A stretch of DNA of 63,994 nucleotides, filler included, from Basidioascus undulatus (Eukaryota), in NCBI GenBank assembly GCA_000826855.1. It is 3 parts of 3 records of this genome, joined end to end, with 100 filler letters (N's around TTAATTAATTAA, not from the genome) between each part and the next. Parts side by side here need not be neighbours in the genome. Positions count along the whole stretch, not along the records: positions 43,821 to 63,994 come from JTLS01000380.1; 2 more parts are not named here. One strand, 5' to 3'. This document shows positions 1 to 63,994 of the stretch, in pieces. Below the pieces are notes generated by a model, which had not been told where the DNA came from, made no database searches, and saw nothing but the letters and a program-made list of their open reading frames with translations. Within the stretch, counting starts at the first letter, position 1. Each line of letters starts with the position of its first letter. The position numbers were made by a program, and so were the translations under genes.

Positions 1-2005
1 AGCTCGATACCTCCCCGTCCTCCCCTGCCCACCCACCCAGCCGAAGACAGAACCGCGGGTCCATCTCGTACGTGCGGACGCGCCGGGGCCTTGGCCGGAG
101 GAGAGCCCGGTCGCGGCGGAGACGGCTGTGACGGCGGCGACGCTCGAGATGATTCCCAGCGCGGAGTCGAGCCCGCGCGAGAAGGAGAACAGGGTGCTTC
201 CGTGGGAAAGGGAGGCGGCTGCTACCTCGGTCTGGGGCGGGGGCCGTGAGGAGAGTGTACAGGAGGTAGTAGGGCAGAAGAAGCAGCCGACGGAGGAAAG
301 CGTCGAGACGCAGGCGGCTGCGGCATACTTCCCGGCTCCCGAGGGAATCGATCTGGCCGACTTTGACTACGACATCTCGTTGAGTCCCCTACCTCGACTC
401 TGATTCGGCAATGCTCTGATGTCTCCTCCAAACCGCCCACAGTTGATATTGCCCCGACACGCCCCCGCTCAACGCCCCGCCGCTGCGCCCTCCGCGCACC
501 CACCTGCCGCCGATTGCGCCGGACAGTCCTCTGCCCGAGAAGGCAGTCGAGTCTGGAGCATGGGGACAGATCGACATTTCCAAATACAGATTCTCCATCT
601 CGTATGTCCATCAAAACCTCGCCGTGGCTATCCGCGGGACGTTACTGACGCTTGCATCCCCGGCACAGGTCCTACGGTCCCTACTCGCCCTCCCCACCGC
701 CTTCGCCGCCGCCCGAGCCGAGACCGACACTCGCCGATCCTGAGGAGTACGACTTCCATATCTCGTAAGTATTATCCCCATTCCCCTCCCAGTCTGACAG
801 ACACTAAATCAAACACACGCTGCAGATCCTACGGCCCCGATACTCCTCCGCCGAACGCGCCGCCTCTTCGCCCGCCGCGCAAACACGTTCAGCCGCTGGA
901 TCCCGCGCCTCATGCTTTTCCCCCCATGCACCCCGAAGGCGAGGAGCGTCCCGAGGCTTGGGGAAACGTCAAGTTGACCGAGTACCATTTCTCCATCTCG
1001 TGCGTTCGCCGACCGTCCACTGCTGCGCTGCGAGCGCTGCGAGACTGACAGCCTTTCTTTTTCTTGGTCTGCAGGTCGTACGGCCTGCCCACGTGCGACT
1101 CCACATACTCGCCCTTCCGCACGTCGGGCGCTCCTACGCTTTTGCTGGTCGAGACGCCCGGCCGCTTCGCAGCCGCGCAGGCGGCGGGACCCGCAGTCCT
1201 CCAGCCGCGAAATGGTCTTGGCGTCGCGCGTGCAGGAACAGGCCGAACTGGACGACGTTGACTCTAACACGTCGCAGGTCTTAGATTTGTCACATTTGTT
1301 TGAGGTTCCCCGGATGGGAGCTGACGCAGCCTCTGCTTTCAGCTCCTCCCGCCCCGACACGACCCCGCCCGACGGGACCTCGCTGCAGCCCCTCCCGCCG
1401 TCTGACGAACGTGAGGGCTTGCCAAATTTAGACGTCCGGCTTTCAATACCTTTCAGCGCTCCAATCCCTCCCTCGGAGCGGGAGAAGCTGGGGAAGACGT
1501 CCGGGCAGCAGGGCTGGAAGCTCAACTGGCCGTACTACGTTCCGAGCATGTCGGGACCCGACAGCCCGCCTTCGATTCCTCCCGACCCCGTATGCGCAGA
1601 GGAGAAGTTCGCGATTCCGTCAGCTCTTGAAGGCTGGAAGCTCGGCTGGCCGTACTACGTCTCGCATCCTCGCGCCGGCGCCGGGGATCCTTCGCGCTTC
1701 GCGTACAACCTCGTCTCCCGCAAGGACTGCGCTCACGGCGCAGTACCGCCAGCCCTGCTCCCCTCATACAGCTGGCAAGCGGTAGTTACCCTTCCGCGAG
1801 CGACCGAGACGCCCGTGGAAGGGCTGATCTACCCGTTCCTTGTCATTTGTGCGCCGCTTCAGTTACCTTAGCGGTGTCCACATCCAATGCTGACTGCTAT
1901 TTGATCCAACAGACCCCCGCAACATCGACTCGCCCCTCGTCCTTCCTCGTCGTCCGGCGGCGCAGCTACCTGCTCTGGGCTACCCGATAACCTGCTCGAG
2001 ATCTG
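1..2005 (+). pseudogene. Proline-rich internal-repeat protein gene, 5' partial, apparently disrupted
   Basis: Exons end in Y/F-x-F/Y-x-I-S with a phase-2 intron each time (donors 379, 602, 765, 1000; acceptors 442, 668, 825, 1074) and resume SYGP/SYGL. Later exons carry GWKLxWPYYV twice. Splicing gives an in-frame TGA at 444-446, and there is a probable 1-nt deletion near 1984. Confidence 0.5.
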
Positions 2006-3895
2006 TGAGTCGTTGCGGCGTCGCCGTTGCCTTTCTCCCTTCAAAGGACTAAAAAAAGGAATCGTCTGCGCTTCGTGGGTCTTGCAACTCTTCAGCATGA
2101 GAACCGGGCGAATCCTAACGTGTATTTTATATTATCGTGGGTATTCGGAGCCTCTTCCCATTCGTCAACATCTATCCCATACTCGATGCGCACGTTGCCA
2201 AGCTCATGCACGACAGCGCGATGCTGGTGCCGGTACCGCCTGGCGCCGGCGTCAGGCTCAAGGCTGTTTACCCCAATAGCGAACCCTGCGAGGATTATCT
2301 GGCCTACTTAGAGTGATCTAAGGCAAGACGCTCACCTGCGTTGACGACAGACTCGCCGGTGGTCTATCATGAAAGCCTCAAGCACATTTACCCCGCCGCG
2401 AGTGTTTCGCAGCCCATGGCACTCCCAGGTTCCGTGTCGCCGTGTAAGTTTCCACCACTTCTCAAACATTCTAACGTATCTCTAATTTGGGTTTTACTCT
2501 TAGCTGCTCCTCAACCTCTCCCGCTCCGCCCGCAACGCGAGCGCAAGCCGCCGCCCCTGGTACTGGCCGGCCGCCCTACGCGGCGTACGCCGCGGCTGTC
2601 CCTCTTCTTGGTCTGTAAGCAAACGCTGCATATATTAAATCTTTTGGTTTAATTCTCAATTCCTTTATACCACCCACAGCACCTCCAGCTTCGCCCCGTC
2701 AACGGCCCAGGCTGCGTCGTCGCCCGAGGTTCTCGCATGCCGAGCTCGGTATGTCTTACGGATGCACCACAGGTTCTTGAAAGCTTTCTTCTGGGCAGGG
2801 CATAATGCTAACCCCTCGCTTCTGTATCCTCGCTGTCTTCCTCGGCATCTACCGCAGAGCTGTCCTCGTCCCAAGCGGATGTTTCACCGCCCCGCTCGCG
2901 CCTTCCGTTGCGCTCGAGGTCCGCCAGCGTGAGCATCCGCCTGGTCCAAGCCGAAGCGCAGACGCCTCTTCGGCAGCTGGAACAAGTGAAGGAAACAAAT
3001 ACATACCCGGTAATTTTTGTATCGGATCAAGGACTCGGTTTCCGAACATCGTTTAATCACGACGTGCGGCCACTCAACAGACGCGAGGCAGGCTCCGCGT
3101 CGTTCAGTTTCGCTGGTCCCCGCCGCTCGCCCCTCCGGCACCGGTTGTTCCTACCAAGTCGTCCTATTTGCCCGGTCGCCCTGGAAGGCTGGCCGTACGT
3201 GCTACAAGGGCAGCGCCTGCTTAGGTGCAAGGGGGGTAGTCGGACCTCGACTGGGGGCATTTTGACGGGAGATCTTGAGGCTTAGGAAGTGGGGTTGTAC
3301 CGTTTCTAGTGTAACGTTTCTTAGTATTTTTTGCTGTCTTGGCACCCAATGCTTAAGGCAATTATGAGATCTGCTCAGTGCTTACAGCTCTGTGGCCTCG
3401 GGATACTGCTATCAGGCTTGAACTTTTTTGTAAAGCATCGACCCAATCAAGACAGGGAGAACGGGATTCTGCAGCTACCTATAACCATTCCCTCCCTAAT
3501 ACTTGTTAAATACTGAAATCGGTACTTTCGGTCTGCAGAGTGAACTGCGATCTATTGAGATCGCGGTGCAGTCGAGGCACTGCGACAATGCGAACTCTAA
3601 GAGCCTGACGAAAGCGTGCGCTCGCTCTTCCGTCCGCCACATCGGTAGCAGGGGAAGACCCAAATGAACCAGTCCAGAAGCATCCAAGTCAGTACAGACG
3701 AACGCACATATCGCCTCTCCTCGCCTTTGGAAACTCGACGATGGCAGTAGCAGCGGCAGTCCCACTCGTGGATCGCATTTCCACTCCCGACGTGCCCCCG
3801 GGCGCCGATTACAACACATACCATGGCAACGCCGACATACGGGAAGAGGGAGTTGGCCACTTTCCGACGGGTCAGCTTCATGATCGGTTTTCACA

Positions 3896-6800
3896 ATGCA
3901 CCTGATCGCTAACGACGACGCGGCCGGGTGTTGCACAGACCGGACCACGCGCGTGCAGCAAGTGGAAAAGCAGGCGGAGGCACTCGCTGAAAAGGCAATT
4001 CCCCTCCTCGAAGCGGTGAAGCAGAGGCTTTCGAACACGGGTCAATTGGCCAGCCAGGAGGCCCGTCGAGGCGTCCGCCATGTTGAGGAGCCATCGGCTG
4101 CACAGACGGAGAAGTTCCCGATCAAGGGCGTGTTGAACTCGGGCATGCCTGGATTGGTTTCGACGGGAAGGGCGGACGAAGGTGGCCAAGGTACGTGCTT
4201 TCATACTGCTTGACGGGCTGGAAATGAACTCAGGAGTTTCGGACACCCCCCGACACGGGTAGGCACGCAGGAGGGCGAACGAGCGAGGACCTCGAACGAG
4301 ACCGAAACGGGAACACTGCAGAGTTTAGCCAGCTCTATTCGTGCGCATCTATTGAAACTTTGTGGAAGTACTTCCTTTTCTTAGCAGAATGCTTCACTTC
4401 CAGAGCGCGCAATCGATGCACGCCTGGGGCGGCAGACGAGCGAGATCAGGGCAGAGCAGCCGTCGGAGCAGCAACAGCATGATTGGCGTGCGTCCACCGG
4501 AATTCTTCACAAATCTAATGAAATAAATCCAGAGATTAAACCTCTTTTGCAGGTGCTTTCGAGCGGGAGGGCACCACGAAAGGCCTGGAGGAGGTCAAGT
4601 CGCAGTCGGAAACCATGAAACGTGTCTTGCAGTCGTTCGGTGAGCTGAACTTCCTAATATCTGAGAGGAAATGGAACGTTTTGATTGAGACGGTTTGGTA
4701 GAGAAAAACAGGGGCGCACTCGAAGCTGGAGAGAGGGAGTTTGGGGAAGGCGCCGCCGAAGCGCGTGCTACTGGGCAGTGGATTCGGCCGGGGGAAGTAG
4801 CGAGCGATCTGCGAGAGAAGATTCCTCGTGCGTGAATAAAGGCGTGACTGGAAGAGAAAAGGTGTACTGATTTAACTGTGTATTTATAGAGGATACGGAG
4901 TCTGTGCGACGGACTGCTGAGGAAACTGCGACGAAAGTTCAAGAAGCGACGCAGGCAGCCAGCGCAGGTATGTTTGCCACTTAGCATACCGACGTTCTTC
5001 TAACCTAGATCGACGGACATGTATCATAAAGGGTTATTCGCCACCGCCGCACAAGCGCTCCGAAGCGTGCTTTCCGCGCCCGGCGAGACGCTACGGCACG
5101 TTGCGGGCACCACGTTTGGTACGGGGACTAGCCTGCCTCGATGCTGTTCAAGTGTTGACTCGTCCTAAAGAGCCCGAAGCAGACAAAGGGCTAGAAGCGA
5201 GTCCGGCGATCGTTGGGAGCGCGCTCGACAAGGCGTCGACCTCGGCAGGGCTGGGGCCGATCGAGTCGCGGCGCGAGCAGGCACAGGGTGAGTGAACGGG
5301 ATTGACGCCCTTCTCGTCTGGAAGTGAGTCAAAGAAGATGCTGAGCGGATTTGTGATTTACAGAGAAGCCGAGCACCCCGGCTCGTGCTGTGACGGAGCA
5401 CGTCCCCGGTTTCACGCCCACGCCGTCGGCTTCGCAGTATCAGACGCCTGCAGCTACTCCTTCCACAAAGGACACGAGTGAGGTGTGTCGAGTGCTGATA
5501 TGAGAAAGGTGTGAAATAACACGACGGAGAATTACAGGGCGAGCAGGTACCCGACGTCTCTACCACGCCGGACGTGCCCATGCCGGGGGCCTGGGACGGC
5601 CGCGACATCGAAATTGGTGTGTTTCCGTGCTCTCCCCGCCAGGTAGATGTTCAAATGTTTGCTTAACCTGTTTTACACACAGACGCCAGAAACGCTTTAA
5701 AGGCCACTGAGCGCACGGCCGAGCGCACGGCCGAGGTGGTTCTCCCCCCGCTCTACAAGATGGGCACGTCGGTCGGCACCGCAGCGCAAAGCGCGGCGTC
5801 CGCTGCGCGCGACAAGGCGGAGGAGACGATCGGGACGAAGAAGAAGCCGCCTGTGACGGGCGCGGTGGAAGGGAGGGTGCCTGGGATGGTGAGCGAGGAC
5901 AAGGTGCGGGCGGCAAATGAGAAGGCTGCTCGGCTCGAGGACGATTCGGAACGTGAGCGAGTGTTGCACGGGCGGATATCCGAAGCTAGGCTGATCGTCG
6001 GAGCGATCAGCTGCGACTGAGAGCCCTACCGAAGTCGAAGGTGAGTCTCTTCACAGACATCAGAGCGTGCAACGCTCACCGGCGCCTTGCCTTTTCGCAG
6101 AGCCGGCCAGCGCATACGACATGGCGACGCTCCTCGCGACATCGGGCGCCGGTGTGGCCGGCCGCGAAGCTGCAGTCGAAGACGCTCTGCGTGAGGAGGG
6201 TGAGCTTTTTCACTGCTCATCTCCCGGAACGCTACCGCTCATCAGAACGAATGCGATCACAGAAGTCGAGGAAATCTACGTACCGCCCGAGAAGCCTGCT
6301 GAGGGCCCGCTGCGCGTGTCTGGGCAGACGGGCGTCTACCCGCAGCTCGACGCTCTCTGTACGTGCCCCGTTGACCTGTACCGATGGCACGGCAGAGACT
6401 CACAGACGCCCTTCTCACAGACGCCGCTCCAGACGCGTCTGGGGGATCCGCTCCGCTTGCGCCGTCTTGCCCGCCGGCGCGGGCCGTCATCGAGGAGCTG
6501 TACCCCGGCGGCGACATTCCGAACCCGCCGCGCCTTCCGCAGTTCACGTCTGAGGGCACAGCCGAAGAGGTGGTCATGGCCGGCGAGACCGTCCCTGTGA
6601 CGAACGACGAGCCGGCGGAGAAGGGTGAGGGGGAACCGGGTGCGTCTGTGCTAGCAGCCGCTGCGATGGGCGCGGGGCTGGGAGCCGCTGTGGTGGGGAT
6701 CGCTCCGAGCAGTGCGTAGTCTGAACCATTTTCTGAAGATGGGCTGTTTTACTGACGGCCAGAGACGAAGCAGCCTCGGAACCGGCGTCGCCTGCGTCGA

Positions 6801-7168
6801 ACGTGGCGCAGCGGGCGGTGCCCCCGCCAGAGAGCTGGAAGTCGATCTACCGCGTCGAGTCCGAGCCCGCGCACTCGCTGCACCCGACGCACACAGGCGC
6901 GTCGAGGTCCGTCGCGCCGACGCACGACTCGGAGGGCATCGTGCCCGAGCGGACTGCGACAACGGGCGCCGGCGCGCCGGGGTCGGCCGCGGTCGAGCGA
7001 GACGGCAAGCCTGCGCCCGCGGGTGGAAGCGAGAGCTCGTCGGTGACAAGTCGGTACAGCGCCAATGGAGCGAACAAGGGTAAGGAGAAGGTCAAGGAGG
7101 TTGGGCGCAAGATCAAGGGCGAGATGCAGGAGCTGTTTGGGAAGAAGTTGAGGAAGGTGAACCCGTGA
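3896..7168 (+). CDS. Multi-exon hypothetical low-complexity protein (A/E/G/S-rich); start not resolved
   Basis: Chain of exons with GT-AG introns (e.g. 4191-4262) reading VQQVEKQAEALAEK..., VIEELYPGGDIPNPP..., ending NKGKEKVKEVGRKIKGEMQELFGKKLRKVNP-TGA at 7168. No family recognised. Confidence 0.5.
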
Positions 7169-7565
7169 TGAACGGTTGAGGTTGAGGTTGGATTTGAAGT
7201 CCAATCAGTAACGATTATTATGATGAATATGAAGTTTTTCGCGATTGCGATACTTGATCGAGTGAGAGTGCGCGTGGCGGAAGTGCGCCGGCACTCAGCT
7301 GTTGAGAGCGATGTGGAATAAAGGCCCGCTGGAAGGCTTCAGAGACCGCGAAAGCACCGAAGGATAAGTGAGAACCAACAAAATACTATCCACTGTGTAC
7401 AGGAAATATGGAATTGAAGAGATGAGATGAAGGAGCCAAAGAAAGGGGGTTCAGATTGAGGAGATGGTCGACGCGTCGAACCGTAACCACGAAATTGTGA
7501 GAGCTCGGAGGGAAGCCATGCCTTCCTCCTTCGCTCTATCACAACTCCCAACTTATTTGCCCTCG

Positions 7566-10332
7566 ATGAGCCGGATATCGCCCAATCTAACAGAGCCGTT
7601 CCAATTCAGCTCTCACACCTCCCCCGCGTCCTCCTCCAAGGCCGCTAAAGCCGGCGATGTGCCCGTGCTGCGCGTCCAGCGCGTCCAGGGCGAGGGCAAG
7701 GCGGCTCAGGCAGCTGTCATTACTGTGGGCGGAGATGGGGTGCATCTCATAGACGTACGTCGGTCCAAGAGCCCTGCTACAACTTTCCAGCTGACACCGA
7801 ACAAATGAGCAGGCAGCCACGCAAACACCGCTTCAGTCGTTCACCCTCGGCCCCTCCTTCGCCCCTTCGCACCCGGCTACTTCGGTAGTCTCCGCGGACG
7901 GCGTACGGCGGACGTACGCCCCTGTAGCCGGCGCGAAGGCGGATAAGCAGCGTGTGCTGCTGTGGGCCGAGGCGGACGGGTCTGGTGTCGGTGGGCAGGC
8001 GGACAAAAGCGAGGTTGAGGTGCGTGTGCTCCGTCTTCCAGCTTGCCGTCCGAGGGAGCCTGACAAGGACTCTGAACAGCTGCCACAAGCGCTTCACTCC
8101 CTGCATTCCCTTTCGTCGCACCTCTTTGTTGCGCATCCCTCCTCAGCTCTCTCCCTCGCGTCTGCGGCGGACCTCGGCATCGCCTCAACGCTCGAGCCGG
8201 CTGCGTCCGGCGCTGTCACTTTGGCAGTGTCCGTTAGGGGTGGGGTGAACGAGGTTATTCAGGTGCTGCGGGTTGGCGAGGAAGTGCGAATTCGGGTGGT
8301 CGTCCTGGACGGAGAGGAGTTGCGAGTGCGAGGCGAAGCGGTCGTGCCTGACACACCGCCCGAGGTGCGAGCTCTTGGGTTGGGATGAATTGAGCGAGCG
8401 AGCACTGACAGGAAGACGGAGCAGATCCAATCGGTCAGCATCTCGACCTCCCATACCCATATTCACCTTCTCTCCACTACCGCCTCCGTCCACTCCTATA
8501 CCCTCGTAACCGCCGCCTCTACGCCGTTCATCACCGCTCTTCCCGCCCTCCCCCTGCGCGACCTTTCGCCGCTGTCCCTCCTCCCCGCGTCCCCCTCCTC
8601 CCACATCCTCATCGCCGGTCTCTCGCCCAAGCACGAGGGCGAGCTCGTGCTCACGCTCTGGGACGCGACGTTCTCCTCTCTCCTGTCCGAGCACACCTTC
8701 CCGCTCCCTTCCTCCACGCCTATTCCGACTCTCGCCCTCGCCCCCTTCTCCGACACCCAAGCGTTCCTCGCCCTGTCGGCCGTCCCCTCCGGCAACACCA
8801 AGACGCGCTCCGTCGTCCTCGCCATTCCGTACACCTGCCCGTCCACCTCCTCCCTTCTATCCTCGCTCGGTCGCTCCGCTTCGACCTCGAAATGGGTCGC
8901 TCCCTCCGTCGCGGCTCCCGCTGTTGCTGCACCCGCGGCGCTGGAGGAGAAGCTCGCGCAGCTCTCGAACCGCGTCGTGTCGAGCTTGGCGAACGGGAAC
9001 GTCACCCAAGCGCGCAAGTGGTTCGACGACTGGGTTCAGGAGGAGACGAAGCGGCTGAGGGAGGCGTCTGAGCGCGAGCGGCAGCGCTACAAGGAGGCGG
9101 CGTATCAGCCTACGGAGGAGGTCGTCGACTCGGATGGCGAGCCGACGCCGGCGCAACCGCCGAAGGGGGACCTTCCACCGCCACAGGTCCCTTTGTTCTG
9201 TTATCGGCAGCTGGCTGGGCGCGTATGCTGACATCCCTCAACAATCTAGGGCCTCCCAGTCAAGCCCGACCTGCCAACGGCGCTCGTTGGCCCCATCGTC
9301 CAGGCCATTTTCTCCGCCGCCCTCACCCTCCCCGCCGACCCTGCGTCCACCGCCGAGCCGACCTGCGACCAGAAGCGCTACGCGGCCGAGATCATCGGGT
9401 ACCTCATCGAGCGGTGCGCGGTCACCGATGGCATGGCTGCCAGGTGGGGCGGGATCTTGCGTGCGCTGCGGGCTTGCGGGGACTGGGTAAGTTGCAGTCC
9501 CACATTATCTCTTTGCACCGATCGCGAGACTCATTGGCTTTCCGCATGAAACCAGCGCAACGTCGACCTCGCTGTCCGCCACGTCGCAGACCTGACTGAA
9601 GACTCGCTCATCGACTGCCTCGCGACCGTCTTGCGCGCGCACCCCGTCGCGACCGCCGCAGACGCCATGGGCGTGGACGCCGCTCCCGCTGCAAAGACCG
9701 CGTCCGTTCCCTCGTTTCCCGAGTTCCTGCACGCCGTCACGGGCTATAACGCCTCCGCGGCGTCGCTCCGGCGCGCGCTGCACGCGCGCTTCACGGACGT
9801 CGACGAGGTGTTGCGCATCATGGACGTGCTTGACGGGTGGCTCGTCAGCTGGGAGGACCGCGGGTGGACGGGGAACGTCAAGGCGCGCAGGCGGGCCAAG
9901 TCGAAGGCGGTCATCGTCAACGAGGCCAGCGGGGACCTGAGTGCTCCCCCTCTCGACGACGTGCGTCTTCCCCTCCCACCCTTTCGCACTCTCTTTCCTC
10001 AGAATCCCCAAGATTGACAGCCTCCGTGGACCCACTCGCAGACTGCCCGCCTCCTCCAAACCCTTCTGGACACGTTCTTCCCCGCGCTGCTGCACCATCC
10101 CCCCGCGCACGCGACGCTCGAGCGCATCGCGACGAACCTCGCGCGGCACCTCCAGGTGCACGCCGAGTGGGCGGGCCTTCGTGCGCCGCTCGAGGTCTAC
10201 ACGCGCGGGGTCAAGGAGCGCGGGGCGACGGCGCACCCGGACGAGCCGAAGCGGAGCAAGCGCGTCGAGCGCCGCGAGGCTAACAACCTCAACGTCGGCG
10301 TGTATGGGATCGAGTCGTTCGCGCTCGAGTGA
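7566..10332 (+). CDS. Utp8/NOL11-like small-subunit processome protein
   Basis: Spliced ORF MSRISPNLTEPFQFSS...VITVGGDGVHLID|AATQTPLQSFTLGPS..., beta-rich N half and helical C half, ending VGVYGIESFALE-stop, which resembles the Y-x-I-E C-terminal motif of Utp8/NOL11. Confidence 0.6.
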
Positions 10333-10523
10333 ATTGGGAGGGGGTTGGATTAGATTGGGACTTGCATGCATGTTTTCTGTGTTGTGTACCTATCTGTTGG
10401 TCGCGGGGATGTCTGGCGCTCGCAATCGCTTACAGCAGAACATGGCTTCTTGCAGGGCGGGCAGTGCATACTTCATCATGGTTTTCATTATTTTGTAGCG
10501 ACAACTCTTCCATCCTCAATTCC

Positions 10524-11371
10524 TCACGCGCCCTTCGGCGGCGTCGAGTCGACCGTCATGTCGACGAGCTTGCCAGTGACCTTCTTCCGGAATTCCTGGA
10601 GCTTCCCAAAGAACCCGTCCTCGGCGTACGCGTCAGGCTTGTTGTCCCACTATAAATGCACAAGTTTCGTGAGACAAAGGAAAAGACTTGAGCGAGAACA
10701 GCTTCGTACCTGCTCCTCGTGCTTGATGATCAGCCCGTCCGAATTGCGGTGGATCGTGATGACGCTGTCAAGGGTCTTCGAAGCCGAGCCGGGACCCGCA
10801 AAGACGTAGCGTTGATGCTGTGAATTCTAGAGCGTGAGCAATATGGTGCGGCAAAAGGAGAGGAGAGGGGAACGGACAAGATCGAATTGGAATGAAGGAC
10901 TTGACGGCGGGGTTATCCAGCACGCTCTAGCTGACCGTCTCTGACTTGTCGAATGCCTGTTTGTGTTCCGCTATGTGAGACTCTGGTGCTGAGGGGTTAT
11001 GTGAAGACTCTGCGCACGCGCACCTTCACCAGACCGTTGAACTGGGACTTGATCGGTTCGCGTCCCTCCGCGATGGAGACACTGGAACACGTTCGTGGGT
11101 TGTGCTCAGCTGCCTGGTGGTATCCCATGTAAAGCATCGGAGCTCACGGGTCCTGGAAGACGCCGTTGGTAGCGTACTTGGCGTACACCTCCTCGGACGG
11201 CCTGCGCTGATAACTATGTCCACCCCAAGGCGTATTGTATTCAACTTCGGCCTCTTGCGGGCTCGGCTGTGTGGAGGACATACAGCGCGAGAACAGCGTC
11301 GAGCACAGCCTGCTCCTCCGCCGAGGGCGTGCGGTAGTAAGGTTCTTTGTTTGCTCGGGCTTGAAAGACAT
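10524..11371 (-). pseudogene. NTF2/SnoaL-like family gene with frameshifts and a nonsense codon
   Basis: Spliced reading LYQRRPSEEVYAKYATNGVFQDP|VSIAEGREPIKSQFNGLVK|AFDKSETVS*SVLDNP...QFDL|HQRYVF...IIKHEEQ|WDNKP...FRKKVTGKLV. TAG at 10927-10929; frameshifts near 11325 and 10890. Confidence 0.7.
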
Positions 11372-11780
11372 GCTTGCGAGTTGGAAGTAGACGGGGGTAG
11401 TCGAAGCAGGGAGGCGCGTGGTGCGAGTGGTGCGGGTAAGTGCAGTGGTGTTCGAGCGAAGCATCAGTTGAGAGTCGGAATGCAAGCCGCGGTATGAGAA
11501 CCGCTATTTATCTGAATCGAACAGCCCTTTGAATACGCCGAGAGATCTGCAATGCGATGATGATGAGGAGTCAGTCTGGTGTGGGTGTGAAGGTCCCGAA
11601 GATCGACGGCCTGAAATTGCGTCATCTGGTTTGTCGCTGTCGCACCTCACAAGTGCACGCCCAGATGAGAGATGTGCCTATAGAACGATGCAAATGGGTA
11701 TCTTGCAAAACAATGGTCCCGTAGGGTACAAAAGCACGAAAGGAAGTATCCAAAAGCGAAGCGTCCAATGCAGCAGCGTC

Positions 11781-14495
11781 TCATTCCCTCCGCGAGCTGC
11801 CCCGGCGGTCCGGCGCGTCCTGGTCGTCGCTCCCCAGCTCGAAAACAGTGTCGCCCTCCTCGGGCGTGAAGTGCACCGTCGCGCGCCCCTTGCCCTTGGC
11901 GCGAATGCTATCGCCACGCTCGAGATCGCCCAGCTCATGCGACGTCGCGCCGAGCGGCGCGCGCTCCTCGTCGTCGCCGAGCTCGGCCTCGTTCGCCACG
12001 TTGCGCCGCGACAGACGGAGGCTCCCGAAACGCTCGGCTCGCTTCCTTCTCCAACGCCGGCAGAAAAGGACGATTCCGACGGCAGCCAAAATTATGACGA
12101 AGATGAGCGCCGCCGTCCCAGCGTTGTAGTACGCTGTATCCATGACTGCGCGTCAGCACCATGGCAGTTTCGAAGGACGTGAAATGATGTGAGCGCACCT
12201 TCCGGATCGAACAGCGGCGAGCTCGGCTTCCCCTCTGACTTCCCGGCATCGACGGTGTCGCCGATCACGCTGCGCGAGTCGTCGCCGACTGAGCTCGGCA
12301 AGCGTCCTGCGCCGCCAGCGCCCTCACGGACATCGACGCCCGTAAAGCGCAGCAGCATGTCGAGCGTAACTTCGGGGACGTCGTAGGGCGCCTGCGGACA
12401 ACGGTAAACTAACGAGGACGATGCGACAATTGGCGGGAAGCAGACGGACCATGTGGGAAGCGCCAGCGAGCTTGACGAGGGTCAAGTTGCGTGCCGACGT
12501 CCACTCGCCGGCGTCCTTACCGTTGACGGTGTACGGAAGCACAGAGGCGTTCTGCCGAGCAATACACGAGTCAGCTGGCTTTTCGACCAATTTGCGATTG
12601 ATGGATCCGCTCACCTGGAACCCAGTCGCGCCGTTCCACTCGAGATTCCGGATCATCCGCTCCTGGCCAGCGATGTTGCAGATGAGGTCCTGGTCGCCGA
12701 CGAAGAGTATGATCTCGAGCTTCTCGAGCAGGCTCGAGAAGAGGTAGATTGACGCGGGCGTGTTGTGCACCCGGAGCTGCTGCCCGACTTTGTGATTGCA
12801 CTCGACCCACGCCGTCGACTTGCCCGTGGCGTGTAGATCCTTGACGACGTCCTTATCCTGTCGTCATGAGGAAATCAGCGAATGCCTCTTGTGTCTCATG
12901 CGACGGAGAGGACACACTCGAAGGTAGGTCTTGACGTCGTTGACCTCCGGCGGCCAGCCCATGCCGCACTCGGGGAAGTTGTCCACGAGGCGGATGTCGT
13001 AGATGTTCATGCAGACCTTCTTGCCGTTGACGCTGATCGGAGAGTGGCGTCAGCGCCGTTTCCGCAAAAAAAAGCGAGACCCATTGAACGCACGTCTGGG
13101 TGTACGGGGATGTTACTGCGCCCATGAGCTGCTCGCACATGTCGACGTAGACAGGAGACCGAGCGACGCCGTCCTCCGACTTCATCATGTTGTCCTTGAT
13201 GGAGGTTTCGCACGCGTCGAGCATGCTTTGGAGGTGTTTCTCGGCCTGTTGAGCTAACCGAAGGCGTCAACGCGCCCGCCAGCAATGCCACCCGCCAGCA
13301 AGAAGGAGCCACGCACGTCCGAGCCGGATTTTACGAGCCCGCGATCTCGCGCGAAGTCGACGTATCCGGGGTATTGGTTGACAGGGTCGATCCAGCCATT
13401 GCCGATCAGCAGACCCTTGAGGTTGATTGGCGGAGAGGGTTGTTTGAGGACAGCGTCGGCTGCGCAACGAGACAATTGAGTTATTCGTTCGTCCACGACC
13501 AGGTGTACCGCAACCGTAGTTACCGATATAAGGAATGTATTGCCCTGCGAAGGACTCCCCAGCGATGTAGGTCTCCGAACACCGCCGTGGATCAGCCGAC
13601 GCCAGCATGGGGAGTCGAGCGACAGCCTGAGACCCACATCTACGCCCTTGAGCTCCGGGAAAATCTTAAAAAAGTTCTCAAAGAATGTGACGACTTGATT
13701 TGCCGCCTGTGCCGAGCAAGGCCGTGAGCATGCTCATGACCAGGACCGCAAGCTGAGATGGACTCACCTCGTCCAGCTCGTGCATGTACGCGTTCGTTGA
13801 CGCATACGAGAACCCAGTCCCCACCGGCTGATCCACTGCGGTAGCAACGCTCAGAAAAGGCGCCTTCGCTTCCCCATGAAATGACATGTCGAGCTCACCG
13901 AAGACAACGTTGGCGTACTCGTGCCAGCCGTGCGGCGTCTCCTTGATGCCAACCGTCCCATCGTCCCGGACGGTCATCTTCCATGCACCCGTCTCCATCA
14001 TGGACCCATCAAACGACGAGCATCCGGGACCGCCATTGAACTGCGGACCCCCGAACCCTGTCAGCCGCGCCGAAGCAACGCGAAGATGGACACCGACGAA
14101 CCCAGAAGATGAGCCGCTCCTTGTCCGCCACATGCCGCGCCTTCAGCATCAAAAAGTAGAGATGCGCATCGGACGCTGCGCTGCCGTCGGTTGGCGGAGG
14201 TGAGTTGTCCGAGGGGATGTGGCCGCCCCATGCCTGAAACGACGGCGACTGTGTGCGCTCGAGATTGGGGAGAGTGGGGATGTAGAAGCTGGCGGCGGTG
14301 AGGCCTGTAATCCAGCACACGTTCCGGTATAAGCATGGGTGCCCCGAAGAGTCTATCGTCAGAGAACCTGGGCTGACCATCGAGGTTGGAGGCTCGGGGA
14401 TAGAGCCCAGTCGCGTTGTACGACGATCTCGGTTCGAGAGCGTCAGCGTCGAGAGCAGGCGGAACGGAGCGCCTGCGCATCGCTGCTGTCTCCAT
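11781..14495 (-). CDS. KEX1: Kex1-like pheromone-processing serine carboxypeptidase (S10), type I membrane protein
   Basis: Motifs [38 protein letters not shown] (catalytic Ser), GDQDLICN (Asp), GASHM (His); C-terminal TM segment [24 protein letters not shown] followed by an acidic tail. Start codon uncertain. Confidence 0.9.
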
Positions 14496-14794
14496 GCGAC
14501 GGCGTGGTGGTGGTGCAGGTTCAAGAGAAGAGTCGGTGAGCGGCTGGGCGGGAGCCGAGGAATACAAGTGAGTGAGAGTGGGGATGACAGGCAACTGAAT
14601 CAAGCCGCGGGACGATGCGCGTGGCGATGTTGAGTGGCGGCGCGCGAGCGAGCTCGGCAGGCGCGCTTGCCAACCCCGTCCGCGTTTCAGGTGCAACAAT
14701 TTCAGTCCCAGCCATCGCATGTCTTATTTTTCAGAGAGAATGCATTTAAGGGTATGAAACGTTGCAATCGTGATACATGCGATAGCGAAGGGCA

Positions 14795-14814
14795 TGTGTG
14801 TGTGTGTGTGTGTG
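14795..14814. repeat. (TG)10 microsatellite
   Basis: tgtgtgtgtgtgtgtgtgtg read directly, between KEX1 and the CYSTM gene. Confidence 0.95.
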
Positions 14815-14950
14815 TTCGTGTCTGTGCGTGTGTATGTACGAGCGCGGTACAGGACGGAGTGAGGGCGCTCGTCCCTCTCCTCTCCGTCTCGACGATGTTC
14901 TCAGGACTGGTAGCAGATGCGTGGCGAAATAATTGCCCTTCCACTTCAAT

Positions 14951-15536
14951 TCAGTCGCACAGCAGGCACCCCACGATATCTTCCGCGACGCAGCAACACT
15001 GTGGGTGAGAGCCGTAAGCCAACGGCAACCTTGGATGTTGACTATCCGCGCTTACACAGCAGCACTGTAGAGGAGAGTCGCAGTAAGCCACGGGGATCTG
15101 GAGATGATGGAAAAGATCACGCACGGCAGCGATGGTGAGGCAGCAGTTCCGTATGCACGAGCAGCAGCACGAGCAGCAGCTGCGCCGACTCATACCCGTG
15201 AGCCACCCATCCTCACACCCACACAATTCTCCCAACACAACTCACCCGTCGTCGTCATCCTTCTGCGGAGGGGGCGGCTGGGCATACTGCATGGGCGGCG
15301 GCGGTCCGTACCCGCCTTGCTGCTGCCAGCCCGACCACGTCAACCTCCTGCCCTTGTCCATCCGAGTGCCACTCACCGGAGGATAGTACCCCGGCTGCTG
15401 GTAGGCGTTGGGCGGCGGCGGCGGGTAGTACTGCAAGCTCCCAATCTCCACCCCGTCAGTCTCCCGAGAACCCATCCAAGCACGGATGGTCGTGAAGACG
15501 CACGCCGCCTTGAGGAGGGCCCTGCTGCCACGACAT
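14951..15536 (-). CDS. CYSTM-family cysteine-rich tail-anchored small protein
   Basis: Spliced MSWQQGPPQGG|YYPPPPPNAYQQPGYYPP|QQQGGYGPPPPMQYAQPPPPQKDDDDG|CCSCCCSCIRNCCLTIAA|CCC|CCCVAEDIVGCLLCD*: a P/Q/Y/G-rich head plus a Cys-rich hydrophobic tail. Confidence 0.8.
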
Positions 15537-18314
15537 TTATCGAGAGGTTGGTGAATGGAGGGACGAAGGAGGCCCGTCGCTGGGGTGTTATGAGCGATTA
15601 AGAGCGGGACAAGACAAAGAGGCGATGCTTTTGCTGCGGTAGCCGAGCTAGGCAAGGCAAGGTAGCACCGAGCTGAAAAGGGGCCCACGCCCGCCGGCTT
15701 CGGCTGTCGCGTCGCAGCTTAGACACGCGCGCATGCGGGGGAATGGTCGGAAGAGCTCAGAACACCTTTGGGCAGTGTGCAGATGCGGCGCCTGAAGAGG
15801 ACATCAACATTGATCCAAACAACGCTTTTGGTGAGCAGAAGATGGTGAAAGGTCAACAAGAATGGCTGCGTGGGAGTCCGCGGTAAAAGGGCAGGCAGTC
15901 TTCGATGCGGAATGTTCTCTCGGCACGTGAGCATGCGCACGTAACCATTTCGATGAGCCCGCCTCGCCGTGGCACAAAAGGACATCGGACGACATCAAGA
16001 CAACATCGGAGTGCAAAGCTTTGCTTACAGGCACAGATCCTTACAGTTGTCGGCAGGCGCTGCCGAAAATGTTGCATCCGGCGGTCAGCGACAACTCACC
16101 CTGACAGGTACTGCGAGTCTCATGCCAACTGGTCCAGCATAAGATCGTTCTCTCGCCTTTCACATCCAGAAAAGTGAATCTCAGCCTATAAAAATCCTGC
16201 CACCTTTTTGTTCTGGCTGAGGTTGGGCAGGAGATCGCAGAGAAGGCGGGTGGTATCTCTACAGCCACTCTCGCCACGCGGTCTTCCTGTTCAACGAGGA
16301 CTGCCAGCGTTGGACTAGATATTTGATAGACGGTCGAACCGCCTGAATGAACCGAAGTATATCTTGACGTCCATTTTATAAACTTAAACCTCACACACGG
16401 ACTGAGTGCCTGGGGGATGTGCAGGAGATGAGCGATGCGGGCCGACATCTGTTCTTACAGACGCAAACTTTGCATCCGCGCAAAGCGAGCTAACCGACTA
16501 AATGAACCGCATCCGGCAAAGATGCATATAGAACTTACTGGTCCAGCATCCTTGAGGATCCAGGGAATTTGATAGACATGAAAGTATAGCACCGAGGGCA
16601 TGCGGTTGACCGTCGCTGCAACTCGCAGCGGAAGAAGACGCAAGTTTGCAAACCTGCATGGAGGTGCACTCTCTGGGCGTTGGACCATCAAACTTGACCA
16701 ATATATCTCATTCCTCTGCATCCCGACAGAGGGGTCTATGAGCTTCCGTATTCACTTCAGCGCAGCTTTCTGGTCAGATCGTGTCGAACATGCCCGAGTG
16801 GACCTGCCCCAACCTGACCGCCCCTGCGACCCCACAATGACAATAGGTATCCTACTTCGAGAATACAATTGAGACCCAGGGCCCTTCTTGGGGAATTGTG
16901 TGCGGCGACTGAGGAATTGCGGGTAGTGATCATGAGGGGAGGCCGTCAACGTTGCAACAGGGAGTCGGAGCGAGAAGGAGCTGAAGGTTCTCGTGGTTCA
17001 AAATGTCGCAGTTGGTATGATTGAAGCTGTGTTCATATAAGGTAACCTGATGTCGGAAGACCTTCCAACGCTCTTCCTGTGGATGTCATGGAAGTGACCG
17101 CAGGCGGCGCAGACGCCTCAGGCTGTCACTGTCCCCGTTGCGAACCCGCACACGTCGGCCCCATTCACCTCGGAAGTATCGAGGGCTTGCGACTGATCAT
17201 GCTCTTGTGTCTGAACCGGCATTGGCCAGGACGCCAGAGCCGTCATAACGAGCATGGACTATACAGTCCGCCGCAGCGGCCGTCAAGTATAACGTCGAGT
17301 CTACACAAGCGCAACAGCGTAGTGTCGCCGCAGCAAGCGGACGCAACTTCTGACACAACTTCTGAGCCATCCTTACACGAATGCCATCACCAACCATCAC
17401 TGAAAGTCTGGGCTGTCTGTGCAGGCGCACAGCGTGATGCTCTTGTTGCAGGTGACCTTCAGTTGAAACAGCCTCGGCTCGGCAACTGCAGATCGACGTC
17501 TCACTCAAAAGTTTGGCCAGACGTGTTTCGCGGAGTGCCGTTCATGGTCACTTGCTTGTTGTGGCAAACTGTTCGCAGCGGTCTGGATGGCACAGCAGCA
17601 GTGAAAAAAGGAGCTGATGTTTACGTTGGAGGGTTCTTGTGATGTGATGACCAAGCCAATAATGTCAGCGTAAGTGTTGTATTGAAGACGGAATTATGGA
17701 AGGTTGCCCGCGATGACAAGGCCGGATTGTGACAGAGCTGAGACGAGAAGGCGCGAGAGAGCCGGCCGACCCTCCCGGTCCAATTGCCCGGACGCCCTGG
17801 TTGCCTTTCTCCACTCACAGTCATCCGTTCCCTTGCCCCTTCCCCTTGCCCTCTCGCATCGCCAACCACCCCTACACCTCTACCACCGAATTATACAGCG
17901 CATTCGTCGCATACACGCCTATTAGTGTGCGTGCGCTGCCGGTTATCGTGCTGGACGAGCAGTCGCAGCTGACTGAGCAGGTCTGGCACTTTCCTTAGCT
18001 CTCATTCCACGTCGTCTTTGCCCCTTCGCGGCAGAACAAGCAGCGTATAGACTGCGTGAGTAGCATTCTCATCTCCTCAGCGCTTCACGGCGTTGTATCT
18101 GGGCAGGTGCTGGATTTTTGGAAGCGGCTGGGATGGTGCCCTGGCGAAAGGTGGACGAGCGTTGCAGGCGTCCACCGATCAATCAGGACATGACACGCAG
18201 CCCTTCACAGTCCACGCCTTTCCCTTCTCCTCACTAACCTCCTGCTCTTTATCACAATTCAGAACGCTCCACTCGATACCTTCTCCCGAACCTTCCCGAC
18301 TCCCACCCTCCAAA

Positions 18315-20034
18315 ATGCCCATCGCCACGCTCGCCGACTACCGGGCGGTGCCGTCCTCGCACACGATCACCCAGCAGGACCTCGACTTCCTCGAGCTCCT
18401 CTGCTCCGACTCCCTCCCGCAATCCAAGCAAAAGCGGGCATCGGAACCCGCCTCTGCGCCCGCACGACGACCCGCCATCGACCCCCTCATTCTCGCTCTC
18501 GCCTCGTCCGCGTCCACCACCCAGAACCACTACCACCACGACTTCTATCCCGCGCTCGATCCCGCGCGCAGCAGCCCCGTCGTGGGCCGCGTCCGGGTCG
18601 TCGGGGACTGGTATCAGAGCCAGCAGAAGCCGCGGAGGGAGCGGTTGAAAGAGCTGGAGGCGAAGGCGAAGGAGAGTGGGAAGGAGAGTGGGAAGGAGAA
18701 CGGTACAGGTGAGTGGTACCTTGCCTGGGTTTCTGCCTTTCAACGTTGTAGCTGACCTGTTCCTCTAAGCTCGCCCGAGACCGCCTTCATCGCCGCCTTC
18801 TCAGCTGCCGACCATCGGGCAGCGAACCGTGTCCACGCGCTCCGACCCTCAATCGTCCGCCCCATCACCCTCCACTGCCACACCCTCCTCCGCGTCGTCT
18901 TCCGCCCTCCCTACCTCTACCGCCCATTCCACCGCCCCGTCCCTCCCACCCCTCGAAATCCGCTGTGAAGCGCGTACACGCGTTCCGACGCCGCACGGGC
19001 AGGTGTTCCTGCACCTGTACAAGAACAACCGCGACTCGAAGGAGCACCTCGCGCTCGTCATCGACCCGGAACAGCTCGAGAACCCGTCACGACACTCGAT
19101 CCGCAGCCGGAGCCTCGACGCCGTCTGGCACGAGGGCGAGACGGAGCTCGAGCGACTCACGCGCGGCGCATACGTCGGCCGGATCCGTCCTGGCCAGGCC
19201 GTCGCTAGCCGGCCGCACGAGGAGATGACGAAGGACTACATCGCGGACGAGGAGGACGCCGTCCCGCCGCTCGTGCGCATTCACTCCGAGTGCTACACGG
19301 GCGAGACGATCGGCTCGATGCGCTGCGACTGCGGCGAGCAGCTCGACGAGGCGCTGCGGCTCATGTTCGTCCCTGCCCCGGCCCCACGCGCAGGCGCCGC
19401 GCGCCCGCCGCCACGGGGCGTCATCGTCTACATGCGGCAGGAGGGGCGCGGAATCGGGCTTGCGGCCAAGCTGCGCGCATACAACCTCCAAGACATGGGG
19501 CACGACACGGTCAACGCGAATCTCCTCCTCGGCTTCGGCGCGGACGAGCGCTCGTACGAGATCGCGGCCGCGATCCTCCGCGACCTCGGCGCGGGCGAGG
19601 GTGTCCGCCTCATGACCAACAACCCGGAGAAGGTGGACGCGATGGAGCAGGAGGGCGTGCGCGTTCTCGACCGAGTCGCGATGGTCCCCCGCGCGTGGAA
19701 GTGCAACCACGACGGCGTACCCGCGGTTCGCAAGATGAAGACGTCGCGCAAGCTCTTCGACAACGGCGGGGAGCAGACGCCCTCGGAGGTCGTCGCCGTC
19801 GCGCAGGGCAACGGCAGCAGCTCGCTCAGCCGCGCGGGCAGCGACGTCGACGACGACGCGGCGGACGACGACGCGGACGAGTACGAGAGCCACCTGCTCC
19901 GCCGCTCGGGCGCGACGCTCATCGGCGGCGACGCTGCGCGCGGGGAGGAGCTCGAGCGGTACCTGCGCACCAAGATCGAGCGCATGGGACACATGCTCGA
20001 GCTTCCGCCGTCGCAGTCCGGTGCGCGGCAATGA
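18315..20034 (+). CDS. RIB1: GTP cyclohydrolase II (riboflavin biosynthesis)
   Basis: One intron (18709-18769) joins the N-terminal extension in frame. Motifs LVRIHSECYTGETIGSMRCDCGEQL, RQEGRGIGL, LMTNNPEK, YLRTKIERMGH. Confidence 0.95.
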
Positions 20035-20563
20035 GATGGGCTACAGGGTTCTGGGGTCGGGGGCGGAGGCGGGGTTGGGTTGGGGATCTTCGTAGTAGAT
20101 GCTCGGATTTGAGGATTCTGCTGGACGTGTTGTTCTTTTCACGTTGATACTTGGTTGTTACACCCCACATATCATACGGTCTTTACTGCTATTTATCTTG
20201 TATGTGCGAGGGTCGTCCCAGCAGAGGTTTAGAGAGAGGTGCAGGGAGCTTTCGACGTCTTTGGAGGACGAAGAACTGGTATCTGCCCCAATCTGCTCGC
20301 ATGTGAGCAACTTGCATTTTATTGAGCAGGTCACTTGGTCGACATGTCCCATCTGAGCGAGGTGACGTCTTGGACGAGAGGAGAGCCCACTAAAGCACGC
20401 TATCATCCGGTCTTCCATCTTCACCGGTCGCCACCATCACCACGTCCCTAGCTCGCAACTTTTGTCCCACGCATCAACCTCTACTCCTGTATCATCATCT
20501 ACACACCCGCGTACCGAGCCCGCCTTACCAACAGAGACAGGCTCACCTTGGCGAACAACCGAA

Positions 20564-21819
20564 ATGGCCGCCGCCAGCTCCCCTTCGCCGCACGCACGCG
20601 AGTTCACCGAGGCAGGATGGACGTTGCGCACGAGCAAGAGCAGCATCCCCAAGACTGATGAGGTCGATGCGTGAGTGTTAGCTACATTTATCTGCTGTGC
20701 TCAGAGCTGTTGGTGGGAGTCGGGGAGAGAAGCGATCATGGGCTGTGATGGGGGCAGACCATGGCTGTCCACTGTCCAGGATCGTTCTACCACATCCCAC
20801 CGTCTCCCTGTCATAAAGACTGACCCTAAATGCTGAGATTTGTCCATTTCTCCCACCAGCCTCCAAGCCGAGCTCACGTTCGCCCCGCCCGAGATGACGT
20901 TCCTCTCCTCACACCTCGAGCTGCACCACCCGCGATCGTCCTTCACGTACGCTTTCCGGGCCAAGCCCGCTCTGCTCGAGGTCGATCGAACAGGCGGAGA
21001 GGGCCTGCGGGTCGCATACGCCGAGAGCTGGGCTCGTACGCGGTTCGTCCCTGTCCCTGTCCGCCCGCCCTTCGTTCTTCGCGATCTCACTCACACCCCA
21101 TCTTCCCCTTCAGCGAGACATCCCCGTCCTCGCACATTCTCCCGATGAAGCCCTGGGACTGGACGTACACGACCACCCATCCGGGGGCATCCTCGCACGC
21201 CTTCCGACCAGCCCCGCTCGGACACCCCGGCATCCCCCTCGCGCGCCTGGCAAGCCGCGACGAGCCGATCCTGTTCTACGAGGACGTCCAACTGTTCGAA
21301 GACGAGCTGGGGGACAACGGGACTGTCTCGCTGAATGTTCGAGTCGTGCGTCTCGTTGCTCCCCTCACTTCCTCTTGAACCTGAAGACTGATCGGAGGAA
21401 GGACCGAACAGCGGGTCATGCCCTCCGGCGTCTTTGCGCTGCAGCGCTTCTTCCTCCGGGTCGACGATGTGCTGTTTAGGATATTCGACGTGCGACTGTA
21501 CCATGCGTTCGGCGCGGACGAGGTCATTCGCGAGCTGAGCGGCTGGGAAGCCCCATGGGCGGATGTCAAGGCTGTGCGTCCTCCGTCGCGCTCTCCTGTG
21601 CGACAGCTCTTTCAAATACTGACACACTTCGGGCCCCCCTGACCTCGCTCAGCGTCTGCCAACGCCGGACCTCGCCCCCCTCACCGACCCTAACTTCGTC
21701 CACTCCGTCCTCGTCTCCCTCGCACCACCGAACCACCCCGCCGTCGCGGCCGTCCGACCGCCTTCCCACTCTCCCTCCTCCACCGCATCTCCTCTCGCCC
21801 GTCCCGCTCCCTCTTCCCC
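20564..21819 (+). CDS. TIP41: TIP41-like PP2A/TOR pathway regulator, 3' truncated at contig end
   Basis: PPEMTF, PWDWTYTT, EPILFYEDVQLFEDELGDNG, RVMPSGVFALQRFFLRVDDVLFRIFDVRLYH. Confidence 0.92.
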
Positions 21820-21919
21820 NNNNNNNNNNNNNNNNNNNNNNNNNNNNNNNNNNNNNNNNNNNNTTAATTAATTAANNNNNNNNNNNNNNNNNNNNNNNNN
21901 NNNNNNNNNNNNNNNNNNN
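21820..21919. other. Artificial contig-joining spacer
   Basis: 44 N + TTAATTAATTAA (stops in all six frames) + 44 N; TIP41 is cut at its edge. Confidence 0.97.
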
Positions 21920-22716
21920 ACAGTGACTGGGAATTTTTTGGTGTCGTCAGAGGCCCACAGGAATTGAATTGGGGGGGGGCATGGGGTAGGGTGAGGGGCC
22001 CAGGAAGACCATAGTCAGAGCAAGGTCAGAGCCACAGATGAAGGAAAACAGACTGGACTAAAAGGTCTTCCGCTCTCAATGTGAACTGCGGTTTGTGGGC
22101 TACAGGATGCTCGGTTGAATTGTTGAGTCAGGCATGGCTTCACTACTTTACTGCAAGTGTGTAACCACCTTGAGCCCACTTTCACAATCAATGAACTGTC
22201 ATTCAGGTATAAAAGCTCCTGGTTGGCCTGGATCTTAGCATAATAGCAACCATCAATGCATCTTGCGAAACAAGCACAGTCCTGCACAGAGCCTAAATAG
22301 TGTGTATCACTAAAAGGGCAAGGAAAATTCTGTTGCAGTTTCATGACGCCCCCCAAAGGGGTAAAGGACTTATTCTCTTTATTGTGCGTGGTATCCTCAG
22401 GGAAAAAAAGAGCACCCAAGCCTTCTCGACAGGATTGCACCGCACCAGCACCCATCCAGGCTTCCGATGGACAGTTATCCCTTCAATGCAGCTTGTGCTC
22501 ATACACCCAACTGGAAATAGAGTCCGTCAGGATCTGCAACACCTCGCACACCTCATGTGAATATAAACCCGCATGATGAAAAAGACAGGCGATCGACCAA
22601 CCGGACGGAACAGGCTCTGACAAATCAACTCACGCACCGACTTCCACTCTTTCACGCGGAAGACGCACCGCAACAACGATTCATCTTTCGGTCTTCTCGT
22701 CTCCCATCTCGCCAGC

Positions 22717-25516
22717 ATGGTCTTGGCTCCAGCCCACGATGGTCGGTGCTCATTCGCTCTCCGCCTCATTCGCGACACTCTCTCACCTTCGTGCTCCCTC
22801 AGGTCCATCTCAGTCTTCCCTCCTCCTCCTCACCTGCCAGTCGATCGTCTCCGAACTATTGGCGGCCAGCCAGTCCGGGCGGCCGCTCAACCTGAACGAG
22901 GTGCGGCTGCGGTGCGCCAAGAAGAACAAGTACAAGGGCGTTCCTCGGCTGGTGGACATCATCCAAGCGATACCCGAGGAGCACAAGCGGACGTTGTTGC
23001 CTAGTCTGAAGGCGAGGCCGATCCGAACAGCGAGCGGGGTGAGTCATGGAACGTAGGGCGGAGGGATCGCGGAACCCATGGAAAGCGTTGACTGGTGCGG
23101 GATCAGATTGCGGTTGTGGCGCTCATGTGCAAGCCGCACCGATGCCCGCACATCGCTTTGACGGGAAACGTCTGCGTGTAAGCGGCGGCATTCTCCCGAC
23201 AACGACTAGGGCGCTCACGGGTGCTTCTTACAACAGCTACTGCCCTGGCGGACCAGACTCAGACTTCGAGTACTCCACGCAGGCAAGTCTCTTGCCTCGT
23301 TTCGGCCACCGCGTGTCCACTGATATCTCATCTTAGTCTTACACCGGCTACGAGGTACGCGCTTTCTGTCTCTCAGGGTCCAGCTCAGGCTGAGAGGAAT
23401 CGTTACAGCCTACCTCCATGCGCGCTATCCGTGCGCGGTACGACCCGTTCGAGCAGTCCCGTGGGCGCATAGAGCAGCTCAAGATGCTCGGACACAGCGT
23501 CGACAAGGTCCGCCTTTCGCCGCCGTCGATCCATATTGTTCGCTTGTTCGCTCAAGGCTGATGCAAATTTGATTCTCAAAGGTCGAATACATTATCATGG
23601 TATGGGATCTTCACGCACAAGCGTGTCCCTCGGTCCTCAGCTGACTTGGTCGGCAATCAGGGTGGCACGTTCATGTCGCAGCCCGAAGATTACCGGAACA
23701 AATTCGTCGCCCAAATGCACAATGCCCTCAGTGGATTTACAGGTACCGACGTCGACGAGGCTGTTGCGTGCGTAGCTGAGCGATGCGGCGAGCAAGAATG
23801 GGAGCTTATTGGCACGAGGCCCGCAGGTACTCCGAACGAAGCAAGACAAAGTGTGTTGGTATCACGATCGAGACTCGACCGGATTATGTACGTCTCGGTT
23901 CAATTCTCTTCTTGAGAAATCCGCTGATCCTTCGGCTTGAACCCACAGTGCCTCAAGCCCCACCTGAGGTGCGCTCGCAGTTAGGCTACTTGACCGAGAG
24001 TGATTTCTGACGCCTTCCTCCAGTCAAATGCTCCGTTATGGCTGCACTCGCCTTGAGATAGGCGTTCAATCGGTCTACGAGGATGTTGCGAGGGACACTA
24101 ACCGCGGGCATACGTGCGTCCTTGGAGTCATGGGTGAAGTACCAGCTAACACCAGCGCTCGCCGACAGTGTCCGCGCGGTGTCGGAGAGCTTTCATCTGG
24201 CCAAGGACGCTGGATACAAAGTCGTCGCTCGTGAGTCAACATCGCTGGCTGTACGCATGTTTGCGACTAAGCTCACGCAACCCGCAGATATGATGCCCGA
24301 CCTGCCGAACGTCGGTGTCGAGCGAGACATGGAGCAGTTCAAGGTTGGTCATAATCGCAGAGTCGCCGTTCGCTTAATCTGACACCAAATTTGATAGGAA
24401 TACTTCGAAAACCCAGCCTTCCGCAGCGACGGTCTCAAAATCTATCCGACGCTGGTCATTCGCGGTACTGGACTGGTAGATCCCTCGAACACTTTTTTTT
24501 TTTTGGCAAATCACCAACATATTCGCTGCGTACAGTACGAGCTATGGCGCACGGGCCGCTACAAGAACTATACGCCCAACGCACTGGTCGACATCGTCGC
24601 CCGCATCCTTGCGCTCGTTCCTCCATGGACTCGCGTTTACCGTGTGCAACGGTGCGCTTTTTGAACTCCGTTTCTTCGATACAACCGACGGCTGAATTCG
24701 CTCGAACAGTGATATCCCTATGCCGCTCGTATCGTCGGGCGTTGAGAACGGGAACCTGCGCGAGCTAGCCCTTGCACGCATGAAGGACTTTGGCGTCGAG
24801 TGTCGTGACGTTCGCTACCGCGAAGTTGGCGTATGCTTTGGATTCTTGCCTCCGTAACATCGAGACACTGATGGCGTGAACAGATCCACGAGATCCACCA
24901 CAAAGTCAGGCCTTCGGAGGTCGAGCTTATCCGCCGCGACTACACGGCGAACGGGGGATGGGAGACGTTCCTGTCGTACGAGGACCCCGAGCGGGACATC
25001 CTCGTCGGCCTGCTTCGACTGCGGAAATGCTCAAAGGAGGGTACCTTTCGCAAGGAGTTGGTGATGGAGGACGGTATGGGGGGCAAGCAGTGTGCTTCGA
25101 TGATTGTGCGTATTACGATTCATCCTTTCCTCAACTCGAACTTGATTTATGTTCGTGACGCTCAGCGGGAACTTCACGTTTATGGCACGGCGGTGCCTGT
25201 ACACGGCCGCGACCCGACCAAGTTCCAGCACCAGGTACGCAGCTAGCCTTCCTTCTTACAGCCACATGGGAAGCGCATGGCTGACATTCCGTCTGCAGGG
25301 TTTCGGCACACTCCTCATGGAGGAAGCTGAACGCATTGCGCGGGAAGAGCACGGCAGCAGCAAGATAGCGGTCATTTCCGGCAAGTCTGATGTGGAGTGC
25401 ACCGCTTTCTCGTGCGAGTCTGCTGACAGCTGATGTACGCAGGCGTCGGAACGAGGAGCTACTACCGACGACTGGGATACGAATTGGAGGGGCCTTACAT
25501 GGTCAAGATGCTGTGA
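22717..25516 (+). CDS. ELP3: Elongator complex catalytic subunit (radical SAM + GNAT)
   Basis: [115 protein letters not shown]. About 19 introns. Confidence 0.97.
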
Positions 25517-25910
25517 ATGGCTCGTTTAACGCTTCTGCCATGCACGATTACTTTATTACGCCCGTCATGGACATGGAAGAGACGACTGCATGCTGCTCGG
25601 GAAAGCTGGGCAACTGAGTGTCGCGTACACCACGGGGCCGTATTTGCAATGACAAACGACTATATGAGAACCGTCCGAAGGCCGCCGAACGCTGGTTCTC
25701 TAATCGAGAATCGCAGCCGAGCTCCATGCCCGTCTTGCGTTCCGTGTTCCAGTAGTCTCCCTATCGTCGGTTCAGAGGTACAATCGCGCTCACTTTGCAC
25801 TGTTGATGAAAGTCTCCCATAACGAAGGTGCTGAGGTACCTGCCCACGTTCTCACTGCTTGCAAAGGCACGCCATTCTGTCATATTTTCATTCATCGATC
25901 GCGATGCTAC

Positions 25911-28018
<2,108 letters not shown>

Positions 28019-28319
28019 GGTGGAGGAAAGTCAAGGCTGGCGGAAATATAAAGGTGCGGGTTTGTATTGTTTGTCTGGAGTGTGGCGGCAAGGAATAGGC
28101 GGTCGCAGGCGGTGAAAGTGGATGAAAGCGAGAACCAGGAGGCATTGGAACGCGAATGCGCATCACGGCAGTCGGCCCAAGGGCGTCATACGTTACGGTT
28201 CAAACGGTTGCACTCATCGCGCTGCCTGCACCGAGCTGCCGCGGTCTCCAATTTCAACTTGCGTCTCTTGTTTGTCTAGTACTTGTGGACATCTAGATTA
28301 GAATTATTAATACAGCCGG

Positions 28320-28900
28320 ACCCTGCGAGTCCAGCCTAGGGAGAGCTCAGCCTGAGGGAACCAGAAATGCTCGAAGTTCCGCTGTGGGCGTCGCAGTGGA
28401 CTGTCAATTTGGGGGTATAAAGTCTTCCTTAGATTCGATCTTGTCAAACAGCCCCATCAATGTTTAATAATAGCCAAAATTTGCAGGCCTGCGATATTAC
28501 TCAGTGAGCGCCTAGCGCAACATGCGTTGAAGATTCCTTAGGTTGCAAACTGCACTCGGCAATCCGGCTGCCACTTTGAGCGGTAATAGTCGTCTACATC
28601 AGACCTGATAAACATTAACCTGGAACTGTTTAGTACATCTGCTTTAAACATTGAGTACAATCAGCACCTGCAGGATGGCACGTCCCCCTAGCGAAAGCCT
28701 AGCGAACTCGAACTGCTGGCCTTCCAACCGGCTGCTGCTTTCAGGGTCTTTAGTTCTCAACTTCCTTCATTATGTGGTGGGTCATCGTAAAATTTTCAAA
28801 GCGTCCAGAACCTGCAGGATGGCAAGTTCCTCTAACAAAAGCCTAGGGAACCAGGCATGCTGGAAGTTTCCAGTGCAGGCGATCGACTGGGCTGCCGCGC
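28320..28900. repeat. Degenerate dispersed direct repeats in the AT-rich RPT1/VMA1 intergenic region
   Basis: acctgcaggatggca..c.cta.c.aaagcctag.gaac at ~28666 and ~28810; gcct(g)agggaaccag..atgct.gaagtt at ~28350 and ~28841. Confidence 0.6.
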
Positions 28901-29372
28901 CGAGAGTTATTAGTCCTCAGACTCCCTAATGTATTGGTTATAGAGTTAATTGCTAAAAATATTGTATAAGTGGGCTAGAGAAACAGTGCTAATTAATTTG
29001 ACGAGTCCGTAGTTTCACAGCCAGGCGGCAACGCAGCCCGCAGACTGTCCCTATGTCAGCAACACATGACTCGTAGATAAGTAAGGACAGCATGGGATCT
29101 TCTGGTCTGACGAAATCAGACCACACCTTGCTTTAACTCCGTGAACAGGAGACCTTTGCGCATTGTTTGCTGCTTCACGACAGCGGGTGTATCATAGGGA
29201 TACTGCCGGCCGCGCGCCCTTGCACGGTGCGCCTCTCGCCGTCATTACCGCACCCTTGCCTCGTCCATCAACCTCGTCCATTCGCCCCCACGCATCCGAT
29301 CCATCTCAGCATCCTTGATCGATATATTATCCTAATCTTCTCCAGCCTATAACCCACTGAAATCCTCTGATC

Positions 29373-32247
<2,875 letters not shown>

Positions 32248-32466
32248 ACTTCGACCACGCGTCATCGAGCTTGTCTTGCGCTTCTGTCCTGTTACGATTC
32301 TCTTCGCCACGATTCTGTACTCTTATTTCGCGCTCACTTAACCGTCCATCATACAACGTCGTCTTTCTCAACTTTTTGATCGCTGCATACACTGGCCGAT
32401 TTCGCTTGACTGCATTGCATGCGAAGGAGTGCTTTCAAACTCAATAAATGACACTACACAAGAAAG

Positions 32467-35400
32467 CTAGGAGAAGCGATGCCGGTCAACGGCAACGCGC
32501 GGCGTATATCGGGGGGTGGACTGTTGCGCGCTCTGTCCTGCACCGCGGGTGACAGCCCTGTACGCCCGATCGAGACTGCGAATCTCGCCGACGGAAGACG
32601 CGGACTGCGCCTGCAGGTAGTGAGACGTGTCGGGCCGCACCTGCGCGCTGTGTGCTGCATAGCCCGGCGCCGGATCCGCGAGCGGCGGCACGGCCTCCAT
32701 TGGCCCCCCGTCGGCGTGGAGCGTCCCGCTCGTCTTCTCGAGCGTCTGTTCGATCGTCAGGCTCTCGCCAGGGGGAATCGCGTTCGGGTGCGATGGCGTG
32801 ACGCAGGGCATGTCGACCTCCTTGCGGAAGATGTGGTCGACGTCGACGGCGGAGAAGAACGCGACGCTCTGCGGCAGGTCGTCCATGCCCAGCTTGAAGC
32901 TGAACAGCGAGCGCGTCCATACGTTCGCAACCTGCAGCGCGAGGGCAAGACGGTACCGGTCCTCATCTTTGACGAGGAAGCGGAGCTCGTCGTGGACCGA
33001 GATGAGGTAGCGCGCGTCGATCTTGTATTCGCGGATGAGATGCTCCATCGCGACAATCAGCAGGTGCAAGTAATCGACACCGCTCGACTGCACGACCCAG
33101 TTGACGCGGCTCGTCATGAAGTTGGAGCCGGACGCCCGCGATTTCGGAAGGTGCTTGATCGAGAGCGCGGCCGTGACGGAGCAGCCGAGAGCTGGCGTAC
33201 GCGGTGCATCGCTAGTCGCGACCTGCTCGAGCATGTTGAAGACGTACGACTCGCTCCCGCCCCACCAAAACTTGCGCCTGAACGGCCCGTTGATCGTGTT
33301 GCCCTTGGTCGCTGCGTAGAGATCCGCAGCGCGTTGGCGAGCGTCCATCTCCGTCATGGTCGGGTTGGACTGGAGCAGGAGCTGGACGGCGTGCTTCTGG
33401 CCGGCGCCGTAGATCCGCGAGTAGTTGAACACCTAGAGAATGGAATAATGAATGGGCGATGTGTCGATGGAGGCTATAACACGAACGCTCACCTTGGCTT
33501 GATCACGGGTAATGCCCAGGATGCGAGCCGACACCGAGTGCAAATCCGTCCCAGCCGCCTTGGTGCCCTCGAGCGTCATCCAGCCGACGGCCGTCGCGCC
33601 GTGAAGCCCGAACTGCGCATCACCCATCACGCTGCAGATCCAGAGCTCCTCGGAGTCGACATCCGCGCCGACGAACGAGTAGCCCGGCGGTGCGCGAACC
33701 ATCGCCTTGAGCTCGGAGCCGACGCGGTTCTTCTTCGCATTCGAGGCGGTAAGCCACGTTCTCTCGATCGCGCGACGCGTCACGGTGCCCATCGTGATGA
33801 CCTGGGGAAGGATCATGCCAAACTTCTTCTCGTCGGCGGCCTTTGCGCCGCGCCCAAAGCCCATGTCGAGCTCGTTCTCGCGATCCCAAATGACCATCTG
33901 CTTCAGGACGCGCTCGCGCGCCGAGATCCAGTAGCTGCACTGGGCGTTGAGGTCGATCGCCTGGCGGGCGCCCTCGTACTCGCTCGTGAGCGTGCCGTTC
34001 TCGAAGGCCTTGATAAAGCTCTTCGCCAGCGGGTTGCCGACGTTGTGCTCCTCGCCGTCCTTGTGCGGGATCTTGAAGAAGACGAAGTCGCCGCTGGTCG
34101 CCATCTCCAGCAGGCGCTCGTCCGCGCTGTGCGCGAAAGTGAGCTCCTTCTGCCGCGTGACAAGGGCGGCCGTCTCGATGTCGGTCCGGGGGACTCGGAA
34201 TGTCCAACCATGCGCGCGAGAGTGGAAGATCGGGTAGCCCTGCCACCGCAGCTTGAGCAGCAGCGGCGACACGCGCGAACGCGGCGTAACGTCCACCCGG
34301 CCAGCGACGCGCTTCTTGCGCGAGTCGAGGTCCCAGTACCACTTCGGCCACCAGGCGAACGACGTGGAGGACGTGGCATCGGGGGAGTCGGTGGAGGAGG
34401 CCGGGAGGGAAGGGTCCGAGGCCGAAGAGGAGGCGGGAGAAGGTGGGGGGGATGCGGTATCGATGGCGGGAGGTGTAGAAGAGCATTCAGGCGCGCCGGT
34501 CGTCGGCGCGGGCTGCGGCGTGGGTGCGCTGTGCGGGTCGTGGCCGGCTTCGAGAAGAAGTTGTTGGCGTATACCCGTGCCGGCGACTGGGACAGGCGAC
34601 CAGTCGAGCATCTCCCTCCAAGCGTCGCCCATGCCCTTCCCCTCGCCCATCCTCCATCGGCCGGCCAGATCCCGCACGAGCTCGACAGCGCCCGCGCCGC
34701 CCCCTATATAAACGAGGAGGGCATTCGCGCCCTCGGCGGACGTGAGAACACCCTTGCGGACGAGAGGACGATGCACCGCCTGCAGTGGCTGCGCGAGCGT
34801 GGCGCTTTGCTTCGCTTTCGGTAGCTCGAAGAACGCGTGCGTCTTCATCTGAGGCGCGCGGCGGTCCGAGGGCGAGAGCGCGACTTCGGACGTCCCCTCG
34901 GGCAAGGGCGAGGCCGAGCGAGGGGCACGGCCGACCCAGCCTAACGAATCGGATCGCACGACTGGATTGCCGTGATACGAGAGACGGAGGAGGGCGGGAA
35001 GGATCTCACGCTTGGCGCGCTGCGATAGGAGGCCTTGCTTGTGAGTGTGCAGATCCGAGTACCAGCGCGGTACGGTCGTGGGGATGCGCGGGTCGTCGCC
35101 TGACGTGGACTGCCGGCGAGGTGAAGGAGTCGTGGGAAGAGAGGAGGAGGAAGGACGGGTGGCGGGGGTGGAGGGTGAAGCGTCGGGCGGCGGAGGGAGT
35201 GTGGACATAGGACGTTTCTCGCCGCGAGGGACGCGAGGCTTCTTCGGCGTCCAGTCGAGCTGCTCCAGCCAAGGATCGCCCTTCCAGCTGCCGTCCATGA
35301 GCATGCTCTTCGCCTCCTTGGCCAGCTTCGCCAGCTGGTCGAGCACGGTGTCCTCGAGCTCGCGGTACTTGCCCTCCGCATCGCAGAGGTAGCGCTCCCA

Positions 35401-37127
35401 GCTCTCGTCGACGGGGAGGAACGCGTTGCCCATTCCGAGCATGCCGGCGAAGCTCACAGGGTGCGGACACCTGTCGAGGAACGCCGGCAGCGTCTTCCGG
35501 TAGACGCTGTGCGTCGCGGCGACGTCGTTCGCGCAGTACGCGAGGAGCTGCGGCAAGAGCGGCGCAAGTGTCTCTGGGTCAGAAGACGGCTGCATGAAAA
35601 CGTCGCGTGTTTCCTTCTGCATCGGCGGCTCGTCCGGACAGTAGAGCGCGTGGACGTTTGCCAGCGAGTTGGAGCTTGTGACGTCCTGCCACGCCCGCTC
35701 GGCAACCTCATCGTCGAGGTCGGGCGCCTGGGCGATAGCGAGCTCCTCGGCCTCGTACCGCTCAAGCGATGCTCGAACCTCGGGGTCGTCCTCCAACTCG
35801 AGCATGGCGCGGACCGTCGCGCTCGCTTCTGCCGCGAGCTCGAGGCGGCGGGCCTTCTCGCGCTTGTGCAGCTGCCACGCAGGCCGCTGCGGAGACGAGA
35901 TGCCGCGCACGGCGACGTGTAGCGCCATGGTGTCGAGGAATCGATTCGGCGTACGCTCGAGCGAGTATTCGGGCTGTAGCCGAGCGCGGTCGTAACCGAC
36001 GTTGTGACCGACGACGATGCGAGGCGAAGCGGAAGGGAGAGGAATGAGGTGCGCGGGGGAGGGTGAGAGTCGGAGGAGGTAGGGCGAGAGCCAGGAGTAC
36101 CAAGCGCGGGGCGAGGCAGCGACAGCCATGATGGCGTAAGGAGAGATATGCGGCAGGGTCTCGACGTCGAACGTAATCATGTCCTCGTCCGCAGGACCGC
36201 CTTCGACGGCCTCCCAGCTGCCGTCCGCGTCATACCGCGTCCACCCAGGCTGATCGGTCACCCAATACTCGGGCATGGGGGGAAGTTCGGCGTCTGCGAA
36301 GCGCTTCGCGATGTTGAGGTACGGCTGCGAGAACTCCGCGCCGATCCGCCAGAAGTGGTGGTCTACGTCGGGGCCTTGGAGCGGCGGAAGGGTGAAGGTC
36401 GTCTCGGGAAGCGTCGAACCAGCGAGAGAGCCGAGGTCATGCTTCGTGAGGTGCTCGATGGCGATATTGGTGGCGGCTTCGGAAGGAGGTTCGAGATCGT
36501 AGGGGAAGATTTGCTTGCGGAGAGAGGGTGTGAGGAGCTGCACGCCTACGGGATTTCGACTCGGTACTGCAAGGGGAGAAAGGGACTCAGTGTCTGTGCG
36601 CAATATAGAATTGAAACATGCGCACATGACGCTGATGCTCGGCCATTTGGTTTACTATCGAGACGCGCAGAAGAGGTCGAGTCTGAAGAAACGTTGAGGA
36701 CTGAATTAGTTTGGAACAAGCCCGACAACGCAGCAATCTCACAATATCGGGACAGAGAGGGACGAGTTTGTCTACTTCCGATGCTGGACCGGTGTACTGG
36801 ACCTACAGAGTCCGCGTCAACAACAGCGGGGCAGCAGGAAGACACAGGTGAGCTCACCGGGCGGCGACATCGAGGACGACTGCCGTTCTTTCCGAAGTGG
36901 ATCTTCGCCTGATGTTCCTGCAAGACACCCTCTCCATAAGTTTGGTTGAAAGGTCCGATATGCCGAGCCAACTCACGCCCGCGGTCGATCGAAAGAGAAC
37001 GCCGAGTGCAAACTTGAGTGCCTCGTAGGCTTGCGACGGATCGCGAAAGCGGAGGACTTCCGGGGGAAAGTTGAAGCGAATGCGACGGTACGCTCGACAG
37101 TCTCCGCCATCTTGGTCGAGTTAGCAT
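32467..37127 (-). CDS. MIP1: Mitochondrial DNA polymerase gamma
   Basis: Exo motifs FDVET, VGHNVGYDRAR, YCANDV; Pol motifs VGADVDSEELWI, RDQAKV|FNYSRIYGAG, ISVHDELRFLV. R/S-rich presequence MLTRPRWRRLSS... at 37127; 5' exons approximate. Confidence 0.95.
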
Positions 37128-37377
37128 CGAGAATATAAGCCACTTGGGCTGAAGGTGAGCGAGCAAGCGCTGCGAGGGCGGAAGATTGAAAAAAGCTGGC
37201 GACAGACAGCGGGCGCGCTTAAGAGTGCCGCGCGTCATGATGCCGGATCAAGCCGACGCGTGTGTAACTCGCAGTCTCGCTTAGCTCGCAGTCCGTTTCC
37301 CTCAACGATCACCATCTCCCATCGCATTCTCCTTGATTCTACTTTGCAAAATCTCTTGATTGTACAAAACGCACAGG

Positions 37378-38339
37378 ATGCGCTTCAAGCCGGCCGACAT
37401 CGAGGAGGGTCTCGTCGCTGGGCCCGCCTCGCACTCCGGACGGCCGCTCCTCACGCGCACGCGCATCCTCATCGCCCTCGCCTCCCTCCTCTTCCTCGGT
37501 CTCTTCGCCCACCAGTCCACCCTCCCGCGCGACGCTGCTACCCAAGTACCCGTACCGCAGGGCGCCGCACTCGCCCAGCCGCACCGCAAGCTGCCGCCTC
37601 AGGAAGCATGGGAGGCCGAGGCAGCCGCCCAGGCCAAGCTCAAGACGCACCCGAACTGGCTGCCGAGCCGCGACGACCAGCTGCTCGTCTTTTCGTACTT
37701 TGCGCTCGAAGAGTCCGGCGCTTTCCTCCCCGACACATTCTACCTCGAGGATGAAACGGGCATCTCGGCCGACCGCCTTGGGCTCGCGCGCTCAAAGGGC
37801 GCGACGGACGAGGAGCGCACAAAGTGGATCGTTGAGGAGATGAAGCGCCGGGGGGAGCTCGTCGTCTTTTCAAAGAAGTTTTGCCCGTGAGTTTTTCGTC
37901 GAACAGATGCATGGGTAGGAGTGTTGCTGAGCCCCATGATACCGCAGCTTCTCCCGCGGCGCAAAGGAGCTTCTGAATCGGATGGACGTCAGTCCCAAGC
38001 CGCGGATCATCGAGGTCGATCAACGACGTGCGTGTTCCTTGGCTACTTCAAACCACATTGCTCTGACATGTGAGCGGCTCCTCCAGCCGATGGAGACGTG
38101 ATCAAGACCGTTCTGCGCCATCTCACAGCGCGCAGTACATTCCCCAACGTGGTGCTCCCGAGGTCAGCCCTTTCACGTTCCTGACGCTCGCAACCCCAAG
38201 GCTCACACTTTCCCCACTTCCCAGTGGTCGTTCGCTCGGCGGATTCGACGACATTCGGGAGCTGCACCACGCCGGAAAGCTTGCTTCCCAACTGAACTTC
38301 CACGGTATGAAGGTCAACGTCCCCGATGCCGACGCATAG
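37378..38339 (+). CDS. Membrane-anchored monothiol glutaredoxin (Grx6/Grx7-like)
   Basis: N-terminal TM segment RILIALASLLFLGLF; VVFSKKFCP|FS active site (CPFS after splicing), IIEVDQR, STFPNV, LGGFDDI. Confidence 0.85.
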
Positions 38340-38607
38340 CGATCCGATCGTCGTCTTCTCGGAGCTTGTGGTTGGGAAGAGCGCATTGCTATGCGGTGTA
38401 TACTGTTGTATTAATTGTACTTTGCCCATGAGCAGACGTATCGCGTTTTGGAGCATTCAGCGCATCCCCTCATCGCATTCTCGTCTCACGTGTATTATCA
38501 TCGATCCTGAAGCGGCGGGTGCGTTCACGGCGCATACCAATATATCAAGTAATAGATAATGAAAATGCATGGTTCTATACAAGCCGGTCGCCCATGCCTC
38601 CTGGCGA

Positions 38608-40401
38608 TCAAGCCTCAGTAGAATCGCCGAACGTCCACCTGAAGCAGTCTGTGGGGCCACCCATTTCAGCCGTAGCGCACAAGGCTTGATTCCCCCAAAC
38701 CAGAACTCACCAATGCAATCTTCTTCCGTCTCTGGCTTGGGCACGTACACATGCCCCTCGCCGTCATCCCAGTCTTCGCTGAGAAGCTTGTCGATGACGA
38801 CTCCAATACGATGGGTTCTTAGATCCGAAGACCACCCGAGGCGGGAGATGGTGTCGTAGATGACTGCATCTCCGTGTCCCTATCAGCGGTCCCCTCTGGT
38901 GACCTTGGGCAAACTCGACACAAGGACGCACCGCTGCGCCCGACGTGGCACCGGCTCTCCATCGCGAACCCGGCCACGGCGCAGGGACTTCCAGCGCCGT
39001 TGCACGAGCCCATCGCGATCGGATCTGCGGTGTGGTAGACGTGCGTGACGGGCGAGAGCTCCGGGGGCGGGGAGGGGAGGTGCAGACGCTGCGCGGGGAG
39101 GCGCTCGCCCGGGGCTTCGTACGCTACTACGGGCGCGCCGAACGCTGAACCGGACGACGAACATGAGTACGGAACATGCTGCGAGAAAGAAGGAAGGAGA
39201 CGCACTCAGCCCGAGCAGAGACGCCAAGGCACCGCCGAGCGAGTGGCCGACGAGCCAGATGTTGGCGTTGGGGTACATTGCGGTAACTGCAGTTTACATG
39301 GCTCAGTAAACGGCAGATACTTCGCGATGTTCCGGGAACGCACCATTGTTATACAAGTTCTACAAATCCTGCACTGGTCAGCAAGACCCAACCATCGGGA
39401 AAGCGAGACAGGACACACCGTGCCTATAGGGTAGTACACGCTCTCCTCCTCAATCGCCTCTTCCAAGCAGCTCTCCTCACAGTTCCATCCGCCCGAGTAG
39501 CACCCGCACACGGGCGTCCACGTCCAGTCCACGCGTGCGCAACAACATGAGAACAGGAGGTTGTCCTGGTCGCCAGCCCAAATGCGTTCCGTGAGTTGCG
39601 GAGCCTCTCTGTCAGCTGAGATATTACGCATGCGCACATTCATCTTGTCGTTCTTTGCTGAAGGACCGCCGAGGCCGAGGAGTCCGGCAGAGGTGCCTTT
39701 GATGGAGATAACGACGGTACTGTCAGCCGCCGGCAGGGTCAGCACGTCCTGCGGAAGCCAGCGACTAGCCTCACGCACGAGTTATCAGGCGTAGCAAAGA
39801 TATGTCCCCTCAGCCCGTCGGCATGCGGATCCCATCCGAACGGAACAGTCTTCGTATCCCATTCGTCAACCATCAGCTCCGCAAGCCTCTTTGTCGTCTG
39901 CAGGAGATGCTCACCTCGTTGCCCCACTTTCCACCGATCCAGACCCAGTCGGAACTGTCTGTGCAGGCACCACCCGTCAGGTCTTGTCTCCCCTAGCTCT
40001 ACTGCGGAATTCTCACCTGGCGTGGTATACGCATCGCTCGTCATACGTGCGAGCTCGAGGAGCGTCTCGCGATCTCCCACATCCGGCACATCCACCTCGA
40101 CGTTGTCCCATTCCCACTCGCGGCGGCGGGCGGTCGCGCTCGTGCCCAGCCGCGGGCGTGGCCGCCGCACCGTCTTCCGTGTCGTGCGGATGGTGTGTCC
40201 CGATGCGGAGATCTCGGGCGGCGAGGGTGAGGAGTGGAGGAGGATCGGCGCGTGCCGGACCGATTGTGGGGCGGCGTGGGCGTGGCGGAGGTGGAACTTC
40301 TTGGGCTGGGGCGGGAGCGCGAAGGGCTTCTGCTGCAGCTGGGAAGGCAGAGAGAGAACCGAGGCTGGGAGAAGGAGGAGAATGGGAAGGAGCAGATGCA
40401 T
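38608..40401 (-). CDS. ATG15: Autophagy-related lipase
   Basis: Signal/anchor MHLLLPILLLL, DRETLLELARMT, GLRGHIF, VVISIKGTS, DNLLFSCCCARV, lipase box IWLVGHSLGG, YHTADPIAMGSC. Confidence 0.93.
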
Positions 40402-41029
40402 CGTAGATGGTTGGTGGCGCTTGAGGGTCAACCGATAGCACAGGGAAGGCGAGATAACGCCTCGCGCCGGGAAACTTCACGTGATGATCAGCATGAGGCG
40501 AAGTGAAACAGACAGCGTAGCCCTTCAGATGATATGTTCGATCAAAGAGTATATAACATTGGATAAATAGCGATGACTCTGCCGGGACTCTCATAACCAA
40601 GCTGAGAATGCAATCCGAACTACGCTTCGTCCCGAAGATCTTGCAGAGCTGTGTCACCTGTAAACAACGGCTGCGATTCGTGCTAAATGACAAGAAGGGG
40701 ATGTTGACTATCACAGGCATGATTCCATAGTGGCCTTGAGCAGCGGAGTAAGCCGTGTCGTTCTAATTGTAGAGTCGTGGAGACTCTGCATGCCGGATCC
40801 GCAGCTACGCCCTACACTGTCAGTCAATGGTGAAGTTGCTGCAGTTAAACGAGCTTCAACGTAAGCACGGTCATCCCGAGACGAAACATTGTCGGGCCGC
40901 ATTCTCCACTACTATAACTGCCAGACTATTCAATGTAAATCAGCTATATCTTTCCGTGCAGAAGCCCGAGCTCAATTTGGTGGTCTCCCTTCCATTGAAC
41001 GTCAATGTCGGCCGCGAACCTTTCCTCAA

Positions 41030-42140
41030 GTGCAGTGTTCAGTTCGAGTTGCGCTCACAGAAGCCTCTACTCAGGTCAGCGTTCAGCTGAACTAAGACTT
41101 TGGAAGGGCTCTGTTGAGCATAAGATTCCTCGTGATAACTTCAGGAAAACTTTACTGTCGTCCACACCGACTATGCGCCCGATGTGCCTTCTTCTTTGTT
41201 TATGCCTCTTCCTACTGTGACACCAAAGCTTTTCGGTCGGTACTCTTTCTTTTTAGTGCACTGAGCTCTTGGAGACTCTCTTAATTCACTATCTTCTTCG
41301 CCGGCGGCAAGGGTATAGTGTGTCCCATCCCCCGGCATCGACGTACAACATGGTTGTGTCACTTGCTCATATGTGCTGACTATATACATTGCCCGCACTA
41401 GAACGGAGACTTGAGACCGACGTGCACCGAGTTCATCCCCATTATAGAATTCCGTGGAAAGGTACCGCCAGAGTCGAATCATAGAGGCATATGAGACTTG
41501 CACTGCACACGGGATCTAGACATAGCTGCGCTGACGTGTAGCCAATGATGAAGTTGCTGTGGTTCAGTATGGCTCACTATATTTATGTAGCCATGAGAAA
41601 TTCTGCTACCTTGCTACCGACAGGGACTTTCCAAGTCACGACCCGTCCCAACTCATGTGCAGGTTCTACGTGTCCAATCATACCAAGCATTGTTCATCTC
41701 GAAATCGAAACATCCTTAATCGTACACTTTACCGCCATTAATGTACATATTTTTCCAGTGCATTATACCTTGAGCTTGATGCGATAGTTTTCCTCATTGA
41801 ACACCAATCTTTGCCACAACTTCACCTCATGCTGCAGTGTTCGAGTTGTGCTCAGAGATCTCTACTTGGAGCAGCGTTGAACTCAAGGAAAATTTGGGAA
41901 GGGATACTTTTAGAGGAAGATTGATCTTGAGAACTTCAGGAAAACTTCATTCTGCACACTGACTCAGACTATGTGTCCAATGTGCCCTTCTTCGTCTCTG
42001 CCTCTTCCTACTGCTACGTGTGAAGCATTTCGGTCAGTTCTCTTCTAGTTCGATGGGAACTTGAAGGTTTTTCTTGGTTCAAAGTATCTTCTTCAAAGGC
42101 TGCAAGGGTATCAGTGCGTCCCATCTCCTTGACATCAACA
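41030..42140. repeat. Degenerate ~300 bp tandem duplication
   Basis: 41030-41345 resembles 41833-42135, e.g. aacttcaggaaaactt, gactatg.g.cc.atgtgcc, tgcctcttcctactg, tatcttcttc, gcaagggtat, gt.cccatc occur in both. Confidence 0.75.
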
Positions 42141-43720
42141 TATAACACGATTATGTTGCTCCGACTGCCGACATTGTCCTCCATAGAACTAAATGATGCA
42201 ATGCCGTTACATTTGTCGAATTTTATCGGTGGAAGACCATGACCTCCAGCATTTAGAGAACTATTCTCGTGTCGACACCAAGGTGATGGGTAAACAACGT
42301 AACGACTCGAACATCACGCTTTTTTGCATTTGGGAACAATCTCTGAATCAAGGATAACAGTGACCGCTGCCAACCTCCTTTGGGTATCAACACTAGGACA
42401 CTCTCTTTACATTCACATTTGAGCATTCACATTGAGTTGTCAACCAGCCAAAACATTGACAGGATTCAAACCCCTGAGTGAACACAAACGGAGGGTTCAA
42501 CCTGCTCGGTCATGTCAAATGGCATAATCCATGTATTGGGTGATTGTACTTATGACTATCAACGTTTCTGAGACATTTTGCTCGCCGCGAGTTGTTTGTC
42601 TCCGAGTCTCCGCAAAGGCAATCTGACTTGGCAGGGAGGGGCTGCTGGTGTATCTCAGAATGTAAGAAGAACAGTGTCCCTCTTATCATGAGTAGATCCT
42701 AAAATAACAACTGTGCTCAAAACGTAACCCTTAAGTCAACAAGACTAAAAGGTCAGGGTGCACACATCCGCGCAGGCGCAGTTTTGGCGACTGGTGAATT
42801 GCCACTCAAACAAAAGCACAAAAGCCGACAGCAGAGCTGCGCTGGGAAACATAGACAGGATGTTTGTGCTTTTTGTTCTCTATGGATGGGCCAGTGCAAT
42901 AGAGCGAGCGCATGTTTAGTTCAGGTGAATGCGGAGGGTTCGCTGGAAGTTTGTGGTGATAGGGTGAGTCTCTTTGGCACTCGCATGCCATCGTTCTTGC
43001 CTTATTCAACTGAACATGATCCTTTATGTTGTGGAAATTACCTTGTTTCACTCTGGATTTATCAGGAAAGAGGTCGGCGCAATAGGGGCCTAATGGAAAC
43101 CGGAGTTCGAAAAGGCAGTCTGCAACTGTCCTGTTCACACACACGAAAGTCATCTTGGAATGCTGAGACATGTGAGGGAAAGTCTTTTCTTAGACTCCGA
43201 CGTCACTTACCAATTCCGCTTCTCTTGGTAGTTCCTGAACCAGCTGACCTGGTTGGCTGTGTCTTCGCTGTGCCGAAACAGACAACAAACACAAATATCA
43301 CCTGGCTCTACGCTCTTTCCACTTTTTACTATGCCATATAGCTAAGAGAAGCGCTCAAAATAGTCAAAGTCTCTTTCTCCTCATTGCCTGCGCTTTCGGC
43401 ATGTTCGCCGCACCCGTGCCACAGACAGGTGAGGGACTCAAGCAATTCCATGCTGGGGACCATACTGATGGATCCTAGACTCCAAATTACAGCCCCTAGA
43501 GGAGTTTACCAACATTTCATGGAGGTAAGCGAGACGACGTGGATGCTGATATACTTGCCTGAAGGGATGGCTGAGCATTCATGGAGTTGGGGGTACAGCA
43601 GTTGTATGTCCTTTCCACCCTGATCTTTTCCACATGTCACCACTCTCAATTATCTTACTGATCCAGTGCCACTTGATGAGATCTGCTTGGTCTGTCAAGA
43701 ATTCGACTGGGTGGGGCAGA

Positions 43721-43820
43721 NNNNNNNNNNNNNNNNNNNNNNNNNNNNNNNNNNNNNNNNNNNNTTAATTAATTAANNNNNNNNNNNNNNNNNNNNNNNN
43801 NNNNNNNNNNNNNNNNNNNN
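43721..43820. other. Artificial contig-joining spacer
   Basis: 44 N + TTAATTAATTAA + 44 N, identical to the first spacer. Confidence 0.97.
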
Positions 43821-44445
43821 TGATGTCCGGAATCGGGTGGCCCGCGTCTCTGCAGGCCTTCATCACCACTGCCCTCCCGCGCTCCTTCTAGTCAGTATCA
43901 CTGCCGTCGCTGCTACGCACGAGCCAGACGCCGGCAAGCCCACTTCCTCGACTCAGGGAATTGGAATTTCCAAATTCAGTTCTACCGATTAAGGTCGCGT
44001 CCCGGGACCGAAAAAGTAGGAAGTAGGAAGTAGAAGGAAGTGACCCCACGCACCGTCCGCGCCGTACTGCTGCCCATCAGCAACGATATCCTCGAACTCC
44101 AATCCGACCTGGCAGTTCAGACAGAGCGTCGCGTTGGCCGCCATGCCGGCGGAGCAGTAGCACTCATTCAGGCCTTCGAAGTTCAGGCCGGTCGAGGAGG
44201 AGGTGGAGTCCGCCTCGGTCAGGTTGCAGTTCTACCCGCCCGTTTTCCGCCCGTTCAGCAACATGGAAGAAGGAGCAGGAGGAGAGGGGAAGGGGATGGG
44301 GATGAGTAAGACGGACGAAGATATAGTACTGACCCTCGTCGCACCCCGTGCAGGACTCGGCAAGGTCGGACTCTTCATCCCGCGCTTCGAGGCGGAACGC
44401 ATGTGCGGAGAGCGCGAGGAGGGGAAGGAGGAGCGTGGCGCGCAT
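43821..44445 (-). CDS. Small secreted cysteine-rich protein, 3' truncated at contig edge
   Basis: Signal peptide MRATLLLPLLALSAHA, then ESCTGCDEGQYYIF|NCNL...NECYCSAGMAANATLCLNCQ...|VVMKACRDAGHPIPDI. Confidence 0.7.
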
Positions 44446-44870
44446 CGTTGCCTTCAGACTCTCTTTGTGTGCTTCTTGAAAATGAGTGTGGGTGTGAACG
44501 AGCGTAGCGAGCGTGCCGGAAAAGAAGAATGGAAGAACGGGAGAGAGACTGGGAGAGGAAAGGGGGAGTTAAGATCGCAAAGTCCTTTTGTGTGTCTGCA
44601 GTGCAGGTCACGAGGCCGCGTCGATATGTATCGATATTCAGGCACATCAAGGTACGGAAGTGGGTTGCGGACAGACGGACGGAAAGGGGCAGACGTATTA
44701 ATAGCTGTGCTTGGCGGGATGGGCGCAGCCTACGTACTACGTAATGTACTCAGGCGGACGACCGAAAGATCTTATTGCCGGTCCTCTTCCCTCCTCACCT
44801 TCATCATCTAGGCCAACCTTGACTGCCCTGACCGCCTTGCTTTTCATCGAACGAGGCTTACTTACTCACC

Positions 44871-46766
44871 ATGTCCTACGAAATCGATCAAATAGAACTC
44901 GAAATTGCTCAAGTCGACCAGGGCTTTCACTCGTCTTCTCTCTCGTCCGGCTTAGCAATCGAATCCTCTCCGAGCCCTGCTCCGAGCTTCGCGTCCGAGC
45001 TTCCTCCAGTCGACGGAGGGCGCGGGGCATGGACGTATTTGGCCAGCGCCTTCCTCGTCGAAGCTCTTGTCTGGGGTTTCCCGGACAGCTATGTGTGTTC
45101 GCGTTTCTTCATGTTTTCGTCAGTCATCTGGGCGAGCTGACCCCCGCGTTCACAACAGGGTGTCTTCCTGAAGCACTACCAGACGCACCCACCCTTCTCC
45201 GAGGACTCAACGTCGCTCTTGCCTCTCACTGGTGTCCTTACGACTGGCATCATGTACATATCCAGCCCGGCCTTCATCGGGGTCATGAACCGCTGGCCCG
45301 AAGTGAGAGGCCCGAGCAAGTGGTTGGGAGTCGCGGCCTGCTCTGGCAGCCTTTTGGCTGCAAGCTGGGCTACCAAGGTGAGCCAAGCTGGAGCGCCACA
45401 TTCTTGCATCAATTCATGCTCATCTCGGGACCGTGCAGGCTTGGCACCTTGTCCTCACGCAAGGCGTGCTCTACGGGCTGGGCGGATGTGCGTGATATCC
45501 GTGGTATCCGCGTTGCTTGCGTTTCCGAGCTTTTCAACTAATGAGACTCTATCTAGCACTTCTGTATCAGCCGACGGCCTCCTATACCTCGGAGTGGTTT
45601 GTCGCCAAAAGGGGGCTGGCCCTGGGCGTCGTATTTGCGGGTGAGCCAGAATCCTCCTGAAGTTGACCGGCGAGCATTTCTGACGAGAAGTGCAGGGACT
45701 GCGGTCGGTGGACTCGTGCTTCCCCCAATAATCGAGGCTTTGTTGTCTCGTTATGGGGTTGCGATAACGCTTCGCGCATTGGTTAGTAGTTCTGCCATCG
45801 CCAAAGCACGACACTTATTCAGGAATCCAATATCCAGGCTCTCGGGGTACTTGTTCTTCTTCTCATTACCATGCCCTTCCTCCGAGGGCGTCTGCCGGCG
45901 TCCAGGGCAGCTCGGTCGGGCCGTGAGCATGGGCAGGGCTGGGAGTGGAACTCCGCCTTCTTCGTCTTTGTGATCGCCAACACGCTCCAGGGTCTAGGCT
46001 ACTTTATTCCCAGCTTGTACCTTCCAAGTAAATTCAAAGTTTTGCGTACATTGACCATTTGCGGATTTATCGCTTGATGCTGATTACGGACTGCAGCCTA
46101 CGCGGAATCGTTACGGTTGCCGAGCTCCGTCGGATCCGCGGCTGTGTCATGCTTGAACGGTACGTTGTTATCTCGGGCGTCTTTCCCGTATAAGACGAGA
46201 TGTTCATATTTGGCTTCAGGAGCCGGACTTATCTCCCGCCTCTTACTCGGTGCACTGTCCGACCGCTTTTCTCCGTACACTCTCGCCACCAGCAGTCTGC
46301 TTTTATCAGCTATGTCGGTTTTCACCCTTTGGGGACTCTCCACGTCTCTCCCGTGTAAGTGCTCCCTCGTGCGTCCCAGCCGCAAGTGACTGACCTTTTC
46401 CACTACCCCTCCGCAGTGCTGATCGTTTTCTCTCTCTTGTACGGCTTCTTCGCCGCCGGGTATCCTTCTCTCTGGGCGGCCATCATCGGCCGGGACACCT
46501 CGCCTTCCCGCTTCTCGACTCTCTTCGGCATCCTCTGCGTCTCCCGCGGGCTCGGCAACTTGCTCACTGCGCCGGTTTCGACGGGCCTGCTAAAGCGCAC
46601 CCTGGGCACGGGTGTCTTGGGCGGCTATGCACAGCCTTACGCGGGATCGCACAGTGGCACTTTCGGCCCGCTCATTGTATGGGTCGGTGCTTTGCTGGCC
46701 GGAGCTGGGCTGGTCTCTGCTGGGATAGAGGGTGTCCAAGTCCACCGGTTGAAGGTTAGAGCATGA
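44871..46766 (+). CDS. MFS transporter, monocarboxylate porter (MCH-like) family
   Basis: LPPVDGGRGAWTYLASAFLVEALVWGFPDSY|GVFL, LVLTQGVLYGLGG, SEWFVAKRGLALG, SRLLLGALSDRF; ~12 hydrophobic segments. Confidence 0.92.
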
Positions 46767-46899
46767 GCCTCGAATGCATCAGTGCCCTTCTGCACGCGTG
46801 TTGCGAGATTTGTGTGCGCTCTTAAAGTGTCTGATGTCCATGTTCGCTGGAATCAATCGAAATCCTTATCTGTCTGGAGAGCGTGCGGCTTAAATAGCC

Positions 46900-47990
46900 G
46901 CGACGGCTGCCGCCAGCTTCGAAAGGTATCGACCAACCGGTATGTTGCGGTACCGCGCTGTTCGTCGTCTCCTCCCATTCCGTTCGATTCAGGCCGATGC
47001 ACTGTAGGCCAAGATCGGTGATGCTCCCATTCGTGCCACCGAAAAAGATGATTAAAACTCTGTGACATGAGGAATGGAATCGTTATTGAAGTACTCACGT
47101 GAGGCGTTGTCGGGTTGACGTTCTGCATGTCCTCCATAGCGCCAAACCAGCTGCGAGGATCGTTTGGTTTGAGTTAGAATTGAGGGTCATAGACCAGGAG
47201 AGACTCACGATACCGCTCAACCCATTTAGTCAAGTCCACGAAGACCTGCGTTTCTGAGAGGAAAGCCACAATGTCGTCGTAATTGCATTGCGGGCCGCCG
47301 TTCTGTGGCAACCGTCAGTGGTCGTCTAGAGTGCAGTAGTCAAAACGCTTACAAAGTCTTGACACTGTTCGCGTTACATGTTGGTAAGACTATTATCTCA
47401 AGATACGACCTAAGAAGACGTACAGCCCACTCCGTGACCCAGACGCTCATGTCGAACGTATCGTGCATGTCTTCCTGTGTCGCAGCGCTGTGGTCAACGG
47501 CGCTCGAACAAACCCAGCTGAAGCGCACTCACCAAGTACGCCTTGAATCCCTCCAAGCTCGTGGTATAGTAGTGCAGCGCCAGAAAGTTGAACCCGCACT
47601 GGTCTCCGCATTCGGCGGTGAAGTTGACCAGCCACTCCTTGCTGTGGGTCAGCGCCGGGGTGCCGAGCAAGATGTCTTGCGCTCGGAGCGGTTCCAGGTG
47701 CTCCTTCCAAATCGCAACGCCTTCTGAAACAGTCAAATTGGCCTGCTCATGGAAGTTCGGTCTGTGAAAAATGCTCAGTATCCTCTCGATTCGGGTATAT
47801 CGAAGACGTACTCGTTGAAGATTAGCACGTGAGACGTACAGTGATATGTAGTTCCATTTGCTATTGGGCCACGCCAACTCGATCTTCGCACTTAGATTTT
47901 GAGCGCGGGCGGCAGCGACACACGACGGGATGAGTAACGATATTCGAGTGAGCGCTAGTCTCAAACTGACCCGGATGGACTCTGAGAAGC
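46900..47990 (-). pseudogene. GH128 beta-1,3-glucanase pseudogene (internal deletion, no start codon nearby)
   Basis: LAWPN, then out-of-frame SHVLIFNE|PNFHEQAN, LALHYY, VWVTEWA, WVERY, WFGAM, GSITDLGLQ. The YxW...PMLWG block is missing and there is a frameshift near 47110. Confidence 0.8.
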
Positions 47991-48002
47991 CACTCACTGG
48001 GC

Positions 48003-48640
48003 TACACATCACCCCGCACAGGCTGGCTTTCGACATGGCTACTCCTGCTGTCGATGCAGAAGCCAGGTCGGGTAGGAAGAGGTACGCGGTCTTCCTTGAC
48101 TTTGCGACAGCCTACGACTCCCCCACAGTGGGAGCGAGAGACCGAGTCCTGAGCGCTCGAGGGCACCCCTAGAGTGGCGCTCCATGATATGGGCTCTGAC
48201 GGGGCAAGCCTGGTGGTGAACGGCCAGCGCCTGCCCCCCTTCCGCCGGACCTGCGGCTTTACCCAGGGGAGCCCCGCATCACCCATGCTATTCAACATCT
48301 TTATTGACCCCTTGGTCAAAGGACTGAACGCCGAGGCAGACCTTGCATTTGACAGAGACGGCTGCACCATGCCAGCATCCTGTTTCTTCGCAGATGAGGG
48401 TTCCATTCTGACGCGAACCCATGCTGAGGCAGCCCGCCAGAGCAGCACGGCATGCACTTCAATGTGGCCAAGTGTGGGGTGATCTCCCGCGACCCTGCAC
48501 CACTGACGCTCTATGGACAGGCTCTCCCCAACGTTCCCACCTACAAGTACCTTGGGATTCCCGTCGAGTGGGGGGTGCAGACTGGGTAGGATCGATCCTC
48601 TCCTCAACAGCCAAGACGGACGGGCTGCTACCATGACCGC
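48003..48640 (+). mobile_element. Degenerate non-LTR (LINE) retrotransposon RT fragment, C-terminal part
   Basis: HPAQAGFRHGYS, VFLDFATAYD, LVVNG...GFTQGSPASPMLFNIFIDPL, FFADEG (decayed ADD), FNVAKC, YKYLGIP, with frameshifts. Confidence 0.88.
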
Positions 48641-49152
48641 CCTTCGCTACCTGATCCCCCTCCTTTCGCTGCCTGGTGCAAAGCTTTTCCCTCCGGATTT
48701 TGACGCTGGCCCAGTCCCTTTTGACATGTTCCCTCTCCTGCTTCCCGCCCTTATCCCCCCGCCTCCCGTCTCCTGTCCCCCCGCCCCCACCTTAGAAGTC
48801 TACTCCCCCAGCAGCCCACTAGAAGCGTCGCATGCAGAGCTCTTAACGCCTAACCTTCTCGCACCCCATCGATACAATTTCACTTGCTACCTGAAATCAC
48901 GTCGCAGTATCCTATTCGCCTCCCTCCTCTTCGAGTTTTCCGCCGCTGGCTGATAACAGTCGCCCAGGACGCCGAAGATGCTTGCGAAGCTCTGCCGCGC
49001 GCAGAATCTCACATGCATTCTGACAGAAAGAGAAGCTCAACTTAGGGCAAGAGTGCAAAAGCGACAAGCAATAAGGTCAATAGCGGCTAAGATTCGATAC
49101 CTGTTGTTTCACAACCCCGAAGCAAGCCCAAACCCCACGCAAATGACTCCCC

Positions 49153-50517
49153 CTAAACCCCGAAGCGAGCAACAGCACGGTTAACCTCCTCACAAGTGTC
49201 CGAGAACTCCCCTCCATTGTCAACAACCAGGTCCGCGATGTCGCGGATCCTGTCCGCCCCGCGCGAGCGCTTGACCTCGTCCTTCGAGGCATCGAAACGC
49301 CCTCCCTGCGCCTCGGTCCGGCTGCAGCGCAACTCGAGAGGGGTGTCCAAGTAGACGACCAGCAGCTTCGAAGCGGAACTGTGCGAGCTGTTTGTCGGCT
49401 TGTCGAGGGTGTTGGACAGCTCTCCGGGCACGCCGTTGCCGATCAGCTCGCGTAGTCGACGAGTTAGCTCGTAGCTGTGCAAGCTCTCAAGGGTAATGAC
49501 CTTCAGCCAGCGGTGCGCGCGCGAAAAGCGATCGAGTTCATGCACAAGCTCGAGGGCCTGCTTGTCCTCGGGGAGGTCGTAGATGTGGCGTCCGAGCCGC
49601 GCACCAGCCAGCTCGAGCAGGTACCCAATCTTGAGGCGGAAGGCGCCGCCGTTCGAGGAAAAAAAAGCGCTCGAGACGGTAGTGGTTGCCACCGTTGACT
49701 TGCCGCACTCCGACAGGCCCCCAAAGGCCGGGCAGCAGCGCAAGTTCTGGAGAAGGGGCGTCCAGGAGTTCCCGACACCGCACAGACGCTGGAGCGCTTC
49801 AGTAAGTTTGCCCAGAGTCTCCATGAACGTCTCACCCTTCTTGCGAGTGATGACGAACGTGTAGCGGCCCGCGGCGACCTGGCGCTCGAGCGCTTCATGA
49901 AGGAGAAGCTGGTACTGGCGGTAGACTTGAGTGACGGGCGTGGACCGCTCCTCCTCCTTCAGACACCATTCGACGGCGTCTTCGAACGTGCCGGCACGAC
50001 GCAAGAGCAGACGGATAGTCTCAGTAGGGAAGCTGGCGCTCTTGCTGGCCAGGATGACGCTGAGACGCTGCTCCGCTTCGGAAACAGTGATCGAGTTCCG
50101 AAGGGCGATGCGTGCCACGCACACTGCCTCGAACATGACGGAGGAGCGATCGAGAACACTTCCAGGAAGCGAGAAGGTCTGACCGCCGACCACGATGGAC
50201 TTGGAACGACCGTCAGCGTGCCCGGGCCCCTGAGCGACTTCGAGACGGGCTGTGCAGGCTTGGAGGATTGTCTGCACAAACTCGTCGTCGGATGCTCCAC
50301 CCGACAAGGATGCGAGCTGGCCATCGATATCCAGTGGTCCGAACCACCAGGTGCCGAGAGAGCCTTCGGTGATCATGGCATGCATCACGGGGTCGAACAG
50401 AGGAATGCCGCCGACGTGCTCCAAGGGCCATGTGCGAGGAAAGAGACTGAGCAGGGTCGTCTTGCCGATGTTGTCGGGACCCGAGAGCGAGATAGTGAGT
50501 CGAGCGATGTCAGTCAT
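49153..50517 (-). CDS. Intronless tandem double P-loop nucleotide-kinase-like protein (~454 aa)
   Basis: Open frame from ATG 50517. Domain 1: ISLSGPDNIGKTT ... VLDRS (dTMP-kinase-like DR). Domain 2: FGGLSECGKST ... VVYLDTPLELRCSR ... ADLVVDNGG (CoaE/NMP-kinase-like lid and C-terminal motifs). Confidence 0.8.
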   Translation of the reverse strand: MTDIARLTISLSGPDNIGKTTLLSLFPRTWPLEHVGGIPLFDPVMHAMITEGSLGTWWFGPLDIDGQLASLSGGASDDEFVQTILQACTARLEVAQGPGHADGRSKSIVVGGQTFSLPGSVLDRSSVMFEAVCVARIALRNSITVSEAEQRLSVILASKSASFPTETIRLLLRRAGTFEDAVEWCLKEEERSTPVTQVYRQYQLLLHEALERQVAAGRYTFVITRKKGETFMETLGKLTEALQRLCGVGNSWTPLLQNLRCCPAFGGLSECGKSTVATTTVSSAFFSSNGGAFRLKIGYLLELAGARLGRHIYDLPEDKQALELVHELDRFSRAHRWLKVITLESLHSYELTRRLRELIGNGVPGELSNTLDKPTNSSHSSASKLLVVYLDTPLELRCSRTEAQGGRFDASKDEVKRSRGADRIRDIADLVVDNGGEFSDTCEEVNRAVARFGV

Positions 50518-50891
50518 AATGGTGAGGATAGATGCGCTGATAGAAGTGGCTGTTGAGTTGGAGGGTGGAGTCGATCGAAGGAAAGGAACAGGGAAGTGAA
50601 GACGAATGACTGGGAAGACACGAATGACTGGGCTCCAACGGCGCGGCAAATCCCAAATGACTCGTTCCCCGACCATGGCGACCTTTTGGAAGGCATAAAG
50701 GGGGTGTGTGTGGAAACGGGGGACTCACATTTTGTTTGGACAGACGCATTCCACATACACAGCCCCAAAACCGTCCGCAATTGCAAGCTTCCGCCAGGCA
50801 CGCTCGTGGCTTTTATCTTATCCTGGAATTTGGGGTTGTGAGAGCGCTGAGCACGGAATGCACTTTTGCAGAATGTCTCAAACCCCCTCTC

Positions 50892-53261
50892 ATGTCGATT
50901 ATCACCATAGCTGACCATGAGCACTATAATGTTGCTGCTTTCGCGGCGTTCGGGCACCAGCACAGACTGGTGGGGCTTCTCGTGGGCGGAAGCACAGTTT
51001 ATGCGTATGGAAGTGCTTTCACAGCCGAAACCCGTGACTGGGACGGCTTTGTGTTGGTTCAGACAGGCGGAGACGTCCTAGCCCTTCTCGCAGCGCCCGA
51101 TGCGCTTGCAGCTTTACTGGTGGTGGAGACCGACGTTCACCACGGATCCATGGTGCATAAGCTGCTCGAAGGCTCACTGAGTACATCCAATCTTTTGTAC
51201 GACCGCTTTCGCTTCGCATCGACGGGCATCAATAAGAGCATCAAAATTCTCTCGTACGATGCCCTTCTAGCCTGGAAACAGTCACGGCATCCTTCGACCC
51301 TTCGTATCCTGTCTACGAGGACATCTGGAGACTACAGCCTGTCGAAACTTACACTTTCCAAAACCCTGAGCGCGCTTTTTACGTCTTGCACGATGCAGAC
51401 GTGTTCGTGTCCGGCAGAGGCGGGGACTCTGCTCGTCTCGGCATCACGACAGACCTCATAACCTCTGGAGCTTGGCTCCCGCTCAGCGGTGATTCAGGGT
51501 CCGTAGCTTTTGCGTGTGGACCGGGAACGACGCAGATGCTTACAGACGGTCTCGCCAAAAAGCTTCTGAGCCTTCACTCTGCGCGGCTTCCTCTCGATCT
51601 GAGCTCACTGTGGGCGCGTCATCACTGCTTTGAGCCCGAATTTCGTCAATCTATCGAGGGGTGGGCATGTCAAACGGTCAGCGATTACACTATCTTTACA
51701 CCCTCACCCAGATGCCCTCGTTGACGGAAGGAACGCCCACGATGTTCTTCTGGAAATTCAAGCCGCTGGAATCCGCTGAACAGCGGGCCGCGAACTCGAG
51801 TCTGTGGCACCTGGACCTCCGAGACTTGGTGCACCTGACTCTCGAAGATTTGCCCCTGTTCGAACCACCGTTGCTTTCAAGTGCCCTGTCCTTGATTTTT
51901 CTTCTAACTCTGCGGCAGGACTTCTTCAGCTCGGTCAGACGCACGGCAATAGCCTTCCCGACAGGCTATATTGGAAGGCGTCTTCAAACGTGCTCCACGA
52001 AATTGCTGGAGCTGCCGTCATTCGGCGCACCCCGTATTCGCACCGCTGCCAGCTTCCGGGGGCATCGAGCATATGTACCTAGTCTGAATTTGTTTTCTAC
52101 CCCTGACGCGAGGTTGTGCTGCTGGCCCAAAGTCGCATCGAGCAGCTCCAACTCCTCGACAAACCTCGCCTCAGTGGCTCTTTTGATAAGGTCGCCATCT
52201 CTCAACGCGGCCTCGATGCAGTGACACTCGTGGCTATGCAGCGGGCTGAAGACATGCTCGCTAGGTATCTCTCAACTGCTTGTTTCAGCGTTCCAGCCTA
52301 ATCAAGTCCCATTAATCGGTTTTACCATGACCGACTCGAGGAGAATAGCCGCATGGCACTCTTTTACTTGGAGGCGTTCCATTGGGGGACGGTCGCTTCC
52401 TAGCAATCAAGCAGTTTCTTCAGGCCGACCTCGCGCTGATTGGGCGGACTCAGCCGAGTCTCGCTACGCTGTTCGGCCTCGCTCAGAAACGACTTCATCC
52501 CACCACTTGCTCAAACGACCCGGTTGCAGCGGGCCATGGCGACTTGCACGGTGGAAACATCATGATACCGATCTCCCTTGCACCGCATCTCTCCTCTACT
52601 TGCAGTGCAGTTTCAGCGACTCCGCCACCTCTTCACACTTCCTCCCAGTAACGCGTCGGTTCTCTACGTCGACTACGAGACTTTTGGATATCATTCGCTG
52701 TGGCTCGACATGGAGAAACCACTGTACAACAGCTCGGTTTTCCCTTAGTTCTGTGCCAATTTCCTGGTGCTTGACCTTTTTACAGACGCGTCATCTCTGC
52801 ACACCTCCTTGAGGGTCAACCGGGCGAGGCAGATAGTCCCTGCAAGATTGATCTGACTTTCTCGCCCTTGACTTTCAACCTTTTCGGCGACTTGAGCCAG
52901 TTGGGGACATTGTTGGAAGAGGCTTGCTGGAGATCATGGTTCACTACGTGATAGAGCCCCTCCTCACTCACCAGACCGGGGTCGTGGCACGGGACAACAT
53001 GCCAACCCACGAGGGTAAGCACAATCACTTTGATTGAACCATGTCACGCACACACTGATAATGAACGATTATCACTTAGAAATTGTGAGACGCAGTTTGG
53101 ACACTCTTTCATTGGCCCTCCTTTGTTGCGCAATGCTCTCGAGTAACTTTGGCAGCCGCCCAGACATGCTGTGGGCAAACGTTGCCGTCAACCTCTTGTT
53201 AAGGGACATGCTCGATGGCTCGGAGGGCGCTTTCAGCCAGCTCTCGTCGCTGTTCTCATAA
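50892..53261 (+). pseudogene. Intronless nucleotidyltransferase-like + APH/choline-kinase-like phosphotransferase fusion, frameshifted
   Basis: N-terminal LLVGGSTVYAYG...RDWDGFVLV (Pol-beta superfamily GS...DxD); C-terminal GHGDLHGGNIM (52535-52558) and LYVDYETFGYH (APH catalytic and metal-binding loops). Several frame switches (~51380, 51700, 51880, 52380, 52650) and internal stops. Confidence 0.65.
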
Positions 53262-53452
53262 AATCAGACATATAAATCGTGAGGATATATGTCGCAATGT
53301 GTAGCGACGTCGAGTCAATACTGATCTAAATTCCCAACGTAGTATTTTCACCGGCAAGGCGAGGTCGTCACCGTTCAATTTTCGTGCTTCCATTTGCTCT
53401 TCTTCGTATACTCCACTACTATGCCCGTTTTCGATACCCAATTTTCTTCTTT

Positions 53453-53785
53453 ATGGCAAAATGTAATTGCAACTTGCCAGAACAGAAGTTCTGCGTACTG
53501 AGGAAGGCAGTCACCATGGTCCTCTCGAAGGCCACCAAGCAGGGGAAGGCAGACAGCGTGATCCGTGAATCTTCCCGATACTCTGCAAGATTGGTGCTCG
53601 AGCGTGCGTTCACGCATCAGGTCCTGGCGCACGAGCGGAGGGAGCAGATCGTCGAGGAGGTGCTGGATGATTTTGGGCGGCAAATTGCCAACTATGATCG
53701 ATCGGTGAGGGAGGAGATCGGCAAGGTCGTCAAGGCGTTTTGGTCGGACTGGACAGAGCTGCCTCTAGAGATCTCCGTTCGATGA
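53453..53785 (+). CDS. Small hypothetical helical protein or gene remnant
   Basis: GC-rich, coding-looking frame ...RLVLERAFTHQVLAHERREQIVEEVLDDFGRQIANYDRSVREEIGKVVKAFWSDW...; no family recognised. Confidence 0.3.
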   Translation: MAKCNCNLPEQKFCVLRKAVTMVLSKATKQGKADSVIRESSRYSARLVLERAFTHQVLAHERREQIVEEVLDDFGRQIANYDRSVREEIGKVVKAFWSDWTELPLEISVR

Positions 53786-54438
53786 AGAGTGGTGGCGGTG
53801 GGGCTCATGAACAAGAGAAATGATTCATTGCGCCCAATTGTTGGCTTCAGCATCGATGAACATCTCAGGATGTCGTATATCTAGCCGCGCCGGTCGTCCG
53901 GCCAGCAGTGAAGGGCTTTCTTGAGAACCGGCGGCCAGCACCAATCATCTCAACTCTCATATCAGCCTGGCAATCATCGGAGTTCTCTAGACTCTAGCTG
54001 TTTGGTGCCAGCGCGCAGGCTGCACGCGTTCCCTCTGGCACTGCAGCGCCCCGCATTGCAAAGCGGTATGGGTTCATGTCAACCATGATGGTAGCTTGCT
54101 CAGGATACGTTCACCAGATGAACTAGGGAATAATCATATTCGAGGAGGAAAAGCCAAATTGAAGACAACGCGCACGCCAATGACAGTCGGTGCAAGAACT
54201 GGCTGGCGACGAGGTCATACGCGGTGCAGACCACAAGGTGCAGGTCTGCTGCGATCTCAGAAAGGTGGAAGAGTAGACTATTGCTAGCACAGGATGAGGC
54301 ATGGCGAGGCTGACGCTGCTCGCAACGCAGCGTCGTCGGCTCAGCATGGGTCATCAACGCGTACATGCAGTGTGGAGAGGTTTACATACATCAACCGCAA
54401 ACCAACTGTCTCGCAGAAACCAACAGCCGCAGCGTATC

Positions 54439-55931
54439 TCAAGCCCCCTCCCCCGCCCCCTCCCTAACCAGCGGTGTTCTCTCGTCCGCGCCCACCACCT
54501 CCTCTCCCACCCCATTCCTCCCATCCAACCTCCTCCCAAAATCGTCCACCCCCAATCTCCTCTGCCTCCCCTTCCAAACTACACAAATCCCCAGCAAGCT
54601 CCCCTGGAGCACACCCGTAACCGCATACGGTAGCCAGCTCGTCCAGTCCGTGCCCTCGCGGAGGGCGATGCTGAGCACGAAGATGACGGACCCGGGGACT
54701 TGGATCGCCATGGTTGGAATGGAGAGCGCGCCGACGAGGCGCGTGCGGAATGTGTGCTGGATTTGGGGCGCGTATTGGAGGGTCGCTAGCTGCGGGTGGT
54801 GAGGGGAGGGAGCAGGTTAGGGAGCAGGAGAGGGAGAGGGACGGAGGGAGAGGGGCGCACAAGTGTGGCAGAGAGACCGAGGAAGGCCGCCCAGGTCTTC
54901 AATGCTGGGGAGGGGTGCGCGAACGAGGGGGTGGAGGTAGTGAGCAGGAGGGTGATGAATATGCCCAGGGCGCTGTTTCCCCTTCCGCCATTCAGTTCCC
55001 CCGGCGATCTTCTCCCCGGAAGGAAGGGAGAAAAGCCAGGACGCACAGATGGATCGCCACCACCCACGCGAGCGTCACAGCCAGCCTCCACTCCGCGGTC
55101 GTAGCGACCTTCGGGGCCGTCTTCCCATTCTCGCTGGCGGGGTCTTCCCCGGCGGCGGGGGAGGCGGACGCGTCGCGGGAGGCTGTGCGGGAGAAGGCGG
55201 AGGCGTAGCGCCGCGAGAGAGGCTGCACGACGGCGTACTTGATGTGCGGGGGGAAGTAGATGAGGAAGAGGACAAGGCTTTGGGGATGGTTCTCGGAGAT
55301 CAGCATGCTGGGAAGGTAGGGGGAGAGGATGGTAGGTGGGAGGGAGGACGCACATGACAGTGAACAGCGTCCACTGGATAGTGACCTGGATTATCCCGCC
55401 CAGGCTCTCCAAGCAGCGTCCAGCGCTCTGCGCAAGGCTCGGTCGATCAGCCCCGCTTGGAGGGAAGGGCGGTCCGCGGCACGACGCACCAGGTGCTTAC
55501 AGCACCGCACGACGCCCCACTGGACGGTGAAGAGGTTGAGCATCGCGGAGGCGGAGGAGGTGCTTCCTGTGTGTTTCGCGTGGGGGTTGAGAGAGGGAAG
55601 GAGCGTTGAGAGATGGCTGGGGTGGGGGAAGACGCACCGAGGAGGAGGTACCACGGGCTGAGGCCCTCGCTCGTCTTATTCTTGATGATGCGCAGGTGCT
55701 GTTCTCCTATTACCTCAGTCTCAGAATCAACGAGGGTTTTTGTACATTTATACGCACCTGGGGAAGATACGAGAGCACCAACCCCACGCACAGAAACGCG
55801 GTCAGCGTCGTGGCGACCGCATCGTGCGACTGCCCAGCGCCCGGCGGTCCCCTCTGTTCTCAGCTTCTTCGGTGGCCATCAGTGTACAACAAGCGTACAG
55901 GATTGCAAGTATCCTCAGGAAGGGGCTTCAT
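54439..55931 (-). CDS. PQ-loop repeat membrane protein
   Basis: MKPLPEDTCNP|SHDAVATTLTAFLCVGLVLSYLPQ|HLRIIKNKTSEGLSPWYLLLG, second loop LQYAPQIQHTFRTRLVGALSIPTMAIQVPGS, vacuolar-type ERTPLV near the C-terminus. Confidence 0.9.
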
Positions 55932-56213
55932 TTGGTGGAGAGGTGCTGCTGCTGGATGGTCGTCGTCGGTGGTCGACCCTTCAAAGGGTGGCGGCGCGTC
56001 CTGAGCGCGTTCGCGCGTCCAGCCGGATGCATTTCGCTCAGTCCTGTTCAGAATCGCCTGTTCAGAATCGCCGCTCCTGCAAGCGCCAAACCTGCACAAA
56101 CAGAGCCCCAGAATGCGTGAATATAAATCATTACAAGTTTATGTTGGTGCTCAGGTCAAGATATTAGTGTCAATTATAATAAAGTCCAGCCCCTGTCCTC
56201 CGAGCCTCGAGCC

Positions 56214-56745
56214 TCATGACGCCGCCGCAGCTGCAGCGTCGCCAGGCATTTCCTCCCCCACAAGCTCCTCGTACAGCGCGTCTATCGCCCTATTCAGCCT
56301 CCTCAACTCCTCCGCGATCGCGTCCTCCCTCCCCGGCCACGCCCGCTCCCCGCTCAGCAAGTCAACCTTGGGGTGCAGGCAGCGTTCGAGGGTCCTGTGT
56401 CCTCCTTCCCCATCAGCACCTTCTCCTCTCCAAAAGTAAGACAGGACCGGGACTTACAGATTCGCATCTACCAGCGCAGCCTCCCCCGCATGCTCCCCTC
56501 CCCCATCCAGAAGCGCCCGACGCAAGAGGACGAGCTTCCGCTCCAGCGCGGCCTGCAGCGCTGCGTCCTGCACTGACAAGGAGGACGGCAGGGCCTTCGC
56601 GACTTCGTCCACGTTACGGAGCGCGGTTTGATACACTGGCGAGGAGTAGCGCATGTCGATGCTGTTGGATGTTCAATGTAATGGTGGTGGTGGCGAAAGG
56701 GGAACCAACCGACAACCCGCAGTCTACTACCTCTTCGCGAATCAT
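56214..56745 (-). CDS. Small hypothetical helical protein
   Basis: Exons YQTALRNVDEVAKALPSSL...ALQAALERKLVLLRRALL and VDLLSGERAWPGREDAIAEELRRLNRAIDALYEELVG...AAAS*; start uncertain. Confidence 0.4.
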
Positions 56746-57678
56746 AACGACCAGCACGGTCGTTGTCGAACGATCCAAAAAGTCCCCGTTAGTGTTGCAT
56801 AATCCCCCAATAACTGATGCGTTCCGCGCACAGGGCGCAATTTGCCTCATGGAACTTTATATGAGAGCGCTAGGACGACGTTTCAAGGGGTAATCGAGCG
56901 CTGGCAGGATAGGAGCAGACCGGGCAAGCGCTACGGGCACGTTGCGAGTGTGCGAAAAGTTTTCAAGTCTGAGAGGGTGCTCGATTGCGAATAAAAAATC
57001 ATCATCATTGGACTTCATTCTGCTGTTTTCAACAGCGTGAATGCAAATGTTGCGCAGCGGTGGACGCTCTGGGACCCAGTCGCTGCCACTATAGTACACA
57101 ATTCGAGGCACCCACTAAGTTGGATTCAGTTATGCCCATGCTAGGACAGGGATACACGACTCATCCCATTTGTTTGAGGCAGAGCATCCCACGACTGAAA
57201 AAGACAATCCAACTGCTAGACATTCTCCCTCGGCACAACCAGGGACTCACTGCATTGGCAGGCGGACTTTCTCACCATAACCATTCAATTTCCGTTTGGC
57301 CATGTGATCTAGACTTGGTTAGAGGACATTCACTCTCAGCAGCTCCCGAGAGGGTACCGGTACACACGTCAGAGCCTGGCCGCACAGGCTAGGAAGTGAT
57401 CCTGGTATGTCGCGGTGAGTGCCACGGCGATCCGTAGGCGCTGTCTTGTGCTCCTTACATGATAAGGCTGTATGTCGTCAGACAAATAAGGAGCGGGACT
57501 CCAGGCATTTGATCAGGCAGTGCAGCTGCACTGCCTGGCCAGCAGGGTGAGGCGGGCGGTGTCGAACAGTGTACCAGAGTCTCGCCGGAAGTAAAAGCAC
57601 ACTTGTAAGTCTTCGGAAGGGCCAAGGTAGTTCTTGCAGCTTGGTGGACCTGGTGAAAGGAGAACAGAAGAAGGTGGC

Positions 57679-57682
57679 AAAA
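57679..57682 (-). terminator. RNA polymerase III oligo-T terminator of tRNA-Cys
   Basis: TTTT on the minus strand, 1 nt after the discriminator base. Confidence 0.6.
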
Positions 57683-57683
57683 C

Positions 57684-57755
57684 AGCAGCAGCCCGGGTTC
57701 GAACCGGGGACTTCCAGATTTGCAATCTGACACTCTACCACTAAGTTACTGCTGC
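57684..57755 (-). tRNA. tRNA-Cys(GCA), intronless
   Basis: GCAGCAG TA ACTT AGTGGTA GAGT G TCAGA TTGCAAA TCTGG AAGTC CCCGG TTCGAAC CCGGG CTGCTGC T: complete cloverleaf, GCA anticodon, U73 discriminator, A and B boxes. Confidence 0.93.
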
Positions 57756-58107
57756 TGCGCCAATCTTTTCCCAGCTAATTTTTTTTTAAAAATCAATGAC
57801 AGTTCATCGCCATCTCCTCTTTTCACGAACCCTGCCAGGCAGCAGGGGTCAGTTGGAGCACGTAGAAGGGCCTTATCTGAAGGCTTTGTAGAATCATGTT
57901 TCATCACAGACGGTACACGCATGCATCTGCCATGGTGGAGCAAAGCCACATCCGCACGGCTGCAGCGTCATTTTCAGCGGCGTACAGGAGGAGCTGTGGG
58001 CCCTGCGCAGCTGCCTTTCAGGCATTTAAAAGACGCATTCAATGGTGCAGAATCTAATCTTGGCTTGAATTCTCACCACACTCATACTAATCAACGACCC
58101 AAACGAC

Positions 58108-58490
58108 ATGACGACTTTCTCCTTCCTCGCCGTGTCGCCGTTAATAGCTTTCGCGAGCCCTGCACAGGCAGCTGGCAAACTTGGGCTGGCATGGCCCAAT
58201 GGACCACATAATAACGATATATCCCAATTTTACTCTAACAGGTCTTCTTGGTGTAAGCTCCCTCGAATCTTTTTGGTAGGGGGTGTGGCAAAGCTGAAGA
58301 TGTTGGGCGGCGCAGACTACTCGTAGTCCCCTATGTCCGGGTGTCACGATGCTATGCGGAGAGCAGCAGGTGAGCTGCCCAAAGTGACCGGTACTAGGTC
58401 TCAGAGCTCAGACTGGCTTCGGGAATAGGTCGAGGAGTGGACGAGCCTCGTCAACACCTCCACCTGGACATCAATGAACGTACAAGCCGC
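58108..58490 (+). pseudogene. GH128 beta-1,3-glucanase 5' fragment
   Basis: Signal peptide, then GKLGLAWPNG...ISQFY...SSW|YYS*SP (TAG 58324-58326 at a usual Trp), VTMLCGEQQ|VEEWTSLVN; stops before FNEP. Confidence 0.72.
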
Positions 58491-58769
58491 GCAGTGGTCT
58501 GAAAGTACATGTTTGAAAGTACATGTTTTCAGCATAGTCAACAAGAACCGACTCGCAAAATTTCGCCAGGATCGAAAACAACGTAGGACGATCAAATGGC
58601 CGAGGCCGCTGATTGCAACGGCGTGGAGCGCGTTGCCACCGACGCGGCGCAAACGCGGCACACGTCATTTCGCCCAGCCTGGTTTGCTGACGGTAACACT
58701 CTTCCTCCTTTCCTCCTTTCTTCATTCACATCGAAACCCTCACGCAGCTCACCTTGGCTCGTCACCATG

Positions 58770-59350
58770 TCAACACAATCTCAAAGAGGCGGCGGAACAT
58801 GGCTGTGAGGGAGATGGGAAGTGAGGTCTGCGCTGTGAATGCACTGCCTGTGCTCTTGGGGAGCAAGGCCACGATGCACTCGCCCCATGATGTCGGTGTC
58901 CATGAGAGCACTGCAGCAAGGGTGAAGAGCCAGTGCAAGTGGGAGAGGAAGGGAGGGGCTTATCTGGGTGACCCACCAGCAGGTGGAGGATGCGAGCATG
59001 GAGTCCGTCTCCACCACAGGACTTGTCCTTGGGGTATGCCCTCAGGACAGCATGGACTGTCTCTGGCGTGATGCCCCATGCCTGTGCCTGGGTCAAGTCA
59101 AGTGGGGGGGCAGGGAAGGGTGGCTCACCTGGGGGGTAATGCCCCTTGTCCGAGACACACTGCCGCCGCTCGCGTGCCTCGTCTCGTCTGCGACTGACTT
59201 GGCTGGCCCTACTGCCTCCATCCACTGGACCTGTCCCTGCTGGTCTCGCTTGAATGCTAGTGCTGCTGCTGTGGGGGAAGGGCTTGTGTCAAGTGCAGAG
59301 AGTGCGTTGTCTGGTGCGCTTCTAATCTGGCGTGCATCATTCATGCCTAG
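58770..59350 (-). mobile_element. Degenerate LINE retrotransposon fragment, N-terminal part of RT
   Basis: ITPETVHAVLRAYPKDKSCGGDGLH (KSxGxDG), WGECIVALLPK, LPISLTAMFRRLFE (RPISL-type motif), with frameshifts. Confidence 0.85.
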
Positions 59351-59419
59351 GCCATCCAGGACTGCCAGACTAACCGCGGTGGGTGCGGTGGCCACGACGG
59401 GATTACGCACGCAGAAGCC

Positions 59420-60575
59420 CCGGCCTTTTGTGTCAGAATGAAGTTTGCTGACCAGTGATACGGTTACTGAGGGTGCATTGGTAGGACGTATCTTCAACTC
59501 TGGCTTGTAACAAGAAGGCAGAACAAGCGGAGCCCACTGGTTCTCGAGCGTCCAGACCTCCTCACCTACCTCGGAAGAGTCACACCTTCTACATATCTGA
59601 GTGCACGTGTACAGGGGAAATCGTGTTTGTACGAGGTGTACCGTGGGAAGAGGGGCACCTACGCGGTCTGAAAGGCGATGCTTCGAGGAGCAACGCGTGG
59701 CAGGCGAGTCGTATCGGATTCGGTTCGCCAGGTCTTCCGTCCGATAGAGGTGAGGGGTACTGCGAGCCTATTCAAAGTCACACACTCAAGTTTAGCGTCT
59801 GGTTCTTCATAACGAAGAGGCTTTAGTATGCATATCTGCTTTACCCCTGAGCAAAAGTCGAGAACCGTTACGCCAGTAGAGTTTGCGATACGACGCCGCC
59901 AGCCATATCGCAGCATGCCATCCTTCAGGCGCAGCCATATCTCTTCCACAGGTGGCTCGGTAGCAATGGCAGGGGCGAGCGGGACGTGATCAAGAAGGGG
60001 CGCCGTGGCGGGATAGTGAGCGTGATGTCGTTTGCTGTCGGGGCAGTGATACGGAAGAAAGCACTCGAGATCGGTTGAAGACAGCTGATTATCGTCTAGG
60101 CGAATGTACAGCTCGTCAAGCTCGATGAGCCTATGCAGCTTCGACGTGAGCCGCTCGCTCCATACGCGGGCCGCCGAGAACGGAGGCGACAGGGACCGTC
60201 GTGTCCTGAGCGACCGAGCTTCAATCAGTCGATGGGATCAGGACATTTCAAAGTCCATTCTGGAGGATTCACCAGAAGAGCGCTGGCTGCAGAGCTTGCA
60301 GTGATGCTTACCGCGGCACTCGCATGTCCCAGGGTTGAGCTTTGCCACCGTCGTGCGCACCGCGGTAGAGCCATGGACACCATTCCCAAAGGCAAGCGGC
60401 GCGCCATATCCGAGGCCGTTTAGAAGTTTGGCCAATAACTTCTCATCTCAGAGCTCCCTCAGCTGGACGCACGTCTGGGAGAAGGCGGTGCAGGTCCCGA
60501 GCGTGGGGAACGCGTTGCGGATGAGGACGAGGATCTCCAAAGGGAGTTTGAGATAATTGAGAAACCTTGCGCCAT
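59420..60575 (-). pseudogene. F-box domain protein pseudogene
   Basis: FLNYLKLPLEILVLIRNAFPTLGTCTAFSQTCVQLREL*DEKLL (F-box pattern, TGA 60448-60450), ATG 60575 out of frame, downstream IANSTGVTVLDF. Confidence 0.6.
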
Positions 60576-62886
60576 GGGGTGAGTGTAACAGGTCAGACGG
60601 GAGACAGGATGGAGCAGATGACAGTCGGATGGCAAGCCGCGGTGGGGATGGCAGACGTAAAGACCGCTCCCCCTTTCAAACTTCGCCCTTTCCTCGCAGA
60701 CCTGAATAGTTCCTTGAGAATGAACCATGAAGCTCTTACAGGATCAATGAACCGTACACAGCGCATAATACCCAGTTGATTAATGAGGAGCGCTGACAAC
60801 ATTGTGTACAGGACCAGCTGGCTGTTGGACCAAAACAAGTGAGCCATTCCTGCCCAGCAACGATCACGGAGCACGTACCCCAAGGAAATTTTCAGATTCC
60901 CTGCTCTAAGAATGAATACACACAACCACAAGCAGGTGCTGTATACTCAAACTGCCGCCTCCGGTTCCTCTGTTCAGCTTGGTTCAGCTCAACAGTGAGA
61001 TCACTTGTTATCTTTATCGCCTACCTCACGCAGACCGCCGAGACCTTATGTCCTCCTCCGCGCAACAAAATGAGAGTATCCCTCTGGTCGATCTTGATTA
61101 CTGTGCGCATTCGCACCGTTGATGCACCTCCGCCTACTCGTTACTGCCTGCTGTAACTGACGTAACTGCCAATGCACATAAAGCTGGTTTGAAGCAACGC
61201 TCATGGCATTGGAGGACGGGAAGCGTTGGGTCGTTGCAATCCGTGAACCTTGGGCTGTGGAGTTCAGGGACGCCTGCCTAGAAGACACGATGCTCGAAGC
61301 GGAGGTCGCGCAACTAAGAGACAAATTGCGCGCTTGTGAGAAGCGTAGGGCTGAAGTAAGGCAGGGGAAAAGGGATATGTAGAGGAGGTATAGGAACACA
61401 TGTGGTGGTTCAGTGAGTGAGTCCCTGCTGTGTGCTTACATGAGCCAACCTCAGCATGTTGACATGGTGGGAAGACGTCAGACCTCGAGGAGCGCCGCCA
61501 ATGCTTGGTTCAGCGACCAAGCTCAGCAGCGGGGTGTCACTCGGAAACAGGCATTCAAAGAGGCCGTAGGCTCCCTATATGGATGCAAGTAGATAGTTAT
61601 GTATTGCACCATGATTTCACCACTATCCGGTAGTTCACTATCCCATGTCACCAGGATCGACATAGACAGGGCTGGGGCTAATACTCCCTCGCAAGCAGAG
61701 TCGCCTATCCCAATTTTGACCAAAGGAAAGCCTATCGAAACCTGTGGAACCGTATACAAATAATCAAGTCCAACCAGAACGAACACCAGAGGCGAGTTGA
61801 AAGCGACGTAGTGGGAAGGGTCGATGATCATGAAGACCTGTACCTTACGCCGACTTGTTTTTCAGGCGCTTAACACTGCCACGCTCTACCATTACGGTAT
61901 TCTCGTGTTGGTCTTGTAACGGACTCCGTATGGGGAGCTGCCAGTGCCGCGGGCGGCACGTTTGCACCCCTAAGCTCGACCGCACGCCCGTCGCTGTAGC
62001 TGGAGAACGCAACTCCCGTTCCACTTATTTACCTGACTATTGGAAGGTAGCGCGGCAACGCATGTGCCTCTTCTGCAGCACAGGCGAGCACCTGCAGGCT
62101 GCAGGCTGCACCTGCCTGTGTCGTCGTGCTCTGGGCGCTCTACAAAGCATGTCAGGGGAACGAGCATGCTGAATTTCACTTAGAGGTGATCCATTAACTC
62201 AGCCTTTGGAGCTCTGGATGTCAATGAAGAATGCTACACACACAACACACCCACGTTCATTGAACTGCTCCAGCGAGTGCCTTGATGTCGATCTCCTGGC
62301 AATGGGGGCCCCGAGACAATACATCTGTAAAGAACTCCATCCAGCTGCTGATTACACCCCGCAGTTGGCCCACGTCCGAATCAGCCGCCACACGTCCCAC
62401 ATCGCATCGCAACCAACGAGTCGTCCTGTCTTCACTGGTGCCGGCCACTACCAACTGGCACCGAGACAGCTGGTGCCCAGTGGCCTGACTCGCCAAGATA
62501 CAATGCAGCAGGTCAAGCTCCCATAAAACGCAAAAGGAAAGCCGAAGCTTTCGTCTCGCCTGGGACGCTTCGAGTCAGATCGGCGAGCAAGCCTCATAGA
62601 GCAGGGATGGGGCCGTGGAGGGAGCCCGTGGACTGCGACGATTCAGTTCCAGGACGGACCTGGAATGGCTGGTAATGCCTGACGACCAACGAATCGTATC
62701 GAGCCGCCCGACCGGCTCGGATGTCTCAGCCCATCCATCTGTTGCGAATGTGCGGCTTTCTCCCCCTGTTCACGCATGCGCTGGACCATCCATCGCCCGT
62801 GCAGCCAGGATGAGCGCGTCCCATGCTGCAGTGCTGCGGGAGCACCAAGTCAAGAATATGCGCTCAAACGCTCTGGATCTAGGGTA

Positions 62887-63994
62887 TCACTCTTCCATCT
62901 CCTCCCTCCCCGCGCCCCTCTCTCCAGAGCGCTTCTTCTTCTTCCTCCTTTTCCCCTCCTCCGCCCTCTCACGCTCCTCGTCCGAGTCCACGTCCTACCG
63001 CCCGTTCTTGATCAGCTTAAGAAGGTGGGGGATATGAAGAACAGACGAACCATTTCCTCCGCCCCCCTCCTCCGCTGCTCGGATGAGGAGGCCGAGCCCA
63101 AGTCCCACACCGCGATCTTGGAGTCTTCGCCGCAGGTGACGATTGCGTTGATCTGCCCCATCCCGCACTTGTCAGCTCCCACGCCCAAACCCGAAGGCGC
63201 AACCAGAACCGAAGAAGCGGCGAGCGGGGAGGGAAAAGGTGGAAGACACACGCTCGCGTCCCACACCGCGCACCGCACCACTTCGCTATGCGCGCCCCTA
63301 AACGTCCGCTCGAGCGTCCAGCGCGCGCGCTCGTCGCGCAGGCGGGTGATGGCTGCGAGGTCGCCCCTGTGTGGGAGGGCGAGGTCATCAGCCATCTTCC
63401 TTCTCGTCCGAAAAACGGGAGGAGGCGGGAAAGAGAGAGGCAAGAGGAAGGGAAGGAGGGAGAGAAAGAGGGAGGGAAGGGGGAATGAGGGAGTAAAGGG
63501 GGAGGGAAAGAGGGAGGGGAGAAGGGAATAGGGGAATAGGGGAATAGGGCAGGAAGGCAGGGGGAACAGGGAAGGGAAGGACGGAGCAGGGAAAACGAGG
63601 AGGGGCGGAGGAAGAAAGAGGTAGAGGAGGTGGGGTAGGGGAAGTGGGGACGCTGGGAACGGAAGCGGGAACAGGAAGAGGCAGTGGGGAAGAGGAGGAT
63701 GAAAGGAAACGTACTCGGGCGTCCCCCCAAACAGCGTGAGTTCCCCGCGCACATCCTGCACGCTTGACACGTAGTCCGTCCGCCACGCCGTGTCCCCCTC
63801 CCCCTCGATCTCGGCCCGGCGGACGTCCCCGAAGTCGGTGGTTATGGCGATCTACTCCCATCCACAGCATCAGCTTTCTCCTCCCCACATTCCTCATAGG
63901 CCGAGCAGGAAAGGATGGAAAAGAAAGAGGAAGTGAGAAACCCACCCCCTCTTCATCCACCTCAAACAACCCAAACGTCTGCATATCACTCCTT
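62887..63994 (-). CDS. WD40 repeat protein (WDR89-like), 5' part outside window
   Basis: SDMQTFGLF...|DFGDVRR...WRTDYV...|GDLAAI...GAHSEVVRCAVWD|INAIVTCGEDSKIAVWDL, basic tail KRRKKKKR, TGA 62887. Confidence 0.8.
63410..63710. repeat. Polypurine/polypyrimidine low-complexity tract inside a 348-nt intron
   Basis: Almost pure G/A on the + strand, including tandem ggg(g)aata units around 63523-63549. Confidence 0.85.

Follow-up and report, generated by a model that had tools for sequence, protein, structure and literature searches.

The window analysed here is the whole 63,994-nt stretch of Basidioascus undulatus DNA, along which all coordinates are counted. Between 49153 and 53261 it holds an intact gene on the minus strand, termed K2, and, on the plus strand (50892-53261), a decayed pseudogene copy of a ~700-aa fungal family that combines a nucleotidyltransferase (NTase)-like head with an APH/ELK-type kinase. 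A preliminary description had proposed a head-to-head gene pair ~375 bp apart; the two features are indeed present, with 374 bp between their starts, but the plus-strand gene is not intact.

The divergent locus and its kinase gene

48153..48856, no strand: left boundary, a reverse-transcriptase fragment and multi-copy repeat ~300 bp past the K2 stop codon (Pfam RVT_1, contig breaks, depth)
49153..50517, minus strand: K2 gene, 454-codon CDS plus stop, without intron, encoding two tandem P-loop nucleoside/nucleotide-kinase-like domains
49693..49722, minus strand: Walker A of kinase domain 2, GGLSECGKST (invariant columns G267-S274, the most conserved stretch of the K2 family)
50455..50481, minus strand: Walker A of kinase domain 1, GPDNIGKTT (family-profile matches for domain 1)
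50518..50891, no strand: divergent intergenic region between both start codons (equivalent spacer in the fungal metagenome contig L001, 711 bp)

K2 is intact, intron-free and transcribed. Its minus-strand ORF spans 49153..50676 (523 codons without a stop, third in length among such frames in the window), and homologues support the ATG at 50517 as the start, giving a protein of 454 aa that can be aligned end to end with 12 homologues and keeps every invariant family column. A 1366-nt transcript-like contig (run X3) is colinear with the gene over 49227-50563. Since its composition is host-like (GC3 of 0.75 versus 0.80 in the DNA polymerase gamma ORF), the locus appears to be long established and not a newly arrived island. 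At the left boundary, a Pfam RVT_1 match covers 48153-48479 (E 3.1e-6), contigs break at 48431-48856, and the summed depth there reaches 215-398 compared with 20-50 elsewhere.

The two nucleotide-kinase-like P-loop domains noticed earlier are borne out by two Walker A loops and by PDB profile matches for both. Domain 1 has family-profile matches among deoxynucleoside and thymidylate kinases of solved structure (8puu and 2plr; E 4e-4 and 9e-4), and a DRSS motif at 50140-50151 (minus strand), with D123/R124 nearly invariant in alignment A3, resembles the ERS/DRY motif of these kinases. Domain 2 matches AdkA-like/UPF0200 P-loop proteins (3lw7/3h0k, E 7e-7); at locus L045, a separate domain-2 protein matches Pfam Cytidylate_kin (27 bits versus a cut-off of 26). 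The window K2 protein itself matches no Pfam family above cut-off, and the domain-1 lysine is absent in some fungal-type K2 relatives (P0003, P0006).

The decayed plus-strand partner

50892..51320, plus strand: pseudogene segment 1, frame 0, NTase-like head with GGS (50985-) and DWD (51033-); starts at ATG 50892 (profile positions 20-140, E 3.3e-11)
51326..51719, plus strand: segment 2, frame 2 (profile positions 170-209 at 51383-51481; tblastn with P0095 and P0089 in frame 2 to ~51667-51703)
51784..52382, plus strand: segment 3, frame 0, opening the kinase half, with stops TAG 52080, TGA 52104 and TAA 52299 (profile positions 325-473, E 1.4e-12)
52391..52570, plus strand: segment 4, frame 2, catalytic loop HGDLHGGN (52535-52558) (profile positions 476-537, E 1.6e-12; tblastn with the L001 protein, E 2e-7)
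52647..52757, plus strand: segment 5, frame 0, entered by a further frame change, metal-binding VDYE (52668-52679) (profile positions 544-580, E 1.2e-10)
52787..53014, plus strand: segments 6-7, frame 2, then frame 1 from ~52891, weakly conserved (three-frame reading; profile positions 602-628 at 52891-52971, E 0.023)
53015..53079, plus strand: candidate spliceosomal intron, 65 nt, GTAAGC..CTGAT..TTAG, joining frames 1 and 0 in phase (sequence)
53080..53261, plus strand: last segment, frame 0, ending with TAA at 53259-53261 (profile positions 639-679, E 5.8e-7)

Mapped on its own-family profile, the partner falls into seven segments in frames f0, f2, f0, f2, f0, f1 and f0, colinear over 50892-53261, and the intact 706-aa protein of L001 maps colinearly onto the same interval. 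The lesions comprise at least four frameshifts and three in-frame stops, in addition to the frame-restoring candidate intron, and the characteristic motifs are spread over different reading frames. The proposal that both genes lack introns therefore holds for K2, with its colinear transcript-like contig, but not for the partner, which has this 65-nt candidate and, in a transcript-like contig, a GT..AG joint 51497->51562. The former is read from sequence, since it lies outside all transcript-like contigs.

Could both genes nevertheless be functional, the plus-strand frame changes representing introns, sequencing errors or recoding? The canonical intron at 53015-53079 accounts for one change, a 64-nt GT..AG interval (51720-51783) could likewise bridge frames 2 and 0 with the phase kept, and short transcript-like contigs cover 50569-51038 and 51562-51664. 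However, the frameshifts into segment 2 (~51320-51335) and segment 4 (within 52382-52391) leave too little space for an intron, all three stops interrupt residues aligned to conserved family columns, and the GT..AG joint meets an immediate stop. DNA contigs of runs X1 and X2, from two studies, show 0 differences from window positions 48827-55000, so the frameshifts that the preliminary description had wanted mended are genuine lesions; nor is there a general problem of indel errors, given that the nearby K2 ORF and a 1072-codon polymerase ORF are clean. A functional partner at this locus is thus extremely improbable. The pseudogene call concerns the window copy, and an intact paralogue may exist elsewhere in the genome.

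The identity of the kinase half is confirmed at the family level. An HMM built from bacterial sequences alone matches 60 of 93 targets (62 family proteins and 31 ORF pieces of the window) with a best E of 5.5e-13, which indicates homology of the fungal partner; hhalign gives a probability of 98 (E 2.4e-13), and one family member, P0192, exceeds the Pfam APH cut-off (28.7 versus 23.2 bits). The head is a putative NTase, as suggested by a short motif and language-model features with weak statistics: its GGS..DWDG is aligned with TGS..SDIDV of the operon nucleotidyltransferase described below (hhalign P 0.006-0.015; first hhalign E 0.099), a bacterial HMM of that enzyme matches the same spot in P0163 (E 0.008), and, as a lead, ranks 1-3 of the 30 Atlas neighbours listed for head residues 1-300 are NTP_transf_2 clusters. 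None of the 93 targets matched as an NTase by HMM at E<1e-3. The suggested fusion of an NTase head to a phosphotransferase is accordingly sustained for its motifs and, at the family level, for the APH-type kinase, but the motifs do not share one frame and the head is recognised only through its motif and through language-model features. With the plus-strand partner a pseudogene, the four domains are not a working unit in this genome, and the idea of four catalytic domains in two co-regulated genes does not apply to it in that sense.

A four-part prokaryotic module and its fungal relatives

In prokaryotes, K2 belongs to a core that also contains a pol-beta-type nucleotidyltransferase (NT), an ELK/APH-type kinase (~344 aa) and a NUDIX hydrolase. 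Among the 84 prokaryotic K2 loci flanked by 5 kb or more in both directions, NT is present at 83, ELK at 81 and NUDIX at 82, and the module occurs in Actinomycetota, Patescibacteria-like organisms, Nanoarchaeota (a MAG), Clostridia and Gammaproteobacteria. Fusions connect all four parts, including K2-NT (Nonomuraea, Sphaerisporangium, Kitasatospora), K2-NT-NUDIX (Clostridia), NUDIX-K2, NUDIX-ELK and NUDIX-NT, while minimal four-gene operons are found at loci L002/L051, L010 and L018. The models that the NUDIX parts match best are those for MutT and for pyrimidine (d)NTP diphosphatases, with scores below the cut-offs. The tailoring enzymes beside the core differ by lineage and comprise a phosphoribosyltransferase, GT9 glycosyltransferase, SDR, histidine phosphatase, carbamoyltransferase, sulfotransferase, dehydroquinate-synthase-like cyclase, HAD and adenosine-deaminase-like protein, the gene for the last being present in 7 of 17 well-flanked mixed-group loci (mostly Patescibacteria-like). 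Of 301 genomes in the family of G001, 25 carry K2, which is therefore an accessory gene; the module genes are accessory in Streptomycetaceae, and organisms with genomes of 0.7-2 Mb often possess the module. Neither the module nor K2 nor the kinase partner has a family in Pfam, NCBIfam or PADLOC, and a literature search found no description of the module; it is undescribed in the literature and family databases searched, in keeping with the earlier statement that no described fungal pathway was recognised.

The fungal architecture differs in that the NTase-like head and ELK kinase form one ~700-aa protein, head-to-head with K2. L001 carries the intact 706-aa ORF (933-3053, minus strand) opposite an intact 427-aa K2 (3765-5048, plus strand), both without introns. 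Homologues of the two families are thus recurrent neighbours, as the preliminary description had asked, at L001 and at prokaryotic loci, although adjacency in fungi was seen at L001 and this window only; in Nemania abortiva, the K2 and partner proteins are on contigs of equal size (91790). The partner family is present in both Ascomycota and Basidiomycota (e.g., Xylaria, Penicillium, Fusarium, Athelia, Mycena, Marasmius) and accounts for 487 clusters compared with 12 matches for K2 among 5.8 billion clusters, the K2 search being word-filtered. Most partners may therefore work without K2, or the excess may be an effect of the word filter.

Phylogenetic analysis places eight fungal-type K2 sequences in one clade (support 97/98), but the deep forks of this tree have support of 37/8 and do not separate a donor. 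In the ELK tree (FastTree), 22 partner-family members form one clade (0.82), and the 16 of them that carry a source name all come from fungi. An AT-rich clade of 12 members branches beside it as its sister, and the one member there with a source name is a Patescibacteria MAG protein (P0191, 705 aa); the fungal/AT-rich split has modest support (0.47-0.82), and the ELK of L074, whose genome measures 0.7 Mb, is sister to the two clades combined (0.96). The closest prokaryotic relatives of the partner thus look Patescibacteria-like, and both genes are likely of prokaryotic origin. The proposed horizontal acquisition is upheld to this extent, but not as a recent island, given the host-like composition.

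Interpretation and comparison with known systems

The locus is a two-gene fungal remnant of an undescribed prokaryotic module, in our view probably a horizontally acquired pathway for phosphorylation and nucleotidylation of a nucleoside-like small molecule, broken here, with K2 kept alone. A Patescibacteria-like organism would have passed the pair to fungi horizontally, and its stay there would have been long enough for host-like composition and one or more introns to arise. The module substrate may be a nucleoside-like or sugar-like small molecule handled at the nucleotide level: K2 would phosphorylate in steps, from nucleoside to NMP and on to NDP, and the ELK kinase would place a phosphate onto a hydroxyl. 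NMP transfer would fall to NT, the trimming or proof-reading of triphosphates to the MutT/NudG-like NUDIX, and the tailoring of the product to lineage-specific enzymes. Since the accessory enzymes vary between lineages, it is an assumption that one chemistry applies throughout. In this genome, the pathway would be broken, with K2 staying on alone as a nucleoside/nucleotide kinase.

Several other explanations deserve consideration. The occurrence of the partner family in both major fungal phyla, the host-like composition and the intron would fit old, vertically inherited fungal genes with many losses, to whose origin the prokaryotic copies are unrelated; yet the distribution is patchy (for K2, the 12 matches cited above), the prokaryotic range embraces several phyla and many architectures around a fixed four-part neighbourhood, and the fungal sequences fall into single clades, with Marasmius within ascomycete sequences and with K2 and both L001 genes lacking introns, which makes such inheritance quite unlikely. 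The module could also serve anti-viral defence or conflict by producing or detecting a modified nucleotide, in which case fungi would have borrowed a prokaryotic immune module (cf. kinase-assisted nucleotide-analogue immunity). Such a role would agree with the sporadic, accessory occurrence (25 of 301 genomes) across distant phyla and fungi, with weak matches of NT to CBASS-type cyclase models (E 3e-5) and with the adenosine-deaminase-like gene. We regard it as unlikely, as PADLOC gives weak partial matches only, the core is without an effector (nuclease, NADase or pore), and the enzymes conserved beside it are of the biosynthetic tailoring kind (an SDR, a cyclase, and transferases of glycosyl, carbamoyl and sulfo groups).

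A low probability likewise attaches to nucleoside/nucleotide salvage or pool sanitation useful for tiny-genome symbionts, with fungal K2 as an extra nucleoside kinase. This would suit the frequency of the module in 0.7-2 Mb genomes and one Nanoarchaeota MAG, the combination of nucleoside- and NMP-type kinase domains with a MutT-like NUDIX and an adenosine-deaminase-like protein, and the persistence of K2 here without its partner, but it leaves the obligatory pol-beta NT and ELK (83 and 81 of 84 loci) and the glycosyl-, carbamoyl- and sulfo-transferases unexplained, and the genes are accessory in Streptomycetaceae. Very unlikely is a drug- or xenobiotic-modifying resistance set of ANT-like and APH-like enzymes with helper kinases: despite shared fold families with aminoglycoside nucleotidyl- and phospho-transferases and weak matches to ANT(4')-Ia (E 0.0034) and, in family members, to APH and EcKL, no model reaches cut-off for the core proteins, and a constant set of four distinct enzymes, fused with one another in every combination, is easier to understand as a pathway than as parallel resistance.

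The favoured pathway reading can be set beside known systems. The operon NT passes or nears Pfam NTP_transf_2, the family of the pol-beta-fold aminoglycoside/lincosamide nucleotidyltransferases, and the ELK partner shares the D..N catalytic loop and D-x-E/D-Y metal site of aminoglycoside phosphotransferases and ecdysteroid-kinase-like kinases (APH, EcKL). One member passes Pfam APH, whereas the window copy, L001 and the bacterial 344-aa proteins remain below every Pfam/NCBIfam cut-off; unlike resistance enzymes, NT and ELK are tied to a tandem P-loop kinase and NUDIX. K2 shares Walker A loops and profile matches with deoxynucleoside/thymidylate and CMP-kinase/AdkA-like kinases (including the CMP-kinase-like C-terminal motif at L045), but unites both domains in one chain with a conserved linker.

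The ADP-heptose pathway employs a kinase, phosphatase, adenylyltransferase and SDR epimerase, with a GT9 heptosyltransferase, and the Streptomyces-type cluster likewise has a kinase, phosphatase, NT, SDR and GT9-family transferase. In this cluster, DUF4254 is fused to K2; a published listing links DUF4254 to the RfaF heptosyltransferase (PMC9425974). However, the module kinases are ELK and P-loop rather than pfkB, NT is pol-beta rather than cytidylyltransferase-fold, the phosphatase is of the histidine rather than HAD type, no sedoheptulose isomerase was seen, and the core and fungi are without GT9. Tubercidin enzymes include the phosphoribosyltransferase TubE and the Nudix protein TubG. Tubercidin is presented as a purine nucleoside antibiotic with a pathway at the nucleotide level (PMC6112128). 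The Streptomyces-type cluster shares the logic of phosphoribosyltransferase, NUDIX, reductase/SDR and phosphatase acting on nucleotide intermediates, but the module is without deazapurine genes, and K2, NT and ELK are without a tubercidin counterpart. Kinase-then-nucleotidyltransferase pairs are also familiar, such as the choline kinase LicA (APH fold) with LicC, and CMPK2 beside viperin. The module similarly couples an ELK-fold small-molecule kinase to nucleotidyl transfer, with nucleotide kinases feeding a specialised nucleotide, but differs from these in having a pol-beta-type NT, no radical-SAM enzyme and a conserved four-part core.

The divergent gene pair and its genomic setting

The head-to-head gene pair of the preliminary description has one intact member, the minus-strand kinase gene termed K2, but its plus-strand partner is a pseudogene. 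The two features are as follows:

49153-50517, minus strand: K2, tandem P-loop kinase gene, 454 aa
50892-53261, plus strand: pseudogene of a fungal family of ~700-aa proteins that join an NTase-like head to an ELK/APH-type kinase (the partner family)

K2 occupies a minus-strand frame, 49153-50724, that is free of stops and ranks third in length among such frames of the window. Its start is placed at ATG 50517 (MTDIARLTISLSGPDNIGKTT...), where homologues begin, giving a 454-aa protein, and annotation should adopt this position; an upstream ATG at 50676 falls outside the part matched by X3, a sequencing run labelled 'DNA?'. In the genes on either side, X3 contigs pass over GT..AG intervals (46027-46417 and, on the opposite strand, 54789-54861) and therefore behave as transcripts. 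An X3 contig of 1366 nt is colinear with 49227-50563, indicating that K2 is transcribed and that its coding sequence lacks an intron. This contig departs from the genome at 50563 and continues for 29 letters, which have no match in the window even with 2 mismatches allowed and could come from a 5' exon located far away, from a chimeric contig or from an adaptor. The GC3 of K2 is host-like (0.75 vs 0.80 in the polymerase gamma ORF discussed below).

Both K2 domains carry a Walker A loop of the form GxxxxGK[ST], namely GPDNIGKTT (50455-50481) in domain 1 and GGLSECGKST (49693-49722) in domain 2, the latter invariant across 34 family sequences. Neither Pfam (top match AAA_24, E 0.1) nor NCBIfam returned a family above cut-off for the window K2. 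When a profile of 34 family members was compared with the PDB, positions 1-214 resembled deoxynucleoside kinase 8puu (E 4e-4) and thymidylate kinase 2plr (E 9e-4), and positions 235-388 resembled the AdkA-like/UPF0200 proteins 3lw7 and 3h0k (E 7e-7). A free-standing domain-2-type protein (locus L045) lies barely above the Pfam Cytidylate_kin cut-off, and the Atlas feature neighbours of K2, taken as a lead only, are thymidylate-kinase, AAA_18 and AAA_33 clusters. Judged from these sequence comparisons, both domains are P-loop nucleoside/nucleotide kinase-like, with putative activity. In two fungal-type K2 proteins, P0003 and P0006, the domain-1 Walker A loop has no lysine (GADEVGSTT and GADGTETAT) and domain 2 is intact; domain 1 may be dispensable in some lineages.

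The plus-strand feature was interpreted with the aid of L001, a fungal-type metagenome contig on which the motifs of this feature recur in an intact ORF of 706 aa that faces a likewise intact K2 of 427 aa. The L001 protein, whose closest named relative is from Gaeumannomyces tritici (80% identity), and the A2 profile built from 31 relatives of the partner were both mapped onto 50892-53261 and align colinearly with it. The motifs named in the preliminary description are present, but they are spread over different reading frames.

Segments of the A2 profile along the plus-strand feature
50946-51320, plus strand, frame 0: profile positions 20-140
51383-51481, plus strand, frame 2: profile positions 170-209
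51894-52382, plus strand, frame 0: profile positions 325-473
52391-52570, plus strand, frame 2: profile positions 476-537
52647-52757, plus strand, frame 0: profile positions 544-580
52891-52971, plus strand, frame 1: profile positions 602-628
53094-53216, plus strand, frame 0: profile positions 639-679

Three in-frame stops fall within aligned residues (TAG 52080, TGA 52104 and TAA 52299), and the frame changes at 51320-51335 and 52382-52391 are too tight for any intron. A canonical, in-phase intron of 65 nt (53015-53079) accounts for one frame change, leaving at least four true frameshifts besides the three nonsense codons, and splicing does not yield one open frame of family length from the seven frame segments. 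The supposed absence of introns from both genes therefore holds for K2 but not for the partner. Two further candidate introns were rejected: 52265-52348, through which the family alignment continues, and 52075-52112, which is 38 nt long, in the wrong phase and made of residues that align to a conserved motif. A start of frame 2 at 51270 was likewise dropped, as the profile stays in frame 0 until 51320. The GC content of the pseudogene has fallen to 0.54, and 50892-53261 should be labelled a pseudogene in annotation. X3 covers it in short pieces only, and stretches without X3 cover were not counted as evidence. Among these pieces, a low-depth GT..AG joint (51497->51562) hits a stop at once and does not restore the frame, and a low-depth contig has a non-canonical CA..TG joint (50794-50869) in the 5' region. 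Piecewise searches were uninformative: the 162-aa piece 51236-51724 found no homologue, tblastn of bacterial K2-nucleotidyltransferase fusions against the plus strand gave no nucleotidyltransferase-like match, and nine plus-strand ORF pieces had sub-threshold Pfam matches only.

These frameshifts, which the preliminary description had proposed to repair, are true lesions: over 48827-55000, contigs of X1 (2014) and X2 (2025), two DNA sequencing runs that belong to different studies, show 0 differences from the window. The window may itself derive from one of these runs, which leaves one independent run at most; as they differ in depth and in number of records, the runs are distinct data sets. 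The pair and its right-hand flank share one contig. On the left, contigs break at 48431-48856 within a multi-copy repeat (summed depth 215-398 vs 20-50 elsewhere). The pair is thus linked to its right flank by DNA contigs and shows no sign of chimera, and the left junction passes through the repeat. At 47497-48856, where summed depth is up about tenfold, a minus-strand Glyco_hydro_cc fragment abuts a reverse-transcriptase fragment (48153-48479, plus strand) and the multi-copy repeat; this looks like a retroelement insertion just past the K2 stop codon. An extra T behind 48160, within the repeat region, seen in one contig each of X1 and X2, probably represents another repeat copy.

Elsewhere in the window, 33436-36651 (minus strand) is an unbroken ORF of 1072 codons with a mitochondrial DNA polymerase exonuclease domain (E 1.5e-88), probably DNA polymerase gamma; long intron-free stretches are therefore not peculiar to the pair. 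The interval 41000-44000 has a GC content of 0.45-0.47 vs 0.58 for the window, and no Pfam family was found among the long ORFs submitted from it. An HMM of the prokaryotic NUDIX family introduced below detected no NUDIX gene in the 64-kb window, and Pfam found none among 88 of 131 listed ORFs, those with 90 aa or more from position 33.4 kb on. Apart from the pair, no other gene of the prokaryotic module is present in the 64 kb.

A four-enzyme module in prokaryotes

A homologue search with K2 returned only 12 matches among 5.8 billion clusters: eight fungal-type sequences without a source name, one from Nemania abortiva and three prokaryotic, two of which are fusions of K2 to a pol-beta nucleotidyltransferase (NT). 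Pattern scans added 48 metagenome loci and 80 genome loci (of 90 confirmed), from Streptomyces, Nocardiopsis, Nonomuraea, Kitasatospora and Clostridia as well as from Patescibacteria/Parcubacteria MAGs, a Nanoarchaeota MAG and Gammaproteobacteria MAGs. Neighbour HMMs were built and all ORFs within 6 kb of K2 were scored; at the 84 loci flanked on both sides by 5 kb or more, K2 is accompanied by NT (83/84), a NUDIX protein (82/84) and a 344-aa protein that falls into no known family, termed ELK (81/84). The genes for K2 and an ELK-family protein adjoin in the window, on L001 and at 81 of the 84 prokaryotic loci, so that homologues of both genes do recur as neighbours. Parts of the module are also fused as K2-NT, K2-NT-NUDIX, NUDIX-K2, NUDIX-344 and NUDIX-NT, and in Streptomyces K2 is divided between two proteins of 216 aa and 599 aa, the latter a DUF4254-K2b-NT fusion. 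Bare four-gene operons occur at L002/L051, L010 and L018. K2 is an accessory gene, found in 25 of 301 genomes in the family of genome G001, a laboratory Streptomyces whose copy of the cluster lies near 2.10 Mb. PADLOC gave no system-level match for the module, multi-term literature searches found no paper describing it and listed at most one on tubercidin, and a search on DUF4254 returned nothing on it; the module is a conserved four-enzyme set without family name, solved member or literature.

The genes surrounding this core differ among lineages. Streptomyces-type loci carry a phosphoribosyltransferase, a GT9 glycosyltransferase, an SDR and a histidine phosphatase, and Clostridia loci a histidine phosphatase, HD, SDR and carbamoyltransferase genes. 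Patescibacteria-like loci and a Gammaproteobacteria MAG share overlapping frames encoding adenosine-deaminase-like, carbamoyltransferase, HAD and dehydroquinate-synthase-like cyclase proteins; here the core lies within one overlapping-ORF operon (L007 8599-16705; L124 187-7227), and the carbamoyltransferase is NodU/TobZ-type. In the Nanoarchaeota MAG, a NUDIX-sulfotransferase fusion of 402 aa (L002 7153-8361, minus strand) lies next to, and divergent from, the four-gene core. Streptomyces-type clusters show further arrangements (L102 10624-12423; L055 13060-14223): DUF4254 is fused ahead of K2 domain 2 and NT, and a GT9 (heptosyltransferase-family) gene stands between the phosphoribosyltransferase and the ELK kinase. 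A published table links DUF4254 to the RfaF heptosyltransferase in Flavobacteria (PMC9425974). These accessory genes are tailoring enzymes of small-molecule pathways.

The fungal partner family and its two domains

The partner family comprises 487 representative clusters at E<=1e-3, with named members in Ascomycota and Agaricomycetes; the best relatives of the window pseudogene are from Athelia psychrophila (P0114) and Mycena latifolia (P0095), at ~30-35% identity. A C-terminal methyltransferase domain is present in P0120 (Fusarium sarcochroum) and P0141, P0129 carries a GMC oxidoreductase domain, and P0215 (Marasmius tenuissimus) is named methyltransferase-domain-containing by its source, its cluster-mate P0121 having no Pfam match; these extra domains may reflect additional fusions or gene models that were run together. 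L001 additionally carries a Methyltransf_16 lysine-methyltransferase fragment (2-316) and a NUDIX gene (6003-6611) about 1 kb past K2.

The APH-type kinase motif of the preliminary description is borne out at family level. The window copy retains a catalytic loop of the pattern [HQ]xDxxxxN, HGDLHGGN (52535-52558), and a metal-binding aspartate in VDYE (52668-52679), corresponding to D540/N545/D564, which are invariant or almost so in A2. The bacterial 344-aa family has an FxK strand, a conserved E and QGDPxxxN followed by DYxxAG, with D187/N192/D201 invariant, which fits a protein-kinase-like enzyme. An HMM from bacterial 344-aa members alone matched 60 of 93 targets (62 fungal-family proteins and 31 window pieces; best E 5.5e-13), profile-profile comparison of bacterial ELK with the partner family gave probability 98 and E 2.4e-13, and blastp of the L074 ELK against the L001 protein gave 6e-9. 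P0192 exceeds the Pfam APH cut-off (28.7 vs 23.2), P0134 and P0114 match EcKL below cut-off (~1e-3), a window piece matches APH at E 0.14, and the L001 partner matches neither APH nor EcKL in Pfam. PDB profile searches gave nothing significant for bacterial ELK and a non-significant match (choline kinase, E 0.2) for the partner family. On the strength of these alignments, the bacterial 344-aa protein is considered homologous to the C-terminal kinase half of the fungal partner.

The identification of the head as a nucleotidyltransferase fares less evenly: the GS..DxD motif is present, but profile support is weak. The window head reads GGSTVY..RDWDGFVLV, in agreement with the pol-beta pattern of G[GS] and, 9-13 residues later, D-x-[DE] on a hydrophobic strand; in A2 S46 is invariant, and conservation reaches 90% or more at G45, D62 and G63. 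In the family, GGS..DWDG is followed by a hydrophobic strand, and the operon NT has TGS..SDIDV at the same place; hhalign pairs the two motifs weakly (E 0.099; P 0.015 and 0.006 with 95 sequences). The bacterial NT HMM matched none of the 93 targets at E<1e-3 and touched the head motif in 7 of 25 family proteins (P0163, with the best E of 0.008, P0175, P0142, P0136, P0143, P0135 and P0164). Among 30 Atlas neighbours of residues 1-300, ranks 1-3 are NTP_transf_2 clusters (0.93-0.94; a lead only), and a PDB profile search with the L001 head gave nothing significant. A pol-beta fold for the head appears likely.

Probable transfer to fungi and proposed role

All eight fungal-type K2 sequences form one clade (support 97/98) comprising an ascomycete branch (Nemania and L001) and the branch of the window; the nearest relatives of the window K2 are P0001 and P0002, and the deep forks of the K2 tree have support 37/8. 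In a FastTree phylogeny of the kinase half (62 sequences, with bacterial 344-aa proteins as outgroup), 22 partner-family members form one clade (0.82), the 16 with a source name all being fungal and six lacking a name. Its sister is a 12-member AT-rich clade whose sole named member, P0191 (705 aa), is from a Patescibacteria MAG, and together the two are sister (0.96) to the L074 ELK, from a 0.7-Mb genome. This topology suggests that the head-ELK fusion is probably older than the transfer and that the donor was probably Patescibacteria-like, on the basis of one named member and modest support; the values behind the Patescibacteria-like sister are 0.47 and 0.96. When 401 genomes from the phylum of genome G002 were scanned for complete head-ELK genes, two of them had matches, confined to the ELK part. 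One fungal clade per gene among diverse prokaryotes, together with patchy fungal occurrence, is the pattern of horizontal transfer, and one literature search yielded no precedent for a Patescibacteria-to-fungi cassette transfer.

In the window the pathway is broken; the retention of K2 alone, as an intact gene that is transcribed, speaks for a use that does not depend on the partner. The preliminary description is partly confirmed in its observations and partly supported in its interpretation: the locus itself is a relic, yet it points to a well-defined undescribed module whose constituent fold families, fixed association and fusions are established. We infer that the module acts at the nucleotide level on a nucleoside-like or sugar-like small molecule. 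In the proposed scheme, K2 would carry out two phosphorylations in succession, ELK would add a phosphate to a hydroxyl group, and NT would transfer an NMP. NUDIX would trim the triphosphate or keep it in check; the models it matches best, below threshold, are those of MutT and of pyrimidine (d)NTP diphosphatase. A metabolite of the nucleoside or sugar-nucleotide type is the probable product. Roles in defence, salvage or drug modification are rival explanations, each of which fits fewer of the observations. A fuller reading, tentative and rather improbable in its entirety, is that K2, NT, ELK and NUDIX form an undescribed, self-contained pathway that makes or handles a non-canonical nucleotide (for example an antimetabolite or signalling nucleoside derivative) and is exchanged between Patescibacteria, DPANN archaea, actinomycetes and gut Clostridia, a pathway which fungi took whole from a Patescibacteria-like donor as a two-gene cassette and which was dismantled here, K2 being re-used without its partner.

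A single fungal locus thus leads to a module found in Streptomyces (a model strain included), sub-megabase candidate-phyla bacteria, a Nanoarchaeota MAG, gut Clostridia and many fungi. With its parts constantly associated and fused in many ways, it offers enzyme discovery a well-defined target, and it merits experimental work. For fungal genomics, it clearly exemplifies the gain by fungi of a prokaryotic cassette with several domains, possibly from Patescibacteria, and the unequal fates of two partner genes after transfer.
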